Assembly (NCBI GenBank): GCA_000091205.1
Contig: AP006502.2
DNA length: 64,000 bases
Source of the DNA: Cyanidioschyzon merolae
Lineage: Eukaryota
Reading direction: 5' to 3' (one strand)
How positions within the stretch are numbered: position 1 is the first letter of the stretch; every line of letters starts with the position of its first letter. Below, in pieces: positions 1 through 64,000 of this stretch. The notes beneath the pieces were generated by a model. It was not told the origin of the DNA and did no database searches. It was given only the letters and a program-made list of their open reading frames with translations. The position numbers were made by a program, and so were the translations under genes.

Positions 1-1403
1 TGTCGCTCTGGTTGAACACGGAAAGCAAGCGTAAGCGTTTCGCCAGAGGTCTGGGTCTCTTCTGCGCTATCTTTGCGATTATTCTGACTTTGACCTCCCT
101 CCGGATCGACGAGGATCTCCGCCGCTACCAGACCAGCGCGCACATGGACTATCATTACAGGGCACGCATTGCTCGCTTGAACAAGGCACTCGTGCGGCGA
201 TGGTGGATTCGTGCGGGCAACGCTTCCTACGAACGCACCCGAAAAAACGTACCACCTCTTGCCAACAGTCTGGACCTCCAAGTGAATGGTAACATCATGC
301 GAGATGTTGACGATCCTTTTGTATATTGCTCCAAAGCGCCGCTCTACCTGGACATTGCAGAGGCGACCCGGAGAGCGGTCGTTGCTGCAGCATACCCTGC
401 ACCCGCAATCTCAATCATCTTCGTTACAAAACGCCCAGGAGGCTATGATATGTTGTTGAACTCACTTGCGCAGCAGAGTCGCAAGAGCCCTCTAGACTAT
501 GAGCTCATTTGTGTTGACGAGTTGGCACCGTTCCGCGCGGAGCTGGTGCGCGCACAAGCCCGCGAGCTGGGTATCAATCTTGTCGCAATCGTTCCAAGCA
601 AGCCACGTCAGACACGTTACCACTCGCTACCGTTCGGCATCTACAATGCACTGAATACCGGTTTCCTCCTGAGTCGTGGTCGAATTATCACGGTTCTCAT
701 GGACAATGGATGGCTCCCTGCAAACTACATAGAGCGCACGCTCGAATTTTATGCCAACCCTGCACACGCTCGCTCATTCCTCGCTTACCCTGAGTGGTTT
801 TTCACAACGGAAAAACCGGATCAGCAGCGTCTCCATAATCCGCTCACAGCGCATCTGTTTCCGGACCCATGGATCGCACCGCCTGTGGAATACACCAAAG
901 GCGGACGGATGCACGGTAATTCCTCCATCCGGAACGTGAACCCCGGCTACATGCGGCCCGAAGAGCTAGTCCAGGCGTGGCGACGCGGAGATCCAGCTGG
1001 ATTCGTTCAACAAGATCCGAAAAATGGATTCTGGGAAATGAGTTTCTGCACCTGTCCATGGAGCGCCATTGAAGAACTCAATGGCCTGGAGGAGTTTCTT
1101 GACATTGGCGACGACTGTCACGAAAGCAACCTGCGCTTCCGGGCTCATCGTCTGGGTTACGATCTGTGGATCGATGGAAACACCATTATTCAGAACGTTT
1201 GGCACAAATTCTACGAGGACTCTAAGACTTGGAACCGCTACGCGTCGGATACCAATATTCCTCGATTCTTTACTGAGGAAATGTCCGCAATCAAGGCCGG
1301 CAAACGCCCAGTTGTGAGCCAGGACGCCCAAGTCGACTGGAAAGTATGGCGCAGCTTGGATTGTCCCATTCAGGTTGCTCGACCGGGTGCTATTTTCTGG
1401 TGA
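1..1403 (+). CDS. GT-A fold (GT2-like) glycosyltransferase, type II membrane protein; 5' end probably just outside the window
   Basis: The reading frame is open to the window edge, and the track 'M' at position 12 is a TTG codon. An N-terminal hydrophobic anchor (GLGLFCAIFAIILTLTSL) is followed by a luminal domain. GT-A signatures are present: SIIFVTKR...LNSLAQQ...YELICVDE near the front, and FLDIGDDCHESNLRFRAHRLG later (a GT2-type ED motif). Confidence 0.4.
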   Translation, partial: SLWLNTESKRKRFARGLGLFCAIFAIILTLTSLRIDEDLRRYQTSAHMDYHYRARIARLNKALVRRWWIRAGNASYERTRKNVPPLANSLDLQVNGNIMRDVDDPFVYCSKAPLYLDIAEATRRAVVAAAYPAPAISIIFVTKRPGGYDMLLNSLAQQSRKSPLDYELICVDELAPFRAELVRAQARELGINLVAIVPSKPRQTRYHSLPFGIYNALNTGFLLSRGRIITVLMDNGWLPANYIERTLEFYANPAHARSFLAYPEWFFTTEKPDQQRLHNPLTAHLFPDPWIAPPVEYTKGGRMHGNSSIRNVNPGYMRPEELVQAWRRGDPAGFVQQDPKNGFWEMSFCTCPWSAIEELNGLEEFLDIGDDCHESNLRFRAHRLGYDLWIDGNTIIQNVWHKFYEDSKTWNRYASDTNIPRFFTEEMSAIKAGKRPVVSQDAQVDWKVWRSLDCPIQVARPGAIFW

Positions 1404-2850
1404 GTTCTGCTCATGGTAGCGAACGTGTGAGCGTCGCGCAAACGTAAAAGGCGCCATGTACCCGAGTCCTGGCGCGGCACCGGCTTGCGTTGCCCATAGC
1501 CGAAGTGTACCCCAAACATGCCAGTTTTGGATCCAATTCGAAGATTGAACTGCTTGCTCTGTTCCCGACTTGAGATTTTTCTCAGATCTGTTTAAGATAT
1601 TGAAAGGCATGCAAAGCACAGCATTAATGGCGTGTGGCGCCGTACGTAGTATTCGGTTTCTCGGACGTTTTTTTCAGGATGGCTGCTTCGCAGCTTCACT
1701 GCTGGAATTCGTTACGTCAACGCAATCAAGATGATCCACGATGCGCTCGAACAGTGATTCGTAGAACAACCAAAAATATTCTCCAGTTCACAGGTACAAG
1801 CTTCCACTCTATTCCGTGTTGGCGCGGGACATGCTCAAATCACGAATCCATCGTCTTTTCGATCTTGCTGTTTCTAGGCAACTCGCAGACGCAGCGATCT
1901 GCGTCACCGGACTGACCAGGGGAAGTTTTCGACGTCGTCCCTGGACGGCTTCTCCAGACGCTCACGCCAAAACGTTCAATGAAATTGTCGCGTGAAATAT
2001 TCGATTCTGTTGGAAAGACATATCCCCTTGTCTTTGAGGTTACTTACGAATCGGCATTGCACAACAACATGGTACCTCATAGAGGGATATTCCCTCACAT
2101 GTCTCTTTCTCTTGCGTTTGCACGAAAAAGGGTCCTGGACTCGGACTTTATTCAACACAGGGATGGCTTCAGCCAGCGTATACGTTGCCGTTTTGCACGA
2201 AAGGGGCCCAGACAGATCAAAATTCATCGAGTTAATCTGATCCCTGGATGTTCCTCTAGGCATTTGTTTCACCATGGAAAGACGTCGCGTTCCACATATC
2301 CCCCACGGGAATCGAAGAACATACGTCTGTGCATGCCATGCGCAGAGTACTCGCCGGCGAGATCGCCCATAAGGAGCCCATGATCATGGAGTACGGCACT
2401 TGGCGCGGAAACTTAGGAGGATACCGTGCGACGCCTTCGAAGCACATCTGGGGCATGTATCGAGCGATAAGGCAAGCGTTCGCACGCCACGGAGTCGCGC
2501 GCGTAGGAGGAAGCGGGATTCACAGATGTTAGCACCTGATTAGAGCGACGACTCTTCGATACGAGTGGCGCACCGAGGCTGCATACAAAGAAGATGAAAA
2601 TGGCAAGCGAAGCGCAGGTCGCAACTTCCGCCTGTCCATGATCTACATTCAAAACGTCCGGTAGCAGCGAAATCTAGACCTTAACCCTGCCATTAACATT
2701 CTTGCACTGCTGACGATGGAGCTGGAGGGAAAGCAGAGACCAGCGCATGTGAAGCCGGTGATAAAAGAGAAGAAATAGAAGCAGCCGGAGACAAGGCCCG
2801 CAAACGCTGCTGTTGATGCTAATGGCAAAGGCCCGGACTTTAAACTGAAT

Positions 2851-3033
2851 GCCCTAGTTATCCACGTAAACCGTTGCATTTTACCCTGACTGAGGATAAA
2901 CATGCTATGGACGCCCTACTTAGCCACGTAAACCGTTGCACTTTACCCTGACTCAGTATATACATGCTATGGACGCCCTACTTAGTCACGTAAACCGTTG
3001 CATTTCACCCTGACTGAGTATAAACATGTTATG
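2851..3033. repeat. tandem repeat, 62-bp unit x3
   Basis: The unit gccctacttagccacgtaaaccgttgcactttaccctgactcagtatatacatgctatggac is repeated three times with a few substitutions. Confidence 0.9.
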
Positions 3034-3587
3034 AAAGCAGACGATGAGAAGCCGTGATGATGCCTGTCTACCTGACGATTCTCTCGCCTGATGAATCGGG
3101 CCCATGGCGAGACGCAGCGGACTGGATGCATCTGCGCTGTCCATATCAAAGGCAGTAGACTCCTGATCAGCGACGGTACCTAGAGGTACTGGGCAAGCCT
3201 CGGCGGGGACGCAACTTTTCGCGTGATACCCGCTGGCAGTTCGGCGCCATCAGGTTCCAGCGGGCGGCGCTTCGACGCTGCAGGAAGCATCGAATCCATC
3301 ATGGGCACCAGGAAATAACAGAAAACAGCACCAGAATAGAACGAAATGCGATACGGAACGACAGCGCACGAACCGGGAGAGTCACTGTATGCTTTGGCGG
3401 TACGAGTCTTCGTGGGGCTCCTTGCGAAAAGCACGCATTTACCAAGTTCAAGATATAGCGAGCTCCCGCGGTGCAACTGCGACTATACACTGTGCTGGTT
3501 GCCCACGATACGGTACAGCGGCGTATTTCTAGCCGGTGCATAACGCAAATCACGCTCTTCGGCGACAACCGTGAAACCCCGTCGCGC

Positions 3588-5222
3588 CTAAAAGCGCGGC
3601 GGCGGTAGATAGGGAAGCGGGGCAATGTATGCATCTGGAAACGCGCAATCTATGCCACTCATTACGGCTGATGCATCCTTGCGTAACCGTCGAGCAGACG
3701 CACTGCTTTTCTCGTTGCTAAACGTCAGCGAATCCGTGGAGTCTTTGTTCGGCGTTCGGCACGAGCTCAAATCCGCCTCCGGAAACGTCAAGTGAGCGGG
3801 AGCTGGGGCCCCCCAGTGCCCTGCTTCATACCGTAACTCGAGGGTAGACGGCTTCCCATCTCTAGTGCGGGTCAATAACGTCAAGGCAAGCGCCAATGGA
3901 AGATAAAGAATCGTCTGGCGAAAGAGCCTCCGCGCTACGGCGATGTCTAGCGGGCGTCGAACGAGTTGCCCGGCGTGAAGCGTCAACCAGAGCGCTAGTA
4001 ACGTATGACCGAACCCAAAGCCATCGGCGCAAAGGTGCTCGCGAACAAACCAGACCCCAGTTGGTATCAGCGCTGCCGAAGATACCCACGCCAACCGAGC
4101 GTTCCACACTGGACTCGTCAACGCTAGCATGCGGTAGCCAGCAGACATGTAGTCCGCTCGACAGAGCACTGCGAGGGCATGGAAATGGGGAATTTGCCAG
4201 AAAAACAAGAGGGCTGCTAGCGGGAATCCACCCCGGAGGCTCTCAGCGTCCTTGCCGCAAACGCCAGGAACTGCAGTCCCTGTGTCCGAGGATGCCGCAG
4301 CCCAGCCCATCAGCGGCGGGATTGCCCCAACCAGTGCACCGATCCAGGTGTTGAGTGGAGTCAGCACTTTCAGCGGTGTATAGACCGACACGTAGAGCAG
4401 GGTATTGCCCAGGCCGAGTAGGGCAGTCTGTGGATTCGTTCCCCAGTACAAGGACATGACGCCAGTCATGCCGCATATGCACGCGAAAGCGAGGGCATGG
4501 CCAACGCTCAGTCGACCTGCTGGCAGTGGACGAAAACGAGTGCGCTTCATGCGCGAGTCCAAACGTGCCTCCATGATCTGGTTCATCGTATTCGCTGCGG
4601 CAGCACAGAGAAAAGTCCCAACACTGAGCCACCCGAACCGACGCACTCGCTCCCAAGCGTCTCGCAACCCGACCTGCCGCAGTGTGTCCTGGTCAAGAGC
4701 TCGAGGCGCTGTCTCGTCCACAAGCCCCGGTGAAACGCCGGCAACACGGGCATCCACGGGGTATAGCAGGTACCCCGCTTGTGCGGACAAAACAACCATA
4801 CCGGTTAATCTGTACTTGGATAGACGCAGATAGTCGCGGAAAAAGGAGCCTGCACGCGTCGTGAGCACCTCCGACAGTGTCGATTCGGTAGCAGCCTCTG
4901 AACTTGTAGGCAGTCTTTCCGAAACGCCGGCGGCGCAGCCCAGTTCGGTACTGAGGTGAGCAGCGCGCGTACCGACCGCTGTTGCGGTGCTCCGACCCAA
5001 AAGCGGCGCCCGAGCGCTCGCGCCAACAGCTGCGCTCAGCGGCACAAGTCGTGACACAGCTTTCAAAGACGTCAGCTCCCGAACACTTTGCCACAGAGGC
5101 GCTGTGGGTGGAACGACCCCAGGGCAGTCAACACCGGCCCAGGCCCTGTTCGCGAGAGCGCGCCCTGGGTAACAGCGAACCGAGTGCCGCTTTAGTAGAG
5201 GCAGCGTCCTCCCCAGTGACAT
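3588..5222 (-). CDS. COX10: protoheme IX farnesyltransferase (heme O synthase, COX10), mitochondrial
   Basis: UbiA-family motifs match COX10: NTMNQIMEARLDSRMKRTRFRPLPAGR, YTPLKVLTPLNTWIGALVGAIPPLMGW and WQIPHFHALAV. The track start at 5252 is a TTG codon, so the first ATG at 5222 is used. The N-terminus is Arg/Ser-rich and presequence-like. Confidence 0.85.
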   Translation of the reverse strand: MSLGRTLPLLKRHSVRCYPGRALANRAWAGVDCPGVVPPTAPLWQSVRELTSLKAVSRLVPLSAAVGASARAPLLGRSTATAVGTRAAHLSTELGCAAGVSERLPTSSEAATESTLSEVLTTRAGSFFRDYLRLSKYRLTGMVVLSAQAGYLLYPVDARVAGVSPGLVDETAPRALDQDTLRQVGLRDAWERVRRFGWLSVGTFLCAAAANTMNQIMEARLDSRMKRTRFRPLPAGRLSVGHALAFACICGMTGVMSLYWGTNPQTALLGLGNTLLYVSVYTPLKVLTPLNTWIGALVGAIPPLMGWAAASSDTGTAVPGVCGKDAESLRGGFPLAALLFFWQIPHFHALAVLCRADYMSAGYRMLALTSPVWNARLAWVSSAALIPTGVWFVREHLCADGFGFGHTLLALWLTLHAGQLVRRPLDIAVARRLFRQTILYLPLALALTLLTRTRDGKPSTLELRYEAGHWGAPAPAHLTFPEADLSSCRTPNKDSTDSLTFSNEKSSASARRLRKDASAVMSGIDCAFPDAYIAPLPYLPPPRF

Positions 5223-5924
5223 GATTCTACCGGAGAAACTGCAGCCGCTCAAATGATGCGGCGACGACGTGCAGCGGCAACCTCGCCGGACGAGGCCTAC
5301 AGAATGTCTAGAGGCGTTGGGTGTTATGCTTCAGTAGTGTGAGAGCGGCGACGCTGATGGTGCTCGCGGTGCGCAGTTTCGACAGGGATACGGATGAGAC
5401 AATTATGTATATTATTGCAAAGCACGTTCGGCAGCCGCCTCAACGTCGGATTTCGATCTGGATGCCTCAGGCTATTCGGGTGTGCCGACACCAGCACGCA
5501 CTTCACTAGCGTCTGTTGTGCACAAAAGCTGAATGATGCAGCTCGTCCTCGGCTAAGCGTGCACCTTGATGCTATCTGCACGATCATGGTTCGTACCGGG
5601 TTTGCGCATGCGCAGCACGATGCTTCTCTGCCTCCATCATGCGTTTGCATTGATGTATGTGACTGGGGTGCCAGCTAGATTCCGCTGCACGTTGCGAGCG
5701 TGCATTGATCATTCGCTCTCGAATGGGCGCTTTCCTTCAGGTTTCTTGCAAGTTTGAGGAGCTACCGGATCCAAGATGGATGTTTTTGGCCAAATGGTGT
5801 CATACGAGTGCACAGGAAAATAGAGATTATGAGGAATGAACATGCCGCTCTCGACTCTGGACGCATGAATGGTGCTGCGGTCACAGCGGTGACTCGACCA
5901 AATGGTGCTATGCATCTTTTTTTC

Positions 5925-6132
5925 AGATCATACGCAATACGTCCCTTGCTCTATCATTCTAAACGATTTGTCGATTACACAGCGTATCCCGTTTCCTATT
6001 TGCCAGATCATACGCAATACGTCCCTTGCTCTATCATTCTGAACGTTTTGTCGATTACACAGCGTATCCCGTATCCCATTTGCCGAATCATACGCAATAC
6101 GTCCCTTGCCCTATCATTCTAAACGACTTGTC
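5925..6132. repeat. tandem repeat, 80-bp unit x2.6
   Basis: The unit agatcatacgcaatacgtcccttgctctatcattctaaacgatttgtcgattacacagcgtatcccgtttcctatttgcc is repeated. Confidence 0.9.
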
Positions 6133-6416
6133 TACGAGACATCGCCCAGTTCATCGATGAACAGCAGCGGTCAGCCAAAGGCGCGTGCGTTACGCGACGG
6201 GTGGCGCGAAAGCGCGGGAGCCTGAGCGCTTACCGCCTCTGGGCGCAACGCGCGGCTTGCGCTTCTGGGCTAGCTTGAGCCTGTACGACACGAACGTTCA
6301 GAGCGGGACACACTTGGCAACTATTTCGCTTTTCTGGACTGCTTTATTTATCATCTAGGAGTGAAACTGGAGTCGGTTTTTGCATAGAAAACGGGCACTG
6401 CGGATATTCGCAGTTC

Positions 6417-8261
6417 ATGAAAGTCAGCGGGCGACAAGCGGAGTCCTCTTGGTCGCCGCTGACGCCCAGCGCAAAAGTTGTCCAGCGAACCGAAGGCACT
6501 CTGCTAGACCTGACCGAATGGCCTACGTCGCTAGATCCAGAGTCATGGACTGTTGACCACGCCACCTACGCGTGTCTATGGAATGACGAGCAGCCGCTTT
6601 CTTCGCTTTGGAGCAACGAGGAGCTCGACAGTCAGCAGGTCGAGCTGCCTCTCAGCACCGAACGGAATATTCTTACACTGAACTCTCCTGGTCAGCCCTG
6701 CAACCCAAGTGGCAATGATCTACTCACCGCACAGCTACCTATGAAGGAAGTGAAAGAAGCACGTGCGAGCGTTTTGGACGATATGGCTGCGAGCCGTGCG
6801 CTCCCGGAGGGCTCTAATCTGCTCACGCTGGCGCAGCGTACTGTTCATACGGCTGGTGGCGGCACTATCAGCGTTCGCTTTAGAGACGATAGAGCCCTGA
6901 ACGCCGATACCAGTCTCGCTCAAAGCGTTTGTGAAGAGGCGGCATTCACTGAAGCTCGCGGCTTTCTCGGGGCGAGCACCGTTTGCTGCCACACTGGCGG
7001 CCATGTTGCGGCACAAGTGCTTTGTCGTGATGGCAACATGAAGTCTTGCGATACGGGTCCCAAGAATCAGGTTTACATGAAAGCGGCGGATTCTGACGAC
7101 TTCATCGGGGCCTCGGGTTTCGCGCCAGACGCCTCAGCGCCTGGCAAAGAGATCACCTCACCCTTGCCGTGGACGGCGGATCACCGGCAAGTTCCAGCAT
7201 GGCCGCGGCACGCTAGGCGAATACGTGCCCCCTTGAACCTGGAGAATACCCTGAGGTCCACGAATATGGCGCTGGGACCAGAACAGCATATCGATGACAA
7301 AGGTTTACCAGGATCCGGGGACACATCTCCGCGGAAACCGAGCACCGCTCCCGAAGATTTCGAGGATTTCGGATCAACAGCTGTTGGCATGGACCGAATC
7401 GAGCGTGATTCGGCGCTATCCGGAGAAGCGTCAGCGATTCTGGACTCGCAATCGGCACTTCATTGTGCAGAGTGGCTTCATGAATGGAATGAGAGCGCGG
7501 ATCCGTGGCGCACGTCACTGGCTTCATCGGGTCTCGCCAGCACCCCTAATCTGCATAGCTCTTCCCGAGGAAATTTGATCGATCCAGAAACAACGGCGAC
7601 ATCGGCGTCAAATCTGCCTGCATACAACATATGTGGTGGCTTGCTCCTGGGAACGCTGCAAACGACCGTCATCGCCATCGACTGCTCCCAGACGGCGCAC
7701 GGGGATGCACCGACTGCAACCCGCTGGCAAACCTCGCGTGAAGCTGAGACTGGAGAGGCGCGGCACCAAGGCATGAGCCTCCAACGATGCCAGATCGGAG
7801 ACGTTCTCAAGCAAAAGCGATCTCGCGAACGAGATCATCTAGAGGACTCGATGGATCAGGTTCCCGCTGATGCTCACTTCAACGCAATGCTTCACATGTC
7901 GAAGAGCCTGGTTCAAGGAGACGACGACGATGACGTTCCGCAACAGACGTCCGTGACGTATGCAACCCCTGCACGGAAGCGACAGCGCCGCTGTGACGAT
8001 CCGCCCGGGCATCGGCATTCGTTGCATGCGGGGTTACCACCCTTGCAAAGCACGGCGCATCCACTGGCTACCGGCAACAATGCCGCGGACTTGGATAGCA
8101 GGCGCTCACTGCGGGACTTTGTGGTCAACAGAATCGGAGCGTTTCGGCGCATGGTACCTCGCCTGCGCGAAGCCGGTCCGTACTGGCAACTCGAAAACGG
8201 CACGACTTGGCGCGCGCCGGTGGTACTTGCGGATCCAACGCCGGCGCTTCATCTTCTCTAA
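6417..8261 (+). CDS. hypothetical low-complexity protein with basic NLS-like patches
   Basis: A 614-aa ATG-initiated ORF, far longer than chance ORFs in this composition. It contains KQKRSRERDH and PARKRQRR patches. No recognisable domain. Confidence 0.3.
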   Translation: MKVSGRQAESSWSPLTPSAKVVQRTEGTLLDLTEWPTSLDPESWTVDHATYACLWNDEQPLSSLWSNEELDSQQVELPLSTERNILTLNSPGQPCNPSGNDLLTAQLPMKEVKEARASVLDDMAASRALPEGSNLLTLAQRTVHTAGGGTISVRFRDDRALNADTSLAQSVCEEAAFTEARGFLGASTVCCHTGGHVAAQVLCRDGNMKSCDTGPKNQVYMKAADSDDFIGASGFAPDASAPGKEITSPLPWTADHRQVPAWPRHARRIRAPLNLENTLRSTNMALGPEQHIDDKGLPGSGDTSPRKPSTAPEDFEDFGSTAVGMDRIERDSALSGEASAILDSQSALHCAEWLHEWNESADPWRTSLASSGLASTPNLHSSSRGNLIDPETTATSASNLPAYNICGGLLLGTLQTTVIAIDCSQTAHGDAPTATRWQTSREAETGEARHQGMSLQRCQIGDVLKQKRSRERDHLEDSMDQVPADAHFNAMLHMSKSLVQGDDDDDVPQQTSVTYATPARKRQRRCDDPPGHRHSLHAGLPPLQSTAHPLATGNNAADLDSRRSLRDFVVNRIGAFRRMVPRLREAGPYWQLENGTTWRAPVVLADPTPALHLL

Positions 8262-8547
8262 ATGGATTGATGCTGATGCACCGCTGACCTGAAGGAGCAT
8301 GCTGGACCTGGGCGTCCATATGACACCCCTGAAAACTGATACACCGCGCCGTACTGCTTGAAGCGGCATCGAATCAGCTTGAAGTGTTAGAGCGGTGGTC
8401 TTTCGCACGCAAACCTCAACGTTTCTATGCTGATTTCAGACCAGAGTGGATCAGGCCCACGTGGCTAACTCGAGCGTATACGCTAAAGTTGAGGTCTCGT
8501 TCCGCTTTCATCTACAGTGATCCTCACAGGCTCGTTCTGAGATTGCT

Positions 8548-9095
8548 TGGTTCCCTCGATACATCTCTCTCTCTCTCTGTCGGATATCCGGATATCAACA
8601 CGCCGGTCTCGTATATCGTTCCAGCTTCGCTATCAGCAGCAGGATCAGGTTGATGGCAGCGTTAGGGTCGCGATTTCGCCGCTTCTGGCTGTTGTCAATG
8701 TATTTCATGCCCAGGCAAAAGCTAAGATTCACGCATCGCTTGACTTTTTCATCTTTCCCCGAGTCTAGCATCGGTGCGTGCCACGCATTGGGGACTCTTG
8801 CCCGTTGTAAAGTGTTCCCGTATGGCAAAGATCCGTCAGTCTTCGAGAAGCGGCCCCGTGGCACGCGAACGCTTGCTTCATCTCTCGGTGTACGCCCTTG
8901 ACGGAGTACAGAAGGCTCGCCCCAAAGTACTCCTCTGTTTCCGCTTCTGAACGATCCCTTACGGCAAATGCGCTGTCGGCTGCATGCGGAAGCGCACGTT
9001 GTCTCGTTTGATAGGGAAGTTATGGAATGTGATGTTCTCCATGATGGAACAAGTACCGAAAAGAATACGCAGGGTGGAGAACGCGTCGAGCGCAT
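8548..9095 (-). mobile_element. repeat family 1, copy C: decayed TnpB/Fanzor-like 3' gene fragment plus conserved downstream tail
   Basis: The minus-strand ORF ends ...KRCVNLSFCLGMKYIDNSQKRRNRDPNAAINLILLL*. This is a zinc-finger plus RuvC-III-like DRDxNAAxNI motif, with the first Asp replaced by Asn. Nucleotide homology to the other copies starts from the shared boundary motif (tttttctgtgactgc-like). Protein-level homology to copy B holds for 400 bp or more. Confidence 0.45.
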
Positions 9096-9248
9096 TCCAA
9101 ATATCTACGCCCCGCATCGTGCAAAGCGATGGCAGACTCCCCAATAGAAGCGATCACTGCGATGACGCAAATCCGAATGCAAGACCCATTTCCATGCAAA
9201 TAGGAGAGACACGGGAGCCCCCGGGAGCGTATCCCCTGAGAAGTAGCA

Positions 9249-9269
9249 CTGCTGCTGCTGCTGCTGCTG
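9249..9269. repeat. (CTG)7 microsatellite
   Basis: A direct read of ctgctgctgctgctgctgctg. Confidence 0.9.
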
Positions 9270-10140
9270 AATGCCAAATCATCGCTTGAAGGCCCGCATT
9301 TTAGGTTCAGTTGTTGTTTTTTGCGAGCATTCGATTATTTGAATCGACAATTTCCGTTATCTTTCTGCATGCGAATCTCAACCATTCGTCAAGGGAACAA
9401 GTCGAGTACGTTTTACTCGTCGATGCAACAACGCGAACCGTTACGCCCATGGGATGTTTTGAAATAGAAAGATCGAAAACTTGAAGCGTGCGCGATTGGA
9501 GCATCCTGCACGTACGGAAAGTACAAACGCAGCGGCTCGTACGTACGCGTCGTCGGTTAACGATATCGGGTCTTTTGTACACCCTTGTTCGAGAGTATCA
9601 CCAATCATCTTGATTCCCTTGACCTAACGAGTTCCAGCGGGAACGCGTGGAATGAGCCACTCCAGAGCGAGACAGAGGCACCCCAGCATCCTGCGGTTAC
9701 ATGTAGATCCGTATACCCCTATTGCGGCACATCTAAAAAGTTCGAAAAATAATTTCGTGGAATGAACAGAGCAAGTGGTTCAGTGCTCCGCATGAATCTT
9801 ATACGGCTCTAGTGACTCCTTGGTACGACGAAAGGTTCACAGAGTACGGACTAATGAGCAGCGTTGCGCAATGCACGTCGTGGGACTTGCAACAACTGGG
9901 GTCCGGTCTGTCTGGGTAGGGTGCTGCACCTTGGGCTTGAACACGAACTGGGCGCGCTACTGGATGCGCCCCAGCAGCGATCACTGCTGATCTCACTCCG
10001 CTCGCAGGCAGTTACGATACACAGGGCGCATGTTCGCGAGCAACCCATCCGAAAATCCCTCCGACAGTACGTTTAGGTGCGAGTAAGCTCTTTTCGAGCA
10101 ACGCGTTAGCCAATCGCTCTCAATCCACCAAGTGCCTCCA

Positions 10141-11502
10141 CTAGCTCTGCGTCCACTGAATGGATTTCAGGTCTATGCCTTCCTGTACCATCTCCCACAG
10201 GGGCGACATTTCACGTAGCCTCTGCACATGCCGCTCGGCCATATCGACGGCATAGTCAATCTCTGATGCAGTCGTAAAGCGACCAATGCCAAAACGAATA
10301 CTCGTATGTGCGAGATCCTCGTCGACACCGAGCGCGCGAAGCACATAACTCGGCTCCAGGGATGCCGAAGTGCAGGCGCTGCCACTGCTTACCGCGATGG
10401 TTTTCAACGCCATTAGGAGGGATTCCCCTTCCACGTACGCAAAGCTAAAGTTCAGGCATCCGGGGTAACGGAATTCACGCGAACCGTTGAGTTGGACATG
10501 AGGGATTCGTTGCACGATACCATTGTAAAGCCGCTCGGACAGTTCGACAACATGGGCATAGTCCCGCTCCAGTTCCTGTTCAGCCACGTCACAGGCTGCT
10601 CCGAGACCAACCACGAGCGGCGTCGGCAGCGTTCCCGAGCGAAGGCCACGCTCCTGACCGCCGCCGTTGATAATAGGGTCGAGGCGAACGCGCGGACGTC
10701 GGCGCACAAAGAGGGCCCCAACGCCCTTGGGGCCGTATATCTTGTGGCCACTTATGGAGAGCAGGTCGATGTTCATGGCCTCGACGTCGATAGGAATTTT
10801 TCCCACTGCCTGTGCAGCGTCGCAATGGAAGAAGACGCCGCGCTCACGACACAGCTGTCCGATTGCAGCGATGGGTTGCAAGGTCCCAATCTCGTTGTTC
10901 ACAGCCATGACTGAAACGATCGCGGTATCGCTCCGGATGGCAGCTGAGAGCGTCTCGAGGCTAACACGTCCGTCCGGTTGCACTGGAACGTACGTCACCT
11001 GGAAGCCTTCGCGTTCCAGATGCCGGCACGAGTCCAGGACGCACTTGTGCTCGGTGGTGGTCGTCACGATGTGGCGCTTCGATTGGCGGTAGAACTGTGC
11101 TACGCCTTTGATGGCGAGGTTATTGGACTCGGTCGCGCCGCTCGTGAAAATGATCTCCTTTGGACTCGAGGCATTAATGAGTTTCGCGACTTGCTCACGA
11201 GCGCGCTCTGTGGCTTTTTCCGCGCTCCAACCGTAGCTGTGGGTACGGGAATGTGCATTCCCGTATTCGTGTAGAAAATAGGGCAGCATGGCGTCGAGAA
11301 CGCGAGGATCCACGGGAGTCGTCGCCTGAAAGTCCATGTAGATCGGCCGCCTCTGTACAAGTCCTTCTTCTGTCAACTTGGATGCTGCAGCACCTTCAGT
11401 TGCTGCAACTCCTGCCTCGTGGTGTAGGGCGCGAGTCTGTTGCGCTCCAGGGCGCCAACAGGGGCGCAGCACGTTACGCAGCAACAACAGCTGGGAACGC
11501 AT
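10141..11502 (-). CDS. NFS1: cysteine desulfurase NFS1/IscS, mitochondrial
   Basis: Full-length IscS homology, including [41 protein letters not shown] and the active-site SSGSACTS. The track start at 11604 is a TTG codon. The first ATG at 11502 gives [19 protein letters not shown], a classic mitochondrial presequence. Confidence 0.9.
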
Positions 11503-12000
11503 GGCGCCTTCGAGTCCTTTGACCGTCCTGCTTGCTGCGTTCCGGCTAAACGACTTGCTCTGCGTGATAAACCTTCCGTTTCCAGAAAGATGCACTCGGC
11601 ACAATGTCGGCTTCGTGACCAGCAGAAGCTAGAGCCGCTTTCCACTGCCCCGCAAAGTGCACCTGTTGCTCGGTACGGTCGCTATTACCTGTTTTCACGC
11701 CTGCTCCAGCACACACTCCCAACTAGCTACGTCCAGGTTCAATCTATGTTCACTATTCTCCACAAGAAACAGTGAAGCAGAAAGGTACAATCGTATACCT
11801 GTTCTGCGTACGAAACTTGAAGAACACTTCGACAGGTGTGAATGTCTTCGCAGTGCGTTGCGTTCCCAGCGAGACTTGTGCGTCGCCTGCATTCTGCCGA
11901 GCTCCGCACTTTTGCCGTCGTTCACCTGAATTATGTTCCGCGCTGAAATACTTGTCACGAAATCCTTTTTCGGAGTTTATAGCAAACGCGTTTAAAGTGC

Positions 12001-12366
12001 GTTCATTTGAAGGAATAAAAATCCAGGAAAAGGTATGGATGTGCAGGTCGGGGATCTTCGCGGTCTGTCAATACCAGTTGCCCGAAGAAGATCGAAAAAT
12101 CCACTTCTCGCCGACTATCGGGCGAGGAAGCGCAAGTGAATATGAAGATGGACACGGCAGATAGACGAGGAAAGATGTTTGGCCGACGGGAGGATCACAA
12201 GCCTGCAGCGGTACGAGTGGCTCGAGTTCGGGCAATCCTTGCATTGGTTCGTTCAGTTCGAGGCAACGAACGCGCGGAGTTCCTGAAGCGAGACATCAAC
12301 GCCGTCATTCAACATCAGACTATGTGTGGTGTTGAAGTCGAGACCCGGGGAGCTTTCGATATCTAA
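12001..12366 (+). repeat. repeat family 2, copy 1: conserved ~135-bp leader plus short conserved ORF (MKMDTADRRGKMFGRREDHKPAAVRVARVRAILAL...)
   Basis: About 75% nucleotide identity to 15347-15560 and 63714-63990, for example ttctcgccgactatcgggcgaggaagcgcaagtgaatatgaagatgg. The ORFs align at the protein level with many substitutions and a preserved frame. Confidence 0.45.
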
Positions 12367-13501
12367 CCTAGTGGGGGTGCCTCTCAGACTCGAAATGGTA
12401 TCCGGATAAGAGCTGAAACGGATAGCAGTCGGTCGGCCAAAAATGGCTGGGAAGCGTCTGCGCGTGAGTCTTCATGTACCTTCCATGATCTTGGGTGGTT
12501 TTGTTTCACTCACGATTTGGGCGAATACACGACTGAATCGCCGCAAGGGCTGATGTTTTCGGAACGCTCGCTGCGCTCTTCTTTACGACCAGCAGTATAT
12601 GGGCGCTCTTCGCGCGCCTATACACAAGCCTATCATTTTCCCCGAATGACGTCTCATCGCATGAGACGCATACACTTTCATCCTGTCATACGCTTTCGCG
12701 TTTCATTACAAACTCGACGGCGCTTGTTGCTGAAAGCGTGACGGTCTACCATAGAGGCATGCTTTTTTCTTTGTCCATCCGTGTCTCCTCATTACGATGC
12801 GTTCCAGCGGTTCAGATGCCTCACATCCTACGTCTTCTAAGGGAGCAATTTCTCGACAGCGTACGTATTGGATCGCATGCACAAGGCTACAGTCGTGCAG
12901 GCACAGTTTGTTAGATTCTGTTTTGGACGTGCGACTTTCAGGATAAGAACGACGACGACGACGACGAGAAAGGTTGCTCAACCAGCTGCTGACCAAAAAG
13001 TAACCGACATGGACACGAAAGGTTGTTTTTTTTCGCAACCTCTCCCCGATCTACAAAATGCATTCCTTTTGTTGAATACATGGGAGAAAAACAAAAACAA
13101 ACAACAAAAAAGGCGAGCTGGAGCACATGCTCCAGAATGCACTGCTCCAGCTTGAGCGATCGCTTGCATGGAGCAAGCTTGTCAAGTTCGTTGATGGATC
13201 TTACTTCACCTAGTCTGAAGCGTTTTCGGGGCGAGAATCCTTTGTTAGTCTAAGGGAACAGGTATACCTCTCGGGACGATGCTCGCTTAAGGCGAAGATC
13301 TCTATCACAATGGCAAATATATCCTAGTATCTATTCTTTTGCTGAGCGGCTCTTTACCGCGTTATTACTCAAGCGGGCCGCGTTTGATCACGATTTCACC
13401 GGGAAATCGCGCTCCTCTGCAAGTCCATAACTTGCGCTCCTGTTTGTATAGAAACATCAGCTTTGCGATTGCCTGATATTCTAACCTGAGCCCCATGGCT
13501 T

Positions 13502-15013
13502 CTACAATGTTTCCGAGAGCAGGCCCCCACTACTAAATGCCAGCGTTCGTGAATCCCGCAACGGTGCCTCTTGGGACTCTTGTTTGTGTTCGCTGTTGCT
13601 GGGACAGGTGTGGAAGTACGACTGGCCTGGGCCCAAGCTGATATACTTCGGATGGCGGCTGCGCCCCCAGTGTCGTAGCAGACAAGGTGCGTAATCGAGC
13701 TTGATTTGTACAGTCTCGTGTCGGTAATTACGATACATGGTCCCGTACGGAGGCCAGAATTCACGCGAGACCCCTTGTCGCCGCATCTGGAGATACTCGG
13801 ATACGGTGAGATAGATGCGGCCCGCGTTATGCTCCAGATGCGAGGCGATCTGCTCCAGCAGATACTCTTCTAAGAAAGCAGGGTCTAAGTTCTCATCCAA
13901 ATCTGGGACGTCGATACGGTTGCTCTCATAAAGATCAAAGTATCCCCAGCAACGCGATCTGCTATGCTTTCCATTAGCATGCGGCTGCAGCGGCATTCTC
14001 CCTTGGCATAACGCATGCAGTTTGCTCGCCTGCCCGAGCGCCACGTTGAATCCAGGTACCTGCGTGGACGCCAGAGTTCGTCGTTGTGCGCAGACGCCGT
14101 TGATATATCCCAAAGTCCATTCATCATATGGTGATCCGAACACCGAAGGCTCATAGCCCCAGATTTCTCGAAAAGCAGTCAATGCTTCTTTCAAGCGTTG
14201 GTGAAGACGACGAGCTGCGAGCCTGTGATCTGCACTCCACCAGGTGAACTCGCTATGCAGAGCATGTGAGTCTCGCCCACAGAGCCGATTCTCCACGAGG
14301 CACGCTCGGGCTGCATTCCTGCTCCAGGTTCCATTGTATGACAACGGGGCATGATCGGCGAGACTCTTCAGGAACTGAAAGGTGTACGTTGGCGGGTTGT
14401 GTGTGCTGATTCGCGGCACCACGAAACCATCTATGATTTCTACATCAAGGACTTCTGGTTGCCTGCGAATTTCCTCCAGCCAACGACGTGGATGAAGCAC
14501 ACTTCGGCCTCCAAACTCGGGTCTAAGGTTTCGCTGGTAAAACCAGTTGCGGAGCGCCTCCAACGCCTGCGCGTCGCCAATACTTTGTTCCATATATGTC
14601 GCGCGCCCTCTGGGGCCAGACCGCTCGACACCAGGTCTCCAGACCGGAAAAAAGACAGTGATTACCGGAGGCTCGCGCCCTTCGGAACGCGAACTCGTTT
14701 GCAGCTCCGTAAACGTGCGTGCGAGCGCCCTGTCGATAGTCCTCAGAACAGAGGTTCCGTAAAGTGTTGGGCCCGTCAGCGCCAAAGTCGTAAAGTTCTC
14801 AGGTTGGAGAACATAGTTAAAAGAAGCGTGCCTCGGATGTAAAATAAAACGATCTTGGAGCGCGGCTGCATGCCTTTTCGTCTGGTGCCGATTGAACAAC
14901 GCTAGCACCAAGCACAAAAGAAACACGAAAAAACCGAAGAGTGCGCACACCAAAAACCTGTCACTAGTGAAAGACTTGCTCTGTCGTCTAACATAGGGTC
15001 GAAACTTATGCAT
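13502..15013 (-). CDS. hypothetical type II membrane protein with a luminal domain
   Basis: A 503-aa ATG-initiated ORF. It has a short basic N-terminus followed by a transmembrane segment (FLVCALFGFFVFLLCLVLALF), then a large hydrophilic domain. No confident family assignment. Confidence 0.4.
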   Translation of the reverse strand: MHKFRPYVRRQSKSFTSDRFLVCALFGFFVFLLCLVLALFNRHQTKRHAAALQDRFILHPRHASFNYVLQPENFTTLALTGPTLYGTSVLRTIDRALARTFTELQTSSRSEGREPPVITVFFPVWRPGVERSGPRGRATYMEQSIGDAQALEALRNWFYQRNLRPEFGGRSVLHPRRWLEEIRRQPEVLDVEIIDGFVVPRISTHNPPTYTFQFLKSLADHAPLSYNGTWSRNAARACLVENRLCGRDSHALHSEFTWWSADHRLAARRLHQRLKEALTAFREIWGYEPSVFGSPYDEWTLGYINGVCAQRRTLASTQVPGFNVALGQASKLHALCQGRMPLQPHANGKHSRSRCWGYFDLYESNRIDVPDLDENLDPAFLEEYLLEQIASHLEHNAGRIYLTVSEYLQMRRQGVSREFWPPYGTMYRNYRHETVQIKLDYAPCLLRHWGRSRHPKYISLGPGQSYFHTCPSNSEHKQESQEAPLRDSRTLAFSSGGLLSETL

Positions 15014-15346
15014 ATGCCTCGCAAATATTTCAACAAAAAAGAATACCCTCGCCGCGAAGTCCAGCGTCGGTTGCAGGCAACGTCACCAGTGCTTCGCTGG
15101 TATCGAAGCGTTACTTTGAACGACCCACCGATGCCGGCGGCCGCGTGTCGCTGCTGGCCGTCATCGGCGGTGACGTGGCTTCTTCTGCAGCCACAATTGC
15201 CTCGATCATCTCTGGACGCAGTGCTGTGGAGCGATGACACGAGCCGGGGGCGATCGTACGAACGATACAGGTGTTTAAAATCAAACGTGTTCCAGGATCA
15301 GGTGCGTGTTCTCACATCCTTGTTCGCAGTTCATAGCAGATGCGTT

Positions 15347-15763
15347 CGAAAAGCTTTCATTTGGAGAAATAGAAATCCGAGGGAAAGGTAGCGCATGGAC
15401 GTTGGGGATCTTGGAGGGCTGTCAGTGCCAGATGTCCGGGAAAAAACCGAAAAATCCTATTTTCGCTAAGTATCGAGCGAAGAGTAGCAACTGAATATGA
15501 AGATGAGGAGGCGAGGTGGGCGAGAAAAGGTGTTTGCACGACGGGATGATGACGAAACTGTAGTGATGCAGAGAGCTCGAGTTCGAGGAAGCCTTGCACG
15601 TATGAGTTCAACCAGAGGCAATAAATGCAAGGAGTTCATTAACCGAGGCTTCAGCGCCATCAGCAATATCAGACGAGGTGCGGTGCTAAAGACGAGACCC
15701 AAGGAGCTTACGCGATTCAACGTTGTCGGGCAGCATCTGATGCTCGAAATGATGCCCGGATAA
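15347..15763 (+). repeat. repeat family 2, copy 2 (ORF MKMRRRGGREKVFARRDDDETVVMQRARVRGSLARM...)
   Basis: Homologous leader (gctttcatttggagaaatagaaatccgagggaaagg...) and ORF. It lies 180 bp from family-1 copy E. Confidence 0.45.
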
Positions 15764-15942
15764 AAACTGAACCGGAGAGCAAGCTGTCTGTCAAAAATTG
15801 ATGGGAGGCGTGTGTGCTTGGGTAACAAGTTACCCTCTACGGCCGTAGAACATTTCTCGTGTTCCCGATTATAGATACATAACATACTCATGGTCGCTGA
15901 AGTTCGGTTTCTCATTCTATGTCGTCATCATCAGTCTTTGAG

Positions 15943-16300
15943 GACCTTTTACGCGACTGCCTCCTTTTCCTACCTCTGATATCCGGCTTTGAAGACGGCG
16001 ATCGTTGCGCTCACTGCTGCTCTTTTTTCAGCAGTCTGAGGATGCTCATGGATGCGTCCAAGTAAGGAGTTAGCCGCTCCTAGCTTTCTTATAACGCATT
16101 TCAGGCGCAGACCGCAGCTGGGATATTTGCTTCGCATGCTATTTTCACCTTCATCGTAGACAATTTCGGTTCGCCTTTCGCACCGGTGACACTTGGCTGT
16201 GGTCGGGTCTTCTCGTGCGTCCGCTAAACCGCATTCATGCGCTGCTCTGCGGCTTACGAATGCTTGCTTCATCGCTCGTTATATGCCTGTAACAGGTGGA
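15943..16300 (-). mobile_element. repeat family 1, copy E
   Basis: The minus-strand ORF reads TTAKCHRCERRTEIVYDEGENSMRSKYPSCGLRLKC (CxxC-x17-Cx5C zinc finger). About 75% nucleotide homology to copy A, including tcgcaccggtgacacttggctgtggtcgggtc. It shares the same low-coordinate boundary. Confidence 0.45.
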
Positions 16301-17482
16301 GAAGCGCAAATCCGTGCGGTCTCCAGCCCGACATGAGATTTCAGTGTGGCGTGTGCTCCAAGCGCTGCAGTTCGCGGGGCTGACGTGTGCCTTTCCGATT
16401 CGACCCTGCTTAGATCAGGCCAAAGCCTCGTTGCGATGAATTCAGTATGAGGCACAGCCTACGGAGCGTTGAATGGGATGTACCGGACAAGCTGTTCGCG
16501 CGTTCGGCGCGACTAGAGGCTCCGGTGCATGGGTTCTTCTCCGAACGAGGAAAATTTCCTGTCCAGTGTCGATACCATGGGTCCAGGATGAAATCCGTTT
16601 TGAGCGAATCCCCTGGAAATAAAGCGCTGCCTGCGGCTGTGATTGTCTCATTCTGAAAGATCGTGGAGGCTCCCCAAGAACGCTTCACAATCGCGTTCAA
16701 TCTTTTGCGTGCATCGTTCCGTACGACAGTGCCGCTCGTGTCTATGCGGCACGGCTCCTTGTGCGCAGGCGTCCATTTTATTGAACTGCGACAAGCATGT
16801 ATGGAAACTCTGTTTCAGAGCTTCCCCAGAAGCCCAAGTTCAAACCTTTCTGTAGTCTCGAGTAGCCGTTGAGTCGAGTGCGGACCCAGTATCGTTCTCA
16901 AACATGATAAAATCGTACGGCAAGGTAACCACCGCGAGTGTGATGAAGGGATCGATGCGCTGCTGTGCCTGCAGAATTGAGCAGAACCGACGAAGCGATC
17001 GCAAGACAAACGTGGGGATGTCAGACCTCTTCCTTACCAAATCTTTGCGAGCTCGCGGCACGTGACGGCACCGTCGGCTTATACCCTGTGTATATGAAGA
17101 CCAAGGCAACGTTGCAAGTCGATCGTATTCAGAGCATGCTGTAGCCGCCTCACATCTATTCGGATGTGCGCACTGCGCAGACAATGCTAAATTTTTAGAG
17201 AACAATCCATGACACAATCAGTTCGCGAGTAACCGTCTCTCAAACCCTGTTACGCAAAAGTCCCTCATCTATCAAGAGTCATCGCTTACTGCATGGAGAC
17301 GTTCCCTGCTGGGGGCTGCACACTGATCGGGCGACCGGTGCACCGCGGCACAGCTCGCCATCCGTCGTCGGCGTCCGTTCTGGCTGCAGTCCACGAATAT
17401 CCCGTAACTAAGGAACAGGGTGTTGAACTCATCTGCGTCCAGAAAGGCATTCAAAAGTTCCTGCGGTGCAAGCAGAATCGTC

Positions 17483-18016
17483 CTACACGCGTCGCTGTTT
17501 CCACACTGCGCGCTTATTCTGGGGATGTCTTTTCGAAATGGGTTTCAAGGTTACCACATGTTTCTTCTTTCCAGGGGGCCGGTAGATGTCTCTGCGTTGC
17601 GAGTTTGTCCCTGTTCGACGCACAGCTAGTTGCGCCACAGCACGATCATTTAGGATGGTTTCCCGCTCGTCCCCCGGGTTTAACTCCTGGGGCGTGACGA
17701 CTACCATAGATTCCAAGTCACCTTTCGCTTCGGCCCGCTCAGCTAGCGGCCCGTGCACACAATTTAAACGTGGAGGCTCTGGCGTAGGCACAAAATTAGT
17801 TGCTATCTCAGCGCCACGGTGTCGAGCTTGCTGAACGTTAGAAGTGTCCGCGGAAGCCTGCTGCTGCTGTTGCTGCTGCCGTCGCCGCACAAAGCCGATT
17901 CGGTCATAGAGTTTGCCCGTGATCTGTTCAAGTCTCTCCTGATTCTTGACCGCCAGACGCTCCCGCGCAGCTTTCCGGTATGCTCGCTTTACTTTTGACC
18001 GAATCGACTTGGCCAT
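17483..18016 (-). CDS. LLP/YBL028C-like small basic nucleolar protein (putative)
   Basis: An internal ATG yields a 178-aa basic protein. It starts MAKSIRSKVKRAYRKAARERL, matching the MAKS[LI]RSK start of the LLP/UPF0642 family. It contains a polyQ run and has a basic C-terminus. The upstream part of the track ORF (18017-18298) has no support. Confidence 0.35.
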   Translation of the reverse strand: MAKSIRSKVKRAYRKAARERLAVKNQERLEQITGKLYDRIGFVRRRQQQQQQQASADTSNVQQARHRGAEIATNFVPTPEPPRLNCVHGPLAERAEAKGDLESMVVVTPQELNPGDERETILNDRAVAQLAVRRTGTNSQRRDIYRPPGKKKHVVTLKPISKRHPQNKRAVWKQRRV

Positions 18017-18317
18017 CCTGAGCGAACAAGCCGTTCCCGCAAACGCACTTTGCAACGATGACGGTGTGGCGCGGCGGGCGCGCCTCCGTAGGGACGGAGG
18101 CCTCGCGTCAAGCGCCGACAACAGCCACCGTTGTATATTGCTTTCCTTCGGCATTGTATCGATACTTCTAACCTGAGAATCGCTGTATGCACAATGGTTA
18201 TAGCAGGCATGTCGGAATGAAATAGAATGGGTCCACTTATTGTTCTCAGGCGTGTACGTGGCAGTTTGCAACCCTGCCACGGTTACCATTGTCATCAATC
18301 CTAGCTTTTGTAGAATG

Positions 18318-18720
18318 TTTCATGGACTGCTTCCACTTCCTTTCTCTTATATCTGGCTTTGAAAATGATTGCTTCTCCTTTCCATCCAGCCCTGTTGTCA
18401 GCAGTCGAAATCTATTGATGTCGGTGTTCAAGTCCCGACTACGCGGCTTTCAGCTGTCGTTCGCACATTTCATGTACAGACGGTTGTTGCGCTCGACGTT
18501 TCGTTCGCCATGTTTACCTTCTTTGGTCGCAGACATGGTGCGCCCTTCGCAGCGGTGACACTTGAATGTGGTCAGGTGTGTTCCCTTATGCCAACCAAAC
18601 CGCCCAGCACCGGAGGCTGCACAGTGGCGCGTGCACGCTTGGCTCACCGTTCAGTAAACGCTCTTGACGTGTACAAAAGAATAAGTTCGAAAGCTCCCTC
18701 CAATTCTAGGTCCGGTTCCG
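18318..18720 (-). mobile_element. repeat family 1, copy A
   Basis: The minus-strand ORF reads HKGTHLTTFKCHRCEGRT...RLYMKC. Conserved blocks are shared with copies B, C, D and E: ccagccctgttgtcagcagtcga and tttcatgtacagacg. Confidence 0.45.
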
Positions 18721-20150
18721 TAGCTTGAGATCACATGCTTCATCTGAGCGATGTCCTCGGCAACTGTTTCGTCCTCTTCACGCGAGAACGTATGCTGTTC
18801 CATTCGATAAAGGATTAGGGGAATAAGATGTTGTTCATGATGAACCGAGCCCCGGACGGCAAATTCGAGCTGGAGAACAAGTCAAGCAATGTCGAGCCTG
18901 CTACGCTCCTTCACTTCAAGGCGATGACGCATGCTCGACCGGATGCGATCGCCTCCATGACTCAATCCGAGTCCAAGAACGTTTTTGCTACGCAGCCATA
19001 CGAGACGGGAGCTCCTCGGTGCATCTCCCGAGAGCGGGGTTTCGTGCAGATCTCGAACGCTGTTATGTCGAGGACTCTACCAACAGCACGCTTTGTCTTC
19101 CGAACGGAGTGAATCGGTTATTGGGCATGACATATTCAGTGAACTCACAGCAGCAACACGTGAACATGTCGGCAGGAGACAACCGTAGGGCCCTAGCCGC
19201 ATCAATCAAGCGGTCCGAATGGCTGCGCCTTCGAGTTGCCGTGAAAAGTAAATGTCGAATGCCAGACCAACGATGATTGAGGCATGCTATGCATAAGAAA
19301 GAAAGAAGCGTAGATCCTTGTAAGCATCAACTGAATAATAATATCGATTATTTTACGAACTCTTGTTCAAGTGCATTGCGAATCAAGTATACTCCGGTGT
19401 CGTAACGAACATCAGCAGCTCAGAGTCGAAAGAGCCACTCCGCAAAAACGACCGAGGGCTCTAGGACCGCATATGAATCCGTAAGCCCTTATGACAACAT
19501 TTCGAATGTCGAGGCTGTATATCGAGAAAAGCTCAGGGACAAACTGGAAAGCAGGAGCATCGCGAGTCGTGCAATGCTCGATTTATAATTGACATGGGTG
19601 CAACATCTGAGGAAGCAACTAATGCTGCTTTTGAAACGCTCAGCGTCTCACACGCTTCACAAGAAACTTCCTCGGAAATCATGATCATTTCGCACGCTCC
19701 ACGGCCTGACTATCCATGCTGCAACGTCGAACGCAGGGCGGCGGGTATCCCGCGGACCCATTGCGCTGACAATACGAAGACCCGCGAACTGCGTCGCAAT
19801 GTCCATTTCGTCGCTTCGGTCCTTAGCAAGTGCTCGAGCACGCAGACAAGCAGTCGCCCGCTCGTTTCCTCTGCACTTGGTTACGGTGGGAGCGATTTAT
19901 TGCGTACAAAAAATTCAGCTTCATTTCTTCGCTGAACGAGGCAGAGAACGTTTGGAAGCACTGAAACGGCTGGAGGAGTGCACATCGCCGTGCTTTTCGC
20001 GGAGTTAGACCACTCGCACGTTGCACGCAATTCGAACTGAAGAAACTCCATGCGCTGCTAACAAGTCTTGCACGCGTCTGATAAATCAGCTAGTCCACCC
20101 TATCTTGCCTAGGTATAGGGATACCGCTCGCATTTCTGGTACATTCGATC

Positions 20151-21749
20151 ATGCTTCTGGCGGAAAGCCTCGGCGGCGTCGCTTTTGTCACCGTTCACAC
20201 GGTGCTGTGCGTCGCTGTACTGTACTTACCGTGGAACCGCGGCGACCGAGAAAGCTTCCGTGTCACTTGTCTAGGGGCTTTGAGCACTTGCGCTGTTATC
20301 GCTCTGAGCCTGGTGAATCTTCAGTTGTTCTTCACTGGCTTGACCTGGCGGGAGCTGTCGCGGACGTATCACTGGCTGAGGCCGTGGCACAGCTGGCAAG
20401 TCTATCTACTGGACTCTGGCGGTTTTTTGGTGCTCCTTTTTCTGCACGAGTACAGAAAAAGACAGCAGACTCCAGTTAAGAGTTCGTCATCGAGCACGTG
20501 TGCATCGACGTCGCAGTCCGCTTGCCCGAATGCGGAGAACGGCATCTATCGAAACGAGAGGCGAAATACCTGGTGCATGTTCCGAAGCCTGCTGATCGCA
20601 CCGATAACAGAGGAGCTCCTCTTCCGTTGTGTATTCGATGCAGCAATGAGATCAGCTCAAGTCCCTGAACTTGCCAGCATGATTTTCAACGGAGTCATGT
20701 TTGCCGTAGCGCACGCGCATCACTATTTCCGGCACCAGAGCAGGTCACTTCTCGGAAAGCAGCTTCTTGTAACGTTTTGCTTTGGTTGCGTCCAAGTCGT
20801 TTGCCTGAGACGGACGGATTACTCCCTGTGGGCCTGCATCGCAACGCACGCTTTGGCGAACGCGCTCGATCTGCAGAAAGTTTTCAGTGATAGGGGAGCG
20901 TCACATTTTCTCTACGGCGACGTAGGCCATCAGTTAGGAGCCCTGCTGCAAGCTGCAGCACCGCTCGTATTCATCTTGCGCTATGCGCTTGACATGGCCA
21001 TGCAAGCGAGTCCGTTCCGGTCCTCGATCCTCCAGGTGCATGCGGACCCGGGGCTGCTCGAGGAACGGCGTGAAATCATGCGTCCAACGACGCCGTTTTC
21101 GCTCTTCTTGATAGAATATCATCAGCGTGATCCGATCTTCGGGCGCTTCATGGCTCTCTGCTCCATGCTGCCTCAACTTTTATTCGCCGCAGAGGTCACA
21201 GCTGTCTACTGTTGGCGAAGTCCGCGCGCATTGCTCCTAGCTGTTGGCCAGATTGTGAACGAGACGCTGAGCTACGCACTCAAGCGATCGTGTCGGATAC
21301 CTCGCCCGCCAATCGCTCGACTGGAAGCAGATGCGTTCGGTTGGCCCTCTTCACACGCTCAGTTCATGTCCTACTTGTACGTTTTCTACGTACTCTATGT
21401 GTCTAGGCCACAGCGCAAGGCATCATCGAGCCACAACGGTGAAATGATGCACCAGACGCTTCCGAAGCGGAGGAAGACGACCGATTCAATTTCGGAAACC
21501 GTGGCAGTGATGTTTTTGCTAGGTCTGTCATCCGTTCTGGTGGCTGCCTCAAGAGTATACCTGGCATATCATTATCCCAGTCAGGTTTGGTATGGAATCA
21601 TCATGGGCACTATTTTCGCGATAACCTGGTTCCTTGCGAGTGAAAACGTTTTCTTATCCTACGTTCGATCATTGCGGATTCTCGTATGGCTCGGGTTCGG
21701 CGAAGATGACTCTGACCTGTTTCGCAGTATACTCAGAGATGTGCATTAG
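20151..21749 (+). CDS. in-frame fusion ORF: CAAX prenyl protease 2 (RCE1, CPBP family) N-terminal half plus dolichyl-diphosphatase (DOLPP1/CWH8, PAP2 family) C-terminal half
   Basis: The N-terminal half carries the RCE1 catalytic motifs EExxxR (ITEELLFR), FxxxH (FAVAH) and HxxxN (HALAN) at the correct spacing. The C-terminal half carries DOLPP1-specific PAP2 motifs: KRSCRIPRP (KxxxxxxRP), PSSHAQFM (PSGH) and SRVYLAYHYPSQV (SRxxxxxHxxxQ). The ATG is at 20151 and there is no stop between the two halves. Confidence 0.7.
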   Translation: MLLAESLGGVAFVTVHTVLCVAVLYLPWNRGDRESFRVTCLGALSTCAVIALSLVNLQLFFTGLTWRELSRTYHWLRPWHSWQVYLLDSGGFLVLLFLHEYRKRQQTPVKSSSSSTCASTSQSACPNAENGIYRNERRNTWCMFRSLLIAPITEELLFRCVFDAAMRSAQVPELASMIFNGVMFAVAHAHHYFRHQSRSLLGKQLLVTFCFGCVQVVCLRRTDYSLWACIATHALANALDLQKVFSDRGASHFLYGDVGHQLGALLQAAAPLVFILRYALDMAMQASPFRSSILQVHADPGLLEERREIMRPTTPFSLFLIEYHQRDPIFGRFMALCSMLPQLLFAAEVTAVYCWRSPRALLLAVGQIVNETLSYALKRSCRIPRPPIARLEADAFGWPSSHAQFMSYLYVFYVLYVSRPQRKASSSHNGEMMHQTLPKRRKTTDSISETVAVMFLLGLSSVLVAASRVYLAYHYPSQVWYGIIMGTIFAITWFLASENVFLSYVRSLRILVWLGFGEDDSDLFRSILRDVH

Positions 21750-22479
21750 AACGGCCCCCGGAACTTTCACGGAGCTTGGATTACACGGCAGCGTCGCAGT
21801 ATACCCGTCATTCGACTTTGTATGCACCTCGCTAAAGCTCTAGTGGATACACTTTTAGCCGAGCAGCAACTACCATAAACTCGGAGACTAGTGCTCGTTC
21901 AACGGCGCGATGGGCGCAACACGTGGCAGTTTTCAAGGATATCCGGGCACGCGACTGACTCACCGGCTATGGAAGAATAAAGCTCATCGACAGTGGTTCT
22001 TATGGAATGTGTACGACGTCTCAACGCTGCGAGCTTGCAATGGATCTCGATATCGGCTCGCTCAAAGTTCCTATGGTATGCGCACGGCGCTGCAGCGGAG
22101 CGTGGCTGCGTTGATCCCCTGATGCAGTCTTTCGCCTATCGCTTCGTTGATCTCCAAGGCATGCAACTCAAAAGCGCGCTGCATCTACATGCATGTTTCA
22201 TGCAAGTCTGACGAGGCGCACGCGGGTCCCACGAATGGGAGGATGAGAGTCGAGCACACGGACGCCACAGCAGATCGTGCATTTGCACCGATTGTCTGCT
22301 GTTTGGCTCGAGACTTGCACGGGTGCTCACAGCGAAGTCTCTGTCACGCTGATAACATATGCTGAATTGTCGCAAGCCGGGAATCATCATGAATGGATTC
22401 GCTTGGATCAGAGCTTTGTGGGCAATTTTCCGCAAATCGAGAGCAGAGTTTCACAGGCAGCCTTCGCAGTCGAATACAT

Positions 22480-23442
22480 TTACAGGGCTCTGTCATCTCG
22501 CATGGTGCTTGCTAGGACAGCGTCCGCACCTCGTTCACGCAGACCTCTCAGCAATGAGGCATTGGGGGCGTGCTCACGTGGCAGCTCCACGATGACTCGA
22601 AGCCCTAGTCTCCTAGCTTCCGGTGCGAACCGCTCGAGCAACGCCTCTGAGTCGCTAAGCATAGGCACAAGACTGTCGAGGTCTCTCTTCGCGAGAAGCA
22701 GAATGCTAATGCGGCCGTCATCGCTGTGCTGCCTCTTTGCTGTCAAAAGCGCATCCAACTCGGCGGCATCGTGCACTTCGATGATGGGCGCCATCCCCAG
22801 CGCAACGCTTGCCTTGGCAAAATACAGCGTATCCTTCAACCCAAGCACCTTCATGATAAGCACACAAGCATCAGCTTGATAAAAGCGCGCGTCGTACAGT
22901 TGCCATGGATACACGAAAATGTCCTTGCAGATAACCGGACACCTGACGACCTCATGAACCCTCCGAATATCCTCGTAGCTGCCGTAGAAGCGGCGCGACT
23001 CGGCATTCACCACGACTGCTCTGGCATCGTTCTTCTCTTCAGCCACATTTGCCAGAATAGGTGCAGACTCTGTGTCTTCCGGTGAGCAGCGCTGGTACTG
23101 GAAAAAGAGCACGCTCTCCGGCCCTGCGGAGTCCCAGAAAACCGAGTTGAGGTCGCGCACCGGAGCGACATCACTTTTCTCTAAGCGGCTTTTCATAAGG
23201 AACAGAGGCATGCGCTGCCGACGCACTTCAATTTCACGCTCTTTGGCCCAAACGAGCTCCTCGAGCAGGTTCCTCGGTTTATCCTCGGGGTTCTCAACGC
23301 CCCAGACGACGTTCTCTGCGAACACCTGACGGCCATTCCGGATGGAGCGTCGCCGAATCTGGTCAACTGCCTCGTTTGACCCTTCGCTACGCTCGCTGTG
23401 GTTGCATCTTAGGCTTACGATCCAACTCAGTCTCAAAGGCAT
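22480..23442 (-). CDS. trpC: indole-3-glycerol-phosphate synthase (TrpC), probably organelle (plastid) targeted
   Basis: IGPS motifs: VICKDIFVYPWQLYDARFYQADACVLI, APIIEVHDAAELDALL and GLRVIVELPRE. An N-terminal extension of about 40 aa looks transit-peptide-like. Confidence 0.8.
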   Translation of the reverse strand: MPLRLSWIVSLRCNHSERSEGSNEAVDQIRRRSIRNGRQVFAENVVWGVENPEDKPRNLLEELVWAKEREIEVRRQRMPLFLMKSRLEKSDVAPVRDLNSVFWDSAGPESVLFFQYQRCSPEDTESAPILANVAEEKNDARAVVVNAESRRFYGSYEDIRRVHEVVRCPVICKDIFVYPWQLYDARFYQADACVLIMKVLGLKDTLYFAKASVALGMAPIIEVHDAAELDALLTAKRQHSDDGRISILLLAKRDLDSLVPMLSDSEALLERFAPEARRLGLRVIVELPREHAPNASLLRGLRERGADAVLASTMRDDRAL

Positions 23443-24248
23443 GTTCTCGATTATAGCTTATCGAGGAAGAGACGGAAGCAAGAAGGCACGCCTGTCACGT
23501 TGTGCCGCTGTGGGTGCCTCGCAAAGCACCATTTATTCCTGGACATATTAGGCCAAGACAGTCCGATGCTGTCACCTGGCAAGTGTGCGTTTGGCTTCGC
23601 AGCGCCGGAGGCTCGGCACTGCAATGCAGTGCTTGCCACGGGCACGACAATCCAGAAAATCGTCTGATTCCGGAGCGCATGTGGGTGCATGAAGGAGCAT
23701 AGTTGATGCCCCGGAGGAAGGATGAGGCGTGCCTAGGTAACCGGTTGAATACCTTTCGCATAGGATACGGTGTTGCTGCAGAGTTCGCTCGATCATGTCT
23801 TTAGAACACACTCTAGAGCCCTGATGATGCATGCGGGTTGTATCGCTTTTTTCGTCGGATCCTATCCCGGATGCAGCCTGATGGTACACACGTGACGGGC
23901 TTCGAGCCGCGAGGGTGCATACCTGATGCATCAAGTGTGGGAATTCGCGGCATGAACAAGCATATCCGAAGCTGTTCATCATGCATGTCGCGTCAGCTGG
24001 GAACACGGTATAGATGCCTGCACGAGAAGCGGGCGCGTTTTCGGGCAATATTCGAACGTGTTCTCGGGGCGGAGCCTGCACTTCCATGAGGAATGCTGTG
24101 GCAGCCACGCAGTGAATGATTCACGAAACGATTCGCCGTCATATGCCTAGTCCCCAGCGGGTATACTGCGTTTAATTAACGTGGGGCGCTTGTCGCTTTC
24201 TGTGTCCTAAAAGCACAAAAAGCCTTGCTGATCAGGGTTATACTCGGT

Positions 24249-26829
24249 GCAGAGAATTCTGGAGTGCCTGTATCAGCACGCTGTTTTCGATTTATTTCGG
24301 GTTTCTCGCATACAGTCAACAAAGGAATGCATCCTGTACATTACAGAGAAGACACGGAAAGACTGGTGCTGTCAATGCTAGGATGCGTTCCATGGCCCTA
24401 CGACTACAAGTTCGCCGTTCTGCGCTCAGCGCGTGCATGAACCACACTCGTCGTTGCCCCTGAGCTGAACGTCCTGCACCCAAACCAGATCCCAGAGAAC
24501 GCCCACTAAACGACCGTCTCTCTGTCGATTCACGCCACGACATGCAGTCTCGAACAGGCCGCTATCACAGATGCCAAAGAATGCGACGTTTCCGTTCCGC
24601 AGATGCGAACGGCCACGAACACACGCAGACGGACAACCGAAAACGGCATGCTTATGAGCGGAACTGTCGCACGTCCAGCTGCACACACTTGATTCCGCAC
24701 GGAGACGCGTGTGAGCGCTTCCCATGGGCGACAAGCGCTCATCATCTCGGTCGCAGAGACCTCATTCCCGAGAATACCTGCATCACAATATGGGTACGCC
24801 AAGCAGGGCGTACCGCTGTTCGTAACGAAGGGACGCACGGGAAGACCGGCAGCACCAGCCCGAGTGGCAGTGCGGCCGTGTGGAGGCCTGCACTCGCGAA
24901 ACGCACAGCATCGTGCACTACGTCATCCCGTGTCTGAGCTGTCTCGTCGCGCGTTCATCTCCATACACTGGGTTGTCCTGATCGCGGACGACGCTGCTTT
25001 CCATCACTCAAACCCGGTCAAGGAGCGCGCACCTGAGGCAGGCGTTGAGCGGCTCCCTCCACTGGCTCGTGCTTCTGGGTTCATTCAAGTCGAGGCGTCT
25101 GCGCTGTTGTCAAGTGCCGTTTTCGCAGGCACGCGTCCGTGCACGAGCCGCTCGCAACCGTGAAACGCGTCTTGCACAATTCGTCTCTTGGTCTGTGTCA
25201 GCGATGAACTGGAGTGTTGCCCCTGTGCTCGTGGGCATGCGGCAGCGCGCCGGCGTGCTTCGGTCCTTGAGCGTGCCCGCGACGAACAGGATGACGAAAA
25301 GGTAACTAGATATACATATGTACGTGGGGCAGGGGATGTTTAGTGGCACTGTTTGCACACCGCACCGAGTCCAGGAGAGAAACCGGATGGAAAGCATCGG
25401 AAACACTGTTTGGCACACAGCGACGTGAGGGAGATTCAGAAGGATACCACCAGGCAAAGAAGAGGGAGATTCTCCGGGAAAGAGCGCAACAATGGGCATG
25501 AATGAAAAGCTGTCGGGGCGGAAAGATCAAACGTACGCCGTCCTTGAGGCGTCTCCGCCGAAACACATCAATGGGGAGAATGCTCCAGGACGTGAAATGC
25601 AGGATGCTATTAGGGATCGCACAGCGTCTTACTCGACACGTCGTGTCCAGCACCTCGCGCCTCGGTGCATACCGCCGAAGCATTGTTTTACGAGTTCTGG
25701 AAGAAGGTCTGGCAGCTGTCCACATTCCTCTGGATTATTTCGATCCAACTATCGTGCAGCAAGAGAACGGATGCTCGCGACAGACGATTCTCGATGGCCC
25801 AGTCATATGGTTCGAGATTCGCACAAACGCCTCGAATCGTACCTCGACATGCGCCAGCACAACGTCTTCGCTCGAAAAATGTTCTGCAGTGCATGTGCCA
25901 AATGGTATCAAATGCCTAACTGCAGACCGAAAAGCCTATGTTGGTGAACCTCGAGAGCTTCATGGAGCGCACCGTGTGGGCGTTGTATCCTCATCTTCGT
26001 GGGCCCGCAAAGAAGAGCTGATGGAGGGGATTCTCTGCTCCAGCTTGTACATGAGTGCCACTAGGTGTCACGGGGGCGATCCCTGGCATGGGCACGTGGT
26101 GTCGCGCTGGGGCCGCCACCCGTATCGCAGTGCGGAGGCAAGAGGCGTGTATTCGGGCACACGTTCAATGCGTCAGAAGAAGGAGATGATTGAGAGGTCG
26201 CGTCGCTTGCCCGTAGCCTATGGCGCTGCTCGTTCCGGGCAGCGTAAAACCTGCACTCGTACAGCCTTCGCGCCGAATGTGCAACGACTGCAGGAATCGA
26301 TGCTGCACAACTCCCATAGATGCATCCCCGACGACATACGCGCCTCACGAGCACGAGTGCACCCTGCAACAGGCCCAGAAGCAGTATGTGGAATGGAGTC
26401 GCATGCACGAGATGGCCTACGACCAGCTCAGCAAACATCAGATGCCGAGGCAATCGCCAGTGAGACGCTCGGTATGGTAGGATTCCACAGGCCGCAGTAC
26501 GCCCGAGCGAACAGTATCTGCGCGGAGACTTCAGCCCATCGATGACCTGCAGGTACCGTCTTGCACTTGCAGAGCGTCCGGCTTCCTTGCGTCGAGCGAG
26601 TTCTCGATGTCTACGCTCAGCACGCATCAGTCTGGGCGCTTCGCGAAAACGCTGCAGACCTGCGACGGAAGATAGAAACCCCATTGCCCAGGAGAGCGGG
26701 CATTGGATTCAAGCTTGAAGCGAGCCACAGGTATGGTATGGTACCGCGATCCAGCAAGATTACAGCGCTCAATATCTGCACCGAAAAACCTTTCCCAGGG
26801 CACCTGCTAGACGATATTTGGGTTTTGTT
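24249..26829 (+). repeat. 2581-bp direct repeat, copy 1 (upstream of SERCA)
   Basis: Near-identical (about 99.5%) to 30385-32965 at a constant offset of 6136 bp. Only a handful of single-base differences are visible as amino-acid changes in the duplicated ORFs. Confidence 0.95.
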
Positions 26830-27054
26830 CCACGATATCACCCATCCTGGTCAAGTACCGCTCCAACTGAACATAAACGGTACCTGATTCCACGCTTACG
26901 AACTTTGCACACACATCCCGTGAATTCTGGTTGAACGCAAGCGTCCAGCACGATGCCATACCACAAAACACAGAGCCGTGGAAGCCGATGCACCAGAGGT
27001 CGCCTCGTCACGCTCGACGAGCGCCTCTGTTGGCGCTACGCCAGCGTTCCCAGT

Positions 27055-27164
27055 CGGCAGTCTAAAATCGACGCTGGCGACGTGCAGGCGGGCGAGTGTA
27101 CCCAGGAGCGGCGTGTGTCCAGCACCGGCGCCTGCGCGTTGCCAGCGTCGATTTTAGACTGCCG
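27055..27164. repeat. long inverted repeat (hairpin), 23-bp perfect core plus extended imperfect stem of about 35 bp, loop of about 37 nt
   Basis: ggcagtctaaaatcgacgctggc (27056-27078) is the exact reverse complement of gccagcgtcgattttagactgcc (27141-27163). Pairing continues inward with G-U/G-T wobbles. It sits 117 bp upstream of the SERCA ATG. Confidence 0.9.
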
Positions 27165-27280
27165 CCCCGGTCAACGAAGCGCTTGTCGTGGCCCGCGACG
27201 CATACCGAATCCAGGCGGTGCTCGGTAGCTTGTCGAGACGTTCAGCAACGTCTCTCTGGACCAAAAGTCGTGTGTGTTCC

Positions 27281-30200
27281 ATGGAAGACGCGTTCTGCAG
27301 GACTGCTGAAGAGGTTCTCGAAGCATTTCAAGTACGCAAGGACTATGGCCTCACTGAGGAACAGGTGGCGCTGTACGCCCAGCGGTACGGTAGGAACGTA
27401 ACAGCTCGTGAGGAGAGCGCACCGCTGTGGCAGCTTGTCGTGAAACAGTTTCAGGATCAGTTAGTTTTAATACTTTTGGGTGCTGCTGGAATTTCTTTTA
27501 TTCTAGCTTTATTTGAGGACGATGAGGATCGGGTAACAGCGTTTTTTGAGCCTCTGGTTATCGTCTTGATTCTCGCTGCGAACGCTACTGTCGGTGTGAT
27601 TCAGGAGACCAACGCAGAGAAGGCGATAGAAGCCTTACGGGAGTATGAACCGGACGACGCTACCGTCTTGCGCTGCGGAGAACTTCGGCGGGTGCGGTCA
27701 GAAGAGCTTGTTCCCGGTGATATTATCGAGGTTTCTGTGGGTATGCGCGTTCCAGCGGACTGTCGCATCATCGAACTTGCCTCCACGGTACTCTACGCGG
27801 ACCAATCCGTCCTCACCGGGGAGAGCATCAGCGTGAGCAAGTCTCCAGAGGCTATAACGGACACGCAGTGCATGATTCAGGACAAGACCTGCCTGCTATT
27901 CGCAGGTTGTACGATTGTGCGCGGCAAGGCCCGGTGCGTTGTTACTCAAGTCGGTGAACGAACGGAAATCGGGAAAGTGCGCCGCAATATCGCAGAAACA
28001 AAAGCGGTGATGACGCCTCTCAAGCGCCGCTTGGATGAGTTCGGCTCACTCCTCAGCAAAATCATTCTGTTGATCTGCGTTCTGGTGTGGCTGATCAATA
28101 TTCGAAACTTTTGGAACCCCGAGCACGGGGGGTTCCTTCGAGGTGCAGTCTATTATTTCAAGATAGCTGTTGCTTTGGCTGTAGCAGCGATACCAGAAGG
28201 TCTGCCTGCTGTTGTAACGACATGCTTGGCACTCGGTACAAAACGAATGGCCCGCAAGAATGCGATCGTGCGCTCGCTGCCGAGCGTGGAAACGCTGGGA
28301 TGCACCAGTGTTATCTGCTCGGACAAGACAGGAACCATCACGACGAATCGCATGTGTGTGACGCGTGTCTTGCTGGTGAGCGATGTGCTCCCCGCCGGCG
28401 ATGGAAAGCTTCTGGACCTCGAAGTGACGGGCCACGGAGACTTCTCACCGTTTGGAAATGTTGTCTACAACGGTTCAGTCTTGGAGAGTCCCCTGAAGAG
28501 CCTGCCCCCGTTGGCGGAGCTGAGCATCGCGGCAACCTTCTGTAACGATGCTTCAATCACCTTCAACATGAAAGGAAGACAGTACGACAAAATCGGGGAA
28601 GGGACTGAGGCAGCCCTGATCACGCTGGTGGAGAAGCTTCGCACGCCCGATGAACACTACAATGCGGAAATATCTCACATGCCTCTCGTGCAACGTGCAA
28701 CGGCAACCAGAGCCTACTGGAACCGGCTCTTCGAGCGCGTTGCAACACTAGAATTCACCCGCGATCGCAAATCAATGAGTGTCTTTTGTCGTCGTTTATC
28801 TGACGAGTCGCTCCATATGTTCGTGAAGGGCGCTCCCGAACGCATTCTGGAGAACAGCGATTATGTATGCATTGGCAACGGTATGCGTATTCCGATCACG
28901 CCGGTGCTTCGTCGTCAGCTTCTGGATGCGGTCGCGAGTCTCAGCAGCGGTGTCCATGCGCTGCGAACGCTCGCGATTGCAACTAGAGATCATCCACCAG
29001 CATTGGAAACCGTAGATATGCGCGACACCCAAAGCTTTGCGCGATACGAATCCAACCTGACGTTCATTGGGCTGGTCGGGATGATTGACCCACCGCGGGA
29101 GGAGGTGCGTGCTGCCATCGAGACCTGTGCGCTTGCCGGAATCCGCGTGATTGTTATCACCGGAGACAACAAAGCAACCGCTGAGGCTATCTGTCGACAG
29201 GTGGGTATATTTGATGACTACGAAGATCTCTCAGGGAAAAGTTACACTGGTCGAGAGTTTGAATTGCTTCCCGAGGATGCACGTCGCCAGGTCGTCCGAA
29301 GAGCGCGTCTTTTTGCGCGCGTCGAGCCGCTCTGCAAACAACGCATCGTGACGCTTCTGCAAGAGCGAGGTGAAGTAGTCGCCGTCACCGGCGACGGTGT
29401 GAACGACGCTCCGGCCCTGAAAGCTGCAGATATCGGCATCTCCATGGGTACCGGGACTGCCGTTGCAAAGGGTGCCGCGGACATGGTACTCGGCGATGAT
29501 AACTTCGCCACGATCGTTGCTGCGGTAGAAGAGGGTCGCGCGATCTACGAAAACATGCGACAGTTCATTCGATATCTCATCTCGTCGAACATCGGGGAGG
29601 TTTGGTGCGTTTTCCTTACCGCTGTGCTGCATACACCCGAAGCGCTGGCACCGGTGCAGTTACTCTGGGTCAATCTGGTGACTGACGGTTTACCAGCTAC
29701 CGCGCTTTCCTTTAATCGACCGGCCAAGAACATCATGCAGCAACCACCGCGACCCAGCAATGAGCACATCGTGAATGGGTGGCTTCTCTTCCGCTATCTC
29801 GTCATCGGTACTTACGTAGGTGTTGCGACAATCGCTGGGCTCATCTGGTGGTACATGTTCTATGCAGGCGGACCTCAACTCTCCTGGTCTGAACTGCGCC
29901 TGCATCGACAGTGCCAGTCTGGAAACGACTTGGGTACAGGTCTCGCTATCAGCTGCGACATTTTCCGAAGCAGGCACCCGAGCACTGTCTCCTTATCCAT
30001 ACTCGTGACCATCGAGATGCTGAATGCACTGAATTCTCTCGCTGAAAACGAGAGTATTACCATCGTCGGACCATGGACGAACCCGTTCCTCGTACTCGCG
30101 ATATGCCTGAGTTTGGCGCTTCACGCGATCATTCTTTATGTGCCGTTCTTCAATCGTGTATTTGCAACAGCCCCGCTCGATTTTCAAGAATGGGTAGCAG

Positions 30201-30298
30201 TCCTATGGCTCAGTCTGCCGGTGGTATGGCTCGATGAAGGGCTCAAATATTTCAGTCGACTGCAGAAACGTCGTCAAACAATCAAGAAGATGCGGTAA
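27281..30298 (+). CDS. sarco/endoplasmic reticulum Ca2+-transporting P-type ATPase (SERCA/ECA type)
   Basis: P-type ATPase hallmarks: ICSDKTGTITTNRM, KGAPE, TGDGVNDAPALKAADIGISMG and VAAVEEGRAIYENMRQFIRYLISSNIGEV. The track start at 27188 is a GTG codon. The first ATG at 27281 gives MEDAFCRTAEEVLEAFQV, which matches the canonical SERCA N-terminus. This is a single exon of about 1005 aa. Confidence 0.95.
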   Translation: MEDAFCRTAEEVLEAFQVRKDYGLTEEQVALYAQRYGRNVTAREESAPLWQLVVKQFQDQLVLILLGAAGISFILALFEDDEDRVTAFFEPLVIVLILAANATVGVIQETNAEKAIEALREYEPDDATVLRCGELRRVRSEELVPGDIIEVSVGMRVPADCRIIELASTVLYADQSVLTGESISVSKSPEAITDTQCMIQDKTCLLFAGCTIVRGKARCVVTQVGERTEIGKVRRNIAETKAVMTPLKRRLDEFGSLLSKIILLICVLVWLINIRNFWNPEHGGFLRGAVYYFKIAVALAVAAIPEGLPAVVTTCLALGTKRMARKNAIVRSLPSVETLGCTSVICSDKTGTITTNRMCVTRVLLVSDVLPAGDGKLLDLEVTGHGDFSPFGNVVYNGSVLESPLKSLPPLAELSIAATFCNDASITFNMKGRQYDKIGEGTEAALITLVEKLRTPDEHYNAEISHMPLVQRATATRAYWNRLFERVATLEFTRDRKSMSVFCRRLSDESLHMFVKGAPERILENSDYVCIGNGMRIPITPVLRRQLLDAVASLSSGVHALRTLAIATRDHPPALETVDMRDTQSFARYESNLTFIGLVGMIDPPREEVRAAIETCALAGIRVIVITGDNKATAEAICRQVGIFDDYEDLSGKSYTGREFELLPEDARRQVVRRARLFARVEPLCKQRIVTLLQERGEVVAVTGDGVNDAPALKAADIGISMGTGTAVAKGAADMVLGDDNFATIVAAVEEGRAIYENMRQFIRYLISSNIGEVWCVFLTAVLHTPEALAPVQLLWVNLVTDGLPATALSFNRPAKNIMQQPPRPSNEHIVNGWLLFRYLVIGTYVGVATIAGLIWWYMFYAGGPQLSWSELRLHRQCQSGNDLGTGLAISCDIFRSRHPSTVSLSILVTIEMLNALNSLAENESITIVGPWTNPFLVLAICLSLALHAIILYVPFFNRVFATAPLDFQEWVAVLWLSLPVVWLDEGLKYFSRLQKRRQTIKKMR

Positions 30299-30384
30299 AA
30301 GGCTCTGGAAGAGAATGCAATCCGGGAACACCAGCCGCTACAGCAGCGACAACACTCTGCCTCGGAACCTAGACAAGCCCTGGA

Positions 30385-32965
30385 GCAGAGAATTCTTGAG
30401 TACCTGTATCAGCACGCTGTTTTCGATTTATTTCGGGTTTCTCGCATACAGTCAACAAAGGAATGCATCCTGTACATTACAGAGAAGACACGGAAAGACT
30501 GGTGCTGTCAATGCTAGGATGCGTTCCATGGCCCTACGACTACAAGTTCGCCGTTCTGCGCTCAGCGCGTGCATGAACCACACTCGTCGTTGCCCCTGAG
30601 CTGAACGTCCTGCACCCAAACCAGATCCCAGAGAACGCCCACTAAACGACCGTCTCTCTGTCGATTCACGCCACGACATGCAGTCTCGAACAGGCCGCTA
30701 TCACAGATGCCAAAGAATGCGACGTTTCCGTTCCGCAGATGCGAACGGCCACGAACACACGCAGACGGACAACCGAAAACGGCATGCTTATGAGCGGAAC
30801 TGTCGCACGTCCAGCTGCACACACTTGATTCCGCACGGAGACGCGTGTGAGCGCTTCCCATGGGCGACAAGCGCTCATCATCTCGGTCGCAGAGACCTCA
30901 TTCCCGAGAATACCTGCATCACAATATGGGTACGCCAAGCAGGGCGTACCGCTGTTCGTAACGAAGGGACGCACGGGAAGACCGGCAGCACCAGCCCGAG
31001 TGGCAGTGCGGCCGTGTGGAGGCCTGCACTCGCGAAACGCACAGCATCGTGCACTACGTCATCCCGTGTCTGAGCTGTCTCGTCGCGCGTTCATCTCCAT
31101 ACACTGGGTTGTCCTGATCGCGGACGACGCTGCTTTCCATCACTCAAACCCGGTCAAGGAGCGCGCACCTGAGGCAGGCGTTGAGCGGCTCCCTCCACTG
31201 GCTCGTGCTTCTGGGTTCATTCAAGTCGAGGCGTCTGCGCTGTTGTCAAGTGCCGTTTTCGCAGGCACGCGTCCGTGCACGAGCCGCTCGCAACCGTGAA
31301 ACGCGTCTTGCACAATTCGTCTCTTGGTCTGTGTCAGCGATGAACTGGAGTGTTGCCCCTGTGCTCGTGGGCATGCGGCAGCGCGCCGGCGTGCTTCGGT
31401 CCTTGAGCGTGCCCGCGACGAACAGGATGACGAAAAGGTAACTAGATATACATATGTACGTGGGGCAGGGGATGTTTAGTGGCACTGTTTGCACACCGCA
31501 CCGAGTCCAGGAGAGAAACCGGATGGAAAGCATCGGAAACACTGTTTGGCACACAGCGACGTGAGGGAGATTCAGAAGGATACCACCAGGCAAAGAAGAG
31601 GGAGATTCTCCGGGAAAGAGCGCAACAATGGGCATGAATGAAAAGCTGTCGGGGCGGAAAGATCAAACGTACGCCGTCCTTGAGGCGTCTCCGCCGAAAC
31701 ACATCAATGGGGAGAATGCTCCAGGACGTGAAATGCAGGATGCTATTAGGGATCGCACAGCGTCTTACTCGACACGTCGTGTCCAGCACCTCGCGCCTCG
31801 GTGCATACCGCCGAAGCATTGTTTTACGAGTTCTGGAAGAAGGTCTGGCAGCTGTCCACATTCCTCTGGATTATTTCGATCCAACTATCGTGCAGCAAGA
31901 GAACGGATGCTCGCGACAGACGATTCTCGATGGCCCAGTCATATGGTTCGAGATTCGCACAAACGCCTCGAATCGTACCTCGACATGCGCCAGCACAACG
32001 TCTTCGCTCGAAAAATGTTCTGCAGTGCATGTGCCAAATGGTATCAAATGCCTAACTGCAGACCGAAAAGCCTATGTTGGTGAACCTCGAGAGCTTCATG
32101 GAGCGCACCGTGTGGGCGTTGTATCCTCATCTTCGTGGGCCCGCAAAGAAGAGCTGATGGAGGGGATTCTCTGCTCCAGCTTGTACATGAGTGCCACTAA
32201 GTGTCACGGGGGCGATCCCTGGCATGGGCACGTGATGTCGCGCTGGGGCCGCCACCCGTATCGCAGTGCGGAGGCAAGAGGCGTGTATTCGGGCACACGT
32301 TCAATGCGTCGGAAGAAGGAGATGATTGAGAGGTCGCGTCGCTTGCCCGTAGCCTATGGCGCTGCTCGTTCCGGGCAGCGTAAAACCTGCACTCGTACAG
32401 CCTTCGCGCCGAATGTGCAACGACTGCAGGAATCGATGCTGCACAACTCCCATAGATGCATCCCCGACGACATACGCGCCTCACGAGCACGAGTGCACCC
32501 TGCAACAGGCCCAGAAGCAGTATGTGGAATGGAGTCGCATGCACGAGATGGCCTACGACCAGCTCAGCAAACATCAGATGCCGAGGCAATCGCCAGTGAG
32601 ACGCTCGGTATGGTAGGATTCCACAGGCCGCAGTACGCCCGAGCGAACAGGATCTGCGCGGAGACCTCAGCCCATCGATGACCTGCGGGTACCGTCTTGC
32701 ACTTGCAGAGCGTCCGGCTTCCTTGCGACGAGCGAGTTCTCGATGTCTACGCTCAGCACGCATCAGTCTGGGCGCTTCGCGAAAACGCTGCAGACCTGCG
32801 ACGGAAGATAGAAACCCCATTGCCCAGGAGAGCGGGCATTGGATTCAAGCTTGAAGCGAGCCACAGGTATGGTATGGTACCGCGATCCAGCAAGACTACA
32901 GCGCTCAATATCTGCACCGAAAAACCTTTCCCGGGGCACCTGCTAGACGATATTTGGGTTTTGTT
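30385..32965 (+). repeat. 2581-bp direct repeat, copy 2 (starts 87 bp after the SERCA stop)
   Basis: See copy 1. Homology stops abruptly at ...gatatttgggttttgtt in both copies. Confidence 0.95.
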
Positions 32966-33627
32966 ATTTGATTTTACGCAGCGTATCTGCTCGCCTACCG
33001 TCTGGGAAAATGTACTAGTCGAAAACAGTCAGGCCGACGGGTTCGTCGCATGATGCTTGCTCGTGTAGGCAACGCTATTCGCAAAGCGTTCGCTTCATTT
33101 CAAACACTATTTCCGCTGGGCGGGTGGCGTGGCGCGTCACGTTCCATGGTGCATGCTCTATCCAGTCCGCAGAAAGCGCTCCCAGACAGCCTGCTGAGCT
33201 TCGGTGTGGCCTGCGACATGAAAGGTCGACTTTGCTGCGCACTGGCTACACGAACAGCGCCCGACTCTTGCGCTTCGATCGATCATTTCGATGTTTCCGC
33301 GTACAGCACTGGCCGTAGCCTAAACACGACATGTTTGCCCGCCTGATGATATGGATCGCAGGCAATGCATCGCGATTATCGCCACTATGGAGCTAACGCA
33401 TCGCGTCATTCAGCGTAGCATCTCGTCATCGCTTAGTTCAAGCTCAAGAGTAGCAAATATTGTTTGTGCTTAATCATCCGCGAAGTGTTAGCGTCATCGA
33501 AACGACTGAAGCTGGCCATACACACACATACGGGAGCATCTGATCACATACATCCACCTTCAGTCAATAAACATGACTCGAGCTCTGGAGCGCGATTGCC
33601 TCACAAGCGAATGACTTGATCTCCCGT

Positions 33628-33638
33628 GGGGGGGGGGG
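33628..33638. repeat. G11 homopolymer
   Basis: A direct read of gtggggggggggggtg. Confidence 0.8.
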
Positions 33639-34966
33639 TGCGCCATAATGCTCCGGTCTGCCGGGGAGCCGCTGCGCTAGCATTCTGCATCATACGTCGC
33701 ATCGGTTACATTCGCGGTAAGATATCGACATGCATCACCCGAGGAAGGAGCAAATTCCGTACGGAGGTAAAGCAGCAGCTATGCTGCAATGCACAACTCT
33801 GGCAACTACCCCGGGATACGTGGCGAACGCAATGAAATCTCCAACCAGTATCTCCGATTCGGCGCTTTTCGGCTGTCTGTGTCATAAAATGCTTCAGACG
33901 CCGAGTCTGAGTGGCGCTTCGCATAAGACTGATTCGCCTTCCGGCACCTTACCGGGTAGCATGCATGCTTAATGTTTGATGCAGTGTGACGGAGGCAGTC
34001 GTACGATGAGAAACGATCACACGCGTTGCCCGGTATTCGCTCTGTGTTGCCTGGACAACCGAATGAGTAGAGACCCATCTGGTGGAATCGGCAAACTTTC
34101 CAACGCTGCACAAGCCGCACCCATCCAACAACAACCTCGGACGCGAGCAGGACGCAGCACTCCGTGCCTGCTACGCACAGGTTTCGCTTTCGGTGCAACG
34201 CAGATGCCAAATCATCGATTCCAGTGCGCGTGGATAGAAAGCAATAGCTATGGCCAGTTATCTTTGGTACCTAGGCTGCGCTGAACAGCGACAGTCAAGG
34301 AGCAAGCGCTACCGCCCGGTAGAGAGCAGCGCCACACCTCGCGAAGCCGTCGAGTGTGCAGTGGCAGTCCTCCCAGCACGGTTGCACTGCTTCTAGAACA
34401 GAGTGCGCAACCCAGAGCAGTTCATAGGCGTGTCTCAATACCTGAAAACAAGTATCCAAGGCGAACGTTTACCGTGCAGCCTCCTCAAATGTGGTGCAAC
34501 CGATAGCTCCAGGAGTGTGTCAAGCCCTAGCGCATGAACCTGACGGATGCCTTCCGAGAGACTTTATTCTATCAGATTCAGCACACAATGGCGTAAAGTA
34601 CGTCTCCGATTCTTTCCAGGAGGCTCTGCACGCGAACGTACCTTGAAGCCCTGCTCCGGTCCGTGGAGCTCTCATACCAGAACGCAAAAGTAATTTCGTC
34701 TGCCGCTGCTTAACGACGCAACTATTGCCCTTTCCTGTAGCTCTGTACAAATGTAGGTGCCTACCTACCCGCCGTACTCGACTACCTTGCGTCCCTCAGT
34801 GCCGTAGCTGCTTGCCTGGTGTACACCTCAGCGCTCGAACGCATTCGCCGTACAGCGCAGCGTCGACTAAACGCGACACCACATTTGTCTCTCCTCGCGC
34901 TGCTCGACGGCCAGTCGTTTGCACTGGTCAGGGAAACCTGCGGCTGTCTCCGGAAACTTCTCGACC

Positions 34967-35911
34967 ATGTTTGTAAATACTGCGCTGACACGCGTGCAAC
35001 TTGTGAGTCGCAGTGGTCAGTCTCCGTCCAAGACTCTAGTGCGGGGGGAACTGTACGCGTCACCTGCCGGGGCCTTTGTGCCCCGAGCACAACGCTTAGT
35101 GTCAGGCGTGACTGCAGCCAGGCCGAGTCGGACGCTTGCGCGTCAGACGCTTTCCATGAACCTCTTTTCCCGCTTCTTTCGCGTGATACGTGCGAATCTG
35201 AACGCGCTTGTCTCGAGAATGGAAGATCCAGAAAAAGTCTTGACACAGTCACTGGAGGACGTGCAGAAGGACCTGTTGCGGTTGCGGCAAGCCTACGCCG
35301 AGGTCTCTGCCAGTAAGAAACGACTGGAACGACAGCGGGAAGCGGCACTGAAAACTGCTGCAGAGTGGCAGCAACGTGCACGTCTGGCACTCGAGAAAGG
35401 TAACGAGGATCTTGCTCGCGAGGCTCTCCTCCGGAAGAAGCAACAAGAGGACATGGCCAAAGCGTTGGAAAATCAGCTGCGTATGCAGGCTGAAAATACT
35501 GCAAAGCTTTACAGCTCGATGCAGCAATTAGAAGCGAAAATATCGGAAGCACAAGCGAAGAAGGACGAGTATATTACGCGTGCTCGGACGGCCAAGACTG
35601 CAATCAAGGTGAATGAGATGTTGACGTCAGTGGACACGTCCAGTGCGTTGTCCGCGTTTGAGCGCATGCAGGAGAAGGTCGAAACCTTGGAAAGCCAGGC
35701 TGAAGTGAGCCGACAGATGATCGGTTCCGGGGATGCGAGTCTGGAGAGCCAGTTTCGGGCGCTGGAGGCCGGCACCGACGTCGATGAGGAGCTCAACCGG
35801 ATGAGGCGGGAACTACGAGGCGATTCCTCATATCGTGCTCTTCAAGCCTCCCGTGATCCTGAAATTGATGAGGAGATCCAGAGAATGAAACGGGAACAGC
35901 AGCAACGTTGA
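34967..35911 (+). CDS. VIPP1: VIPP1/IM30 (PspA family) with N-terminal transit peptide
   Basis: Colinear PspA/VIPP1 homology: MNLFSRFFRVIRANLNALVSRMEDPEKVL, EDLAREALLRKK, TRARTAKTAIKVNEM and SALSAFERMQEKV. The C-terminus carries the VIPP1-specific extra helix (DPEIDEEIQRMKRE). The track start at 34919 is a TTG codon. The first ATG at 34967 gives a 63-aa extension beginning MF, rich in Ser/Thr/Arg/Ala. Confidence 0.9.
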   Translation: MFVNTALTRVQLVSRSGQSPSKTLVRGELYASPAGAFVPRAQRLVSGVTAARPSRTLARQTLSMNLFSRFFRVIRANLNALVSRMEDPEKVLTQSLEDVQKDLLRLRQAYAEVSASKKRLERQREAALKTAAEWQQRARLALEKGNEDLAREALLRKKQQEDMAKALENQLRMQAENTAKLYSSMQQLEAKISEAQAKKDEYITRARTAKTAIKVNEMLTSVDTSSALSAFERMQEKVETLESQAEVSRQMIGSGDASLESQFRALEAGTDVDEELNRMRRELRGDSSYRALQASRDPEIDEEIQRMKREQQQR

Positions 35912-36449
35912 AGTATGAAACCGCAGCACGCGATTCTCCAGTCATATCCGCAGCCACTTTTTTGTGGCTCAGCCTCCTCAGTCGCTGCCACGGGCCTATC
36001 TGCAAACTAGTTTGTATGTGATACGAACGCATCAACCTGGGTAAAGATTCCAATATCAATCAGCTCTTATCGTTGATGCGTCACTGGACAGGGGCGTCAT
36101 GCGTTCGCGTGCGCTCGCGCATACGTTGTCCTTCAAGCCTAGACGGCCGTTGCAAAGGAAGACGCATGGTCTGGTATGCTCACAGCCGCCTTCTATGTGG
36201 GTAGCGGCTGCCCAGCGAGGAGAAATCACGGCCAGCAGTTGCGAGCAGAAAGGCCTGCCCAGGCGAACGGGGAAAACCTGAGCAGATGCTCTTTTTTTCA
36301 TCGAATCAAGGTTCACGATGGGGTTTAGTGACGGAGACGATCACCAGCGAACTCTCGATCTGAGCCCGTTCGCACATCAGCTTGCGCCCTTTGACGATAT
36401 GGTTTGCGTTGTCTGCACAAGATAGAGTTGTAGGGAGCTTCTGGTCTGC

Positions 36450-39310
36450 AGGGCGTTAGCGATCAGAAATCGTCTCCAGTTTCCCCGACGCAATATGATC
36501 TTGGCGTACCAGTCATTTATCTATGATCAACGAAGATGAGACATGGCGCTCCATTCGATCGAGACTGGACCCACCAAGAAAGTGCTTGGGGCTCACACCA
36601 ATCGTTTATAAGGAAGAGCTGAGGACGGAGAGTGCCTCAGTGAATGAGGCCTGCACAGACCACGGGACAGAGCTGCATGAAGACGCAACTGGGCACTGCC
36701 AAGACCCAATCTATTGGCACCAATATGCTGCAGAACTACCGCGCCTCGACCCGGTACCGGTATGGAACGACCCAATCTTCTGGCCTGAATCTGTCCGGAC
36801 CCTCTTAAGGTCATGCAACCGCAAAACACCTGGCTTTGACGGTATCCCTGCGGAGTGGATGCAACTGGCGACCCCAGAAGACGAGACAACAGGGACACCA
36901 TCGATACCAAATGAATCTGACAGAATCCTGGGCAAACGCCTTCTGGAGCTCATCCAACGCATGTTTGAAGAAGCGTACATCCCGGATGTACCGAGGACTG
37001 TCGAGGTCGTACTGATCCTCAGAAAGGACTCTTACACACAAAGACATGAACATCTACCGGACTATTCGCCTCATCCCGTCTATCATGAAGCTACTTTTGC
37101 GCCATCCTCACGAACCGGATCCAGAGGCGCCTCGAGGAACGCAAGTTCTTCGCCCCAGGGAGGGCTGGATTCCGGAGCCGCGAGGAGTGCATGAGCCATG
37201 TCCTGACCCTCACTGAAGTGGCGCAACGTCGCTTCATTAGCGACCAACAACCAACTTACGTATGCTTCATCGACTTTCAAAAGGCCTTTGACACGGTCCC
37301 GCACGAGGCTCTATTTTAGAAGATGGAACGAGCCCAAGTCTCCGGAAAGTGCTTGGCGTTCTTCCGTGCGCTCTATGCAGACTCGTGGATGCGCATCCGA
37401 CTGGGCGATGGCTCAAGAACCCCTTGTATAAGAATCCGCCGTGGACTGCGACAGAGCGACCCCACATCCCCGCTCCTTTTCAACATCTTCATCAACGATC
37501 TGCTGAACAATTGCAGACAATACGGGCTTGAGGTGCCGTGGATAGACTGTGGAGATGCTCGGTGAGGAGCGCCCACATGGGAACCGCCTCGCAGGCCTTC
37601 TATTTGCGGACGATGTCGTGCTGTTGGCACCCGCCCCGGGAACGCTTGCGGGTAGCATGGAACAAGTCAGCGCCTGGACCGATCGCTGGGTTATGAGCAT
37701 AGGAGCATCGAAGTGCGGCGTCATGCTCATCCATGGAGACTCGCAGTGCATTCGCAATCGCTCGTGGCGGTTGCAGAGTCAGGAAATTCCAATCGTGGAA
37801 AAATATCGCTACCTGGGGGTCTGTCTCACGCCGACGCTCGACGAAAAGGCACACATCGACGAGATGATCGCCAAGATGCATAGACGTACAGCGATCGCAC
37901 GCCCATTCCCATCCGACCCCTCTATCCCCTTAGCAATCCGTACCAGGGCACGAAGGATGTGTATCATCCAGCCTGCGACCTGGGGTGCTGAATGGTGCGG
38001 CATGAAGCACCCAAATGCCTCGCGTCTGCAGACAGCCGCCAACATGGCAATGCGACCCGTTGTTGTCGTTGGATGCTCAATGCAGAGCAGAGCGACCAAC
38101 CCGCCTGGCACTCGGACTTGAACTCCAAATACCCTCGACAGAGGCGATAGCAGCAGGCTGCCGGGCATGTATACGGGCCAAAGGGCCCAGCATGTGCACC
38201 TGGTTCAGTCGGATTCTCATGCAGACCCCAACGCACCGCGAGAAAACTTGGATGAAATCGACGCAGATTTAGCTGAGGCGCCTCTTAGGCGAAAATACGC
38301 TCCACTCGTTCCCCAGAAATATAGAATTCTCCCGTCGCCTCAAGCGAACGGTCCAAACACCAATATGGGAAAGTAGACACGGTACCAGTCGCGCCAGTAA
38401 CGCCGGCTTGACTCTATACCGGAACTACAACCTAGCATACACATGCAAGTACTGGTAGGAGGCGCTGGAATTCCCGGGACTTGCTCGAGGTACCCAGTTG
38501 CTCGCCAAAATCCGCGTTGGTGGCTTCCGGCTGGCAGCACCGTCTCTAAGCCGGATAGGAGCACTGGAATCGCACTGGGAGTTACACTGACCCTGCTGAG
38601 GAAACGAGACCCCCGAAACGCTGACATATTTGGGCATACAGTGCCCGCGCTGGAAACAGGAGCGCAGCGAGCTCCTTGAAGGACAGCAGCAGCTGGGCAT
38701 CACCTTGATAGCCAAACGCCGGACACTCACTTTGAGTGTAGCACTGGCAACTGATGGTCCGCTAACCGAGCCTCAGCGCTCATTAGTGACGAACAAACTC
38801 ACACTTTACCTTCTAGGCAGCAGTTCCAGCGAATCGGATACGCACACGGGGCCAGTGCGCTTTCTGCGCCTACCCACTGTGGTGGGTGTCAAGCACAAAC
38901 CCGCATTGCCAACCGACAACAAAGCACTCCATGCATGATCACGAAGGAGAGAGGCGGCTCCCAGGATATATCCTAACAGCCAAGTTTCTCCAGCGTGTCG
39001 TGCAGCGAAGGAAAGCCTGCATCCGCAGACTGTCCAAGCACAAACTGACGACGAGACCCGATTCTACGTCGGGTGAAGCACGCCTCGAGCCGACGCCCTC
39101 TGTGGTATAGAAAAGCTGTTCCAGCTCGGTGAACTATCTGCTCTAGCATTTAAGGTGCAAAGGCGAATACGGAACGGCAGGTACGAAGCACACACAATAG
39201 GACGTATGAAACCACCAGAATATCCGAGAAAAAGTCTGGGTAATGTAACTTGGAGATAGAGGGTTTGATGGATACTTTACAGTGCACTGAAAAACACAAA
39301 AAAAAGTAGG
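36450..39310 (+). mobile_element. degenerate, 5'-truncated non-LTR retrotransposon (LINE) relic
   Basis: RT motifs lie in order across at least 3 frames with stops. These include KTPGFDGIPAEW (domain 0), IRLIPSIMKLL, FFAPGRAGFRSREEC, YVCFIDFQKAFDTVPHEAL, RGLRQSDPTSPLLFNIFINDL, LLFADDVVLLA (FADD box), SKCGVML and KYRYLGVCL. A C-terminal zinc knuckle (ET..YLGIQCPRWKQERSELL) follows, then an A-rich tract near 39290-39308. Confidence 0.7.
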
Positions 39311-39418
39311 AAACAAATACACATAATTGGAAAACGCTCGCCTAAGTAAACGTTTTGTCGATGAAAAAAATGCATTCAGGGCACCGTCCGACAGGGGCGC
39401 GCACGCCGCTGCCTGCCT

Positions 39419-39442
39419 GCCTGCCTGCCTGCTGGCTCGTCG
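39419..39442. repeat. (CTGC)6 microsatellite between the LINE relic and the CDC50 start
   Basis: A direct read of ctgcctgcctgcctgcctgcctgc. Confidence 0.9.
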
Positions 39443-39610
39443 AGTGGCGCCGCCCTGCCAGGCGATGCGCGTGCCCAGTGATGCGCGTTGTCCGTTTTGT
39501 CCCTTTTCACTCCGTTTAGACAGCACACGCGCTGACGCGACGCTACTCCTGCTACCCGGCGCTCCGCGCTGTGGCTCTGCGCTGGTCCAACGTTTGGTGC
39601 CGCAGTGGTC

Positions 39611-41194
39611 ATGGTCACTGTGGAGGACCTTTTGCAACAGACAGTCCCTACGGGGAAGCGTCGTAGTGTGAGAAGCTCTTTAAATGACTCCCTAAACACC
39701 ACCGCGAGTTCTACTGTGGCAAGCGCGGGGAGCCAGGAGCCGGGACACGTGTCTGCGCCAGCGGCAGGGCAACGCCCTGCTTCCCCGAAGCAGCAGGCGT
39801 CGGAGCGCGTACAAACTGCGGGGCGTTGGCGCATCGGAAGTGTATTCAAGAGGCTTTTTCAACGAGCAGCACACCGGCCTGCTGTGCCGCAGCCTTCAGC
39901 GGAGAGCCCGGCCAATCCGGACGAAGGCCCCATCCTCCGACGGTACTCGGAAATAACCCGGGAGCTGCTTAACAACTGGGTCGAAAGCGACGCGCCGGAA
40001 CTGGCGCCGCCGAACGACAAGCTTGGTGAAGAGCGTGTAGAGGAAGATAGCACTCTAGGGGTCGACCATAACTTGCCGCCTAGCGAACGTTCATATCGGA
40101 GACGCGTATCGCGGAGACGACGGTTTATACGCGCCATGACGTGCGGGATTGATCCTAACCCAGAGGATGGAGATGCGGAGCCTACTCCCCAGCTCTATGC
40201 ATTTCGTAACCAGGAACTTCCAGCGGTGAAACCGCTCTTCCTTCCCTGGTTCGTGGCATTGATTCTACTCGTACTGGGTGTAGCCTGCCTGGGTATCGGT
40301 ATTTACCTCTCCGTTACGAACAACTCCTTGCGCCGGTCTATACAAGTGCGATACGACGACAAGTGCTCCCTGAATGAACAGGATTGTGTTGTTCAAGTTA
40401 ATGTACCAGAACGATTGACTGCTCCGGTCTACGTATGGTATCATCTCACAAATTTTTATAGCAATCATCGCATCTATGATGAATCTAGATCAGCTCGCAT
40501 GGATGAAGGGCACTGGCCGCTGACCTATTCGCAGGTTCGAGACTGCCTACCCAAGCTGTACGGCGGGAATGTAACAGCGAACAATCCTAACGGGTATCTC
40601 GTACCCTGCGGGTTGATTCAGTACTCACAATTCAACGACACCATTCATCTGTGCTCGAGCCCCGATGTTTCCGCCTCTAGTTGTACAGTCCTCAGCGGAA
40701 ATGACTGGACGGATGTTGGAGTTGCCTGGGAGAGCGATATTAATGCACTATACCACAATGGTACCGTGGATCCACCATTTACACCTGCGGTGAATGCACG
40801 CATCACGAGTCCCGATTACATCGTCTGGCAACGCATATCCAGCGGATCGAATTTTTTGCGTCTATATCGCATCATTAATCGAGACCTTGAACCCGGCAGG
40901 TATTCACTCAAAATCGCAAATAATTTCAATTCATATGCTTATCGTGGGTCCAAATATGTGAATATCGGCAAGGTTGCTGTCTATGGCATGAGGAACACGG
41001 TGCTTCAAATTGCTTACCTCACGACAGCTGGTGTGCTCCTGGTACTCGCGCCGGTGGTTATGGTGACCTACTGGTTGAGCAATCGCCGGATTGCAGATCC
41101 CAACAGCCGATTCTTGAAACAGATCATGGACGAGATCGACGATGCAGCGTGGATCGGAGAAGCGCCCGAATCTGCGAACTCGAGTGCGCTGTGA
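39611..41194 (+). CDS. CDC50: CDC50/LEM3 family protein (P4-ATPase flippase beta subunit)
   Basis: Two transmembrane segments (FLPWFVALILLVLGVACLGIGIYL and AGVLLVLAPVVMVTYWL) flank an ectodomain. The ectodomain carries the family motif YVWYHLTNFYSNHRIYDESRS and several N-glycosylation sites. There is a long acidic/basic N-terminal extension. The first ATG is at 39611; the track start at 39605 is a GTG codon. Confidence 0.75.
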   Translation: MVTVEDLLQQTVPTGKRRSVRSSLNDSLNTTASSTVASAGSQEPGHVSAPAAGQRPASPKQQASERVQTAGRWRIGSVFKRLFQRAAHRPAVPQPSAESPANPDEGPILRRYSEITRELLNNWVESDAPELAPPNDKLGEERVEEDSTLGVDHNLPPSERSYRRRVSRRRRFIRAMTCGIDPNPEDGDAEPTPQLYAFRNQELPAVKPLFLPWFVALILLVLGVACLGIGIYLSVTNNSLRRSIQVRYDDKCSLNEQDCVVQVNVPERLTAPVYVWYHLTNFYSNHRIYDESRSARMDEGHWPLTYSQVRDCLPKLYGGNVTANNPNGYLVPCGLIQYSQFNDTIHLCSSPDVSASSCTVLSGNDWTDVGVAWESDINALYHNGTVDPPFTPAVNARITSPDYIVWQRISSGSNFLRLYRIINRDLEPGRYSLKIANNFNSYAYRGSKYVNIGKVAVYGMRNTVLQIAYLTTAGVLLVLAPVVMVTYWLSNRRIADPNSRFLKQIMDEIDDAAWIGEAPESANSSAL

Positions 41195-43093
41195 ACCGCA
41201 ATGCCGTGTGCCCTACAGTGCTTTCACGTGCAGCTACACGACGACTGTACCTGTGGTTGCGCCTGTCCATGGTGAACGCAGGGCAAGGCGCACAAATAGC
41301 GGGAGCGCCTCGACTATGGCACTCAAATGGGCCCCTGCTGGACCAGCATCCCATGGGAGGTACTCGTCGACTCTACTTAGAGAGACTGTGAATCATACCG
41401 GATTCTCACTGGCCTGCATGCAGTTCATACGCCTGCTGAACTTGTTTTGGCGCGTGCGCCCTGTGTCTCTGTGAAACAGTTTGGGTAGCATCTAGTTCTG
41501 AGCGTTGCGTCTGGCAGAGCTGTTGAGTTCCTTGTAGGTTACTCGCCCATGCATATATCATCATGGCGACTATCCGGTCTCGGCGACTTGTTCAGCGAAG
41601 GCGCCGGGGATACGAAGCGTGAAACTGAGAGCGCCGGTTCCCCTCGTGATTTCCGTATCAGAGTTACAAGGTGTTAGGCCTCGCGATGCGTGCAGTCCTG
41701 GAATGCACGCTCCGGCACAGTGTTGCCACGTTCCGTGCTGGACTCTACGTTTGCGAATTCACCACTCGATGCGAGTCTGTGCATACGCGGGAGATTCGCG
41801 CTTGCAAAGCTGCGGTCCAAATTGTTCGTTTCCGGTTTCTGGTCTGTATTTCTTGTGTACAGTGCCTTGGTCAGAAGGAGCGGATCGCTAGGAGGCTCAG
41901 CATCGCGGGGTCCGACGGTAGGGCCCAGGTCGCGTTGCCGGCGCATCCAGGTCTGTAGCTATTCGTGAGAAACCAGATGTGGGCTGTCGGATCCCGTGTT
42001 CCCGAATGAGGCAACTCTTCGTGTTGCGGTCGAAGGAGAAGCTCCTTCGTATCTAGCGGAAGGGCGAGATTCCGCCAGTGTCATCTCACAGGCAGCAACA
42101 CAAGCGAGCACAAACAACCTCCAAAAACTGCGCGCTCGCAGCATGAGCGCCGGATCGTAGCCCCTGTTGCGCGCAGCTGGAAACCTCACTCCGATATCGA
42201 GCGCCCGCCTCGATAACCACGGCTGGTTGCTTGCGACCAGAGGCGGTATCCAGGCGCCGTTACCATGATCACACCAAACGCGGTCTAGAAGCTGAAAGCG
42301 TGCGACCTGCATATCATGTTCATTGGGTACTCAAACGAGCGATTTTGTTCGAATGTTTGAGAGCGCCCGCGGCAGTGCGTCGAGTTGGCCTCTGATTGCG
42401 CCATGGAGCTTGTCTAGTCGTCGAGAACATTTTGCACCTATGCTGAATATCCCGTGACATGAACTGAAATTTCACACGATACCTTTATTGGCTCGTGTTC
42501 ACGCTGAGTCTAGCCGTTGTTATCACTGTGCACCTGTCCTAAGAAACTCGTATCGTAAACTGCAATTCCAGACCGTGCACTGGCCGGTTCGCTTCAAAGT
42601 GGAAAGTAGCATCGGCGGCGTTGTTCGATATTGGCTGTGAACGGGTTGGTGACCTGCGTGGGTGTCTTGTTCACCTCAACCCTCTTCGCTGCTATCCGTA
42701 CTACGCGTACGCCAGTGCACAGGTTGCGCTCGATTCTAGCGTGCTTCTGCAAATCGCAACTAGACTCCCGAGAATGCACACGGACGTGCCAAAAGTCCTC
42801 TGCAAAATGCCTCGTAGGCCATCAGATACGGAAACACTGAGACCTCCCTGAATTCCTCTAACTCTGAGACAGAATTTTGGTCCCAAAGCCCACAAGAACC
42901 AGCCAAATTCAGAAGACACGTTTACCTGTTTGTCAGCGTTGACCGTTGGTATGCGAGCCTGCTGGTGCAGGTGTCGTACGCGCTCCGTAGAACTGAGGCA
43001 CATATTGCGCCAGCGATCCGATATCGCTGTGAGTCCGCCGAAGGGCCGGGCATATACACTGCATGGCTCACCCATGCTACTGATACTACCGTT

Positions 43094-43180
43094 GCAGCAG
43101 CAGCAGCAGCAGCAGCTTATGATGATGGTGATGCACCTGATCATGATGCTGCTGCTATATATGCCCCCACAGATGAGACT

Positions 43181-43212
<32 letters not shown>

Positions 43213-43400
43213 TTATGACGATGGTGATGCACCTGATCATGATGCTGCTGCTATATATGCCCCCACAGATGAGACTACAGCAGCAGCAGCAGCTTACGAT
43301 GATGGTGATGCACCTGATCATGATGCTGCTGCTATATATGCCCCCACAGATGAGGCAGCAGCAGCAGCAGCAGCAGCGGCAGCTTGTGATGATGGCGATG
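43094..43400. repeat. minisatellite (81-93-bp unit x about 3.5) with embedded (CAG)n microsatellites
   Basis: The unit (gca)n ttatgatgatggtgatgcacctgatcatgatgctgctgctatatatgcccccacagatgagactaca is repeated. It translates to polyQ, polyA or polyC depending on strand and frame. Confidence 0.85.
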
Positions 43401-43699
43401 CTACTGCTACAGACGCTACTATTCGTTTTACAGATTCTATAGATACAAGTGCGGCAGCGGCGAGCGACAATGGGAAATCTGGGTGGTGTCAAGACCGCGT
43501 CGGGTGCGGCGCCGGGCAGGCGCGCTCGATGATGACTGGAAGCGCTGGAGAATCGCAGTGCAGCATCGCGTGAAATCGTCAAGCTATTTTGGGCGGTTAG
43601 CCCTGCTGCTGCTAGCTGTCAAACTTGGACCCGCTGAGCAACCACTGTCCCTGAGACATGCTACAGTGACAGCTCGTTTGCTCTGCTGCGCATCATCCG

Positions 43700-46600
43700 A
43701 TGAATATAGTGTACAAACTTGGAGGAACTTTGGCAGCATCCTCGCAAGATAACCGGCCCGCGGAAGCGTTTTCGATTAATGTGCACAATTGGAGTTTCGG
43801 CAGTGCAGTGACCCACTGGACGCTTGCCGACTGGTGTCATCAAGGACCTGACCTTGTAGCGGCAATATGTCTCGTTACCGGAAGCGAAAACGCGAGTCCG
43901 CAGAACAGTTTAGGTGTGGAAGGACCGCAGAGTGCGAAAACGCCAAGTGTTTTGGTGTTTCACGCGGAGTCGCCGCAAGAGCTGGTTGTGTTGGCGGCAC
44001 CAGCCGGGCTTTGGCCGAACGCCCTATCTTGGCGGCCACCGCTGGACACTAGATTGTTCAGAGTCATCACGAACAGAGAGGGCAAACAACGAGTTGCTGA
44101 ATTCGCGGATGTAGAGCAGAGCCAGCAGTTGGTTTTCGGTGCTCGTTCGAATTGGCCAAGGCTTCTCGTTCTGCATGGTTGTTCCTTGTGGCGAATATGG
44201 GGACCTCATGCCTCTGGTTTTCGGGTAAATCGTTGGCGGATCACACACGAGGAAGAATGCATGTGGCAACTTCGAGATATCTCCTGGATGCCTCAGTTGG
44301 ACCTGCCTCTGATAGGGGTTTGCGGGCTTGCGGCGAACGGGGAAGTGCAACTCTGGATTGCTCCAGATACTGAAGATGACAAGGGCTTGTTTGCAGTACA
44401 CACGCTAACCATCTGCGAACCGCGGATCATACTCGGGCAACTTAATTTCATCAATCCAGCTGTCAGCTATTTTTCGTACGGCGATGCTGAACTGCATCAG
44501 CCCTGCGCTGCATTTCTAAGATCGGAGCAATCATCCGCTGAAGACAAAAATGGGATAGCGAGCATCCAGACTGAAGATTGGCGGCTTGTTTGTGCGCGTG
44601 TCGTCTACGCAACGCAGGATAACGACGATTGCTTCCAGGTATGTGAGATTGGATTTCTGATTCCCTGCACGAGACAATCCAACGCAGAGACTTGCAACGC
44701 TGTGCAGCCGCTGCCGGACCGTGTTCGAATCATCGCAAAACCTTTGGGATCGATCTGTCTCTCAACGAATCGTTCCGGAGCAAGTGAGTTTCCCACAGGT
44801 GCTGATCCGCTCGTGCCAAGCGCTGGGCTCGCAGCCGAAGCACCAGCTGTGCCCTGTCGATTTCAGATATGTCCCAGCACTGGAGATATTTTCATCGTCA
44901 TCGAGCGTCGCGAGGTTCAGCGGTGGCGCTTTGACTCCAAAACCGCCCAAGATGGGCTCTCGAAAGCCCTGGAGAATCACACCATATCTGGACGAGTCTC
45001 TGAGCCGTCACCCAGCGTCGACAGAGAACACGGCCTTTTGGGTGATCCTTCGTGGTCGCGCGTTGGAAGCTTTCAACACGAGCGGACCATCGACACAATG
45101 CGGTTGAGCCCAAACAGCCTCTTTGTCCTCCTTGGTAGCGGCGATGCTACTTTGACGGTCCTCAAGGGTGATCGGGTCGCATGGGCATCGGGCTCGACAC
45201 TGACAGGATCTCTGCAGATCGGTCCTATGGAGGTCGCAGCGATGGCGATCGCACCGTCACCACACGCTGGCTGCGCATTCGTCCTAACGAATGCGCCCGT
45301 CGAGTTCGGTAGCATTGTCCAGTTGCCCGCAGATCACCTGGACGCCAGTTTCATCGCCAAGACGCTGTGCCGAATGATGCAACATCGCGAGGGAGCAACT
45401 GAACGCGTATTCGACCTCATTACCCGCATCAGAGACGAACCCAAGATATTTGCCCAAATCGTCAAGGCTTTGGAGCAGTTACACGCTCCGCGACGCTGCT
45501 TTACGATGTTGATGCTCTGCCACACGCTCCTAACCCCGCTTTGGTTGGCGCTGAACACCATATCCGTACCCGTACGCATTCTGGAGTCGCTATCGGGCGT
45601 CATCGCGTGCGCGAGCCACATGTACGCATCCGCGGACCACAACATGAAACCGTTAGACGTTCGACTCGAACGCTTGCGCCTGTTTACTCGCCCTCGTCTC
45701 AGCCAGCTATCAACAGGAGATTCAGAGCGCATGTTCTGCGCAGCACAAAAAATACTCTGCATGGGCGCTGCCTGGATTCGACACGCCGCCCTAACGACAA
45801 TGCTCTTCATGCGAGCGGATGAGCTGCCGCCCTTGTGGGCTGCCTTGCGGCGGCAAGATTGGGCATCTATGATCCAATTTATCAAGCATCAAGGCGTTGC
45901 CTCGGGTGCAGTCGACGACCGACGGGTGACCCCGCGTGACACCGCTGCAGCGGCAGCGGCAATGGGCGATTGGGGCGTCACACCGGGCACCGGCAGTGCC
46001 ACCTCGCAGGTACTGATCCATGATTTCCTGAGAGTATCGTTTCACTTCGTTCACGACCCGTATTATGTTCGCCTTATCAATATCGCTTGCTGTTGCGCTG
46101 TTGCAGTTCTAGCAGAGCTGCGCAGTTTGAGTTTGATACCACGGGAGCTGATCGCACGCGTTCGGTTACAGTTTGATCTGGAAACGGGTCACCAGATTGC
46201 GGCTGCTATCCAGGATCTCCGCGATGCCTGGCGTGGTATGGATGCGGAGCTGACGCTATTGCTGCGTACCCAACGTAATGGCTATATGGCAAACTCACCG
46301 CGGCCTGCTGACTTGAGTGACGCTATACGCACACGATTGGACGCACTCAAGTCAGCGATTCATCGGCACATGCTTGCAAACATTGCCGTCGCTCAACGTC
46401 TTTTAGAAAATCCTCACTTTGCTCTTGAGCGCCTTGAAGACTGCGCTGGCATGTTTGGAAGCAGCATGCGTGGCTTCTTTCTTCGGACTGCGCCTCTGCG
46501 CGTATCGTCGGATATGCTCTCTCACGATGCGGTTACCTGCATGCCTCTGGAGGCAGCTGCAGGACGTCGGCGATGTTCACGTACCGGTCTGGTAGCCACT

Positions 46601-46963
46601 GAGCTTGAGGCCAGTTCCTCGACAGAGGATGCGCTACTCCAGACGTGGCGGAATGTATCGCCTTTTGGTGGTGTCTGGTACGTGGACAGTGCGGCCCCTG
46701 CTCATGAATTGAAGGCCAAGTCCGATGTTGGAGCGAACCAAGACTCGTTCGTGCCATCTGCTGCTGACAGGGAGCCCCGATCTCCCCGCGACGGTACTGC
46801 GACAATGGTGGAGAGATTCCCCGACTGGTCGTTGGTGGGCAATCACCGCGACGTTCTTTTAGCCGATCTAGATGATCTCGGACCTGATATCGATATGCGC
46901 CATGTTGCATCAGGTTTGCGAGATGAAGTTTTTGGCGAAACGCACCGCATAAACTTGGCCTAG
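43700..46963 (+). CDS. hypothetical large protein (1087 aa), no recognisable domain
   Basis: A long ATG-initiated ORF with non-repetitive, structured-looking composition. The antisense ORFs across it are short. Confidence 0.4.
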   Translation: MNIVYKLGGTLAASSQDNRPAEAFSINVHNWSFGSAVTHWTLADWCHQGPDLVAAICLVTGSENASPQNSLGVEGPQSAKTPSVLVFHAESPQELVVLAAPAGLWPNALSWRPPLDTRLFRVITNREGKQRVAEFADVEQSQQLVFGARSNWPRLLVLHGCSLWRIWGPHASGFRVNRWRITHEEECMWQLRDISWMPQLDLPLIGVCGLAANGEVQLWIAPDTEDDKGLFAVHTLTICEPRIILGQLNFINPAVSYFSYGDAELHQPCAAFLRSEQSSAEDKNGIASIQTEDWRLVCARVVYATQDNDDCFQVCEIGFLIPCTRQSNAETCNAVQPLPDRVRIIAKPLGSICLSTNRSGASEFPTGADPLVPSAGLAAEAPAVPCRFQICPSTGDIFIVIERREVQRWRFDSKTAQDGLSKALENHTISGRVSEPSPSVDREHGLLGDPSWSRVGSFQHERTIDTMRLSPNSLFVLLGSGDATLTVLKGDRVAWASGSTLTGSLQIGPMEVAAMAIAPSPHAGCAFVLTNAPVEFGSIVQLPADHLDASFIAKTLCRMMQHREGATERVFDLITRIRDEPKIFAQIVKALEQLHAPRRCFTMLMLCHTLLTPLWLALNTISVPVRILESLSGVIACASHMYASADHNMKPLDVRLERLRLFTRPRLSQLSTGDSERMFCAAQKILCMGAAWIRHAALTTMLFMRADELPPLWAALRRQDWASMIQFIKHQGVASGAVDDRRVTPRDTAAAAAAMGDWGVTPGTGSATSQVLIHDFLRVSFHFVHDPYYVRLINIACCCAVAVLAELRSLSLIPRELIARVRLQFDLETGHQIAAAIQDLRDAWRGMDAELTLLLRTQRNGYMANSPRPADLSDAIRTRLDALKSAIHRHMLANIAVAQRLLENPHFALERLEDCAGMFGSSMRGFFLRTAPLRVSSDMLSHDAVTCMPLEAAAGRRRCSRTGLVATELEASSSTEDALLQTWRNVSPFGGVWYVDSAAPAHELKAKSDVGANQDSFVPSAADREPRSPRDGTATMVERFPDWSLVGNHRDVLLADLDDLGPDIDMRHVASGLRDEVFGETHRINLA

Positions 46964-48781
46964 CTTGTGTTCAGTGTCGTAGGTGACCACACTGCCTGTA
47001 AAATTCATGAGAGCGCACTCGTAGCGTGCAGTGCCCGCATCCGTATCGAAAGGCGTTCCAGGAGGCCCCCGGAGAGGCGTCACGGACGCGCTTGCTGCCC
47101 GCCCCGGTTCCTGAGGTTCAAATCCGCCACAACGAATGCACTGGAATCATCACGCAAGTTTTCCATAGAGCATGCGCCGCGAATGGGGTACCCGGTTTCC
47201 CAGTGCTTTTCCACATGTGCAGCCATCGGGGCAAACTTGGGGCAATATGCAGCGCGCTGGTCGAGGCTCGAGCTCGTGATATATGTCGTTTGTGTCTTTA
47301 TTCAGGTCACGGGCTAGAATACTGTGTGCAATGGATGACCGTTGTATGCAGGCGCGACGTTGAAACCTGTACTTGGGAGACGCGCTCTCGTTGCACCCTG
47401 GAGTTGTAGAACGACGCTGGCTCGAATCCTGGCTTGCACCTCTGTGCGCTCGACATTTGGAACCTCAGCTGTGTTGGACTTTCGTTATCCTGAATAGAGG
47501 CTTTCTCGAACATTTACACGCTGGAGGCTACAACTGCGGAACGTGCCGCGAAGTCTCGCTCTATCCAGTTGAGAAAACTGGTCTTCTTGAAGTTCTGCTA
47601 GCCTCTGCGCGGCGTCTTTTTCCTGACAGCTGCAGAATAGATGAACTCTTTACTGGATTCTGTTTTACGGCATATGTACGGTGCGCTGCACCTAATATGG
47701 CTCTGTCGATTGGCTAGCCGCTCCGAAGCGGCTAATGTCCGCGCATCTAACCCAAACCTTTGCATTGGTTCAGTTTAACAGAGGGTACTGCAGACGTGCA
47801 TCCCAACGGGTGCCTTCACTCATGAACATACTCGCTGTAACAAGTTGCAACCCTGGAGCGCATTATTGACGATGACTGAACGTATCTGAGGAAGCGGGCT
47901 TCGCTGCTCATACAGAAGCTTGTAGAGAGGTCGAGCGACTCGCGCAAGGCCGTTCGAAAAGCACCACGTCCATACGGACAGTTCGGTAAGCCTCGACGCA
48001 CAACAATTCTTGGAACGTCGCTGTACATACCGACGGTTCCGGGGAATTGCACGTCTTGCACGGAAGTTCGTTTTCCTAAACACACGAAGTTATACCGATG
48101 TCCCGCAACCAAGCGGTGCCAAGGCCAGTTTCTCGCCCGGGCCTCGAGCTTCAGGGCCACAGCTGAGACGCCTTTCAAACCTCTCCCAGCAGGTTTGCTT
48201 ATGCACAGGCTTTCTCAAGTGGCTCCGAGTCTTGCCATCAGCTCAGTTGGAAGCCTGCAGCCGACGGTGGCCTCCGCGTCCCGGCAAGTAAACCAAAGAC
48301 CGGGCAGGGACTCGCGTCGCTCCAAGTTGTCTACGAAGACCAGCGTGTTCTTTCGCGTTCGCTGCAGCGCTTCCTGCAGCTACGAATGCTGCAAAGCACG
48401 CATGAGGAGGTCTTACAGGGGTATGCGGGAATCCCATGGCAAAGGGTTAGCTTTTGATTGACGTTTCTTTCCCAATAGCGGGAGCATGCACTTGGAGGTA
48501 GTCCACGAGCATGACGCAATGTGTATGGAGAGCGCTCGCGACCCATACCTGCATACTGGCTTACACTGCGCAACCAGCCTCTCGGTGTTCGTAGCGCACC
48601 GCACCAGCAACTGAGGAAAGCATACCAGAACGTAGTTTGCGCGACCGCTGCAAACATTGATTGTTCAAGGACTATGCGGGGAGTACGCTACCGAGCCGAG
48701 GGACGGAAACAACACATGCCGTCGTCTGCCGCCGCGAGGATAGCAGGATACCACTCTCCTCAAAGTGAGCCGCTATTCCAG

Positions 48782-49040
48782 GCAGTCGTATCAGGGCCAG
48801 TGTGATAAACAACGACCTGAGAAACGCCAGAAAGCGCTTGATAATCGTCATCGTCACTGGAGTCAGTATCACAGGAACGGCGCATGCTCTTTTGAAGATG
48901 ATTCCGACCACTACGCAGTCATATCAGGGCCACTGTGATAAACAACGACCTGAGAAACGCCAGGAAGCGCTTGATAATCGTCATCGTCACTGGAGTCAGT
49001 ATCACAGGAACGGCGCATGCTCTTTTGAAGATGATTCCGA
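48782..49040. repeat. tandem duplication of a ~126-bp unit spanning the 3' coding end and 3' flank of the BRCT gene
   Basis: 48782-48907 and 48915-49040 differ by about 3 substitutions and are separated by a 7-bp junction. The BRCT CDS uses copy 2 and ends in the junction. Confidence 0.9.
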
Positions 49041-51847
49041 AAGAAGTTCGCTAGGGCTGCAGAGGAAGCCTCTCTGTCTCTGGGCTTAACGGTACTTTCA
49101 GCTTGCGATGCTGACTCCTTTTCTATTCGCAGTTGGGCGCTGGGCATCGTGCTATGCGGGTCCAGGCTCTGACCTGCCGAATCATTATGGACAGCGTCAG
49201 AAAGCTCGGGAACATGCTCCACTGAGGTACGAATGCCATCACAGACCTCATCTCTGCAAGTTTCCACCGCACAAGTGCTTCTCCGAAGCTCATGGGAACT
49301 TGTATGTAAAACCTGAGTTATCTGAGCCCCGGTTTCCTGTTGAGCACCTGGTTGCGGCGTCTGTTCATACCTCGCTGATATTGCGCTGGATATAGGCACA
49401 GACCCCTGATTCGGCTGCATTGCAAATCTGCCGTCGTGTTCGGCGTCTAACATCCGTTTCAGCCCCAATATGGTGTCGGAGAATGAGAGTCGCCGGCATT
49501 CAGAACCGGTGACACGCTCAGTAGCTTCCGCTGCCCAGCGATACTTGTCGTTAGGGAGAATGCGGCCCGCGGCAACGCAGTCCAATAACCACTGTACCCG
49601 CAAGGCTGGAATATTCCAGAGCACTGCTCTCTCATATTTCTTCCCTTGCGGCGACTCCGAAATGAGCATATCGGTATGATGGTGGCGGAGTCGTTCCGAG
49701 TAAGTAGCACCGAGCAACCGGACCAAGTGTTCGAGGGTTCTACGACACAGCACCATCTGGAACGTTGCTCCTGGGCCGTAAGAGGTGCGACGTGACTGGA
49801 AAAATCCAGAAACGCAGATCGTTTTCCCGCAGAGCCCTTCAAGAGGAACACGAGTGGGCAGCGGTTGGTACCGCGGGTCGGTGAGATAATCGTGAAGCGT
49901 GTTATCCCGGAGACAGTCCTGCACCCATTCGAGCGTTACAAGTGGCGCATTTCGCGTTTCTTTGGATGCAAACTGATCACCATGTACCGAAACAGCAAAA
50001 TCTATAGTCGTCGCTACCGAAATGCGTCGCTCATTGTTCACCGAATCAATCACCTGGGCTCCAGCAGCTCGCAACTGCTTTGCGACAGAAGCAGCCAGAG
50101 CTGGCTGTACACGTATAAGAGGAATGAGGCTCACGCAGGTACCGCGAAAGCAGCTACAAGTCTGGGGTAGGAGCGACCGAGGACTCTTGCTTGCACGAGA
50201 ATCAGCAGCATTTTCGCTCCACGCTTGAGCATGGTCCCGAACGCGGGCGCTTGCAATGCTCAAGAAGTCCGGAGGAATGCACTCTTGCCGTGCAACGCAA
50301 ACTTCAAGCCACTGGAGTGAGCACCACATCACGCCAGAGCGCCAGCTCCACTGAAAGAAATCGAAGACCTGGGGGTTCAGCTCCGCTGCCAATTCGGATG
50401 GTGCAATCACATGTGTGATCAAGGGACTCCAGAATATGTGCAAAAATCCACCGGAACGACGAATCCAAGCTCTAGCACGGTATCTCTGGTCCTCGGAGAG
50501 TCCAAACAGGAAAAAATGAAAATCCTCCAATGGACTGGTAAACGTTTCCGCGTCATCGTCGTCTTGTGGAGGGGAGCATTCAGCAGAAACTGGATTCGCT
50601 GCGCTCGAATTCACCGAAGACGGTTCATCGACAACGGCCACCGTGGCATTGTTCAAGGTGCTGCACATGGAAGTACCCCAGTGTTCGGTGTTTTTCTGAT
50701 GACCAGCGGGAACATGATCCTGGGAACTTGTTGCGCCAATGGCTGCAACAGCTGCGCACGCTAATGGAGGCGGTATGTCTGCTTCTGCGAGCAACGTGCT
50801 CACCTGATAGGTGCCTAAACCCTGGAGCTGATCACTTTCGGGCTGGGGCCCCAGCACAGCATTTCCCATCAAAGAAGCGATCCGTTCGTTCGTAGTTTGC
50901 AGCTGGAATTCGGAGGACCCTTGAAACCCCTCTGCTGCACATGGTTGGGGTCCACCCTGGGAGCCTTGGGTAAAGTCCGCATCCGCGAGATCCGCTGCAG
51001 TAATGAAGTAGGGTTCGCACTCTACGAGCCTCTGCTCGCTCTCGCATCTCTCTACCCAACAGAAAGATAGGATGATGAGTCCATGCCGCAGCGCATAGCG
51101 TACTTTGCGACCACTTGCTCGATGCACGACCAAATGAGTAGAGCAAGTGCTAATATTCCGGACATACTGACCACCATACTTTGTCACCAGAGCGTTCAAC
51201 CGATTGATCTCTGCGTCCAGCAACTGGGCAGAGCTAAATTTCAGGCCAGCGAGAGGTTCCAGCTCGTGCTTCATCTCAGGGCAACGTCGCCGTTGCGCCC
51301 AGCATTCCTCGAGCCAAGCTGGGCGAAGGATCCAGATGCCATGGCGACGACCTACGAGTACTTTTTTCGTGTCAGCCCGTGTGGCGAGAATGTGGGTCAC
51401 ATTTCGCCGCAAATCGCCAGAGAACTCGAAACCAACAAGACTACAAAGGCGTTCTATGCGCGATCGCTGCTCTGCTGATAATCCACTGCAGGTCACGACG
51501 ATCGCAGCTCGCGCGGGCGTCAAACATGATATCATTTCGCGTGCTGCTTCCTCGTTTGTTTTGCAGACGCTCATTAGCTGAGGGTTTAGCGCATGTTTGG
51601 GAGCAGTATCCATCGATACAATTTCAGAACAAAGCGCTTCATGAGTAGAACCGTGAGCAGTGTCGAACTTTTGGTTTCCACCGCCATCGAGGGAGTGTTT
51701 CGGGTGTAAGGCCGGGGTTTCTTCGACGCGACTGACCGAACAAGTTGCCGAACTTTGCGCTGGAGTACCCGTACTAGGCGAGGATGGGGCGGTGCACGGT
51801 TGCAAAGAGCCGACCTCGCCCCGAGCTGCCCTGCACGCTTCAGCCAT
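48911..51847 (-). CDS. multi-BRCT-domain protein (TopBP1/Dpb11/Cut5-like)
   Basis: At least four BRCT-like modules. Examples: VVTCSGLSAEQRSRIERLCSLVGFEFSGDLRRNVTHILA...GIWILRPAWLEEC; STHLVVHRASGRKVRYALRHGLIILSFCWVERC; LITHVIAPSEL...WCSLQWLEVC; HTDMLISESPQGKKYERAVLWNIPALRVQWLLDC. The ATG is at 51847. The last ~42 codons lie in the second copy of a ~126-bp tandem duplication. Confidence 0.6.
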   Translation of the reverse strand: MAEACRAARGEVGSLQPCTAPSSPSTGTPAQSSATCSVSRVEETPALHPKHSLDGGGNQKFDTAHGSTHEALCSEIVSMDTAPKHALNPQLMSVCKTNEEAAREMISCLTPARAAIVVTCSGLSAEQRSRIERLCSLVGFEFSGDLRRNVTHILATRADTKKVLVGRRHGIWILRPAWLEECWAQRRRCPEMKHELEPLAGLKFSSAQLLDAEINRLNALVTKYGGQYVRNISTCSTHLVVHRASGRKVRYALRHGLIILSFCWVERCESEQRLVECEPYFITAADLADADFTQGSQGGPQPCAAEGFQGSSEFQLQTTNERIASLMGNAVLGPQPESDQLQGLGTYQVSTLLAEADIPPPLACAAVAAIGATSSQDHVPAGHQKNTEHWGTSMCSTLNNATVAVVDEPSSVNSSAANPVSAECSPPQDDDDAETFTSPLEDFHFFLFGLSEDQRYRARAWIRRSGGFLHIFWSPLITHVIAPSELAAELNPQVFDFFQWSWRSGVMWCSLQWLEVCVARQECIPPDFLSIASARVRDHAQAWSENAADSRASKSPRSLLPQTCSCFRGTCVSLIPLIRVQPALAASVAKQLRAAGAQVIDSVNNERRISVATTIDFAVSVHGDQFASKETRNAPLVTLEWVQDCLRDNTLHDYLTDPRYQPLPTRVPLEGLCGKTICVSGFFQSRRTSYGPGATFQMVLCRRTLEHLVRLLGATYSERLRHHHTDMLISESPQGKKYERAVLWNIPALRVQWLLDCVAAGRILPNDKYRWAAEATERVTGSECRRLSFSDTILGLKRMLDAEHDGRFAMQPNQGSVPISSAISARYEQTPQPGAQQETGAQITQVLHTSSHELRRSTCAVETCRDEVCDGIRTSVEHVPELSDAVHNDSAGQSLDPHSTMPSAQLRIEKESASQAESTVKPRDREASSAALANFFRNHLQKSMRRSCDTDSSDDDDYQALPGVSQVVVYHSGPDMTA

Positions 51848-52378
51848 AACGTGCGCCGTTCCGTTGCGCGCCTATGCACTTTGCGCTTCGATACCAAGTC
51901 CAGGGGAATCGCAAGCCTTCTCAGCAGCTCGACGCCACGTTTGATCCCTTTTTGGCAGGTTTCCTTCGCACAGGTTCCAGAAGATGCCTCACTGACGCTG
52001 GAGTACGCCCCAGTACTGGGTCCGATCCCGGTGCGGTGGTGCACACACGAGCGGCGCCTTCAGTAAGGAGCCGCTAGCGACTGAAAACAGCCGCCAACAA
52101 CGATCGCGGTAACCTGTGTAAACCCTGCTGTAGTTTTCCACTCTGGACACCGTTTCCGCAATACACGTCTTGTCCCTACCTAACAAGTTTAGGCTCTCAG
52201 AATGGGGGCACGCTCGTGGCCCAGGGAGATGTCATGTTCGTCACGGCTGTGGCGTGAATGCTGCGCGGGAGGCGCGATGGCATTGCCCTGCCGCCCTGCA
52301 GAGGCGCTTACGCTACTGTTGGCGGGCTCCGGCAACCACATCGACGACACTTGCTAACTGTTGGCTAGTTCGAGAGTC

Positions 52379-52729
52379 ATGCCTGCATTCACGATAAAGT
52401 GCAACGTTGAACTTTCAAAGGAGAAAGCTACAGCGCTGTGTAAGGAGGCGAGCAAGGTCATGGCTGACATTTTGGGGAAACCCGAGTCGTTCGTGACTGT
52501 GACTTACGAGGTGCCGCTAGCCATGACCTGGGACGGTAACGAGGAACCGGCTGCCGTTTGCATGCTACTTTCTCTTGGAACCTCTAGCCCGGAACATAAC
52601 GTCAAGGTATCCGCCAAAGTTGCAGAACTTTTGCGTAAACACTGCGGGGTGCAGCCGAGTCGCTACTATGTGGAGTTCGTGGACCCTCCGCGGAGCGACC
52701 TAGGTTGGAATGGACGCACTTTTGCGTAA
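52379..52729 (+). CDS. MIF: macrophage migration inhibitory factor / tautomerase family protein
   Basis: A 116-aa protein starting MPAFTIKCNV, with the catalytic Pro at position 2 and colinear MIF-fold similarity. The track start at 52361 is a TTG codon; the first ATG is at 52379. Confidence 0.75.
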   Translation: MPAFTIKCNVELSKEKATALCKEASKVMADILGKPESFVTVTYEVPLAMTWDGNEEPAAVCMLLSLGTSSPEHNVKVSAKVAELLRKHCGVQPSRYYVEFVDPPRSDLGWNGRTFA

Positions 52730-52781
52730 CAAACACAGCAAAACACTTTTAGACGAAATATCTGGGAGGTAAAGATGGGAT

Positions 52782-54080
52782 CTATGCTGAATTGTTCGCA
52801 ACGACTTGTGCGTACGCCCAGTCTATCCATTTCGTAAGCAGCTCGATGTCCGTCGCATCCACCGTGGCCCCACACCAGATGCGAATACCTGGCGGTGCGT
52901 CCCGATAACTATCAATATCATAGGCTACTTGCTCGTCCTCCAGTAACTGAGTAAGCTGCTTGACCGCGTCGCGTTGAATTTTGGTGAAACGGAGACAAAC
53001 ACTGGTGCAACTGCGCGTTCGCTCGTCAAGGGCGAGAAACTCGATCCAGTCGCGGGAACGCACCCACTGTTCGAGAACGGCTAAGTTGCGCCGGCTGCGT
53101 TCCACAAGAGCAGACAAGCCACCGATAGAATCCGCCCAGCGTAGGGCGTCCAAATAGTCTTCTACGCACAACATGGAGACGGTATTGATCACGTTTCCTT
53201 CAAATATAGATACATCGAGTTTGCCCTTCTTCTTCAAGCGAAAGATCTTCGGTAGCGGCCAGGGCGGTGTATACTGCTCGAGGCGTTCGACTGCTCGTGG
53301 AGAAAGTATGAGCATTCCGTGGGCTGCCTCACCGCCGAGAACCTTCTGCCAAGAGTATGTCAGCACGTCAATTTTGTGCCATGGAATGGACATTGCGAAA
53401 ACAGCAGAGGTTGCATCACAAATGGTGAGACCTCGACGCTGGTCCGGTATCCAGTCAGCATCGGGGACTGCGACACCGGAAGTAGTTCCATTCCAGGTGA
53501 AAACGACGTCGTGTTCAGCAGCATTCACAGCACTGAGGTCTGGTAACTCGCCATATGCTGTTGCTTTGAATTCGCGCACGTTTGGCAGTTTTAGATGCTT
53601 GACCGCATCCTCGTACCAACCCGCACCGAAGGATTCCCAATGACAAATATCTACAGGCAGCGGGCCAAGAAGATTCCACATAGCCATTTCGACGGCGCCG
53701 GTATCGCTTGCGGGAACAATACCCACCAGGTAGTCCGACGGGAGCTCCAGAATCCTCTTCGTTTCCTCGATCGCCTCTTTGAGTTTCTTCTTCCCTATTT
53801 TTGAGCGGTGGGAGCGCCCAATTGGTGCATCCGATAACGCTTTCGCTAGATCGTAACCAGGACGCTTCTTACAGGGCCCCGACGAAAAACACGGCGACAG
53901 TGGGCGATCCTGCGGACGGGCTTCCGAGTGCTCTGTATTCGTTGAGTCCATAGCTGTCACCATAACCCAGCTGCATAAACGCTGCTTGTACTTCGTTTTC
54001 GCTGATCTAAATTGTTCTGTTCTGTTCTCACGTAGCTTGATAAGTGGACCAGGTGTGATGAAGAGCGACCCCTTGCACAT
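52782..54080 (-). CDS. PSAT: phosphoserine aminotransferase-like class V aminotransferase (long/Methanosarcina-type SerC), with N-terminal extension
   Basis: Class V aminotransferase architecture with a PLP-lysine context ([20 protein letters not shown]), [21 protein letters not shown] and [10 protein letters not shown]. The track start is a GTG codon; the first ATG is at 54080. The true start could instead be a later Met (MVTAMDSTN). Confidence 0.55.
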
Positions 54081-54488
54081 CAACACTGGCCTTCAACGCC
54101 CGGCGTGAAAGTGCTCTATACACAAAGCAACCCCGTTGCCGCTTGCGATCCGGCTAAGAGCTCGTCAAAGTCTTCCTCGGGCACTAAAGTCGGTATCCTG
54201 CGTGCAGATCGCCCAGTTGCACTCACTCCAAAAGTTTTCACGCAATCGTACGGAGCTCGAGTCCTTCCAGTAAAGATACCAAGCAAGCAACCGTCTAGAA
54301 GACTAGGGCGCAATCCGTTTGTGTAAGCGCGGCGGCTGCGGCGACGACGATTGCAGCAACTGCAGCGCTTGCAAAGCCGCCGCAGCGGTACACCCATGTC
54401 AGAATGAAATGGAAGGGGCCGACTGGCTCAAGCAAACAAATTCGAGTTATGGTCTCTTCCCGATGTTATGAACATCAGCCTTCGCGGG

Positions 54489-54780
54489 CTTTTTCTGTGA
54501 CTGCTTCATATTCCTCTCCCTTATCCGTGGCTTTACATACACTGCTCTCGTCCTTCCTTCCCGCTCCGTTGTCAGCTGGAGAAGGATGTTGATGGCAGCG
54601 ATCAAGTCGCGATTTTGCTGGTTCAAGCTGATGTCAACGCATTTCATGCAAATCCGAAAGTCGCAATCAAACCTTCCTTTGCCATTTCTAGCTTCCTTGA
54701 TCGGAGCCTCTTTGCGCCATGAGCAGCAAGGACGCTTCATCGTGGTCGCGTGTTCCAACGAATCCACCACTTCGCCTCCC
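54489..54780 (-). mobile_element. repeat family 1, copy D
   Basis: The minus-strand ORF reads ...RPCCSWRKEAPIKEARNGKGRFDCDFRICMKCVDISLNQQNRDLIAAINILLQL, the clearest zinc-finger plus NRD-x-IAAINIL motif. The 5' boundary (gggctttttctgtgactgcttc) matches copy B. Confidence 0.5.
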
Positions 54781-55921
54781 CATTGCCGGCCCCGCCACGC
54801 ATGAACGCTTGCCCCTTCGCTCGATGCAGGCCCTTGACAGGCACAGAGGGCTCCTCACAATGCCCACCTCCGGTTTGGCGACCGCTGCAGCACTCGACGA
54901 TCACGGGCGTTTCCTGCATAATCAGCCCGGCAAGTGCTGTGTCCACTGCACGCACACGTGCGAGCTCTTCCATACCATACAGGGTTTATGGAATGAGATG
55001 CGGCCCTAGATGAAACGAGCTCCGGAGGGAAGGCTCAGGGCTGAAGAACACGTCGAGAAATTTCAATCTTTGTACGCCCCTTTCGTGCGAAACGGCAACG
55101 CATACTCTGACCAACGCAATCACTGTGATGACTAAAGTGAGCGTCCAAGACCCTTTTCCATGCGAACGGAATAGAAAGGGACCTGCGGGGGTATGGTACC
55201 TTTCGTGAGTTGCACTGTGCTTGCGTCGAATGCCGATTCGCGAAGAGCCTCAGAGAGCAGGGAATTTGTCTTCCATACAGAATCGATTAGTTGGCACGAC
55301 AATTTCAGGGAACGTTTGGCATGAGCAGTTGAAGAAGCCGTCCAGAGACGACGTCGAGTATTTTCACTCGTCAATCCAGCGGCGCGAATTGCTGCGCCTA
55401 AGACTTGTCCTGCAACGGATAAGATCGACAACTTGAAATATGCGTGATTCTAGCACGCTACACGAACGTAGGGAGGAAGCGCAGAGGTCGTCATTTATGA
55501 ATCGAACAACGATATCGCTTAGTTTACGAGCTATTCATTGGGACGTCGCGAATCATCTTCGAGTCGGCGACTGCGCGACTGACAGCGGCATAACGTTGAA
55601 GGCACCGCTCCGAAAAGACGACTAGGAGTCCTGAACGTATGCATGAATTCGTAAACCCTCATTGCTGTGCTTCGAATATCGAGGTTGTACATGTAAAAAC
55701 AGTTCGGGAAAATTCGCTAGGCAGCAACGGAGCAAGCTGCTCAGTGCTTCATTTTAGTTTGTACGGGTGCGGCCAAGTCCTTCCCAGTAGCTCCTTCCGC
55801 AAAAGGCCGCACTGTTGCGTTCAAGTGAGAATCTCTGTCATATTGCGACATCTAATGAAACAGTATGCGCTTTTCCTGTCATGCTTAGTATCTCCATTCG
55901 AAAGCAGTCGCACTGCAGCCA

Positions 55922-56452
55922 TCAAAGAGGCTCTACTTGCCCTCCAGCAAAGCTTAGGATAGCAGCACGTGTAGCCTCTGGCAATGGCAACTGAACAGAG
56001 GATTTTGTTTCCCAATCCTCCGATTCCAGTTCAGCCTCGTCCAGACACCAAAGTTCGATGCGTATGCAAGGTAGAGGTTGCCTACTCCGGCGAGTAGTGC
56101 TCTCGATAGAGCCTGAGGCTGCCTCTGTTTCCGTTGACCAAGCTATCTCGGTCTGCTGTGCGAGCCTCGGCACCTCCCTTTTTAGCGTCTCAGCGACCGC
56201 AACCGTCCTCTGTATGTTGGCCCCGTTGCCTAGCAGTAAAACAGACTTGGGCTTCTGCCGGGAAGCGCTAACTTGCCCTAGTTCTCCCGCCGTCGAAATT
56301 TCTTTTCCTTCCTGACCAGCCTCGACAGCTGGCTGTTCCTGGTTAGATAACGTCAGAAAAGCTCTCGCTTTTGCAACGAAGTAACGGGACTTTTTCTGAG
56401 AGGTGATCGTAAGAACGAGCTTGTCCTTCGGAGACGTCAGTTCGCAGTTCAT
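55922..56452 (-). CDS. Alba-like domain protein (possibly an RNase P/MRP Pop6/Pop7-type subunit)
   Basis: A 176-aa ATG-initiated ORF with an Alba-fold signature (KLVLTITSQKKSRYFVAKARAFL ... SVLLLGNGANIQRTVAVAETLKREV) and an acidic tail. Confidence 0.35.
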   Translation of the reverse strand: MNCELTSPKDKLVLTITSQKKSRYFVAKARAFLTLSNQEQPAVEAGQEGKEISTAGELGQVSASRQKPKSVLLLGNGANIQRTVAVAETLKREVPRLAQQTEIAWSTETEAASGSIESTTRRSRQPLPCIRIELWCLDEAELESEDWETKSSVQLPLPEATRAAILSFAGGQVEPL

Positions 56453-57467
56453 AGCCTTGGCAACACAAGTTCCTCACGCTTCAAGCAGCACGTAATGTAT
56501 GCTTGCTCCTTGAGGCTCGCTACGTACATAGTCTCAAAGCTACGCGTCCACACCCGCAGGAAGAGGCATGAAACTTGTAATAGCTTGGTTTAATCAGAAC
56601 AATGGCGAGCACGCCGAAAATACCTGAAGTGGGCGCTCCCAAAAAATGTCTCGCGATAGTGGAGCTTAAATATATATCTACCCACGCTCTGTCGCCTACC
56701 GGCCATTTTTGACCTGCCGCCTGCTATCGGTTTCAGTTTATCCAGGCACACCTCGAGCCTGAGAGGCTGCCTCACAAAGGTGGATCGTCTCAGCTCCTCG
56801 GGCCTCATCTTCAGGATCAAACATCGTCTAATATTGCTAGCAACTTCTGAGTCTCGGTTCACGAACTCCTTGCGTGCAGTGCCCTCTGGTTGGCCTCATC
56901 AATGCAAGGATTCCCCGAAAACATGCCATCTGTGGAATGAAGGTATCTTCATCGCCCTGCGGGCGAACAGCTTTTCTCGCCTACCTCACCTCTTGCTTTT
57001 CATTATCTTCTTCATTGCTTGCTCTTGTTTTCTTGATGATCGCCGAGAAGAGATTTTTTCGTTTTTTTTCACAGCAGCCAGCGAGGACTGTCCTCTAGGA
57101 TCCCCGACTTCCATGTGCGCACCTTTCCATTGGGGTTTTACTCTTGAAAATGAATGCCCTTCAAGAGAATCTGCTTTAAACCGCAAAAAAGCAGTTGATG
57201 ACACCCACCAGGTGGCGGAACGCAATTCAGGTTAAAGATCATAGTCTGCATCGCGTCGAGCGCGCGGATCTCGCAGGACTGACCGCTGCTGCTCGAAAAC
57301 TGCATTGATTTAGTTGCAATCCTCTTACGTGGTGTTCTACGTGGAATATTACTGCGCCTCTAAAGAGTCTGTGCGGGGTACTTTACTCGAAAAAGAGTTC
57401 AAGTTGGGTAGGAAATATCGGATACGTTATCCTAGGCGCCTGAAACGTCCGTGCCGTAGGGCGCAAT

Positions 57468-58109
57468 ATGCAGGCGCAGCCTGCGAGCTTTGTCTTCAGC
57501 GGCCAGAGCAGGCGACAGTCGCTTCGCAGCACCCACCGCAACTTAGTTCGTCGCATTATATGTACCTTTTCTACACGTGACAACTCTTGGACTGACGGCC
57601 TCGTGGCTCGGCGAGGAAGTCCTGCGGATCGCGGCGTCATCTTCCGCTCAATTCTCTCTGAAGGCATGAATCCTCTTGGCATTCGGACAGAGCGTTTTCT
57701 GGTCGTTGAAGAGAAGGATTTTCAAAGTCAAAAGAATCAGATAGTTGGTTTCGGCCAGCTGCGTCCTCTCTCTGCAACGGACTTAGAGTTAGCCTCTGTT
57801 TACGTTGCACCTGCGTATCGCAGGCGAGGCATCGCATCCAGGATCGTGGCCCACCTCCTCGAAGAGCAAAGGCGATCCTTGCACTCGGTCTCGGGCCCGA
57901 AGAAGCGCAGAATCTTCTGCCTTACAGTGGGAAACGAGAGCCTCTACAGCAGAGCCGGATTTACTCGCTTTCCCCTCGATCAAAATTTCATATGGAACAG
58001 CGACATTCCGTGTGGGCTCCGGTTCGAAATGCTAGCGGGTCGTGTGGTCGCAGCTCTTGTGAAACCACAAGACGTGCTTGTGCTGCTCTATACAATCCTT
58101 GAAGCATGA
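57468..58109 (+). CDS. GNAT-family N-acetyltransferase
   Basis: GNAT motif A (ELASVYVAPAYRRRGIASRIVAHLLEE) and motif B (LYSRAGFTRFP). A basic N-terminal extension is present. The ATG is at 57468. Confidence 0.55.
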   Translation: MQAQPASFVFSGQSRRQSLRSTHRNLVRRIICTFSTRDNSWTDGLVARRGSPADRGVIFRSILSEGMNPLGIRTERFLVVEEKDFQSQKNQIVGFGQLRPLSATDLELASVYVAPAYRRRGIASRIVAHLLEEQRRSLHSVSGPKKRRIFCLTVGNESLYSRAGFTRFPLDQNFIWNSDIPCGLRFEMLAGRVVAALVKPQDVLVLLYTILEA

Positions 58110-58486
58110 AATACAGCCCAAGGAGTGCACCGCTTGCGGCTACCAAGATAAGTGTTCACACGATAAATGACAAGACTACTCGTATCGTGCTTGGTCTCCG
58201 TGCACCGACCAGTATCCTTTGAATAGTGCGACCCATGAGGCGAAACACGGATTCTGAAAAATTTTCTTGGAGCTCTTGGAGTGTCCGTGTCAAGAGACTC
58301 CTCTCTGTGACGCGTGCGGAAATCATTTGATAACTACGGGGACCTAGAATGCAGTTCGGTCGAGCACTAGGAACAGTGGGGTTCCTTGAAGTTGGCGGGA
58401 AGAGCAAAACAGCACTCCTTAGTAAAGGCTCTCGTCGTGGAGTAACTTTCATTTCTCCCAGGGTTTCACGTTGAAGTGGGTAAACG

Positions 58487-59038
58487 ATGCCGCTGGAGGC
58501 GGTAAAAGTGGGGTTGGCGCTTTTCGGCACAGTTGCTGGTGCTTTGGGAGCGTGTTCCGTGCCCTTCCTATTCACTCGCTGGCCCTACGTCGCTACCACG
58601 AACAAAGCACTTTGTGATCTACGTGAAATACTGAAACCCCTGGCGAAACCGACCGCATCTTTTCTTGATATCGGTTCTGGAGACGGCTCTGTGGTTGAAC
58701 TTGCAGCAATGACTGGCTTTGGCTCGAGCTTGGGTATCGAATCGAATCCTGTACTCGCGTTTTACAGCAAGTGGCGACTGCGAAAACTAAGAAATGCTAC
58801 TTGCCTCTGGGGGCGGTACCAAAATATGAACTTTTCCGGAATCGATACAGTTTACGTGTACGGAGGAGAACAGATAATGACTGCTCTGGGTGAAAAACTT
58901 ACGGCAGAACTGAAACCAGGCGCAACCATAGTCTGCAATTCTTTTCCGCTCCCAAAACCTGAAAACCACATTGGAAAAAGGTGCTTATTCTTCATCAGGC
59001 GAGCCGGTAGCTTATATATCTACCGTGTGCAAAACTAG
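58487..59038 (+). CDS. FAM173/ATPSc-KMT-like seven-beta-strand lysine methyltransferase with N-terminal TM helix (mitochondrial type)
   Basis: An N-terminal hydrophobic helix (VGLALFGTVAGALGACSVPFLF) is followed by SAM motif I (FLDIGSGDGSVVELAAMTG) and GIESNPVLAFYSKWR. Size and layout match the FAM173 family. The ATG is at 58487, and the stop overlaps the PDHA stop on the opposite strand. Confidence 0.55.
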   Translation: MPLEAVKVGLALFGTVAGALGACSVPFLFTRWPYVATTNKALCDLREILKPLAKPTASFLDIGSGDGSVVELAAMTGFGSSLGIESNPVLAFYSKWRLRKLRNATCLWGRYQNMNFSGIDTVYVYGGEQIMTALGEKLTAELKPGATIVCNSFPLPKPENHIGKRCLFFIRRAGSLYIYRVQN

Positions 59039-60276
59039 GCTTCATAGCCATTGTCGATGGAGGTGCCCCGGACTCGAGTCGCTTCAGTTGTATACAGATG
59101 TTTCCACAACAACTCTGGCGCCGGCTCGGGGGCATCCAGCGCCCTTTTGATTGCCTCGTCCACATCCTGTCGAATTGCCCTCTCAGTCTGCTTCAGCTCA
59201 TCAGCAGTCACCCAGCCAACGTCTACGAGTCGGCTCTTCACTTTCTCGATCGGATCACGCGTTTTTCTCATTTCATTGATCTCATCGCGTGTTCTATAGG
59301 TTATGCCAGGGTCACTCATCGAGTGCCCGTGATAGCGATATGTCTGCATCTCCAGCAAAATGGGTCCATTTCCTTGTAGACACCAGTCTTTCGCAAACCG
59401 GGTGGCCTCTCGAACCGCCAGAACATCCATGCCGTCGACACGTATTCCGGGAATGTAAGCTCCCCGCGTATAGTACAAAGGATTAGCTGCTGCTCGATTT
59501 GCGGATGTTCCCATGCCGTACTGATTGTTTTCAATCACGTAGACAACGGGTAACTTCCAAAGTGCGGCCATATTAAATGATTCGTAGACTTGGCCCTGGT
59601 TTGCCGCCCCATCGCCCATCATGGTTATAGAGACAGCGTTTTCCTTTTTGTATTTCGCGGCAAATGCAAGGCCTGTTCCCAGTGGCACCTGAGCTCCCAC
59701 AATACCGTTGCCACCAAAGTAGTTGTTTTCCGGAAAATACAGATGCATTGAGCCGCCCTTACCTTGCGAGCATCCGATCGCGCGACCCAGAAGTTCCGCG
59801 ATGATGCCCTCCACAGTGTCGCCACGCATGAGCTGCTGGCAATGGTTGCGATAGGCAGTAATGAGATAGTCGTCAAACGTAATCACTTGTGACATACCAG
59901 CCGCCACTGCCTCCTGCCCGTCGTATAGGTGGCAGAAACCTCTGATTTTTTGCGCTTTGTACAGCTGATCGGCACCGATCTCCATCCTTCTCATTGTAAA
60001 CATCAACCGGTGATACCCCAGAAGTTCTTCTCGGGAGGCTTGAACCAACGTTTCAGGTCCACGATCCAACAAATACAGTGCGAACGGTGAAAGTTCAAAG
60101 TTTTTCGTCGAAGGCGCAGAGGGCTTCTCCGCTCGGGCCTCAACCCGCTCCCTCTGGACTGCAGCTGAAGCAGAGTCCGTGCTCCCAGCTGCACATGTGA
60201 ACCGCAACCGTCCTCTTGAGCAGACACCCCACAACCTTCTAGACGAGGCGCGAAGCGCCATCCAAATAAGATGCAT
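59035..60276 (-). CDS. PDHA: pyruvate dehydrogenase E1 component alpha subunit, mitochondrial type
   Basis: YRYHGHSMSDPGITYRTRDEINEMRKTRDPIE (the phospho-loop region), TPP-binding GDGAANQGQ, and the full E1-alpha length. The track start at 60423 is a GTG codon. ATGs at 60276 (MHLIW) and 60261 (MALRASSRRLWG, presequence-like) are both candidate starts. Confidence 0.9.
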   Translation of the reverse strand: MHLIWMALRASSRRLWGVCSRGRLRFTCAAGSTDSASAAVQRERVEARAEKPSAPSTKNFELSPFALYLLDRGPETLVQASREELLGYHRLMFTMRRMEIGADQLYKAQKIRGFCHLYDGQEAVAAGMSQVITFDDYLITAYRNHCQQLMRGDTVEGIIAELLGRAIGCSQGKGGSMHLYFPENNYFGGNGIVGAQVPLGTGLAFAAKYKKENAVSITMMGDGAANQGQVYESFNMAALWKLPVVYVIENNQYGMGTSANRAAANPLYYTRGAYIPGIRVDGMDVLAVREATRFAKDWCLQGNGPILLEMQTYRYHGHSMSDPGITYRTRDEINEMRKTRDPIEKVKSRLVDVGWVTADELKQTERAIRQDVDEAIKRALDAPEPAPELLWKHLYTTEATRVRGTSIDNGYEA

Positions 60277-60535
60277 GTTCTGAGTACTGAACACCGCCAA
60301 CAAGTTCCAAAAGCGTCGAACGACCAAAGCCGACGTAGTGCACTTTGCGGTGCAGTTTCCAGGTATTGAAGAAGAGCTATGCAGGCGAAAGGTATGCAAT
60401 GCTTTGAGTAGGAGCGACCGCACCGCTCGACAGCGGCTTCGCGGGCGGCGCGCACTCTATAACATTGTTCTCGAGACCAGCGTCTGCAGCGTGGTGTGCC
60501 AGGCTTTAAGCAAGGTTGGCTACGAGTTTGAAAAG
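60277..60535. promoter_or_regulatory. putative bidirectional promoter region between the divergent PDHA (-) and RAN (+) genes
   Basis: This is 259 bp between the two start codons of divergently oriented, highly expressed housekeeping genes. It is an inference only; no motif was recognised. Confidence 0.25.
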
Positions 60536-61222
60536 ATGCAGAGCAACCCTGTTAGTGCTCAACAACCGAACGCTACAGCTGGCGAGAGCATCCCTACTTT
60601 CAAGATCGTCCTTGTTGGAGATGGCGGCACTGGTAAAACAACTTTTGTGAAGCGGCACTTGACGGGCGAGTTTGAGCGGCGGTATATAGCAACGCTTGGT
60701 GTTGAGGTTCATCCTTTGAAGTTCTACACAAACAGAGGCCCGATCTTGTTCAACGTTTGGGACACTGCGGGTCAAGAAAAGTTTGGAGGTCTGAGGGATG
60801 GGTACTACATCCAAGGCCAAGGTGCCATAATCATGTTCGACGTGACGTCGAGAATCACGTACAAGAACGTGGCGAACTGGCATCGTGATTTGGTACGCGT
60901 ATGCGACAATATACCAATCGTGCTGGTAGGAAACAAAGTAGATGTCAAGGATCGGAAAGTGAAAGCGAAGCAGATCAACTTTCATCGGAAAAAGAATCTT
61001 ATGTACGTGGATATATCGGCAAAGAGCAATTACAACGTTGAAAAACCGTTCCTATGGCTTGCTCGAAAACTAACAGGAGACCCGAATCTTGTCTTTGTTG
61101 AGGCGCCAGCCCTTGCTCCGGCCGAGATCCAGATAGATGAGGAATACAAACGACAAATGGAGGAGGAGCTCCAACAAGCGCAAGCGGTGCCGCTTCCTGA
61201 TGAGGATGACGAGGAAATGTGA
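60536..61222 (+). CDS. RAN: GTP-binding nuclear protein Ran
   Basis: Near-identical Ran core: [60 protein letters not shown], and an acidic DEDDEEM tail. The first ATG is at 60536. The upstream part of the track ORF (60338-60535) overlaps the divergent PDHA 5' region and is not coding. Confidence 0.95.
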
Positions 61223-61632
61223 CAAGCTGAGCGAGTTGTAGGCGCTGACCTCTACGCTCCTCCGTAAACAAGATCTTCGCGTTAAAAAACGTTCTGATCA
61301 GGGTGCGGGCGAGCATCTCTGTTGGCCAGACACATTTACAGATCCCACCGGAAGGAAAGCTTATCGACGTATGGAATTGGTCCCTATATTACATCCATGA
61401 GGTTTTTATGAGGATTGGGGCATTTAGGGCACGCAAGACGCTGTTCTTGTGCGGTGGGGAACCACTGGAGTACCCTCCATAGAAATCATCACTCGTGGAG
61501 CGTGTCCAGACGTCGCCTAGTGTCTGCATGTTCTGAGCAATTTCAGAATAAAGTGGAATTAGTCCGCTTCTAAAAACGTTCCCGCGAATGTTTCTACCTC
61601 TTCACATTGTGATCGACGCCAGCCAGCGCGGG

Positions 61633-62275
61633 ATTTTTCTGTGACTGGTTCTTCTCCCCGCTCTTATCTCCAGCCTTCAATACGTCGTGCTCTCCTATCC
61701 GTCCAGCTCTGTTGCCAGCAGTCGAGGGATGTTGATGGCAACGTTACAGCCACGATTTCGCCGCTTCCTCTTGTTTTCTACGTATTTCATGTACAGACGA
61801 AGGTTGCAATCAAGCCTTTGCTTCGCATTTTCACCCTTTTTCTGTTCAACTTTAATGCGCCCACATAGCGGTGGTAGGTGACTGCGCTCAGGTCCTCACG
61901 AATGTCCACAACGCCTAATCCGCCAAGCGCCGCCCCGTGGTACATGCGCGCTTGCTTTGTCGCCCGGTGAATGCGCTTGACGAGCGCCGGCGGCTCCCGT
62001 AGATGCCCTCCGGTCCTGCGCCCTGTGCCGTGCGCTACGCTCACGCGCTTTCCCTGAGTAGTCCCGCACGCGAGCACTCTGGCAGCTGCACGCGCAAGCG
62101 CTCGCTGTTCCATTTCAGTCGAGGATTGGTGGTGCGCGATGCTTTCCATGTTGAAATAAGTACCTGAAAAAAGCCCAAGATTGGGAACACATCCAGATAT
62201 TTCGATCAGTCTGTTCCGTCCTCGTGCACAACTGAGACGCACTGTCCACTGGAGGCGATCGCTGCGATGATTCAA
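61633..62275 (-). mobile_element. repeat family 1, copy B (longest; frameshifted)
   Basis: Minus-strand frames give ...REPPALVKRIHRATKQARMYHGAALGGLGVVD..., then (frameshifted) RLDCNLRLYMKYVENKRKRRNRGCNVAINI. Nucleotide homology to copies C and D runs throughout, including gttgatggcaacgttacagccacgatttcgccgcttc. Confidence 0.45.
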
Positions 62276-63713
62276 GTCTTAGAACAAGATTCTTTTCCAC
62301 GCAGACAGAAGATTCGGGGCCCCCCCGGAGAACACTCGAGAGGTGTCATGCTGCCGTTGGGTGCCATTTCATCCATTGCCACAAAGAGAGGAGTTTTCAT
62401 CCTTCGGGCAGAGTCGATTATTTGGGATGACAAGTCCAGTGAACTCGCGGCCTGGGCTTGTGAACAAGCCGTCGAGGAACGACGTCGAGTTGTTTTCATC
62501 GTCACTGGAACGGCGCTCAGTGCTGAACCCACGAGTTGCCTTGCAACAGAGAGATCGAAATTCGGAGAGTGCGTGATTTGAGCATGTTACATGTAATTAG
62601 AGAATAAGATCGGAGGCTTGTACGTATAAAATGGATACTGACAGCGTTTTTTTCTATCCCCTGCTCGAGTACGTCGAGAATCGTCTCAGTATCGGTGACG
62701 TAAAGTATTCCACTGGAAAGGCCTCGTAGATGTCGCGCCCAAACAGATTACAGAGACTCCTAATGCTACGTACGAATTCGTAAGCCTCTAGAGCAGCATT
62801 TTGAATCTGGAGGCTCTGGATCAAAAATGACATTCCTAAAATATATTGAAAAATAGGAAGAAAGCAAGCTTTTCGGGGCTGCATCTCAATTTGTCAAGGC
62901 TTTAGCGAGCCGGCCAATCGTCAAAACACTACAAAGAGCATCACTCAAATCTTTAGTTAGTGGAGAAAATCGTATGAACAGCAATTTGTAATATTTCCTA
63001 TATTCCGGAAAGTCCCTTTCATTCAATACAAACTCATTTCCAGTTAATTCCATCGAGCAGAATCGAAGAGAGGGCTATATGGGTATTCCCCGCGGAAATT
63101 ATGTGCATAAGAGCCGCTGTTACTGATGTACGACAGAAAATGTGGTCATTGACGTGTGATATATGCACCAGTGAATTCTGAAACACCTGTACCAATACAT
63201 CTATTTTGTTTGCATTTTTTCTATTATTCTAAGCAAAAGCTTCCATCTTTTGGATTGGGCAGAGGCAGCAAAAACCTCTATGCTGTGAATGGTGGCATGG
63301 GAAGAAGAGCTCTAAAAGTGCAAGTCATTCATTCCGCCGTCAACAGCTGGATAAGGCACAGTTCTGATGGACCTAATCGTACACGTCGTGCATCAAAAGA
63401 AACAGTACTTACAAATTCCATAGAGGCGACTCTCTTTTCTTCCTTCAAATCCAGTTCATAATTTCCCAAAAAACACCACCAAAGAAGCCGCAGGATGAAA
63501 AGTTCTTCTACCGCGGATGCAAACGGCGATGAAGAGGCACAGATGTGCAAAGAAGAAAGCACGATCCTGTGATACTCGCGCAACCTATAGCAAATTGTCG
63601 AATTTGAACTAATACGTGAACTCTTATAATTATAATCCTTGACCTGATTTGTGTTCCGCGCATAGGTGAGCGTAATGGAGTGTTTTCTCGTGGTCTATAG
63701 GAGATACATTTGA

Positions 63714-64000
63714 AGTACGTTCATTTTCAAAAATAGAAAGTCCAAGTGAAAGCTGCTTATGTGGAAATATTGGGTCCTGGAGAGCCGTCATCGCCGATTA
63801 AGTGAGAAAAGAAGTTCTCGCCGACTATAGAGCGAAAAAGAGCAAGTGACGAAGATGAAGGCGAATAGATGGAAAGAGAGCCAAAAAAAGATATTTGCCC
63901 GACGGAACGACGACGAGAGTTTCGTGGCACAGAAGGTACCCATTCGAGGAATTTTCGGATGGGTGCGCTCAACCCACGTAAATGCATGCATGGATTTGTT
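63714..64000 (+). repeat. repeat family 2, copy 3 (ORF MKANRWKESQKKIFARRNDDESFVAQKVPIRGIFGW...), truncated by the window end
   Basis: Homologous leader (gtacgttcattttcaaaaatagaaagtccaag ... ttctcgccgactatagagcgaaaaagagcaagtga) and N-terminal ORF. Confidence 0.4.

What the first reader, a model, noticed from the sequence alone, without database searches (positions are those of the whole stretch)
12001..12366. Repeat family 2: conserved leader plus conserved short ORF of unknown function (at least 3 copies)
Copies at 12001-12366, 15347-15763 and 63714-64000 share a conserved ~135-bp noncoding leader, then an ATG.

The N-terminal peptide is conserved at the protein level despite many nucleotide substitutions:
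- MKMDTADRRGKMFGRREDHKPAAVRVARVRA...
- MKMRRRGGREKVFARRDDDETVVMQRARVRG...
- MKANRWKESQKKIFARRNDDESFVAQKVPIRG...

All copies stop after 76-88 codons.

The pattern (conserved 5' UTR plus diverging but frame-preserving ORF) resembles the 5' end of a transposon gene or a multigene family. I cannot assign the protein.
Basis: seen in the sequence. Interest (0 to 1): 0.55.

Follow-up and report, generated by a model that had tools for sequence, protein, structure and literature searches.

The report
Decayed mini-copies of a Fanzor transposon
The repeated "leader plus short ORF" is a family of old, decayed, internally deleted copies of a known red-algal transposon that carries a Fanzor RNA-guided nuclease gene; the short ORF is a leftover fusion of that gene's two ends, so the finding is ordinary.

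Summary
The repeat is real and larger than reported. There are four copies of about 580 bp: c1 11921-12501 (+), c2 15275-15855 (+), c3 63639 to the window end (+), and a missed copy c4 57235-56644 (-). It is not a small-protein gene family.

- **What it matches.** Each copy maps to the published CMe-1A Fanzor1 transposon consensus of Cyanidioschyzon merolae (Bao & Jurka 2013). Positions about 795-1070 are fused in frame to about 2835-3169.
- **What is left.** The fusion keeps the 5' UTR and the first ~55 codons, then the last ~90 codons and the tail. About 1.8 kb of coding sequence is missing.
It contains the ancestral Fanzor start codon.
In c2, residues 26-86 match Fanzor1 residues 646-707 (58% identity, E 8e-18), which include the RuvC-III motif.
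- **One origin.** All copies share the same junction, including copies on unrelated metagenome contigs. This points to one deleted progenitor that later amplified.
- **No coding constraint.** No copy keeps the fusion ORF intact. Substitutions are equal across codon positions. Amino-acid identity equals the neutral expectation.

These are decaying relics of a non-autonomous derivative of a known transposon. The host is a cyanidiophycean red alga with no genome at NCBI.

The parts
11921..12501 (+). Copy c1 of the short Fanzor1-derived element (whole element)
   Evidence: nhmmer envelope 11903-12495. Boundaries come from the alignment with other short copies and CMe-1A. CMe-1A 840-910 matches 11966-12039 at 80%.
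11921..12034 (+). c1: sequence derived from the 5' UTR of the Fanzor1 gene (CMe-1A ~795-905)
   Evidence: Aligns with CMe-1A just upstream of its ATG. A 5'-end HMM built from 54 full-length loci hits 11965-12055.
12035..12200 (+). c1: relic of Fanzor1 codons 1 to ~55. The ancestral ATG is at 12035 and an in-frame TGA lies at 12137-12139, followed by a frameshift.
   Evidence: The translation MDVQVGDLRGLSIPVARRRSKNP... parallels CMe-1 MEKEVEDPGGPVSPAAGKKRKTVP....
12200..12212 (+). c1: deletion junction joining CMe-1A ~1070 (..RRQYDEMVV) to ~2835 (MERRAKVRG..)
   Evidence: The same junction is present in c1-c4 and in L009, L025/L038 and L056. In full-length loci the two halves lie 1.7-2.3 kb apart.
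12212..12460 (+). c1: relic of about the last 90 codons of Fanzor1.
   Evidence: The Fanzor HMM hits 12211-12333 and 12305-12427 in two frames. The post-stop frame reads GVPLRLEMVSG*ELKRIAVGRPKMAGKRLRVS.
12142..12366 (+).
15275..15855 (+). Copy c2 (whole element).
   Evidence: The Fanzor HMM scores 42 bits, E 1.3e-14, on 15554-15754. BLASTP against CMe-1 residues 646-707 gives 58% identity, E 8e-18. CMe-1A 2849-3010 matches 15580-15738.
63639..64000 (+). Copy c3, cut by the window end shortly after the junction (~63916-63928)
   Evidence: CMe-1A 822-889 matches 63666-63733. The 5'-end HMM hits 63631-63736.
56644..57235 (-). Its ORF is broken by an in-frame TGA and +/-1 indels. Its 3' end lies ~190 bp upstream of an Alba-domain gene (55922-56452) on the same strand.
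   Evidence: (I2, I6). The Fanzor HMM scores 40 bits, E 4e-14, on 56707-56892. CMe-1A 826-969 and 2851-3012 both match. The copy is present at 99% identity in strain contigs L001/L002.
26192..26504 (+). An older, separate Fanzor-like relic matching HMM positions 337-441. It is not a member of the short family.
   Evidence: 26 bits, E 1e-9; ORF context
32328..32643 (+). A duplicate of the older Fanzor-like relic, inside the second copy of the 2.58-kb direct repeat

Best explanation
Family 2 consists of old, decaying copies of a ~580-bp non-autonomous derivative of a Fanzor1-carrying transposon of the CMe-1A type. CMe-1A was first described in Cyanidioschyzon merolae.

**Origin (shown).** One progenitor lost about 1.8 kb of internal coding sequence. 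It kept CMe-1A ~795-1070, which is the last ~110 bp of the 5' UTR, the start codon and ~55 codons. This is fused in frame to CMe-1A ~2835-3169, which is ~90 C-terminal codons with the RuvC-III motif plus the 3' tail. The first ~140 bp of the full-length core unit is also missing.

**Spread (inferred).** The deleted unit was then copied to many loci. I infer this from the identical junction and 5' boundary at unrelated sites. It was presumably moved in trans by whatever machinery moves CMe-1A; that transposase is unknown.

**Decay (shown).** The copies have since drifted neutrally to about 65% pairwise identity.

**The short ORFs (shown).** They are chance-surviving stretches of the fusion frame. 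The RuvC-I and RuvC-II segments are deleted, so no nuclease can be made.

**Present function (inferred).** None is indicated.
For: 1. **Two halves map to opposite ends of full-length elements.** In more than 50 full-length elements from metagenome contigs, the family-2 DNA HMM splits. Positions ~13-300 hit the 5' end and ~323-577 hit the 3' end, on the same strand and 1.7-2.3 kb apart.
2. **Direct match to the published consensus.** CMe-1A 822-969 and 2849-3012 hit the window copies at 71-80% identity.
3. **Protein level.** c2 ORF residues 26-86 align to CMe-1 Fanzor1 residues 646-707 at 58% identity, E 8e-18. An HMM of 26 long homologs hits c2 (42 bits), c4 (40 bits) and c1 in two frames.
4. 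**Shared junction and 5' boundary.** Both are shared by c1-c4, L009:7407-6821, L025:8513-9104 and L038. L056:6262-6777 shares the junction but has a further ~36-nt deletion in its 5' part.
5. **The parent family is Fanzor1.**
   - P0004 is 91% identical to the CMe-1 consensus.
   - Intact relatives carry GADPGNTN, VDEFRTS and NRDFNAAINI.
   - The family profile's best PDB hit is Parasitella Fanzor 1 (9cf0), E 0.0017, collinear through these motifs.
   - Four of 19 members weakly hit PF07282, the Cas12f1-like TNB domain.
6. **Neutral decay of the short copies.**
   - Identity is a uniform 62-67% along the element.
   - Codon-position differences are about equal, against 0.124/0.100/0.189 in full-length copies.
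   - Amino-acid identity equals the neutral simulation.
   - No copy is intact from the true ATG to the true stop.
Against: - **5' terminus.** The short family lacks the first ~140 bp (CMe-1A ~655-795) of the conserved 5' end of full-length copies. "Both termini retained" is therefore not strictly true, and mobilisation in trans is inferred, not shown.
- **No mobility evidence.** No target-site duplication, terminal repeat or empty site was found, so mobility rests only on the shared junction.
- **3' tail.** The tail of the window copies differs from CMe-1A by a ~45-nt deletion.
- **Divergence.** The copies are only ~70% identical to the C. merolae consensus, so they belong to a diverged sub-lineage.
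- **Fold.** Fold-level confirmation of Fanzor membership failed because the AlphaFold model had pLDDT 36.
- **c2 ORF.** It is still open at 88 codons, and in a second strain too (P0001, 98% identity).
Confidence: 0.87

Rival explanations
1. A real multigene family encoding a small basic protein of ~75-90 aa with a conserved 5' UTR.
For: ORFs of 74-88 codons start with MKM/MKA in c1, c2 and c3. The c2 ORF is also open in another strain (P0001).
Against: - c4 has an in-frame stop and frameshifts. The C-terminus of c1 is in a different frame from c2.
- There is no third-position excess and no excess amino-acid identity over neutral simulations.
- Conservation is equal upstream of the ATG and downstream of the stop codon.
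- The only protein homologs are C-terminal parts of ~730-aa Fanzor1 proteins.
- The true start codon lies upstream and is followed by stop codons.
Confidence: 0.03
2. Independent relics of full-length Fanzor1 insertions, each having lost its middle separately through recurrent deletion between the same short homologies. On this view there was no amplification of one deleted progenitor.
For: The junction lies at a short shared ATGG/GTGG motif (5' ...GAGATGGTGGTG; 3' ...CAAATGGAAAGG) that could favour recurrent deletion. Full-length copies are abundant, with more than 438 loci.
Against: - At least seven copies at unrelated loci share the same junction. Six of them also share the same 5' boundary (~795) and the same ~45-nt deletion in the 3' tail; the L056 copy lacks the tail deletion.
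- Their mutual divergence (~65%) is greater than that of the full-length copies from the consensus (80-90%). This indicates a separate old lineage.
Confidence: 0.05
3. The copies are kept because the 3' half encodes a functional guide-RNA scaffold (omega/fRNA) used in trans by Fanzor1, or because the element acts as a promoter or regulatory module for neighbouring host genes. For example, c4 lies ~190 bp upstream of the Alba gene.
For: - In TnpB/Fanzor systems the guide RNA is encoded at the 3' end of the element (established knowledge).
- Full-length copies have potential 3' hairpins: 75% of cells pair, against ~40% when the partner columns are slid. One copy folds with z = -3.0.
- The short element keeps exactly the 5' UTR and the 3' end.
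Against: - Short copies fold no better than shuffles, with z from -1.2 to +0.9.
- Covariation is not above column shuffles, and RNAalifold finds no consensus structure.
- There are no Rfam hits.
- The 3' tail carrying the hairpins is partly deleted in the window copies.
- Divergence is uniform, with no conserved island.
Confidence: 0.05

Closest known systems
CMe-1A, the Fanzor1 element of Cyanidioschyzon merolae (Bao & Jurka 2013, PMC3627910; consensus 3169 bp, protein 734 aa, ~150 copies, no TIRs, TSD undetermined)
   Same: The window copies align to its DNA consensus at 822-969 and 2849-3012, and to its protein at 646-707. Full-length relatives on metagenome contigs are 80-90% identical to it in DNA and up to 91% in protein.
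   Different: The window copies are ~580-bp deletion derivatives that lack ~1.8 kb of coding sequence and the TE-N2-like 5' 635 bp. They are only ~70% identical to the consensus. They sit in a different, unnamed cyanidiophycean genome.
TE-N2_CMe (635-bp element equal to the first 635 bp of CMe-1A; Bao & Jurka 2013)
   Same: It is a short, multi-copy, non-coding companion of the same Fanzor1 element in the same algal group.
   Different: Family 2 maps to CMe-1A ~795-1070 plus ~2835-3169, not to 1-635. A TE-N2-like fragment does occur elsewhere in the window, at 39057-39259.
5'-truncated or internally deleted copies of the Chlamydomonas Fanzor1 families CRe-1/2/3 (Bao & Jurka 2013)
   Same: The pattern is the same: a missing 5' end, an internal deletion and a retained 3' region.
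   Different: Those families have Helitron2-type ends, variable truncation points and variable TSDs. Here one fixed junction is shared by all copies, and neither the end structure nor TSDs are known.
MITEs and bacterial PATE-like derivatives of IS200/IS605 (non-autonomous elements that keep the ends and lose the gene)
   Same: It works like these: an internally deleted element that depends on functions supplied in trans and outlives its coding capacity.
   Different: No terminal inverted repeats or palindromic ends were demonstrated. The outermost 5' ~140 bp is absent. Mobilisation has not been shown.

Membership tests
Fanzor1 / CMe-1A transposon (sequence derivation) | Significant DNA and protein similarity to the published CMe-1A consensus and the CMe-1 protein | tested here: met
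   blastn matches CMe-1A 822-969 and 2849-3012 at 71-80% identity, E 1e-6 to 1e-16. BLASTP of the c2 ORF against CMe-1 gives E 8e-18. The HMM of homologs scores 40-42 bits.
Fanzor1 (functional RNA-guided nuclease gene) | Complete RuvC-like domain with the D (RuvC-I), E (RuvC-II) and D (RuvC-III) motifs in one intact ORF of ~600-800 aa | tested here: not met
   The RuvC-I and RuvC-II segments are deleted in all window copies. Only a RuvC-III relic remains: KRDINAVIQ in c1, NRGFSAISNI in c2 and NRDSEVASNI in c4. Full-length relatives elsewhere do carry GADPG, VDEFRTS and NRDFNAAINI.
Fanzor1 (parent family of the relatives) | Fold or profile similarity to solved Fanzor structures | tested here: inconclusive
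   The profile search against PDB gives Parasitella Fanzor 1 (9cf0) as best hit, E 0.0017, collinear through the motifs. The AlphaFold model was unusable at pLDDT 36, so no fold search was run. Membership rests on 91% identity to the CMe-1 protein that Bao & Jurka classified as Fanzor1.
Fanzor/TnpB system | Structured guide RNA (omega/fRNA) encoded at the 3' end of the element | tested here: inconclusive
   Potential hairpins in full-length copies pair in 75% of cells against ~40% when slid, but shuffles give 73.9%. RNAalifold finds no consensus. Short copies fold with z from -1.2 to +0.9. There is no Rfam hit.
Non-autonomous deletion derivative (MITE-like) | Collinear with both end regions of a longer element, with the internal part missing | tested here: met
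   HMM positions 13-300 and 323-577 map 1.7-2.3 kb apart in more than 50 full-length loci; see also the alignment. Caveat: the outermost ~140 bp of the 5' end is absent.
Non-autonomous deletion derivative (MITE-like) | Several copies at unrelated loci share one deletion junction, showing amplification after the deletion | tested here: met
   The same junction is present in c1-c4, L009s, L025s/L038s and L056s. Flanks are unrelated, at 36-48% identity.
Non-autonomous deletion derivative (MITE-like) | Terminal inverted repeats, target-site duplications, or empty sites that prove insertion | not tested
   The whole-window repeat scan reported no inverted pair at the copy ends, but I made no targeted search for TIRs or TSDs. 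The ends are fuzzy at ~65% identity, and no empty-site allele was available. Bao & Jurka also could not determine TSDs for CMe-1A.
   ORFs are broken or frameshifted in c4 and c1. Codon positions differ about equally. Amino-acid identity equals the neutral expectation.
TE-N2_CMe | Corresponds to the first 635 bp of CMe-1A | tested here: not met
   Family 2 starts at CMe-1A ~795.

The most novel reading that the evidence does not exclude
The short element kept just the parts a Fanzor system might need in cis: the promoter and 5' UTR with the basic N-terminus, and the guide-RNA-encoding 3' end. When young, it could have been a "guide-only" satellite that hijacked Fanzor1 and the unknown CMe-1A mobilisation machinery in trans. 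That would be a eukaryotic counterpart of bacterial omega-RNA-only or PATE-like elements. Its amplification without the outermost 5' ~140 bp would point to a 3'-end-driven, one-ended copying mechanism for this unclassified transposon.
Probability: 0.1. Interest if true: 0.55.

Novelty: new member of a known kind. Interest (0 to 1): 0.25.

Why it matters
Mostly it prevents a wrong annotation. These ORFs should be masked as transposon relics, not called as a new small-protein family.

It has modest value beyond that.
- It shows that the Fanzor1 element CMe-1A, whose mode of transposition is still unknown, produced a deletion derivative that amplified. That derivative has ~280 bp of 5' sequence and ~340 bp of 3' sequence and lacks the outermost 5' end. 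This narrows what is needed in cis.
- It shows that the Fanzor1 family is very abundant in environmental cyanidiophycean genomes, with more than 438 loci in one scan.
- It shows that Pfam DUF8286 (PF26935) hits proteins of this family.

Tried and rejected
1. **Wrong by-eye reading of the leader (rejected).** I first read the leader as decayed C-terminal Fanzor coding sequence (FANFFN, AYGAGR, VDEFRTS look-alikes; notes). The nhmmer mapping and the CMe-1A alignment place the leader at the 5' end of the element.
2. **Pfam on the repaired L003 pseudo-protein and the c2 ORF.** No hits. phmmer of the same protein against PDB gave nothing meaningful.
3. **AlphaFold2 on alignment A2.** pLDDT was 36 and the model was unusable, so no fold search was run.
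4. **Rfam scan of the window.** No hits. ARAGORN found no tRNAs.
5. **RNA structure.** RNAalifold on 71 3' ends gave no consensus structure. Three hand-drawn hairpins (scored as four helices) showed pairing potential but no covariation beyond shuffles.
6. **RIP-like mutation idea (dropped).** I suspected a repeat-induced point-mutation process because many full-length copies showed abutting in-frame ORFs. My first count used a frame that was off by one. After correction, stops (mean 2.3) and frameshift indels (mean 2.1) are both common and the origins of the stop codons are diverse.
7. **Replitron or Helitron affiliation.** The Replitron paper reports none in red algae.
8. **Extending c3 with L003.** This failed. 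That strain contig diverges from the window at 62586.

Full report
**1. What is in the window**

The window has about 54% G+C. It holds intron-less eukaryotic housekeeping genes on both strands: Ran, a P-type Ca-ATPase, a BRCT protein, PDH E1-alpha, cysteine desulfurase, a UbiA prenyltransferase and an Alba protein.

Exact and near-exact copies occur only on JGI metagenome contigs. The best named relatives of its PDH E1-alpha are Cyanidiococcus yangmingshanensis (80% identity) and Cyanidium caldarium (69%). The host is therefore a cyanidiophycean red alga with no genome at NCBI.

**2. Checking the observation**

- The three reported copies align with each other.
- A DNA profile built from them finds a fourth, minus-strand copy at about 57249-56640.
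- Each copy is about 580 bp. Refined coordinates are c1 11921-12501, c2 15275-15855, c3 63639 to the window end, and c4 57235-56644.
- The ORFs at 12136-12366 and 15497-15763 exist.
- c4 has a TGA after MKSKR and +/-1 indels.
- c1 has a 1-nt insertion relative to c2 and c4, so its C-terminus is read in another frame.
- Similarity continues upstream of the ATG and downstream of the stop codon at the same level.

**3. Finding the parent gene**

A search of 5.8 billion proteins with the 88-aa peptide returned only its own strain variant.

The lead came from contig L003, a 99.3%-identical strain variant that diverges from the window at 62586. It carries a partial family-2 copy embedded in a longer frameshifted reading frame. 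That frame contains FVIGVEPRNTN, VRIDEFRTS and KRDLNAAINIRR.

The repaired 309-aa translation found 118 metagenomic proteins of up to 516 aa. Intact ones carry GADPGNTNI, VDEFRTSYTHHELGC and NRDFNAAINIRRCAVLE-RPPELTRENF-GQPLKVELYEKKLEAVVGGRSKKAGRRLH.

- A profile of 19 of them has as its best PDB hit the Parasitella parasitica Fanzor 1 (9cf0), E 0.0017. The alignment is collinear through the DPG, DEFRTS, NRD-AA-N and terminal RPP motifs.
- Four of the 19 weakly hit the Cas12f1-like TNB domain.
- An HMM of 26 long homologs, run against the six-frame translation of the window, hits c2 (42 bits, E 1.3e-14), c4 (40 bits, E 4e-14) and c1 in two frames. It also hits an unrelated older relic at 26192-26504 and 32328-32643.

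**4. Link to the literature**

Bao & Jurka 2013 (PMC3627910) described a Fanzor1 family, CMe-1A, in Cyanidioschyzon merolae. It has about 150 copies at ~80% identity to a consensus of about 3 kb. It has no TIRs, its TSDs are undetermined and its classification is unknown.

Their supplement gives the 3169-bp consensus and the 734-aa CMe-1 protein.

- P0004 is 91% identical to CMe-1.
- The metagenome loci are 80-90% identical to CMe-1A in DNA.
- The consensus hits the window copies directly: 822-969 on c4, 840-910 on c1, 822-889 on c3, and 2849-3012 on c2 and c4, at 71-80% identity.
- c2 ORF residues 26-86 align with CMe-1 residues 646-707 at 58% identity, E 8e-18.

**5. Anatomy of a copy**

A scan of metagenome contigs returned more than 438 relatives, and 80 loci were kept. 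In more than 50 full-length elements, the family-2 DNA HMM splits in two. Positions ~13-300 map to the 5' end and ~323-577 map to the 3' end, 1.7-2.3 kb apart on one strand.

Alignment with CMe-1A shows the following.

- The 5' half corresponds to CMe-1A ~795-1070. That is about 110 bp of 5' UTR, the true ATG (c1 position 12035) and about 55 codons ending ...RRQYDEMVV.
- The 3' half corresponds to ~2835-3169: MERRAKVRG..., the RuvC-III motif, the C-terminal tail and the 3' non-coding end.
- The fusion is in frame.
- The same junction occurs in c1-c4 and in short copies on unrelated contigs (L009:7407-6821, L025:8513-9104, which equals the L038 copy, and L056:6262-6777).
- The flanks are unrelated.
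- The short family starts ~140 bp inside the conserved 5' end of full-length copies, which begins at CMe-1A ~655.
- Except for the L056 copy, the short copies carry a ~45-nt deletion in the 3' tail.

**6. Is the short ORF under selection?**

- Read from the true ATG, every short copy has stop codons and frameshifts.
The flanks show 36-48%.
- Differences are spread evenly over codon positions. Full-length copies compared with their consensus show a clear third-position excess, 0.124/0.100/0.189.
- Amino-acid identity between copies matches 2000 neutral simulations for all 15 pairs.
- The peptide similarity is therefore shared nucleotide ancestry, not protein-level constraint.
- RuvC-I and RuvC-II are deleted, so no nuclease can be encoded.

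**7. RNA at the 3' end**

In TnpB/Fanzor systems the guide RNA is encoded at the element's 3' end (established knowledge).

- Full-length copies have potential hairpins near the end.
- RNAalifold gave no consensus structure.
- My hand-drawn stems pair in 75% of cells against ~40% when the partner columns are slid. Column shuffles reach 73.9%, so covariation is inconclusive.
- The last 150 nt of the short copies fold no better than shuffles, with z from -1.2 to +0.9. Full-length copies give z from -0.9 to -3.0.
- Rfam has no hit.

**8. Conclusion**

The finding is a set of four decayed copies of a non-autonomous, internally deleted derivative of the known CMe-1A-type Fanzor1 transposon. It sits in a cyanidiophycean genome that has not been described.

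- **Shown:** the homology, the two-ended architecture, the shared junction and the lack of coding constraint.
- **Inferred:** amplification as a unit, and mobilisation in trans by an unknown machinery.
- **Not shown:** exact termini, TSDs, transcription and any present function.

It is a new member of a known kind and should be annotated as a transposon relic.

Noticed in passing
window 1832-2817 (-), 8595-9516, ~15910-16290, ~18280-18665, 54454-55468, 61598-62591 (+): A second dispersed repeat family of up to ~1 kb has six full or partial copies at 64-75% identity. It also occurs on metagenome loci L010, L011, L013, L020, L029, L030, L031 and L064 at 65-70%. One copy (15910) abuts the 3' end of c2. 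It has no Pfam hit and its nature is unknown.
   Followed up: partly
window 24246-26829 and 30382-32965: Two 2.58-kb direct repeats, 99.5% identical, flank the P-type Ca-ATPase gene (27188-30298). Each contains a strongly decayed Fanzor-like relic (HMM positions 337-441) inside a spurious 347-aa ORF. This looks like a recent segmental duplication or a recombination substrate.
   Followed up: partly
window 38011-39373: A ~1.37-kb repeat is 82-89% identical to sequence lying immediately upstream of CMe-1A copies on at least eight metagenome loci (inverted on several, e.g. L017, L022, L024). It includes a TE-N2_CMe-like piece (CMe-1A 85-282 matching 39259-39057 at 74%).
   Followed up: partly
L003:3586-5534 versus window 62587 onward: A strain contig that is 99.3% identical to the window up to 62586 (the end of a family-1 copy) then diverges completely. 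It carries a frameshifted full-length Fanzor1 pseudogene on the opposite strand, where the window has ~1 kb of other sequence followed by c3. This is either structural variation or an assembly join at a repeat.
   Followed up: partly
loci L008-L087 (for example L024:4675-5051, L010:4675-4905): Full-length Fanzor1 copies carry one to six tandem units of ~75-80 nt (CMe-1A 2117-2196). These encode a repeat of the type KHEEKKEAGPATQEVEDNDLVV just upstream of the RuvC-I motif, so protein length varies between copies.
   Followed up: no
proteins P0008, P0015, P0021 and others; loci L005, L007: Pfam PF26935 (DUF8286) is the precomputed hit on many of these proteins. This domain of unknown function therefore hits proteins of the cyanidiophycean CMe-1 Fanzor1 family. 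The model is absent from the local Pfam copy.
   Followed up: no
window 2846-3038, 5916-6155, 43101-43407, 48782-49040: There are intergenic or genic tandem repeats with periods of 62, 80, ~81-96 and 133 nt, at 73-98% identity. I did not examine them.
   Followed up: no
whole window: The organism is a cyanidiophycean red alga. Its PDH E1-alpha is only 80% identical to Cyanidiococcus yangmingshanensis and 69% to Cyanidium caldarium. Exact matches to window proteins came only from non-NCBI sources: the Ran protein on JGI metagenome contigs (samples 3300050361, 3300050362, 3300054705, 3300054988) and PDH E1-alpha in a Logan assembly.
   Followed up: partly

Follow-up and report, generated by a model that had tools for sequence, protein, structure and literature searches.

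The window analyzed here, a 64,000-nucleotide stretch of chromosome 20 of Cyanidioschyzon merolae 10D, carries two decayed repeat copies, arranged tail to tail, within the spacer that separates CMT236C from an LLPH-like host gene (Table 1). Of ten ORFs compared with C. merolae 10D proteins, nine are identical. One belongs to a family derived from the transposon CMe-1A (family 2), the other to a family of ~1.39-kb elements (family 1); both are of Fanzor1 type, Fanzor1 proteins being eukaryotic TnpB homologues shown elsewhere to be RNA-guided DNA endonucleases. Self-BLASTN and profile searches identify six family-1 and four family-2 copies in the window, and related metagenome contigs hold dozens more. 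Both repeats are real and dispersed, and chance matches are excluded.

Between 15013 and 20151 the sole conserved coding sequence is the LLPH-like gene (Pfam YBL028C_N, E 2.4e-4; LLPH, E 0.059; tblastx against its syntenic counterparts in L009 and L010, E 4e-57 and 3e-50), which bears out the earlier note's report of a single small LLP-like gene in 15.0–20.1 kb. The gene-poor "island" described there consists of two spacers enlarged by the relic pair and by a full family-1 copy, and all of its repeated DNA falls within ~15250–16340 and ~18300–19620. That second copy had been placed at 18318–18720; it is real, but only the 3′ 400 bp of a full-length 1.4-kb element had been noticed. The family-2 copy of the pair lies in the upstream region of CMT236C, ~260 bp from its start codon.

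Table 1. Positions of the relics and associated features in the window
Feature	Position	Strand	Description and basis
Family-2 copy	~15270-15862	+	Internally deleted CMe-1A derivative; consensus ~788-1071 joined to ~2840-3088 plus ~50-nt 3′ tail
Relic of CMe-1 Fanzor start codon	15395-15397	+	Three-frame translation; blastx of family-2 consensus
'MKM' ORF, 88 aa	15497-15763	+	ORF list
Approximate deletion junction	15566-15570	+	CMe-1 residue ~55 (..ETVV) in frame with residue ~643 (QRARVRG..); blastx of 10-copy consensus
Hairpin GGGTAAC-AA-GTTACCC	15820-15835	+	3′ tail of family-2 copy; sequence and 10-copy alignment
Spacer, ~32 bp	15863-15894	.	Assignable to neither family; between end of family-2 conservation and first family-1 HMM/consensus match
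Family-1 fragment	15895-16304	-	Element positions 1341 to 924 only; 72% identical to consensus
Zinc-finger relic ORF, 100 aa	15970-16272	-	Fanzor zinc-finger and RuvC-III region; ORF list
LLPH-like host gene	17483-~18082	-	Likely start is Met at ~18016
Full-length family-1 element, 1.4 kb	18208-19603	-	nhmmer hmm 4-1389, E 3e-303; 72% identical to consensus
Full-length family-1 element	1519-2893	+	nhmmer hmm 7-1389
Full-length family-1 element	8433-9806	-	nhmmer hmm 10-1388
Full-length family-1 element	54392-55772	-	nhmmer hmm 4-1392; 3′ inverted-repeat match 54397-54415, 2 mismatches, 0.02 expected by chance
Full-length family-1 element	61538-62899	-	nhmmer hmm 10-1390; 3′ inverted-repeat match 61541-61559, 3 mismatches
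Family-2 copy, same deletion structure	11918-12510	+	Self-BLASTN, CMe-1A matches, 10-copy alignment
Family-2 copy, same deletion structure	56640-57238	-	Self-BLASTN, CMe-1A matches, 10-copy alignment
Family-2 copy, cut by window end	63631-64000	+	Self-BLASTN, CMe-1A matches

Family 2 and its parent element CMe-1A

CMe-1A is a Fanzor1 transposon of C. merolae whose consensus and protein were published by Bao & Jurka 2013 (Mob DNA 4:12; PMC3627910), and blastn and tblastn searches with them match each of the four family-2 copies of the window. The copy of the relic pair aligns by blastn with CMe-1A positions 840–969 (at 15320–15454) and 2849–3010 (at 15580–15738) at 70–71% identity, a local alignment reaches consensus position 3083 at 15814, and tblastn extends the match to CMe-1 protein residues 640–726 (E 2e-13). 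Its ends were set from an alignment with nine other copies together with the CMe-1A consensus; the dispersed repeat reported in the earlier note at 15347–15763 is confirmed, but its limits are not.

The consensus of these ten copies is 79% identical to CMe-1A over positions 788–969 and 78% over 2840–3088. In one reading frame (blastx) it fuses CMe-1 residues 1–55 (E 3e-6) with residues 640–729 (69% identity, E 8e-38), the only parts of the 734-aa CMe-1 Fanzor1 protein that family 2 represents. Of its parent the element thus retains ~120 nt of upstream sequence, 55 codons from the start of the gene, ~90 from its end, which include the RuvC-III motif, and a short 3′ tail. The deletion junction is common to the copies, with the 3′ HSP starting at consensus position 2849–2851 in six of the ten and at 2831–2889 in three others. 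Family-2 copies are only 55–67% identical to each other, in a star-like pattern, and each is therefore a separate old insertion. A ~0.6-kb deleted form of CMe-1A has itself multiplied repeatedly, with no fewer than 10 independent copies seen, and it marks sequences sufficient for copying, including the 3′ region. In characterized Fanzor systems the guide RNA is encoded in the 3′ region, and by analogy the active ancestors of both relics would have been RNA-guided nucleases with 3′-encoded guide RNAs. The 3′ 325–345 nt of the two family consensus sequences give folding z values of −2.0 and −2.5, and a search of Rfam returned no match.

Family 2 shares with CMe-1A its sequence over the two segments, the lack of terminal inverted repeats (the CMe-1A consensus ends score 6, which is background, and none are evident in the family-2 alignment), and a similar age, CMe-1A copies being ~80% identical to their consensus (PMC3627910). 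It differs in lacking positions 1–787, which include a 635-bp TE-N2_CMe-like part, and ~1072–2839, nearly the whole Fanzor gene, and in forming a multi-copy subfamily of its own that goes unmentioned in Bao & Jurka 2013 (PMC3627910). Complete 3.2-kb CMe-1A copies are present in L017, L040, L058, and L085. Like MITE-like non-autonomous derivatives of DNA transposons and the TnpB-only IS200/IS605 relics of bacteria, family 2 is short and multi-copy and preserves sequence from the termini of its parent and close to them; unlike them, it starts at CMe-1A position 788, without the parent's published 5′ end, and has no inverted repeats.

In the copy of the relic pair the Fanzor frame is broken. The relic of the start codon opens a reading MDVGDLGG... 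where CMe-1 has MEKEVEDPGG, with a stop 24 codons on. The MKM ORF is a chance-open remnant of the fused frame that starts at an internal methionine of a lysine-rich linker, and its RuvC-III motif has decayed to NRGFSAISNI (NRD to NRG), compared with NRDFNAAINI in both the family-2 consensus and CMe-1. At the tail position of the hairpin, other family-2 copies have a hairpin of different sequence, as judged by eye.

Family 1, a second Fanzor1-type element

Family 1 is a second Fanzor1-type element of C. merolae, ~1.39 kb long and present in many old copies, besides the single one reported in 2013; the searchable literature yielded no description of it. Nearly its whole length derives from a Fanzor1-type gene. 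The 47-copy consensus contains the motifs VIVGYGTGRGNGGG, TTVKCHRCE...RLCMKCV, and NRDLNAAINI; the second of these conforms to the signature given by Bao & Jurka 2013 (PMC3627910), [TS]-[TS]-X-X-C followed by a C4 zinc finger, and the RD of RuvC-III is present 5–50 residues past the zinc finger (CMKCVDNSRKQRNRDLNAAINI). Against Pfam the consensus matches Cas12f1-like_TNB with E 1e-5 and 26.0 bits, just below the 26.3 cut-off, and hhalign of the family-1 alignment against eight published Fanzor1 C-termini, one of which (PUl-1) is a hand translation of supplement DNA, gives a probability of 99.4% and E 5e-21 over 144 columns. Pfam searches with single relic ORFs gave nothing usable, the signal coming from consensus sequences only, and a PDB sequence search with pieces of the consensus gave chance matches only. 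GLDPG and CxxC...CxxC are both present in homologues from other Cyanidiales-like contigs, and relatives have CYKCHE...CESCHSCE at the zinc finger. Where a RuvC-I aspartate would be expected, 125–275 residues upstream, relatives have GLDPG (P0003); in the C. merolae consensus the long open frame has GLT, and a different frame has IDEEK. One family-1 frame contains a "DDE-like" motif, FIMDNIAFHKS, which was rejected; the stretch aligns with FMYNDERCKK of intact relatives. All family-1 copies examined, the six in the window and that of L012, are pseudogenes.

Conservation begins and ceases sharply at the family-1 ends, where the consensus has 23-bp terminal inverted repeats (CCCGTGTCAG...; repeats CCCGTGTCAGATTAAAATGGAAC) that match at 21 of 23 positions, a score reached in none of 2000 shuffles. 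Motifs resembling them lie inside or at most 40 bp from family-1 copies in 35 of 36 cases. The repeats are a property of the consensus: a repeat search detected none in single window copies, which are mostly too decayed. In these 23-bp repeats around a Fanzor-type gene, family 1 is like the Tc1/mariner-, Sola2-, and MuDR-type Fanzor elements (PMC3627910); unlike them, it has no transposase gene or remnant that we could find and no definable target-site duplication. At 1.39 kb there is no room for a cognate transposase, and no longer or autonomous element sharing the inverted repeats was found in the sampled loci. No duplication length of 2–9 bp is enriched at any end offset, none was found in the 13 copies with the best-preserved ends, and none was found for family 2. 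With Fanzor1 proteins the consensus shares a glycine-rich G-x-G stretch, [TS][TS]xxC, the C4 zinc finger, and RDxNAAxN; unlike them, it allows an ORF of at most ~417 aa, compared with the 600–970 aa published, its N-terminal lobes are unrecognizable, and the RuvC-I aspartate is not in a clean frame. A tblastn search with the longer relic from L012 found no N-terminal Fanzor sequence upstream of family-1 copies.

The family-1 fragment of the relic pair lacks 923 nt at the start of the element and 53 nt at its end, where the 3′ inverted repeat lies. Using nhmmer with an HMM built from the 47 other copies it aligns with hmm 923–1340 (E 8e-71), and by blastn with consensus positions 924–1341 (71.7%); a right edge at 16474, obtained from an HMM that included this very copy, was set aside in favor of 16304 from the independent one. 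For decayed copies, edges set by blast carry an uncertainty of tens of bases. In the earlier note this copy occupied 15943–16300: the dispersed repeat and its right edge near 16300 hold up, but the "defined boundary" at 15943 does not, as similarity runs on to 15895 (element position 1341), leaving 53 nt to the true 3′ end. With both copies so extended, the gap between them shrinks from the 180 bp first claimed to ~32 bp. The two relic ORFs do converge, as had been observed. The zinc-finger ORF keeps TTAKCHRCE, including the first CxxC (KCHRC), and both the second Cys pair (SCGLRLKC) and the RD motif (KLGAANSLL) have decayed from the consensus TTVKCHRCE...CMKC...NRDLNAAINI, so that neither catalytic nor zinc-binding motifs are intact. 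The second half of the truncated copy was sought beyond the family-2 copy and none was found; a 19-nt weak match at 15276–15294, considered as a leftover family-1 3′ end, is better explained as the family-2 5′ end.

Age, lineage distribution, and present state of the relics

Copies of both families are ~72–75% identical to their own consensus, the differences among copies being mostly neutral decay since insertion, and both families are long dead. Cyanidiococcus yangmingshanensis and one further relative share the gene order around the locus, and no family-1, family-2, or CMe-1 similarity was found at the syntenic loci of the two. The CMT236C–LLPH spacer measures 2469 bp here versus 1652 and 1356 bp in the relatives, and subtracting the 1035 bp of relics leaves 1434 bp. 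The insertions are specific to this lineage. The comparison with orthologous loci envisaged in the earlier note gives kept gene order and absent elements, but at 49–52% protein-level identity the relatives yield no base-level empty sites or target-site duplications. Eight metagenome contigs, traced through an identical copy of a neighboring 503-aa protein and 99.2–99.5% identical to the window, all carry the same structure, insertions included, and the relic structure is fixed in the species. An exact-sequence look-up of a 532-aa neighbor found no record.

With frames broken and catalytic motifs lost, neither piece can encode a nuclease, and we infer that neither relic does anything today. Both small ORFs are open in the window copies, the family-2 copy stands upstream of CMT236C, and the structure is fixed in all sampled strains, features that would suit ORFs or a conserved "leader" selected as host genes or regulatory modules, for example as promoter elements of CMT236C. 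We consider such domestication very improbable: in other copies stops and frameshifts interrupt the corresponding frames, residues for catalysis and zinc binding have decayed, the distance to the consensus is the same as for the whole family, nothing of the relics is conserved in the relatives' syntenic spacers, and there is no Pfam or Rfam match.

Adjacency of the two relics

We conclude that the locus very probably consists of two unrelated, long-dead Fanzor1-type (TnpB-like) relics lying tail to tail, as close together as chance insertion into scarce non-coding DNA predicts. In a partial census of 43 non-redundant family-1-centered loci, covering ~0.69 Mb of metagenome contigs from a 16.5-Mb genome, only four of the 58 pieces derived from CMe-1A are found no more than 30 bp from a family-1 copy, and seven no more than 100 bp away (7–12%), compared with the 28–32% predicted for random insertion into non-genic DNA. 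When copies are placed at random within the window, 70% of placements bring at least one of the four family-2 copies to 35 bp or less from a family-1 copy. The absence of excess proximity is the outcome that the earlier note had named beforehand as refuting its reading, there for a genome-wide census. Its suggestion of adjacent independent insertions gains support from the star-like divergence of the family-2 copies and from junctions that differ from locus to locus; the preferred target that it coupled with them does not.

The other arrangement it proposed, a larger transposon that lost its interior and left the two pieces as its ends, is rejected here as extremely improbable, even with pieces so near each other and with all four window family-2 copies at most 2.2 kb from a family-1 copy (P = 0.05 for all four so close). 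Complete copies with bounds of their own exist for each family, namely five full family-1 elements in the window and the full CMe-1A copies named above; family 2 maps entirely onto CMe-1A, and family 1 has inverted repeats of its own. The pieces are tail to tail rather than colinear, and the family-1 piece is without its own 3′ end. The four window pairs vary in orientation (divergent, convergent, tandem, divergent) and spacing, and other loci present every orientation and different breakpoints.

It is unlikely, in our assessment, that CMe-1A-type elements were drawn to family-1 sequence, through a sequence-specific target or RNA-guided cutting. An element with family-1 sequence as its 3′ flank would make a guide against other family-1 copies, and repair would copy the element in, leaving family 1 on one side only. 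Several contacts fit this scheme. Five of ten family-2-type copies touch family 1, four of them convergently through the family-2 3′ end, with family 1 cut on that side only in three of the four; at truncated contacts there is no second family-1 half beyond the insert, whereas a simple nested insertion would leave both halves. Adding longer CMe-1A pieces brings the 3′-end contacts to six of nine, and three family-1 breakpoints fall at positions 1135–1154. The flanks of complete CMe-1A copies are also non-random, a run of T preceding the element (5′) and TTTGTTGGTG-like sequence following it (3′), so some target preference exists; T-rich flanks, however, are no feature of family-1 sequence. The census shows no enrichment of CMe-1A pieces beside family 1, the contact positions in family 1 are scattered (832, 1147, 1340, complete end, 213, 413, 1135, 1154), and the guide RNA is putative. 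Six of nine contacts through one end corresponds to p ~0.25; these contact hints are post hoc, come from loci chosen for containing family 1, and none reaches significance.

A more specific form of this idea, to which we give a slighter chance still, is that CMe-1A-type Fanzor elements may owe part of their past spread to RNA-guided homing into a different repeat family. A family-1-flanked copy would express a guide, cut other family-1 copies, and be inserted by repair from the donor, with family 1 remaining on the 3′ side only. If true, homing would explain why contacts are mostly through the 3′ end, why family-1 truncation is one-sided, and why breakpoints cluster at 1135–1154.

Chance insertion into scarce non-coding DNA makes the back-to-back arrangement ordinary transposon debris that needs no special mechanism. 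With about half of the compact genome coding, insertions would survive only in spacers and in older relics, and relics would come to pile up side by side; at this locus, one element would have inserted next to the other or into it, and flanking family-1 sequence would have been lost. Fanzor-derived relics make up ~15 of the 64 kb, roughly a quarter of the window, and much of the extra spacer length relative to related algae, so the "simple" C. merolae genome contains ancient mobile DNA beyond what repeat masking based on identity would show.

Relics in the gene-poor island

The back-to-back pair of repeat copies described in the earlier note is real but ordinary: two dead Fanzor1-transposon relics lying tail to tail by chance. 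By Pfam assignment, the genes of the window form an ordinary eukaryotic housekeeping set, on both strands and without introns. Of ten long ORFs compared, nine encode proteins identical to annotated ones of C. merolae 10D, with the tags CMT233C, CMT236C, CMT247C, and CMT641C, which belong to chromosome 20. Self-BLASTN sorts the dispersed repeats, at 62-72% identity, into two families, with six copies of family 1 (a Fanzor1-type element) and four of family 2 (a derivative of the transposon CMe-1A), and profile searches recover dozens of further copies in related metagenome contigs; both are real repeat families. Within 14900-20300, repeated DNA is confined to about 15250-16340 and 18300-19620.

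Genes and repeat copies in and beside the gene-poor island
Feature	Coordinates	Strand	Position or basis
CMT236C	13502-15013	minus	left flank of island
Family-2 copy	~15270-15862		alignment with nine other copies and the published CMe-1A consensus
Family-1 fragment	15895-16304		HMM from 47 other copies
LLPH-like gene	17483-~18082		sole island sequence conserved in related algae
Complete 1.4-kb family-1 element	18208-19603		HMM from 47 other copies
Rce1/PAP2 gene	20151-21749	plus	right flank of island

The earlier note had located the repeat copies roughly correctly, with four corrections required. It gave the family-2 copy as 15347-15763 and the family-1 fragment as 15943-16300, separated by 180 bp; both extend further in the alignments, and the revised edges leave a gap of about 32 bp. 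The family-1 copy it placed at 18318-18720 is present, but as a complete element. The relic ORFs do converge in the ORF list, and the island does hold a single small LLP-like gene.

The family-1 fragment runs from position 1341 back to 924 of the family-1 consensus at 72% identity, lacking the element's initial 923 nt and final 53 nt, 3′ inverted repeat included. It retains the first zinc-finger Cys pair (KCHRC); the second pair and the RD motif are gone, and no leftover family-1 end was found past the family-2 copy, on its other flank. Because divergence from consensus is equal in the two families (copies are 72-75% identical), it does not reveal the order in which the two relics were inserted.

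Origins of the two repeat families

The ORF of the family-2 consensus ends in ...RGNERKEFLNRDFNAVSNIRRCVVLKTRPEEL, the third RuvC motif of TnpB/Fanzor nucleases. One Fanzor1 family has been reported for C. merolae, CMe-1A, with a 3169-bp consensus, about 150 copies at about 80% identity to it, no terminal inverted repeats, no determinable target-site duplication, and a 734-aa protein, CMe-1 (Bao & Jurka 2013, PMC3627910). We took consensus and protein from the supplement of that paper and found that every family-2 copy in the window matches CMe-1A at ~822-969 and ~2849-3092. A ten-copy family-2 consensus matches 788-969 at 79% and 2840-3088 at 78%, and restores one open frame corresponding to CMe-1 residues 1-55 (E 3e-6) and 640-729 (69% identity, E 8e-38). 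The 3′ match begins at 2849-2851 of the CMe-1A consensus in 6 of the 10 copies and at 2831-2889 in three more. This two-block match with a common 3′ junction shows that family 2 is a deletion derivative of CMe-1A that lost ~1.75 kb, nearly the entire nuclease, and afterwards multiplied to many copies as a ~0.6-kb unit. The element to which family 2 belongs is known; its deleted form goes unmentioned in the 2013 paper.

What the earlier note called a leader combines upstream sequence of CMe-1A with the initial 55 codons, the original Fanzor start codon lying at 15395, and its MKM ORF begins at an internal methionine in a lysine-rich linker; the RuvC-III RD of this copy has decayed to RG. Family-2 copies are 55-67% identical to one another in a star-like pattern, so each is an old, separate insertion.

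The window-copy consensus of family 1 carries the motifs VIVEYGTGRGNGGG, TTVKCHRCE, and NRDFNAAINILRLL, and a protein search returned three metagenome homologues, one with GLDPG, the first RuvC motif. In a single metagenome-contig scan, 80 family-1 loci fell into 51 non-redundant groups, most of them from the same hot-spring samples as contigs 99% identical to the window. When 47 full copies were aligned with 400-bp flanks, conservation rose and fell sharply, delimiting an element of ~1.39 kb. Its consensus termini are inverted repeats (5′ end, CCCGTGTCAGATTAAAATGGAAC; reverse complement of the 3′ end, CCCATGTCAGAATAAAATGGAAC) that match at 21 of 23 positions, a score reached by none of 2000 shuffles. 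These repeats are usually undetectable in individual decayed copies; the predicted ends of two window copies still match (0.02 expected by chance), and in all sequence analysed 35 of 36 inverted-repeat-like motifs lie inside or at most 40 bp from family-1 copies. In the family-1 copy at 1519-2893, a 62-bp tandem repeat (three units, 2846-3038) starts within the 3′ inverted repeat, so the end of this element has been triplicated.

The coding part of family 1 is of Fanzor1 type. It matches Pfam Cas12f1-like_TNB slightly below the 26.3-bit cut-off (26.0 bits, E 1e-5), whereas the accepted Fanzor CMe-1 reaches only E 0.51 against the same model, and its profile matches that of eight published Fanzor1 C-termini with 99.4% probability (E 5e-21). 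No single clean Fanzor frame runs through the RuvC-I region of the consensus, which suggests that the element may have been non-autonomous by the time it was amplified. Family 1 yielded no definable target-site duplication, and no transposase or longer partner element was seen in the sampled loci. The searchable papers give only one Fanzor family for C. merolae and do not describe this element, a modest addition to the known Fanzor1-type elements. Contigs of more distant eukaryotes (L012, at 7658-9570, and L016) likewise carry Fanzor relics resembling family 1, beside Skp1 and M16 peptidase genes; these relics are frameshifted but keep GLDPG and CxxC...CxxC intact, with more N-terminal coding sequence than C. 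merolae family 1.

Significance of the adjacency

Eight contigs in which the CMT236C protein is unchanged show 99.2-99.5% identity to the window and share its structure, so the sampled population is fixed for the relics. Beyond these, the closest relatives are Cyanidiococcus yangmingshanensis (locus L009) and one further alga (L010), with CMT236C orthologues 52% and 49% identical. Both share with the window the gene order ATPase, IGPS, Rce1/PAP2, LLPH-like, CMT236C, IscS, CMT233C, UbiA, and their syntenic loci show no similarity to family 1, family 2, or CMe-1. Between CMT236C and the LLPH-like gene, the window has 2469 bp, of which 1035 bp are relics and 1434 bp remain, compared with 1652 bp in L009 and 1356 bp in L010; between the LLPH-like and Rce1/PAP2 genes, it has ~2.1 kb, with 1.4 kb of relics and ~0.7 kb remaining, compared with ~1.2 kb and ~0.8 kb. 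What looked like a gene-poor island thus consists of two ordinary spacers enlarged by three transposon relics.

The earlier note had proposed either a composite element with a deleted interior or adjacent independent insertions at a preferred target. A composite was rejected: orientations differ among the four family-1/family-2 pairs in the window, and junctions at other loci vary in both position and orientation. Proximity was tested in 43 non-redundant loci centred on family 1, together 688 kb, under a model in which every CMe-1A-derived piece inserts at a random point of the non-genic DNA. Of 58 pieces, just 4 lie no more than 30 bp from a family-1 copy and 7 no more than 100 bp, against 28-32% expected, giving no support to a preferred target. 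Simulations confined to the window place at least one of the four family-2 copies inside a family-1 copy or no more than 35 bp from it in 70% of runs, and all four within 2.1 kb of family 1 in 5%. With family-2 copies separate and junctions variable, the arrangement is sufficiently explained by independent insertions whose survival is limited to the scarce non-coding DNA.

A contribution from Fanzor-guided or sequence-specific insertion has a small probability. Half of the family-2-type copies (5 of 10) contact family 1, the family-2 3′ end making the contact in four of these five; family 1 is cut on that side in three of the four, with no second half past the insert in the truncated contacts, and three breakpoints cluster at family-1 positions 1135-1154. 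Complete CMe-1A copies (L017, L040, L058, L085, and other loci) have non-random flanks, with a run of T at the end of the 5′ flank (..TTTTC, followed by CGATGAC) and usually TTTGTTGGTG-like sequence at the start of the 3′ flank; either CMe-1A extends beyond its published consensus or it has a T-rich target, a target that was not definable in 2013 (PMC3627910). These oddities are post hoc and not significant, and come from loci chosen for family 1. In the two consensus sequences, the 3′ part folds only slightly better than shuffled sequence (z -2.0 and -2.5), and Rfam gives no match; a guide RNA for these elements is therefore inferred from characterised Fanzors (PMC11832414, in part).

Other Fanzor-related DNA and neighboring features

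Two 2.6-kb direct repeats (24246-26829 and 30382-32965), 99.5% identical, lie on either side of a P-type ATPase gene (27188-30298); the annotation lists the 347-aa ORF in each (25502-26545 and 31638-32681) as hypothetical protein CMT641C. The repeat region has no Pfam match and resembles several parts of CMe-1, best at residues 512-696 (tblastn E 7e-8); it looks like a third Fanzor-related gene, recently duplicated. A fragment at 38805-39259 (minus) matches CMe-1A consensus positions 85-282 and 503-536, in the 5′ part that has been equated with a separate element, TE-N2_CMe (PMC3627910); this TE-N2_CMe-like fragment is solitary, without a Fanzor gene.

Fanzor-derived DNA makes up roughly 15 of the 64 kb (family 1, ~7.3 kb; family 2, ~2.2 kb; CMT641C repeats, ~5.2 kb; TE-N2, ~0.5 kb). 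The C. merolae genome is reputed to have few mobile elements, and this share far exceeds what that reputation would lead one to expect.

Between a family-1 and a family-2 copy lies an intact 176-aa Alba/Rpp20-like ORF (55922-56452, minus; Pfam Alba E 2e-6), whose exact protein is recorded from metagenome sources only, without an NCBI accession, and which may be unannotated in the reference genome. The CMT233C-UbiA spacer contains an 80-bp tandem repeat in three units at 5916-6155.

Follow-up and report, generated by a model that had tools for sequence, protein, structure and literature searches.

The hot-spring red alga Cyanidioschyzon merolae carries a single open reading frame (ORF) in which an Rce1/CPBP-type intramembrane protease fold is followed by a membrane PAP2 fold of the dolichyldiphosphatase type, both with intact sets of catalytic motifs, and this joined frame is conserved in related algae. 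We consider it probable that the fusion is a real, ancient and lineage-specific gene of cyanidialean red algae, and that its product is a bifunctional endoplasmic reticulum (ER) membrane protein composed of two independent enzymes.

One reading frame conserved among cyanidialean algae

The fused ORF lies on the plus strand at positions 20151..21749 of the window, that is, of the whole 64,000-nucleotide stretch of contig AP006502.2 (assembly GCA_000091205.1) that was analysed. It encodes 532 aa plus a stop, it is bounded on the upstream side by an in-frame stop, and its protein is an exact match to the C. merolae 10D protein BAM83219.1 / XP_005539255.1 / UniRef100_M1VCI1. An earlier reading of this DNA, made from the letters alone and called here the sequence-only reading, had claimed a single ORF fusing the CAAX protease RCE1 to the dolichyl-diphosphatase DOLPP1/CWH8; the single ORF was borne out, one 532-aa frame containing both Pfam domains. 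The GenBank title of BAM83219.1, 'similar to palmitoyl-protein thioesterase precursor', is misleading, because a Pfam search found no Palm_thioest match in the fused protein and because the partner domain is Rce1-like.

Fused full-length orthologues were found in Cyanidiococcus yangmingshanensis (48% identity), in an uncultured cyanidialean (46% identity) and in Cyanidium caldarium (KAK4534501.1, about 28-30% identity), and a stop between the two halves is absent in every one of them. The sequence-only reading had proposed a comparison of orthologous loci, and this comparison revealed that the fused gene and its neighbour are kept together in related species: in all four lineages the fused gene adjoins a convergent gene for indole-3-glycerol-phosphate synthase (IGPS; PF00218), located at 22480..23442 on the minus strand of the window. 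Because this convergent neighbour is the same gene in all four lineages, we conclude that the fused loci are orthologous. Assembly counts were based on two environmental variants of the C. merolae-type ORF; the intact ORF of variant P0001 was present on 15 independently assembled contigs, and that of variant P0006 was indexed in 83 blocks.

The best 150 matches in a search of 1.84 billion representative proteins included no such fusion from outside the cyanidialean lineages, and all of them except the fused proteins covered only residues about 310-505. The sequence-only reading had been aware of no such fusion elsewhere. This statement holds beyond the cyanidialeans, as far as those best 150 matches reach, but not within them, where three other lineages have the fusion. 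A search of the literature found no description of an Rce1–dolichyldiphosphatase fusion, nor of a Cyanidioschyzon Rce1.

The two enzyme modules

Residues 1-286 (20151..21008, plus strand) make up an Rce1/CPBP glutamic intramembrane protease module with eight predicted transmembrane (TM) helices, at residues 4-28, 36-60, 80-106, 140-168, 173-195, 198-221, 226-245 and 256-286. Kyte-Doolittle segmentation under-called helices bearing catalytic charges, and the helices of the AF2 model, whose confidence in the N half was moderate (pLDDT about 61-75), were adopted instead. The Pfam Rce1-like family (PF02517) matched residues 140-239 at a score of 57.2 bits (cut-off 22.4; E 2.2e-15), and the C. caldarium orthologue also scored above the cut-off, with 61.6 bits. 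All three catalytic motifs, EExxxR, FxxxH and HxxxN, were present as the sequence-only reading had claimed, and their key residues were invariant in the four orthologues. On the plus strand these are EELLFR at residues 154-159 (20610..20627; E154, E155 and R159), FAVAH at residues 184-188 (20700..20714), which is followed by A-H-H to give AHxHH (F184, H188, H190 and H191), and HALAN at residues 233-237 (20847..20861; H233 and N237).

Searches of PDB sequences with the full protein and with an N-half profile returned a marginal PAP2 match and noise only, and a word-index search with the N-half alignment gave no matches at all, the protein itself included. Since these searches were uninformative, we turned to a fold comparison with the predicted model, in which the N half showed the eight-TM fold of MmRce1, at 13-14% identity to the MmRce1 structure (PDB 4CAD). 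Compared with eukaryotic RCE1 and MmRce1, the algal protein adds a whole second enzyme at its C-terminus and has a long, basic, disordered loop (residues 107-139) before TM4, and similarity beyond the TM4-TM7 core is very low.

Residues 313-532 (21087..21746, plus strand) contain an N-terminal β-hairpin (PFSLFLIEY, residues 313-324) and five TM helices, at residues 328-355, 358-381, 401-418, 446-470 and 476-507. This half has a membrane PAP2 fold, and Pfam PAP2 (PF01569) matched residues 361-497 at a score of 52.9 bits (cut-off 27.2; E 4e-14). Motif C1 (pattern KxxxxxxRP) is KRSCRIPRP, with K378, R385 and P386, at 21282..21308; motif C2 (pattern PSxH) is PSSH, with H402, followed by AQFM, at 21345..21356; and motif C3 (pattern SRxxxxxHxxxQ/D) is SRVYLAYHYPSQV, with S467, R468 and H474, at 21549..21587, all on the plus strand. 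In the PAP2 test the C3 stretch SRVYLAYHYPSQ was present alongside KRSCRIPRP and PSSH. Ten residues, K378, R385, P386, P399, S400, H402, S467, R468, H474 and Q478, were invariant in 20 aligned sequences.

The closest stand-alone relatives of the C half come from eukaryotes, namely fungi, the choanoflagellate Monosiga and plants (LPP-gamma); they bear the names dolichyldiphosphatase or Dolichyldiphosphatase 1 and show 25-35% identity over 70-89% coverage, and the N-termini of stand-alone dolichyldiphosphatases align at the end of the linker, at about residues 305-315 of the fusion. With DOLPP1 and yeast Cwh8 (Cax4) the algal C half shares the family-specific PSSHAQF and SRVYLxYH..QV motifs, a 'LTHVxY'-type hairpin and the number of TM helices. 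DOLPP1/Cwh8 proteins are free-standing at about 220-250 aa, whereas the algal N-terminus is tethered to Rce1, and many fungal homologues have a basic C-terminal tail that the algal protein lacks. Judged by its sequence, the C half comprises an entire dolichyldiphosphatase of the DOLPP1/Cwh8 type. Here the sequence-only reading proved correct both in the three DOLPP1-specific PAP2 motifs, each of which was present as quoted, and in the identity it assigned, which agrees with the named relatives, the end-to-end alignment and the motifs.

Membrane topology and alternative readings

The inter-domain linker (residues 287-312, SPFRSSILQVHADPGLLEERREIMRP; 21009..21086, plus strand) contains no TM-like hydrophobic stretch, and we argued the orientation of the protein in the membrane from the number of helices and the bias in charge. 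A review describes the topology of Rce1 in eukaryotes as unsettled: the crystal structure of MmRce1 and hydropathy give eight TM helices with both termini on the lumenal/outer side, cysteine-accessibility data for yeast Rce1 place the C-terminus in the cytosol, and the Rce1 cavity opens toward the cytosol (PMC5874806). DOLPP1 is a 5-TM protein (PMC8327215), and the active site of Cwh8 and DOLPP1 is lumenal (PMC6829516). Because five TM helices are combined with a lumenal active site, the N-terminus of DOLPP1 should be lumenal, and because a short, non-membrane linker ties Rce1 to this N-terminus, the C-terminus of Rce1 should be lumenal as well. In the predicted topology the N-terminus of the fusion and the linker are lumenal and the basic loops are cytosolic, and in all four orthologues Lys and Arg residues are distributed about 2:1 toward the predicted cytosolic side. 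PPT-DOLPP1 fusions such as the database protein P0079, in which a lumenal enzyme is attached to the N-terminus of DOLPP1, fit this orientation as well. Indirectly, the layout favours an 8-TM, MmRce1-like Rce1 over the yeast model.

The product would be one ER membrane polypeptide of 13 helices in three parts. The N-terminal 8-TM Rce1-type protease, with its cavity facing the cytosol, would clip -AAX off prenylated CaaX proteins; the middle part would be the 26-residue non-membrane linker; and the C-terminal 5-TM DOLPP1/Cwh8-type dolichyl-diphosphate phosphatase would recycle Dol-PP on the lumenal side of the membrane, yielding Dol-P. As the two catalytic sites would lie on opposite membrane faces, they most likely work independently.

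The linker might also be a processing site, such that a fused precursor is cut in the lumen into separate Rce1 and DOLPP1 and the fusion is merely a co-expression device. S. pombe Pdf1 (PPT1-DOLPP1) is reportedly cleaved by a kexin, and our database search yielded one such PPT-PAP2 protein (P0079), a precedent for a PPT-DOLPP1 fusion. The algal linker is poorly conserved in sequence, has low-to-moderate pLDDT, and carries the dibasic run RR in C. merolae and RRRR in C. caldarium. However, the two remaining orthologues have no dibasic sites in their linkers, so that no conserved dibasic processing site was found across the four linkers, and the distance from TM8 to the first TM helix of DOLPP1 is fixed at 40-41 residues in all four species, which points to an intact chain whose spacing is constrained. 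We regard cleavage as unlikely.

A reading to which we give still less credence is that the N half is another CPBP member, either of plastid or cyanobacterial origin or an SpdC-like non-proteolytic scaffold, that regulates or escorts DOLPP1. Its catalytic residues are all invariant, unlike those of pseudo-enzymes; an N-terminal transit peptide is absent, since TM1 begins at residue 4; and the N half is fused to an ER enzyme. Rce1 is also the name that UniRef assigns automatically to the C. merolae protein and to its C. caldarium orthologue. Membership in any prokaryotic CPBP or undecaprenyl-diphosphatase family was rejected; no prokaryotic NCBIfam family fitted, and none of the prokaryotic CPBP families there came near its cut-off.

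When unauthenticated human and yeast RCE1 sequences were scored with the N-half profile, they reached 44 and 40 bits, respectively, whereas 12 metagenomic CPBPs reached 21-31 bits. A comparison of the N half with unauthenticated RCE1 sequences gave 96.9% probability in hhalign, and in an alignment with the human and yeast sequences the eukaryote-type AHxHH and HALxN contexts lined up. From these comparisons and the UniRef name, the N half is likely to be an orthologue of eukaryotic RCE1 in particular. Thus, of the RCE1 identity claimed by the sequence-only reading, the Rce1/CPBP motifs and the eight-helix fold stood, and the eukaryotic RCE1 orthology is likely, on indirect evidence. A metagenome scan with the N half detected only two C. 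merolae-type contigs and the 12 distant CPBP loci; no DOLPP1-like ORF was found near those 12 loci, and the scan recovered no RCE1 from Galdieria or other red algae.

Met310 (21078-21080) lies inside the linker, three residues ahead of the conserved DOLPP1 hairpin and about where stand-alone DOLPP1s begin, and it had been suggested in the sequence-only reading as an alternative start. A separate DOLPP1 could be made from this codon, through an internal promoter or leaky scanning, alongside the fusion or replacing it. The suggestion is without comparative support, as Met310 is not conserved and its position is occupied by T/S in Cyanidiococcus and by Q/A in C. caldarium. Moreover, the Rce1 frame is stop-free in all species, so that ribosomes starting at codon 1 must continue into DOLPP1. 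Five short transcript-like contigs start at 19713-19924 of the window and span the entire ORF, covering the leader and the complete frame gap-free; RNA-like contigs begin 228-476 nt upstream of codon 1, and in one of them an Illumina adapter forms the end, 14 nt upstream of the ATG of the IGPS gene. From the contig ends, positions 19713..20150 (plus strand) are a probable 5′ untranslated or transcribed leader. A separate DOLPP1 starting at Met310 is thus very unlikely.

We think it slightly less probable again that the pairing is functional, with the Rce1 and DOLPP1 modules packing together into a path or hand-over site by which polyisoprenyl lipids would cross the ER bilayer, such as Dol-P on its return to the cytosolic face, or, alternatively, with coupled use of shared lipid pools derived from farnesyl-PP. 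The two-domain AF2 model has a fairly high pTM of 0.69, and this value and the 40-41-residue spacing may be compatible with a fixed Rce1–DOLPP1 interface. To our knowledge, no catalyst that returns Dol-P to the cytosolic face of the ER has been identified so far. In such a picture the large membrane-embedded cavity of Rce1 opens to the cytosolic leaflet and has a lateral lipid portal, and DOLPP1 releases Dol-P in the lumenal leaflet.

Finally, it is extremely unlikely that the fusion was created in assembly or annotation by a lost stop or a frameshift that merges adjacent genes: split gene calls (P0008+P0009 and P0010+P0007) do occur on two short metagenome contigs (3.6 kb), but they stem from local deletions or frameshifts within the protease domain (residues about 233-255) and not from a gene boundary, these lesions destroy or follow the HxxxN motif and are each found on a single contig, and the presence of the intact ORF in four species, at 28-48% identity, together with its recovery from dozens of independent contigs, refutes the worry about a frameshift or lost stop raised in the sequence-only reading.

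Related fusions and meaning of the arrangement

The closest known arrangement is S. pombe Pdf1, a fusion of palmitoyl-protein thioesterase 1 with dolichyl pyrophosphate phosphatase (Cho & Hofmann 2004, as cited in PMC7338907). As in the alga, DOLPP1 occupies the C-terminal position and carries its partner on its N-terminus, and in both fusions the partner enzyme processes lipid-modified proteins. By contrast, the partner in Pdf1 is a soluble lumenal thioesterase, whereas the algal partner is the polytopic membrane protease Rce1, and the algal linkers lack a conserved site for dibasic processing. Because Pdf1 and the algal fusion occur in different lineages, they are independent fusion events. 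The Pdf1 precedent is probably the source of the thioesterase name given to the C. merolae protein in GenBank. Comparable to Pdf1, the algal fusion is best understood as two ER enzymes that became joined in a compact genome, either neutrally or driven by co-expression. The bacterial CPBP-fold scaffold SpdC/LyrA (PDB 6U0O) binds its partner non-covalently, whereas the algal partner is fused. SpdC is described as non-catalytic; the algal domain, by contrast, retains every catalytic residue.

The fusion brings no new chemistry, both enzymes being well known. It corrects a misleading public annotation and provides, after Pdf1, a second independent case in which the N-terminus of DOLPP1 is joined to an enzyme acting on lipidated proteins, and it marks the Cyanidium/Cyanidioschyzon/Cyanidiococcus clade much as a synapomorphy would. 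In addition, the fusion would act as a natural 'topology reporter', a constraint that has persisted in four deeply diverged species, and it allows the topology of eukaryotic Rce1 to be tested directly in an alga that is open to genetic manipulation.

A single reading frame encoding two enzyme domains

Analysis of the ORFs in the window, whose ~54% GC and dense, intron-free ORFs are in keeping with C. merolae, revealed an ATG-initiated single ORF of 532 aa at 20151..21749 (+), with an in-frame stop at 20091, 60 nt upstream. A Pfam scan of its product identified an Rce1-like domain (PF02517; residues 140-239, E 2.2e-15) and a PAP2 domain (PF01569; residues 361-497, E 4e-14), both above the curated cut-offs. 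The sequence-only reading had described this ORF as a fusion of the CAAX protease RCE1 to the dolichyldiphosphatase DOLPP1, and both the single ORF and its interpretation as a fusion of two enzymes were borne out. Met310 and all of the quoted motifs were found at the positions given, namely EELLFR (residues 154-159), FAVAH (184-188) and HALAN (233-237) in the Rce1 half, and KRSCRIPRP (378-386), PSSHAQFM (from 399) and SRVYLAYHYPSQV (467-479) in the PAP2 half.

An exact-sequence look-up identified the fused protein as BAM83219.1/XP_005539255.1/UniRef100_M1VCI1, encoded on a 1.62-Mb chromosome of C. merolae strain 10D. It is named "similar to palmitoyl-protein thioesterase precursor" in GenBank and "intramembrane prenyl-peptidase Rce1" in UniRef, while environmental copies are named "dolichyldiphosphatase" by JGI; none of these three names conveys its two-domain nature. 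Despite the GenBank name, no thioesterase domain was detected in the fused protein by the Pfam scan, and the name is probably a transitive annotation via the DOLPP1 half of PPT1-DOLPP1 fusions such as Schizosaccharomyces pombe Pdf1 (PPT1, palmitoyl-protein thioesterase 1).

Membership of the N-terminal half in the Rce1/CPBP superfamily is established, and indirect evidence makes it a probable orthologue of eukaryotic RCE1. With this half, no prokaryotic CPBP family in NCBIfam came near its cut-off. Twelve distant metagenomic CPBPs scored 21-31 bits against an HMM of the N half, and approximate human and yeast RCE1 sequences, which give a lead rather than a database result, scored 44 and 40 bits, respectively; their alignment runs through AHxHH and HALxN contexts of the eukaryotic type (hhalign probability 96.9%). 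The automatic UniRef naming agrees with this identity, as does the lack of an N-terminal targeting extension.

Conservation and distribution of the fusion

Both Pfam domains were present in full-length proteins of three further lineages: Cyanidiococcus yangmingshanensis (P0002; 518 aa, 48% identity), an uncultured cyanidialean from hot-spring metagenomes (P0003; 518 aa, 46% identity) and Cyanidium caldarium (P0041, KAK4534501.1; 572 aa, about 28-30% identity). In every lineage a convergent gene for indole-3-glycerol-phosphate synthase (IGPS; 22480..23442 (-) in the window) lies downstream of the fusion gene, and the fusion loci are therefore orthologous. No stop or frame change separates the halves in any orthologue. 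The comparison of orthologous loci suggested by the sequence-only reading thus found the fusion intact outside C. merolae, and we conclude that it is real. On the C. caldarium contig, the 3′ ends of the fused gene (8001-9719 (+)) and of IGPS (9703-10668 (-)) share 17 nt (9703-9719), and the fused protein has a C-terminal tail that exceeds those of the other species by ~60 aa.

The intact C. merolae-type ORF was assembled on 15 contigs as variant P0001, and another variant, P0006, was indexed in 83 blocks of the contig collection. Split gene calls occurred on two C. merolae-type metagenome contigs of ~3.6 kb (P0008+P0009, 268+251 aa; P0010+P0007, 235+284 aa). We rejected these as evidence of a gene boundary because the breaks fall within the protease domain, away from the domain boundary. 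They are small deletions or frameshifts at residues ~233-255, each seen once on a single low-coverage contig, and probably represent assembly errors or rare disrupted alleles. Codon 2 (20154-20156) encodes Leu in 10D and Arg in P0006, the commonest environmental variant. Codon 42 (20274-20276) encodes Gly in 10D and Arg in all environmental C. merolae-type variants and the three other orthologues, either a strain-specific substitution or a reference error at an otherwise invariant position.

A profile of three fused proteins, searched against 1.84 billion representative proteins, gave 1692 matches at E ≤ 0.001. Among the matches listed, both halves were matched by cyanidialean proteins only, P0003 and P0041 (270 bits, profile positions 8-516); the cyanidialean matches also included P0004, an older, shortened Cyanidiococcus gene model. 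The remaining matches listed covered only the DOLPP1 part (positions ~300-515), and the long proteins P0104 (1117 aa) and P0114 (871 aa) were matched in one DOLPP1 stretch each. No Rce1 domain was found in the four longer matches scanned with Pfam, where PAP2 was combined with Palm_thioest (P0079, a Pdf1-like protein from a Logan assembly), Arv1 (P0051, Cafeteria roenbergensis, "Multifunctional fusion protein" in UniRef), Exo_endo_phos (P0164) or an AID/APOBEC-like deaminase (P0130); some of these architectures may be gene-model artefacts. Since fused proteins would out-score stand-alone DOLPP1s, the Rce1-DOLPP1 architecture seems to be confined to the Cyanidium/Cyanidioschyzon/Cyanidiococcus clade. 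The earlier impression that the fusion is not known elsewhere must accordingly be widened to the three other cyanidialean lineages, and holds beyond them among the matches listed. Proteins with this architecture have already been deposited in sequence databases, under names that are partial or misleading; in the literature searched we found no description of it, nor any paper on Rce1 that also dealt with Cyanidioschyzon or with dolichyldiphosphatase.

Transcript-like contigs and the flanking repeat

Five contigs of 3.6-4.4 kb (L040-L044), from several runs and samples, map to window positions 19713-24283. All five begin at 19713-19924, with 228-476 nt of sequence preceding the start codon of the fusion, and stop shortly after crossing the start of the convergent IGPS gene; L042 has chimeric ends, and L044 terminates in an Illumina adapter at 23456, 14 nt 5′ of the IGPS start codon. 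The pattern suggests that these contigs were assembled from RNA, from two convergent transcripts with overlapping 3′ ends; if so, the IGPS 5′ end would lie ~14 nt upstream of its ATG. They are consistent with a transcript that starts 5′ of codon 1 and spans the entire fusion ORF, and are compatible with an additional internal start too.

Further downstream, a direct repeat of 2,584 nt (24246-26829 and 30382-32965; 99.5% identical) flanks an ORF for a P-type cation ATPase (1036 aa; 27188..30298). Within each copy lies a basic 347-aa ORF of unassigned family (25502..26545 and 31638..32681), the two products being identical at 344/348 aligned positions, stop included. At the orthologous loci of other cyanidialeans the ATPase gene soon follows IGPS, with no annotated gene in the gap as a counterpart of the 347-aa ORF.

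Linker, membrane topology and significance

The linker (residues 287-312) varies in sequence between orthologues, among which Met310 is not conserved. It has no hydrophobic segment resembling a TM helix (19-residue Kyte-Doolittle means peak at -0.33 to 1.24), and TM8 ends 41, 41, 41 and 40 residues before the first DOLPP1 TM in the four species. The Rce1 cavity faces the cytosol, and in MmRce1, the archaeal structural model, eight TM helices place both termini on the lumenal/outer side (PMC5874806). The C-terminus of yeast Rce1 was placed in the cytosol by cysteine accessibility, and the topology is treated as disputed in the same review (PMC5874806). The active site of DOLPP1 and Cwh8 is oriented to the lumen (PMC6829516), and human DOLPP1 is listed among 5-TM proteins (PMC8327215). 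Because motif C1 comes after helix 2 of DOLPP1 in the structural model, the DOLPP1 N-terminus would lie on the active-site side, in the lumen. This placement is supported by P0079, where a palmitoyl-protein thioesterase, a lumenal/vacuolar enzyme, occupies the DOLPP1 N-terminus; Pdf1, cited in PMC7338907, is a natural N-terminal fusion of this kind. Since the linker is unable to span the membrane, the Rce1 C-terminus would be lumenal as well, which fits an even-numbered, 8-TM, N-out/C-out Rce1. In this orientation, K+R counts are 17-20 in the predicted cytosolic loops versus 8-12 in the lumenal loops in all four orthologues, and the basic disordered loops 107-139 and 419-445 are both cytosolic.

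The simplest reading is two independent enzymes on one chain, probably joined by a neutral or co-expression-driven fusion fixed early in cyanidialean evolution. A less likely alternative is that the chain is cut within its lumenal linker, like Pdf1, which is reportedly processed by proteolysis. Dibasic residues occur in two of the four linkers and are absent from the other two. Substrate channelling between the modules is unlikely, and a functional lipid hand-over interface between them highly improbable.

The two modules are ordinary family members, and the novelty is their architecture. Its closest precedent is Pdf1, which likewise has DOLPP1 at the C-terminus, with the same attachment point; unlike Pdf1, the algal fusion has another partner, arose in another lineage and is without a conserved processing site. 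In itself, the fusion is a lineage-specific curiosity of a compact genome; it also bears on the disputed topology of eukaryotic Rce1, both as an argument from evolution and as a system in which the question is open to experiment.

Follow-up and report, generated by a model that had tools for sequence, protein, structure and literature searches.

Why does the single gene for a SERCA-type Ca2+-ATPase of Cyanidioschyzon merolae lie between two long, almost identical direct repeats? The arrangement raises the questions of what the repeated DNA is, how it came to flank the gene on both sides, and why its two copies are so similar. We analyzed the locus within a 64,000-nucleotide stretch of contig AP006502.2 (assembly GCA_000091205.1), hereafter the window, where the repeat is denoted R and its upstream and downstream copies R1 and R2, respectively. 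The explanation that we consider likely as a whole is that R1 and R2 are members of an old repeat family that inserted on either side of SERCA and have been kept alike by gene conversion.

Architecture and synteny of the SERCA locus

A self-alignment of the window shifted by 6136 bp, together with self-BLAST, delineates a direct repeat of 2581 bp, the two copies of which show 99.57% identity, with 11 mismatches and no indels. Beyond the left end of the repeat, weak similarity extends for another ~3-5 nt (24244-24248); a chance origin is ruled out for a 2.6-kb match at 99.6% identity. These values confirm the first-pass annotation, made from the sequence alone, which had described two 2581-bp direct repeats at ~99.5% identity with the same offset. 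The distances given there are exact, with R1 ending 452 bp before the SERCA ATG and R2 starting 87 bp after the stop (that is, the first base of R2 is the 87th base past the stop), and the report of a single SERCA also holds in the window, where self-BLAST detected neither a second copy nor a fragment of the gene. The locus is laid out as follows.

22480-23442, minus strand: indole-3-glycerol-phosphate synthase (IGPS), left syntenic neighbour (Pfam; same neighbour in Cyanidiococcus)
24249-26829, plus strand: R1, upstream copy of the 2581-bp element (self-comparison; full-length match to the family profile; bridged by contig L026)
26830-27280, plus strand: spacer a2, unique, the SERCA 5' region (contig ends cluster at 27172-27235)
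27281-30298, plus strand: SERCA (P2A Ca2+-ATPase), single, intronless, 1005 aa (complete P-type ATPase Pfam domain set)
30299-30384, plus strand: spacer b1, unique, 86 nt, from the SERCA stop to R2 (window self-comparison)
30385-32965, plus strand: R2, downstream copy of the 2581-bp element (self-comparison; bridged by contigs L023 and L024)
34967-35911, plus strand: VIPP1/IM30 (PspA family), right syntenic neighbour (Pfam; start checked; same in Cyanidiococcus and Cyanidium)

R1 occupies the intergenic region between the divergent IGPS and SERCA genes, 806 bp from the IGPS ATG, and R2 ends 2001 bp short of the VIPP1 ATG. Spacer a2 contains an inverted repeat with 36-nt arms (27055-27090 and 27129-27164). 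The SERCA protein is identical to that of C. merolae 10D (BAM83222.1 / XP_005539258.1) and represents the sole C. merolae cluster among the top 120 homologues.

The position of SERCA is ancestral, being syntenic in three genera. The gene order is IGPS-SERCA-VIPP1-CDC50 in Cyanidiococcus (contigs L002-5) and SERCA-VIPP1-CDC50 in Cyanidium (L040), and the intergenic regions at this locus in both genera (0.8-1.7 kb) contain no R-like sequence. When R2 is removed, the distance from the SERCA stop to a conserved block at 33401-33528 is 545 bp, compared to 546 bp in Cyanidiococcus. Judged by synteny, R1 and R2 each represent a clean insertion when compared with the outgroup genera.

The repeat as a member of an interspersed family

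Relatives of R, here called the F1 family, are present at four independent loci, with nhmmer E-values of about 1e-13 to 1e-56: the R1/R2 locus, two other sites in the window (13145-12495 and 63168-63633), and positions 8661-10820 of contig L041. The family features in the window are these.

12495-13145, minus strand: old partial F1 copy, R positions 2-641 (nhmmer E=1e-27 with R alone, 8e-157 with the family profile; terminus alignment), beginning 357 bp past the stop of a same-strand 503-aa gene
26133-26759, plus strand: best-conserved F1 module of R, with its partner at 32269-32895 (aligns to L041 10138-10750)
63168-63633, plus strand: old partial F1 copy, R positions 2-470 (nhmmer E=3e-13 with R alone, 4e-99 with the family profile; terminus alignment), adjoining an F2 repeat

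The L041 copy, ~2.2 kb in length, lies on an unlinked eukaryotic contig, where it is flanked by ATP12 and a 605-aa gene; it runs colinear with R from position 2-6 to about 2533-2557, the identity being 58-61%. All four independent copies have the left terminus in common: they begin at R position 2-6, and upstream of this point they are not similar; the right terminus, for which L041 is the one other full-length copy, is fuzzy by ~50 nt. When translated, the best-conserved module matches eight short metagenome ORFs; a module of ~110 aa is common to R and other copies.

No other young copy of R emerged from a metagenome scan, a search of proteins clustered at 90%, and a context look-up, all of which returned only the SERCA locus, nor did an exhaustive HMMER search detect close relatives, yielding only relatives at <=49% identity. 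The first-pass annotation had left it to be seen whether the 2.6-kb repeat occurs elsewhere in the genome; it does, in the form of old, ~60%-identical relatives only. By sequence comparison, R (2.58 kb) is non-coding and belongs, at full length, to an old family of interspersed repeats in C. merolae.

The class of element is less obvious. We found no target-site duplication (TSD), terminal inverted repeat (TIR), LTR or poly(A) tail at the junctions or termini of R, and no reverse transcriptase, transposase or other transposable element domains within it. Read on the minus strand, R could resemble a LINE or SINE, given that the shared end at R position 1 and the truncation of two copies at 470 and 641 nt fit 3' anchoring; yet, neither a tail nor a TSD is present, and the truncated ends lie directly against other repeats. 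The two direct copies around an internal segment also recall a composite transposon (IS-cargo-IS) or an LTR retrotransposon, but both were rejected because R has no TG..CA, TIR, TSD, gag/pol, transposase or other such domains and the internal gene is the host SERCA at its ancestral, syntenic position. LTR retrotransposons have been reported to be absent from the C. merolae genome (PMC1955436).

F1 is probably the 'novel interspersed repetitive element' that Nozaki et al. described in C. merolae in 2007 (253 copies with a mean length of 3.2 kb, ~5% of the genome, spread over all chromosomes and belonging to neither class I nor class II transposons) and that includes a truncated ORF weakly similar to WSV486 of WSSV (PMC1955436); the same element was named 'WSV repeats' by Mikulski et al. 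in 2017 (PMC5405695). The putative equivalence is suggested by the shared organism, the interspersed and intergenic location, the kilobase size (2.6 kb for R), the high divergence of the copies, the lack of a transposase or reverse transcriptase in R, and an ORF that looks truncated or decayed. The differences are that the 64-kb window holds four family copies, whereas 253 copies would predict one per 65 kb, and that R1 and R2 are 99.6% identical whereas other copies are at ~60%; the pair is not described in that paper (PMC1955436).

Near-identity of R1 and R2

The 11 differences between R1 and R2 are concentrated at the edges of the repeat, such that two parts of each copy can be distinguished.

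24267-26063, plus strand: core of R1, 1797 bp, identical to its R2 partner 30403-32199 (longest identical run)
26064-26829, plus strand: 3' part of R1, partner 32200-32965, with 9 of the 11 R1-R2 differences (1.2%)

Fully phased copies are available only from the window, which is of the C. merolae 10D type, and these are the copies referred to as 10D. Within the core, the two 10D copies show no differences, whereas the R of every other strain differs from 10D at 8-18 sites. Moreover, R1 and R2 both carry the alleles private to 10D at R positions 677 and 2042, and one edge haplotype is found in copy 1 in 10D and in copy 2 in L023 and L024. An identical core, shared private alleles and an edge haplotype that occupies different copies in different strains together point to exchange between the copies after the duplication, so that the sequence evidence favours gene conversion rather than youth as the cause of the near-identity. 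Had the reference assembly merged reads of both copies in this region, the lack of differences in the core would in part be artificial, and the metagenome contigs that span the locus, in which the copies are identical, probably represent one collapsed node traversed twice and cannot alone show conversion.

The first-pass annotation had offered very recent duplication and ongoing conversion as alternatives; the latter is the one that the core and the private alleles favour. Recent local duplication on its own would mean that an old intact copy was doubled across SERCA shortly before the strains diverged and that the copies are alike because they are young, with no real part played by conversion. 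The small number of differences is in keeping with this scenario, and so are the still open 347-aa ORF in R and the lack of any other young copy that would point to a long-lived pair. Furthermore, because the 3' parts of R1 and R2 differ by 1.2%, a value close to the divergence between strains, the R1-R2 duplication may be only slightly older than the sampled strains, rather than as old as the family. However, every strain sampled has both copies, joined at the same four junctions, and the features that argue for exchange are not those expected of youth alone; we therefore consider this scenario unlikely, although worth keeping in mind.

With conversion as the preferred reading, the history of the locus could be reconstructed as follows. 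After the split from Cyanidiococcus, R copies of like orientation would have come to flank the ancestral single-copy SERCA, one upstream and one downstream. Since what is duplicated corresponds to the element, the later copy was most likely derived from the earlier one through the element's own means of insertion; both the order and the mechanism of the insertions are ones that we infer. The copies, 3.5 kb apart, would then have stayed nearly the same through recurrent intrachromosomal recombination without crossover, that is, gene conversion, which would be most effective in the middle of the homology and weaker at its edges, while the dispersed relatives drifted to ~60% identity. If the copies recombined by crossover or single-strand annealing, SERCA would be lost, which is presumably lethal in a haploid cell, such that only conversion products would persist.

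Concerted evolution by gene conversion is well known from the two LTRs of a provirus, the arms of Y-chromosome palindromes and duplicated gene pairs in yeast. As in these cases, the paralogues within a genome are closer to each other than orthologues are between strains, with lineage-private substitutions in both copies (10D being the only phased example), the similarity is patchy, being complete in the core and lower at the edges, and the duplication predates the compared strains. Unlike those examples, the R copies are direct repeats around an essential-looking single-copy gene and are non-coding members of a dispersed repeat family, not genes or LTRs. We regard the locus as a neat illustration of processes already known and not as a novel type of system.

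The first-pass annotation had also proposed that the configuration allows excision or amplification of SERCA by homologous recombination. Mechanistically, this is plausible since direct repeats do recombine in C. merolae, where intrachromosomal recombination is routinely used to pop out markers that lie between them, as in engineered marker recycling with URA or CAT-HSVtk cassettes between duplicated terminators (PMC8504449; PMC13353863). In both situations, a gene lies between direct repeats in a background of efficient homologous recombination that would drop the gene and leave one repeat. R1 and R2, however, are natural and ~5 times longer, and they flank the only SERCA, so that pop-outs should be counter-selected. 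The events themselves were not observed: no copy-number variant or excision product of SERCA is present among ~25 independent contigs, in which short-read assemblies could not reveal extra tandem units.

Function, tandem duplication and assembly

Among the ORFs of R, one stands out by its length.

25502-26545, plus strand: 347-aa ORF in R1, with a twin at 31638-32681 (unusually long; no coding signature)

This ORF is longer than any in 2000 shuffles and is open in 19 of 19 sequences, a length that is left unexplained by a purely non-coding reading. Its polymorphisms comprise 11 non-synonymous vs 2 synonymous changes, its differences from L041 are distributed 40/41/40 over the three codon positions, its codon score is 0.019 vs 0.06-0.15 for real genes, its amino-acid composition is nearer to that of random translation, and its predicted structure has a pLDDT of 33.5. 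Neither R nor the ORF has matches in Pfam, PHROGs, PDB, Rfam or IMG/VR. Between strains, R diverges by 0.6-1.0%, like other intergenic DNA, compared to ~0-0.7% for coding sequence and 0.03-0.27% for the SERCA CDS. On these measures, R evolves like intergenic DNA and its ORFs carry no coding signal; the earlier impression that the repeat ORFs of up to 347 aa look non-coding is thus borne out by codon usage, Pfam, codon-position and polymorphism tests.

The same data bear on the possibility that R1 and R2 are a selected functional pair, with R acting as the 3' end or terminator of SERCA and as upstream regulatory DNA, as a long non-coding RNA, as the gene for the 347-aa protein, or as a cassette for adaptive change of SERCA copy number. 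The proximity of R2 to the SERCA stop would suit such a role, and several short contigs, which may be transcripts, extend from SERCA 145-190 nt into R2; three of five F1 copies begin 87-357 bp past the stop of a same-strand gene, and the elements of Nozaki et al. have been reported to be transcribed (PMC1955436). Together with the length and persistence of the ORF, these observations speak for the proposal, but the intergenic rate of divergence, the 11 non-synonymous vs 2 synonymous polymorphisms, the equal divergence at the three codon positions, the codon usage and amino-acid make-up typical of translated non-coding DNA, and the lack of database matches or a confident structure all speak against it; in addition, the outgroups live without R and no copy-number variant was seen. 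Selection for function is, in our view, decidedly improbable.

A weaker case can be made for partial tandem duplication. The first-pass annotation had interpreted the locus as ~1.4 units of a 6.1-kb tandem unit, which would imply that R plus SERCA was doubled by unequal exchange or replication slippage, with 1.4 units left and R having no identity of its own. The R-SERCA-R geometry and the period of 6136 bp fit, but the repeated unit turns out to be a discrete interspersed element, of which three much diverged copies with one and the same left terminus occur at unrelated loci. On the left, the repeat is bounded within ~5 nt of this terminus, which the three independent diverged copies share, and on the right its boundary lies within ~50 nt of the point where the homology to L041 ends. 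A duplication arbitrary in extent would ignore the family termini, so that breakpoints at these termini speak against it, as do the lack of any fragment of a second SERCA and the clean insertion of both copies relative to the outgroups, making this origin very unlikely indeed.

Near-identical repeats are a classic source of misassembly, and identical copies inside the spanning metagenome contigs are typical of a collapsed graph node, but the artefact that the first-pass annotation had considered, whether one copy placed twice by mistake or a longer array collapsed, is next to impossible given that the window copies differ at 11 sites, that independent assemblies tie R1 (L026) and R2 (L023 and L024) separately to unique flanks on both sides, and that the finished window does not show a longer, hidden R-SERCA array (in short-read assemblies, extra tandem units would escape notice). 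The whole R-SERCA-R structure is spanned by six contigs from separate metagenomes (L006-8 and L016-18) at 99.2-99.5% identity to the window, and all four junctions agree in >20 contigs from different samples and assemblers. Short-read contigs stop at the repeat edges, as a true repeat predicts.

A near-identical repeat pair around the SERCA gene

The SERCA gene of Cyanidioschyzon merolae lies between two copies of a 2581-bp repeat, R, with the following layout:

24249-26829, R1, first copy of R
26830-27280, unique spacer a2
27055-27090 and 27129-27164, arms of an inverted repeat (hairpin) within this spacer
27281-30298, intronless SERCA ORF, 1005 aa
30299-30384, unique spacer b1
30385-32965, R2, second copy of R
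25502-26545 and 31638-32681, 347-aa ORF in R1 and its twin in R2

The near-identical repeats around SERCA described in the first-pass annotation are real: in self-comparison of the window (offset 6136) and by self-BLAST, R1 and R2 differ by 11 mismatches and no indels (99.57% identity), and the distances given there, 452 bp from the R1 end to the SERCA ATG and 87 bp from the stop codon to R2, are both exact. The longest identical run covers 1797 bp (24267-26063); two mismatches fall in the first 21 nt of the repeat and the remaining nine in its last 766 nt. The SERCA protein contains the complete P-type Ca-ATPase domain set and is identical to BAM83222.1 / XP_005539258.1 of C. merolae 10D, the reference strain that carries the window; self-BLAST detected no second SERCA fragment in the window. 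Genes of the window are intronless and located on both strands, encoding UbiA, a NifS-like protein, Rce1-like/PAP2, IGPS, SERCA, VIPP1, CDC50, and a BRCT protein; the Rce1-like CAAX-protease and PAP2 phosphatase domains are fused in one 532-aa ORF (20151-21749), a fusion also present in Cyanidiococcus. Literature searches found no description of the R-SERCA-R locus.

R-SERCA-R is not an assembly artefact, a concern that had been set down for checking. The whole structure is spanned by six contigs from different JGI metagenomes (L006-8 and L016-18; 99.2-99.5% identity to the window), and the single copies are bridged to unique DNA on both sides, R1 by contig L026 and R2 by L023 and L024. Short-read contigs break off where the repeat begins or ends, leaving overhangs of k-mer size. 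Neither a deletion junction nor any other arrangement was found among the contigs examined, bar two chimeras: L009 (1-3773), in which SERCA, together with 58 bp upstream of its ATG, is fused to WD40 and PRA-CH genes, and L023, in which bacterial-like genes are linked via a fold-back at the hairpin. Both were considered as alternative genomic contexts and rejected as chimeric assemblies. Among the members of the SERCA 90% protein cluster (P0123-P0134) are also entries of 437 aa labelled 'histidinol dehydrogenase' and a fusion of 1404 aa (P0128); like L009, these odd members most likely stem from chimeras in (meta)transcriptome assembly and reflect no true rearrangement.

R as a member of an old interspersed family

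The duplicated unit is one complete, discrete copy of an old interspersed element family, F1, rather than a chance segment of the chromosome. Three partial or diverged relatives were aligned with R:

13145-12495, minus strand, corresponding to R positions 2-641 (nhmmer)
63168-63633, corresponding to R positions 2-470 (nhmmer)
L041, unlinked eukaryotic contig of 24.6 kb, R relative in a 3-kb spacer that separates an ATP12 gene from a 605-aa gene

The last of these emerged from an exhaustive HMMER search that used the 347-aa ORF as query and, beyond R, returned eight short metagenome ORFs with 40-49% identity to residues 225-336; one of the eight is carried by L041, and the metagenome of this contig also contains C. 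merolae. The L041 spacer is colinear with R (24254-25306 versus L041 8666-9709, 58%; 26133-26759 versus L041 10138-10750, 61% DNA identity), with ~0.8 kb of the R middle shortened. In the multiple alignment, all copies share the start motif (C/G)(C/T)(A/G)G(A/T)G(A/C)AT(T/G)CT, upstream of which the sequences are unrelated, and the R-L041 homology fades at most ~50 nt from the right end of R. Given this shared left start and the end of homology near the right end, R is best regarded as a discrete family element, and its earlier description as a portion of a ~6.1-kb tandem unit is wrong.

The question of whether R occurs elsewhere is thus answered by relatives of ~60% identity, with no other young copy among the metagenome contigs and proteins searched. 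Scanning JGI metagenome contigs with the ORF peptides recovered the SERCA locus only, and among 5.8 billion proteins, the only 90% cluster matching a 207-aa minus-strand ORF is R itself, with 10 of the 10 contexts listed being the SERCA locus. Because the metagenome and protein searches return this locus alone, R1 and R2 seem to be an isolated pair among distant relatives.

Within R, no internal or tandem repeats, TIRs, or LTRs were detected, nor any tRNA in a tRNA scan; Rfam gave no match in R, at the gathering threshold over the whole window or at E<=1 over both intergenic regions. Searches of Pfam with ten R ORFs at E<=1 yielded nothing meaningful, PHROGs and PDB sequence searches yielded nothing, and a scan of IMG/VR revealed no relative of the 347-aa ORF. 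An organellar origin was rejected given that the GC content of R is 56.6%, unlike that of organelle genomes, which are AT-rich.

No target-site duplication, tail, or terminal repeat was found for R. Viewed on the minus strand, the family has one shared 3' anchor point and differing 5' truncations, a pattern known from non-LTR elements, 26 of which are present in the C. merolae genome (PMC1955436). Because the truncated ends abut other repeats, however, a non-LTR-like mode of spread is only a lead.

In Cyanidiococcus yangmingshanensis (L002) and its close metagenomic relatives (L003-5), the gene order is Rce1/PAP2, IGPS (minus strand), SERCA, VIPP1, CDC50, and in Cyanidium caldarium (L040), it is SERCA, VIPP1, CDC50; SERCA identity is 83-84% for L003-5 and 71% for L040. 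The intergenic regions flanking SERCA span 0.8-1.7 kb in the outgroups versus 3.8 and 4.7 kb in the window, and nhmmer detected no R-like sequence in these regions of Cyanidiococcus and Cyanidium. The distance from the SERCA stop codon to a conserved non-coding block (33401-33528) is 546 bp in L002 and, with R2 subtracted, 545 bp in the window; SERCA thus occupies its ancestral position, and R2 was inserted cleanly. On the R1 side, where there is no conserved anchor, subtraction of R1 leaves 1258 bp versus 1058-1430 bp in the outgroups, which fits as well. Relative to the outgroups, both copies are thus insertions. Apart from the conserved block, nothing in the SERCA-VIPP1 spacer aligns with Cyanidiococcus; within the block, identity is 69-75% over 85-134 nt. 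The block has no Rfam match and may be an upstream control element of VIPP1 or a small RNA.

The ORFs of R had been described as non-coding in appearance, and tests of codon usage, polymorphism, codon position, and composition bear this out. Codon-usage scores are 0.01-0.04 for the R ORFs versus 0.06-0.15 for real genes; polymorphisms in the 347-aa ORF are non-synonymous in 11 of 13 cases; its differences from L041 are spread equally over the codon positions (40/41/40 of 118); and its amino-acid make-up resembles a random translation of R more than it does real proteins. In a single-sequence run, AlphaFold gave the 347-aa ORF a pLDDT of 33.5. An exact look-up retrieved no record for the 207-aa or the 347-aa ORF; neither is therefore an annotated gene. 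Between strains, R diverges by 0.6-1.0% versus 0.3-2.0% (mostly 0.5-1.3%) for adjacent intergenic DNA; the corresponding values are 0.03-0.27% for the SERCA CDS and 0-0.7% for other coding sequences. The 347-aa ORF fails every coding test run, and its one oddity is its length: among 2000 dinucleotide shuffles of R, the longest ATG-ORF was 332 aa (99th percentile, 263), none reaching 347 aa, and the ORF is open in 19 of 19 strain/copy sequences. We consider it highly improbable that the pair is more than neutral DNA, with the 347-aa ORF being a young protein gene in rapid evolution, either encoded by the element or arisen de novo, or with R-SERCA-R retained for reversible change of SERCA copy number or for the SERCA 3' end and upstream control in this extremophile. 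We tentatively read the 347-aa ORF as a not-yet-broken relic of the 'truncated ORF' of the family.

Probable concerted evolution of the copies and possible consequences for SERCA

Both R copies are present in all strains sampled, and the duplication therefore predates the common ancestor of these strains. Of the two explanations offered earlier for the near-identity, recent duplication and ongoing gene conversion, conversion is favoured: over R positions 22-1818, the window copies have no differences, whereas 17 of the 17 R sequences from other strains differ at 8-18 sites. Alleles at R positions 677 and 2042 are found in both window copies and in no other strain. At the R 5' edge, three haplotypes segregate, with TGGG at copy 1 in the window and at copy 2 in L023 and L024, where it lies within reach of the unique flank. 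The identical core, the shared private alleles, the haplotype at differing copies, and the confinement of mismatches to the edges together form the textbook signature of gene conversion within a paralogue pair, provided that the core is correctly resolved in the reference. The metagenome contigs that span the structure add no phased information, since the two copies within each are identical, most likely because the assembler walked a single collapsed node twice.

The edge region (24249-24320, R positions 15-71; partner 30385-30456) carries at least three haplotypes, TGGG, TTAG, and CAAC, at positions 15, 16, 21, and 25, which occur at either copy depending on the strain; many polymorphisms recur across strains as mosaics, a pattern suggestive of recombination between C. 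merolae lineages in nature.

The proposed potential for recombination between the repeats is upheld by work in C. merolae, where direct repeats of a few hundred bp recombine efficiently enough for marker recycling (PMC8504449, PMC13353863); since such shorter repeats recombine, crossover or single-strand annealing between the 2.6-kb repeats should occur. No second C. merolae cluster appears among the best 120 matches of SERCA, and an excision product, devoid of the only SERCA found, should be lost in a haploid cell. Unequal sister exchange would yield R-SERCA-R-SERCA-R; the finished window has one SERCA copy, and short-read assemblies cannot show the larger array.

The locus adds one more example to known phenomena: two copies of a dispersed repeat in concerted evolution. 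It is also a clean natural case involving nearby copies in a genome famous for almost no repeats, with the gene between the copies probably making the deletion product unviable. It could act as a natural reporter of intrachromosomal conversion versus crossover rates, and the 2.6-kb twins matter to homologous-recombination targeting of the SERCA, IGPS, or VIPP1 region.

The SERCA upstream hairpin and other repeats of the window

The inverted repeat upstream of SERCA has 36-nt arms (94% complementary) and a 38-nt loop and lies 117 bp upstream of the ATG; Rfam gave only sub-threshold, miRNA-precursor-like matches there (27053-27166). Metagenome contigs L023-25 end or fold back at the hairpin (27055-27164), and contig 5' ends cluster just downstream (27172-27235). 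In the JGI series Ga05065xx-066xx (L001, L019-22, L032-36, L039; window 23787-34850), ends cluster at 27172-27235 and 34798-34850, which are repeat-free. If these samples are metatranscriptomic, the SERCA transcript would start ~50-110 nt before the ATG, and RNA would extend across R1, R2, and the spacer to VIPP1. The 3' ends of L001 and L019-22 were considered as a SERCA poly(A) site and rejected: because several fit a k-mer overhang into the repeat (30403+126 = 30529; 30403+140 = 30543), they are unreadable as transcript ends.

Two further old, interspersed, non-coding families occur in the window, their copies mostly 64-72% identical within a family where blastn aligns them:

F3, ~1 kb: 1825-2831, 8496-9510, 15909-16409, 18280-19287, 54454-55462, 61598-62591
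F2, ~550 bp: 11918-12469, 15272-15823, 56680-57238, 63636-64000

With R included, 16.3 of the 37.0 kb of intergenic DNA (~44%; 25% of the window) has a paralogue within the same 64 kb, far above the published C. merolae repeat content of ~5.7%, which may be an underestimate. None of the repeat families of the window was detected in the Cyanidiococcus or Cyanidium loci, and the comparison suggests that the longer intergenic regions, and hence the larger genome, of C. merolae stem largely from an ancient burst of such elements. Although a side observation, this repeat-rich intergenic DNA may matter more than the R pair. Short tandem arrays are also present at 43094-43401, 48782-49040, 5916-6132, and 2851-3033, with periods of ~90-96, 133, 80, and 62 bp, respectively; identities are 90-98%, and one array, the 133-bp pair, lies across the 3' end (stop codon) of the BRCT-protein ORF on the minus strand (48911-51847).

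Follow-up and report, generated by a model that had tools for sequence, protein, structure and literature searches.

The window, as we call the 64-kb stretch of DNA analysed here as a whole, is part of chromosome 20 of Cyanidioschyzon merolae 10D and holds the genes CMT233C to CMT247C. The surroundings are gene-dense and introns are mostly absent; the housekeeping genes in the window encode UbiA, a NifS-type aminotransferase, a P-type ATPase, CDC50, a BRCT protein and PDH E1. Sensitive self-BLASTN and a family model used with nhmmer identify six copies of a repeat in this region, five of them ~1.38 kb in length and one truncated.

Repeat copies and their divergence

The focal copy, copy D, is a complete non-autonomous element of 1379 bp on the minus strand at 54391–55769, as defined by BLASTN, aligned ends and nhmmer. 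Complete elements also lie on the minus strand at 8428–9809 (copy A), 18203–19600 (copy C) and 61536–62902 (copy E), each delimited by BLASTN, aligned ends and HMM matches, and in inverted orientation, on the plus strand, at 1519–2896 (copy F; BLASTN, nhmmer and aligned ends), where the 3' end carries a tandem triplication reaching 3033. Copy B (~15890–16304, minus strand; BLASTN and HMM) is a fragment of the Fanzor1 remnant described below (HMM positions ~583–758); its 5' part is missing, and no 3' terminal repeat can be recognised. A derivative of the published element CMe-1A lies ~75 bp from copy B.

An earlier description of this DNA, made from its sequence alone (the sequence-only reading), listed five same-orientation copies. 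Related repeats are indeed found at all five places, but the inverted copy at 1519–2896, aligned over ~1535–2828 in self-BLASTN, is a sixth, and the copies are far longer than described, running from terminal repeat to terminal repeat over ~1.38 kb in all except the truncated copy B. The interval 54489–54780, to which attention was first drawn, lies inside the Fanzor1 remnant of copy D.

Alignments between the copies extend over ~1.3 kb, with BLASTN E-values of 1e-18 to 1e-129. Full-length comparison gives a pairwise identity of 55–61% (mean 58%; K2P distance ~0.65), and the distances are star-like, all pairs being about equally distant. The identity of 70–80% given previously is approached only in the best segments of 100–360 bp, which reach 73–76% and are all that standard BLASTN detects. 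Sliding-window identity is flat along the copies, at 0.55–0.68 throughout, and the tail is not, as had been supposed, their most conserved part.

The description of the copies as frameshifted relics is borne out. Stop codons and frameshifts occur throughout every copy and are private to each, no intact reading frame is present in any of the six, and exact look-ups of the ORFs inside the copies against the annotated proteome show that none is an annotated gene. No full-length member of the family is found in the window or among the annotated C. merolae proteins, and a protein search with the consensus transposase finds no annotated homologue in C. merolae. We conclude that the copies in the window are inert and presumably have no present function.

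Fanzor1 and transposase remnants

Pfam searches with raw three-frame translations of single copies give nothing significant, and detection by Pfam needed a majority consensus of the copies. The C-terminal part of the six-copy consensus reads ..QRALARAAD..VIVEYGTGRGTGGGHRGEPSVPVK..VVDIREHLTTVKCHRCEG..DRNFRLC..RNRDFNAAINIL..RPAY.., with KCHRC as the first pair of a zinc finger. This consensus matches PF07282, the profile proposed for checking the sequence-only reading, with E = 3e-5 and 24.5 bits, just under the Pfam cut-off of 26.3. PF07282 is the only Pfam family matched by the Fanzor part. In a seven-copy consensus, which reads HLTTVKSHRCEG...DRNFRLCMKCVDNSWKRRNRDLNAAINIL, the second CxxC of the zinc finger is restored and the RuvC-II position is GYG. 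The C-terminal half of the Fanzor1 motif of Bao and Jurka, [TS][TS]-x-x-C4 zinc finger-x(5,50)-RD (PMC3627910), is also present in the seven-copy consensus.

When the consensus was compared with 5.8 billion proteins, only metagenomic proteins were found, with E-values down to 2e-37, each of which also matches the window copies in tblastn searches. The alignment of the consensus with these relatives is invariant at QRALARAAD, YG.GR..GGGH.GE..VPVK, E..TT.K, C, DR.FR.C and R, and the relatives likewise have GYG at the RuvC-II position. Against an HMM of the intact relatives, the window consensus gives E = 1e-45 over Fanzor positions 539–753 of 764. Fanzor homology in the window copies begins at ~539, so that the RuvC-I Asp and the N-terminal WED/REC half are missing; the place of the upstream Fanzor1 sequence, including its DPGR RuvC-I motif, is taken by transposase sequence. 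Intact relatives do possess RuvC-I, in the form GLDPGRVNLYTTA. PDB searches from single sequences, namely the consensus and the relative P0043, found nothing. The motifs and profile matches nevertheless identify the 3' third of each copy as a remnant of a Fanzor, a member of the TnpB superfamily, and specifically of Fanzor1. The earlier recognition of TnpB/Fanzor-like C-terminal remnants is upheld, since the RuvC-II region, zinc finger and RuvC-III are all genuinely those of Fanzor1.

In copy D this remnant occupies 54441–54981 on the minus strand, corresponding to family HMM positions ~539–753 (hmmsearch, and tblastn with P0041–P0046). In hmmsearch it is matched in two translations (D_f0, E = 9e-12; D_f2, E = 1.5e-7), and it retains QRALARAAD, GYGTGRG..GGH.GE..VPVK, the zinc finger E..TT.KCHRC, and RNRD..AAINIL of RuvC-III. 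The peptides quoted in the sequence-only reading are all encoded on the minus strand, as it said, but its copy labels were scrambled: CVNLSF... belongs to the copy at 8.4–9.8 kb, CNLRLY... to that at 61.5–62.9 kb, KCHRCEGRT to that at 18.2–19.6 kb and KCHRCERRT to that at 15.9–16.3 kb.

The same source took the Asn in RuvC-III to be a substitution for the first, catalytic Asp. Because the RuvC-III motif of the intact relatives reads RNRDFNAAINIL, the Asn of RNRD is ancestral, and the catalytic residue is the Asp next to it, the final D of RNRD. This Asp has been kept in the copies at 8.4–9.8 kb (RNRDPNAAINL) and 54.4–55.8 kb (QNRDLIAAINIL); in the copy at 61.5–62.9 kb, which has RNRG, it has been lost.

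A metagenome scan gave 31 loci related to the family, several with intact Fanzor1 ORFs of 700–790 aa; these intact relatives come from metagenomes only, and from no named genome. In L008/L009, L012/L013 and L020 an ORF of 317–326 aa lies immediately upstream of a Fanzor1 ORF of 763–786 aa, and in L014 the transposase and Fanzor1 ORFs are fused. The upstream ORF matches PF13358 (DDE_3) above the Pfam cut-off, with E = 1.6e-25 and 4.1e-28, and one such ORF is also above the cut-off for PF13592 (HTH_33). With a catalytic spacing of D-76-D-34-E, which is Tc1-like, the upstream ORF is identified by its profile matches as a DDE_3 transposase (IS630/Tc1/mariner).

The larger ORF of the relatives is assigned to Fanzor1 by profile and by predicted fold. 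P0043 matches the published CMe-1 protein over 321 aa (E = 3e-11), from the DPG RuvC-I motif through NRDFNAAINI. A profile of 19 relatives finds the Fanzor1 structures of Parasitella (9cf0, E = 5.3e-15) and Spizellomyces punctatus (SpuFz1, 8gkh, E = 7.3e-7) in the PDB. The fold was examined on the 704-aa relative P0054, not on the window remnants. Its AlphaFold2 model (pLDDT 82, pTM 0.74) has SpuFz, PpFz and GtFz structures as its top seven Foldseek matches in the PDB, with E = 2e-17 to 2e-10, and much weaker matches to TnpB and Cas12f structures (E = 4e-6 to 2e-3).

The upstream two-thirds of the window copies, ~790 bp per copy, correspond to the N-terminal 230 aa of the Tc1-like transposase. 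The upstream ORF of the relatives matches the window stretches APSTLCRW, VSRQLVGAAIRAAGLTRK, FVAIDESAF, GSWTRT.VIAVIAS and FIMDNISFHKS, and the window consensus matches the HMM of the relatives' transposase over positions 2–230 of 318 (E = 2e-29 and 3e-19). Both HMMs match the full copies, the transposase match of copy A being weak (E = 2e-4); copy B matches the Fanzor HMM only. The motifs VAIDE(S/T) and MDNI(S/A)FHK are kept in the consensus and the third catalytic residue is deleted. In copy D the transposase remnant lies at 54982–55692 on the minus strand (HMM 2–230 of 318; hmmsearch D_f1, E = 1e-12, and tblastn), residues 1–36 of the upstream ORF of L009 matching 55692–55585 (tblastn, E = 5e-6). 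Of the catalytic motifs it retains the first two, both with Asp, in addition to the helix-turn-helix region; as in the consensus, the third catalytic residue is deleted. VIAVIASVG/KGLGLGL in the upstream region was considered as a degenerate RuvC-I and rejected, the region being transposase by comparison with the relatives' upstream ORF. The presence of a transposase remnant upstream of Fanzor position ~539 also shows that the copies are not, as previously proposed, simple N-terminal truncations of a Fanzor gene.

The two HMM matches abut at consensus residues 296/297, and all full copies share one junction, at which transposase codon ~230 passes to Fanzor1 position ~539. At the DNA level, similarity between the intact relatives and the family model starts at this junction, at model positions 889–897. 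The identical junction recurs in three further chimeric copies, L029, L030/L031 and L035/L036, from metagenome contigs resembling C. merolae; an insertion like TE-N2_CMe interrupts the last of them. In the seven-copy consensus the transposase part stays in one frame, with a single stop, between HMM position ~27 and the junction, and the Fanzor part is in a different frame. Because the consensus frames of the two parts differ, the Fanzor remnant was probably out of frame as soon as the deletion arose; the consensus derives from only seven full copies at ~58% identity, and both the junction nucleotide and the frame are correspondingly uncertain.

Element ends and the 3' block

Both the window family and its relatives end in terminal inverted repeats of ~23–26 bp flanked by TA. 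When the 5' ends are aligned with the reverse-complemented 3' ends, the common terminus is CACCCATGTCAGAATGAAATGGA, and in the window consensus 19 of the first 23 positions of the two ends match each other. These ends coincide with the points at which homology between copies stops. The terminal repeats of single copies are weak, and TA is found at 6 of the 10 window flanks, the remaining four being TG, TG, CA and CG. Copy A has TA on both sides (8426–8427 and 9810–9811). Copy D has its 5' terminal inverted repeat, CACCCGTACAAACTAAAATGAAGCAC, at 55744–55769 and its 3' terminal inverted repeat, CACCCATGTCAGAATGAAATGGAAGG on the plus strand, at 54391–54416, both belonging to the minus-strand element and both placed from the aligned ends; at 54389–54390 the 3' repeat is flanked by TA, which on the sequence and the aligned ends we read as target-site duplication.

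The relatives' ends were taken from one element in different flanks. L012 and L013 contain the same element with different flanks, and homology between them runs from TA-CAACCGTGAAAATTAAAATGGAACAC to GTGTTCCATTTCTACTTTCTCTGGTG-TA, giving ends of TA-CAACCGTG...GGAACAC and GTGTTCC...CTGGTG-TA. In L012, 20 of 26 positions in the two ends match each other; an ungapped inverted-repeat search found no terminal repeats in L009. Wherever an end of a metagenomic relative could be determined, it is flanked by TA, and here, as in the window, the TA flanks are taken as probable target-site duplications. Some relatives, L012/L013 among them, appear recently mobile.

The sharp common boundary formerly placed at 54489, with the sequence tttttctgtgactgc, lies ~100 bp inside the element, which in copy D ends at 54391. 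Homology between the window copies continues for ~100 bp past 54489, to ...CCATTTCATTCTGACATGGGTG-TA, and tttttctgtgactgc itself is the reverse complement of KQSQKK codons, which once belonged to a basic tail at the C-terminus of the protein. In the consensus, the stop codon is ~57 nt before the terminus. The tail of the window copies consists of coding sequence, a 3' sub-terminal block and the terminal repeat. In copy D the sub-terminal block, defined by comparison with live relatives, lies at 54417–54460 (minus strand), spans the old stop codon and is decayed, with TTTGCT where the relatives have TACGCC.

In live relatives the 3' block reads GAAGACCCC..TAG..TACGCC across the stop codon, or more generally GA(A/T)(G/C)ACCCC..stop..TACGCC. 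Among eight diverged live relatives its mean pairwise identity is 0.63, compared with 0.68 for the zinc-finger/RuvC-III coding region, 0.26 for the C-terminal tail coding region that follows RuvC-III, which is effectively unalignable, and 0.61 for the terminal repeat. The block is found only at the 3' end; the 5' end and the reverse-complemented 3' end run parallel for 26 nt and then diverge. UACGCC is predicted to form a stem of 6–7 bp with the terminal GGUG and the flanking UA. RNAalifold applied to the 3' blocks gives six invariant pairs only, without covariation, a result that is uninformative either way. In an arms-only alignment a seventh pair covaries (UA 4, AU 3, CG 2, GU 1, unpaired 1), with a score matched by none of 500 shuffles. 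Although suggestive, this covariation is confined to one informative pair and is not conclusive. Rfam searches of the window and of three intact loci give no match. The window consensus retains TACGCCC...GGGTG-TA, but the motif is lost in individual copies, and since the six dead copies have decayed without selection, covariation among them is meaningless.

From this pattern the 3' block of the live relatives could be an omega-RNA scaffold, a reasonable proposal for which the block is a candidate only; a transposase-binding or other cis element would also account for its conservation. A more specific proposal is that GAAGACCCC..stop..TACGCC, closing on GGUG and TA, forms a compact omega-RNA scaffold of ~55–90 nt in an uncharacterised, metagenome-known clade of Tc1-borne Fanzor1, and that the C. 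merolae derivatives are 'ghost' elements that kept the omega-RNA module. We regard this as possible but rather doubtful. If true, the ghosts could have been served in trans by transposase and Fanzor1 while the family was alive. Such activity might also have left its mark in the 62-bp triplication in copy F, which comprises the scaffold end, TA and ~14 nt of flank.

Origin of the copies and relation to known Fanzor elements

We consider it about 90% probable that one non-autonomous deletion derivative of a Tc1/mariner element carrying Fanzor1 gave rise to all six repeats, and that these are decaying neutrally. The ancestor would have been a member of the Tc1/mariner superfamily, ~3.5 kb long, with terminal inverted repeats of ~23–26 bp and insertion at TA, encoding a Tc1-like DD34E transposase of ~320 aa followed by a Fanzor1 RNA-guided nuclease of ~700–790 aa. 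A single internal deletion of ~2 kb would have joined transposase codon ~230 to Fanzor1 codon ~539, probably out of frame, giving a product of ~1.38 kb with two terminal repeats and a complete 3' end. This derivative would then have spread through the C. merolae genome, mobilised in trans by transposase, in one old burst; the nearly equal pairwise distances suggest a single burst, in what is a small sample. All copies would later have decayed, to ~0.65 substitutions per site between any two. An autonomous partner was presumably once present in C. merolae, although neither the window nor the annotated proteins contain a full-length copy.

The sole Fanzor1 family reported from C. merolae by Bao and Jurka (2013; PMC3627910) is CMe-1A, a 3169-bp element with ~150 copies, each ~80% identical to the consensus, which is without terminal repeats or transposase and whose target-site duplication was not determined. 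The same paper describes TE-N2_CMe, which is related to CMe-1A, and Mariner-type elements, flanked by TA, in which transposase and Fanzor1 occur together. Its supplements supplied the CMe-1A consensus (Additional file 2) and the CMe-1 protein sequences for our comparisons. Bao and Jurka (2013) was the only paper found on a red-algal Fanzor. The present family is absent from it and from the texts and supplements examined of Saito 2023 and Yoon 2023, and Cyanidioschyzon is unmentioned in the supplements of the latter two. The combination of transposase and Fanzor1 is an architecture already known; this particular family is not among the published ones examined. The sequence-only reading suggested an uncharacterised Fanzor family in this genome; the occurrence of Fanzor1 there had already been published, although CMe-1A is a different family.

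Other origins for the repeats have to be set against this evidence. The sequence-only reading derived them from a stand-alone TnpB/Fanzor (OMEGA) gene of IS200/605 type, of which they would be relics truncated at the N-terminus, with a non-coding omega-RNA tail as their most conserved part. The Fanzor C-terminal motifs on which it drew are genuine, and the live relatives lend it some colour: their 3' block is far better conserved than the adjacent coding tail (0.63 against 0.26), the UACGCC/GGUGUA pairing has its covarying seventh pair, and the omega-RNA scaffold of SpuFz1 starts at the stop codon and takes in the 3' inverted repeat (PMC10432273). As a complete description, however, it is refuted by the ~790 bp of Tc1-like transposase upstream of the Fanzor remnant. 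The transposase is of DDE_3 type and the ends are TA-flanked terminal inverted repeats, neither of which belongs to the IS200/605 type; the tail of the window copies is mostly coding sequence and terminal repeat, conserved no more than the rest; the six RNAalifold pairs do not covary, Rfam gives no match, and the stem motif has decayed in the window copies. We judge this origin improbable. Functional host sequence of transposon origin, such as exapted intergenic regulatory modules or a host gene family, is distinctly less probable again. The region is gene-dense, every copy has housekeeping genes on either side, and five of the six point the same way, but a 5:1 split is not significant (two-sided p ~0.2) and nearly all non-genic DNA of so compact a genome is intergenic anyway. 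Uniformly low identity, copy-private stops and frameshifts, and the lack of any copy-internal ORF in the annotated proteome also speak against host function.

That the copies are simply members of CMe-1A is a reading to which we give next to no credence, for all that the two share a genome, a protein superfamily and a similar age, if one goes by the ~80% identity of CMe-1A copies to their consensus (PMC3627910), and that CMe-1A fragments are present in the window. In sensitive BLASTN the CMe-1A consensus matches eight other places in the window and none of the six copies A–F. At the protein level, CMe-1 and the intact metagenomic relatives are only ~25% identical, and the match of CMe-1 to the family consensus covers 77 aa only (E = 5e-4). 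The published absence of terminal repeats and transposase from CMe-1A likewise sets it apart.

A decayed Tc1/mariner–Fanzor1 derivative finds its closest parallel in PUl-1 and PGv-1, Mariner/Tc1-type elements that combine a Tc1/mariner-type transposase and Fanzor1 with terminal inverted repeats and TA (PMC3627910), a layout exactly like that of the relatives described here. The present family is separate from these, its intact members are metagenomic only, and its C. merolae copies all represent one internal-deletion derivative, joined at codon ~230 and codon ~539. With CMe-1A it shares its host, a Fanzor1-type protein, and the character of an old family with many decayed copies, CMe-1A too having deletion derivatives in the window; it differs in having terminal repeats, a transposase and a TA target-site duplication, there is no DNA similarity between the two, and the proteins are ~25% identical.

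Among known structures, SpuFz1 of Spizellomyces punctatus (PDB 8gkh) is the best fold match of relative P0054, with E = 2e-17 and a TM-score of 0.52–0.62, at ~16% sequence identity over the aligned structures; the present family is known from sequence and predicted fold. The Spu-1 element has inverted repeats of ~30 nt, which are retained together with the 3' region in its shortened 'ghost' copies (Saito et al. 2023; PMC10432273), whereas the Spu-1 locus described contains a single ORF and no transposase (PMC10432273). TnpB of IS200/IS605 elements, such as that of ISDra2, resembles the present proteins in having a RuvC nuclease and a zinc finger followed by an RD-x-NAA-x-NI motif. The IS200/IS605 elements are associated with a Y1 TnpA transposase, have sub-terminal hairpins at their ends and lack terminal inverted repeats. 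In contrast, the present family has neither a Y1 (TnpA) transposase nor ends of the IS200/605 type, and its intact proteins are about twice the size of TnpB, with a Fanzor1-type N-terminal half.

For annotation of the genome, the six copies account for ~7.3 kb of the 64-kb window, a large share of the local intergenic DNA. They represent a second Fanzor1-bearing transposon family in C. merolae, after that reported in 2013, and one of Tc1/mariner type, so that C. merolae did host DNA transposons with terminal repeats. The relics in the window raise no new question in themselves. The main interest lies outside it, in the intact metagenomic relatives, which offer the Fanzor field elements with defined ends, a transposase partner and a conserved 3' block as an omega-RNA candidate.

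CMe-1A-related sequence in the window

Besides the decayed Tc1/mariner-Fanzor1 copies that make up the window family, five pieces of CMe-1A, a separate published C. merolae Fanzor1 family, are found in the window, at 11921-12469 (+), 15254-15814 (+), 38805-39278 (-), 56684-57249 (-) and 63617-63855 (+). Three of these are internal-deletion derivatives of ∼550 bp, in which consensus positions ∼775-1070 are joined to ∼2840-3092; the remaining two are a partial copy and the 5' part of an element resembling TE-N2_CMe, a relative of CMe-1A.

A direct repeat of 2584 bp, with its units 99.5% identical, occupies 24246-26829 and 30382-32965, and a P-type ATPase ORF (27188-30298) sits between the two units. 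Each unit carries one ORF (25502-26545), annotated as CYME_CMT641C, which is matched in tblastn by residues 512-696 of CMe-1, the protein of the CMe-1A family, with an E-value of 7e-8. The ORF appears to be a degenerate remnant of a CMe-1-like Fanzor1.

Relatives in metagenomes

A single intact element is present on two JGI metagenome contigs (L012 1-3757 and L013 1-4043) and encodes a 326-aa Tc1-like transposase together with a Fanzor1 of 780-786 aa. The flanks of the two copies diverge outside the TA at either end, and the occurrence of one element between different flanks indicates that it has probably transposed recently. At another locus (L014 2264-5320) a single ORF of 991 aa fuses the N-terminal part of the transposase with a full Fanzor1. 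Immediately inside the 5' terminal repeat of L012/L013, and of the relatives at L008/L009 and L020, a motif CACCCCCCGTC(A/T)ACC is conserved; it is oriented like GACCCC(C)C(G)C, a motif in the 3' block, the sub-terminal stretch that is the candidate omega-RNA scaffold in live relatives.

An additional copy of the window family is found on a C. merolae-like metagenome contig (L035 3579-3811; L036 818-1050), where it is split by an insertion. The inserted sequence shares 82% identity with the TE-N2_CMe-like stretch at 39191-39368 of the window, which makes this a nested transposon insertion. The truncated Fanzor1 relative P0045 lies on an ENA contig (L005 1-6995; GC 44.5%) beside PIF1 helicase and Prim-Pol genes, a gene context that looks viral or mobile-element-like, not algal.

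Tandem arrays and the 3' end of copy F

Three tandem arrays that bear no relation to the Fanzor1 repeat family lie at 5924-6132 (period 80 bp), 43094-43374 (81/96 bp) and 48782-49040 (133 bp).

A further array, at 2851-3033, is formed at the 3' end of copy F, an inverted complete copy of the window family (1519-2896, +), and consists of three tandem 62-bp units that are ∼90% identical. Each unit begins with the element's final ∼46 bp, which start at the GCCC of the TACGCC motif and take in the terminal repeat, and continues with TA and ∼14 bp of flank. Judged by identity (∼90%, as against ∼58% within the window family), the array is far younger than the family itself. The extent of the unit matches the span expected of a candidate omega-RNA hairpin plus a flank of guide length.
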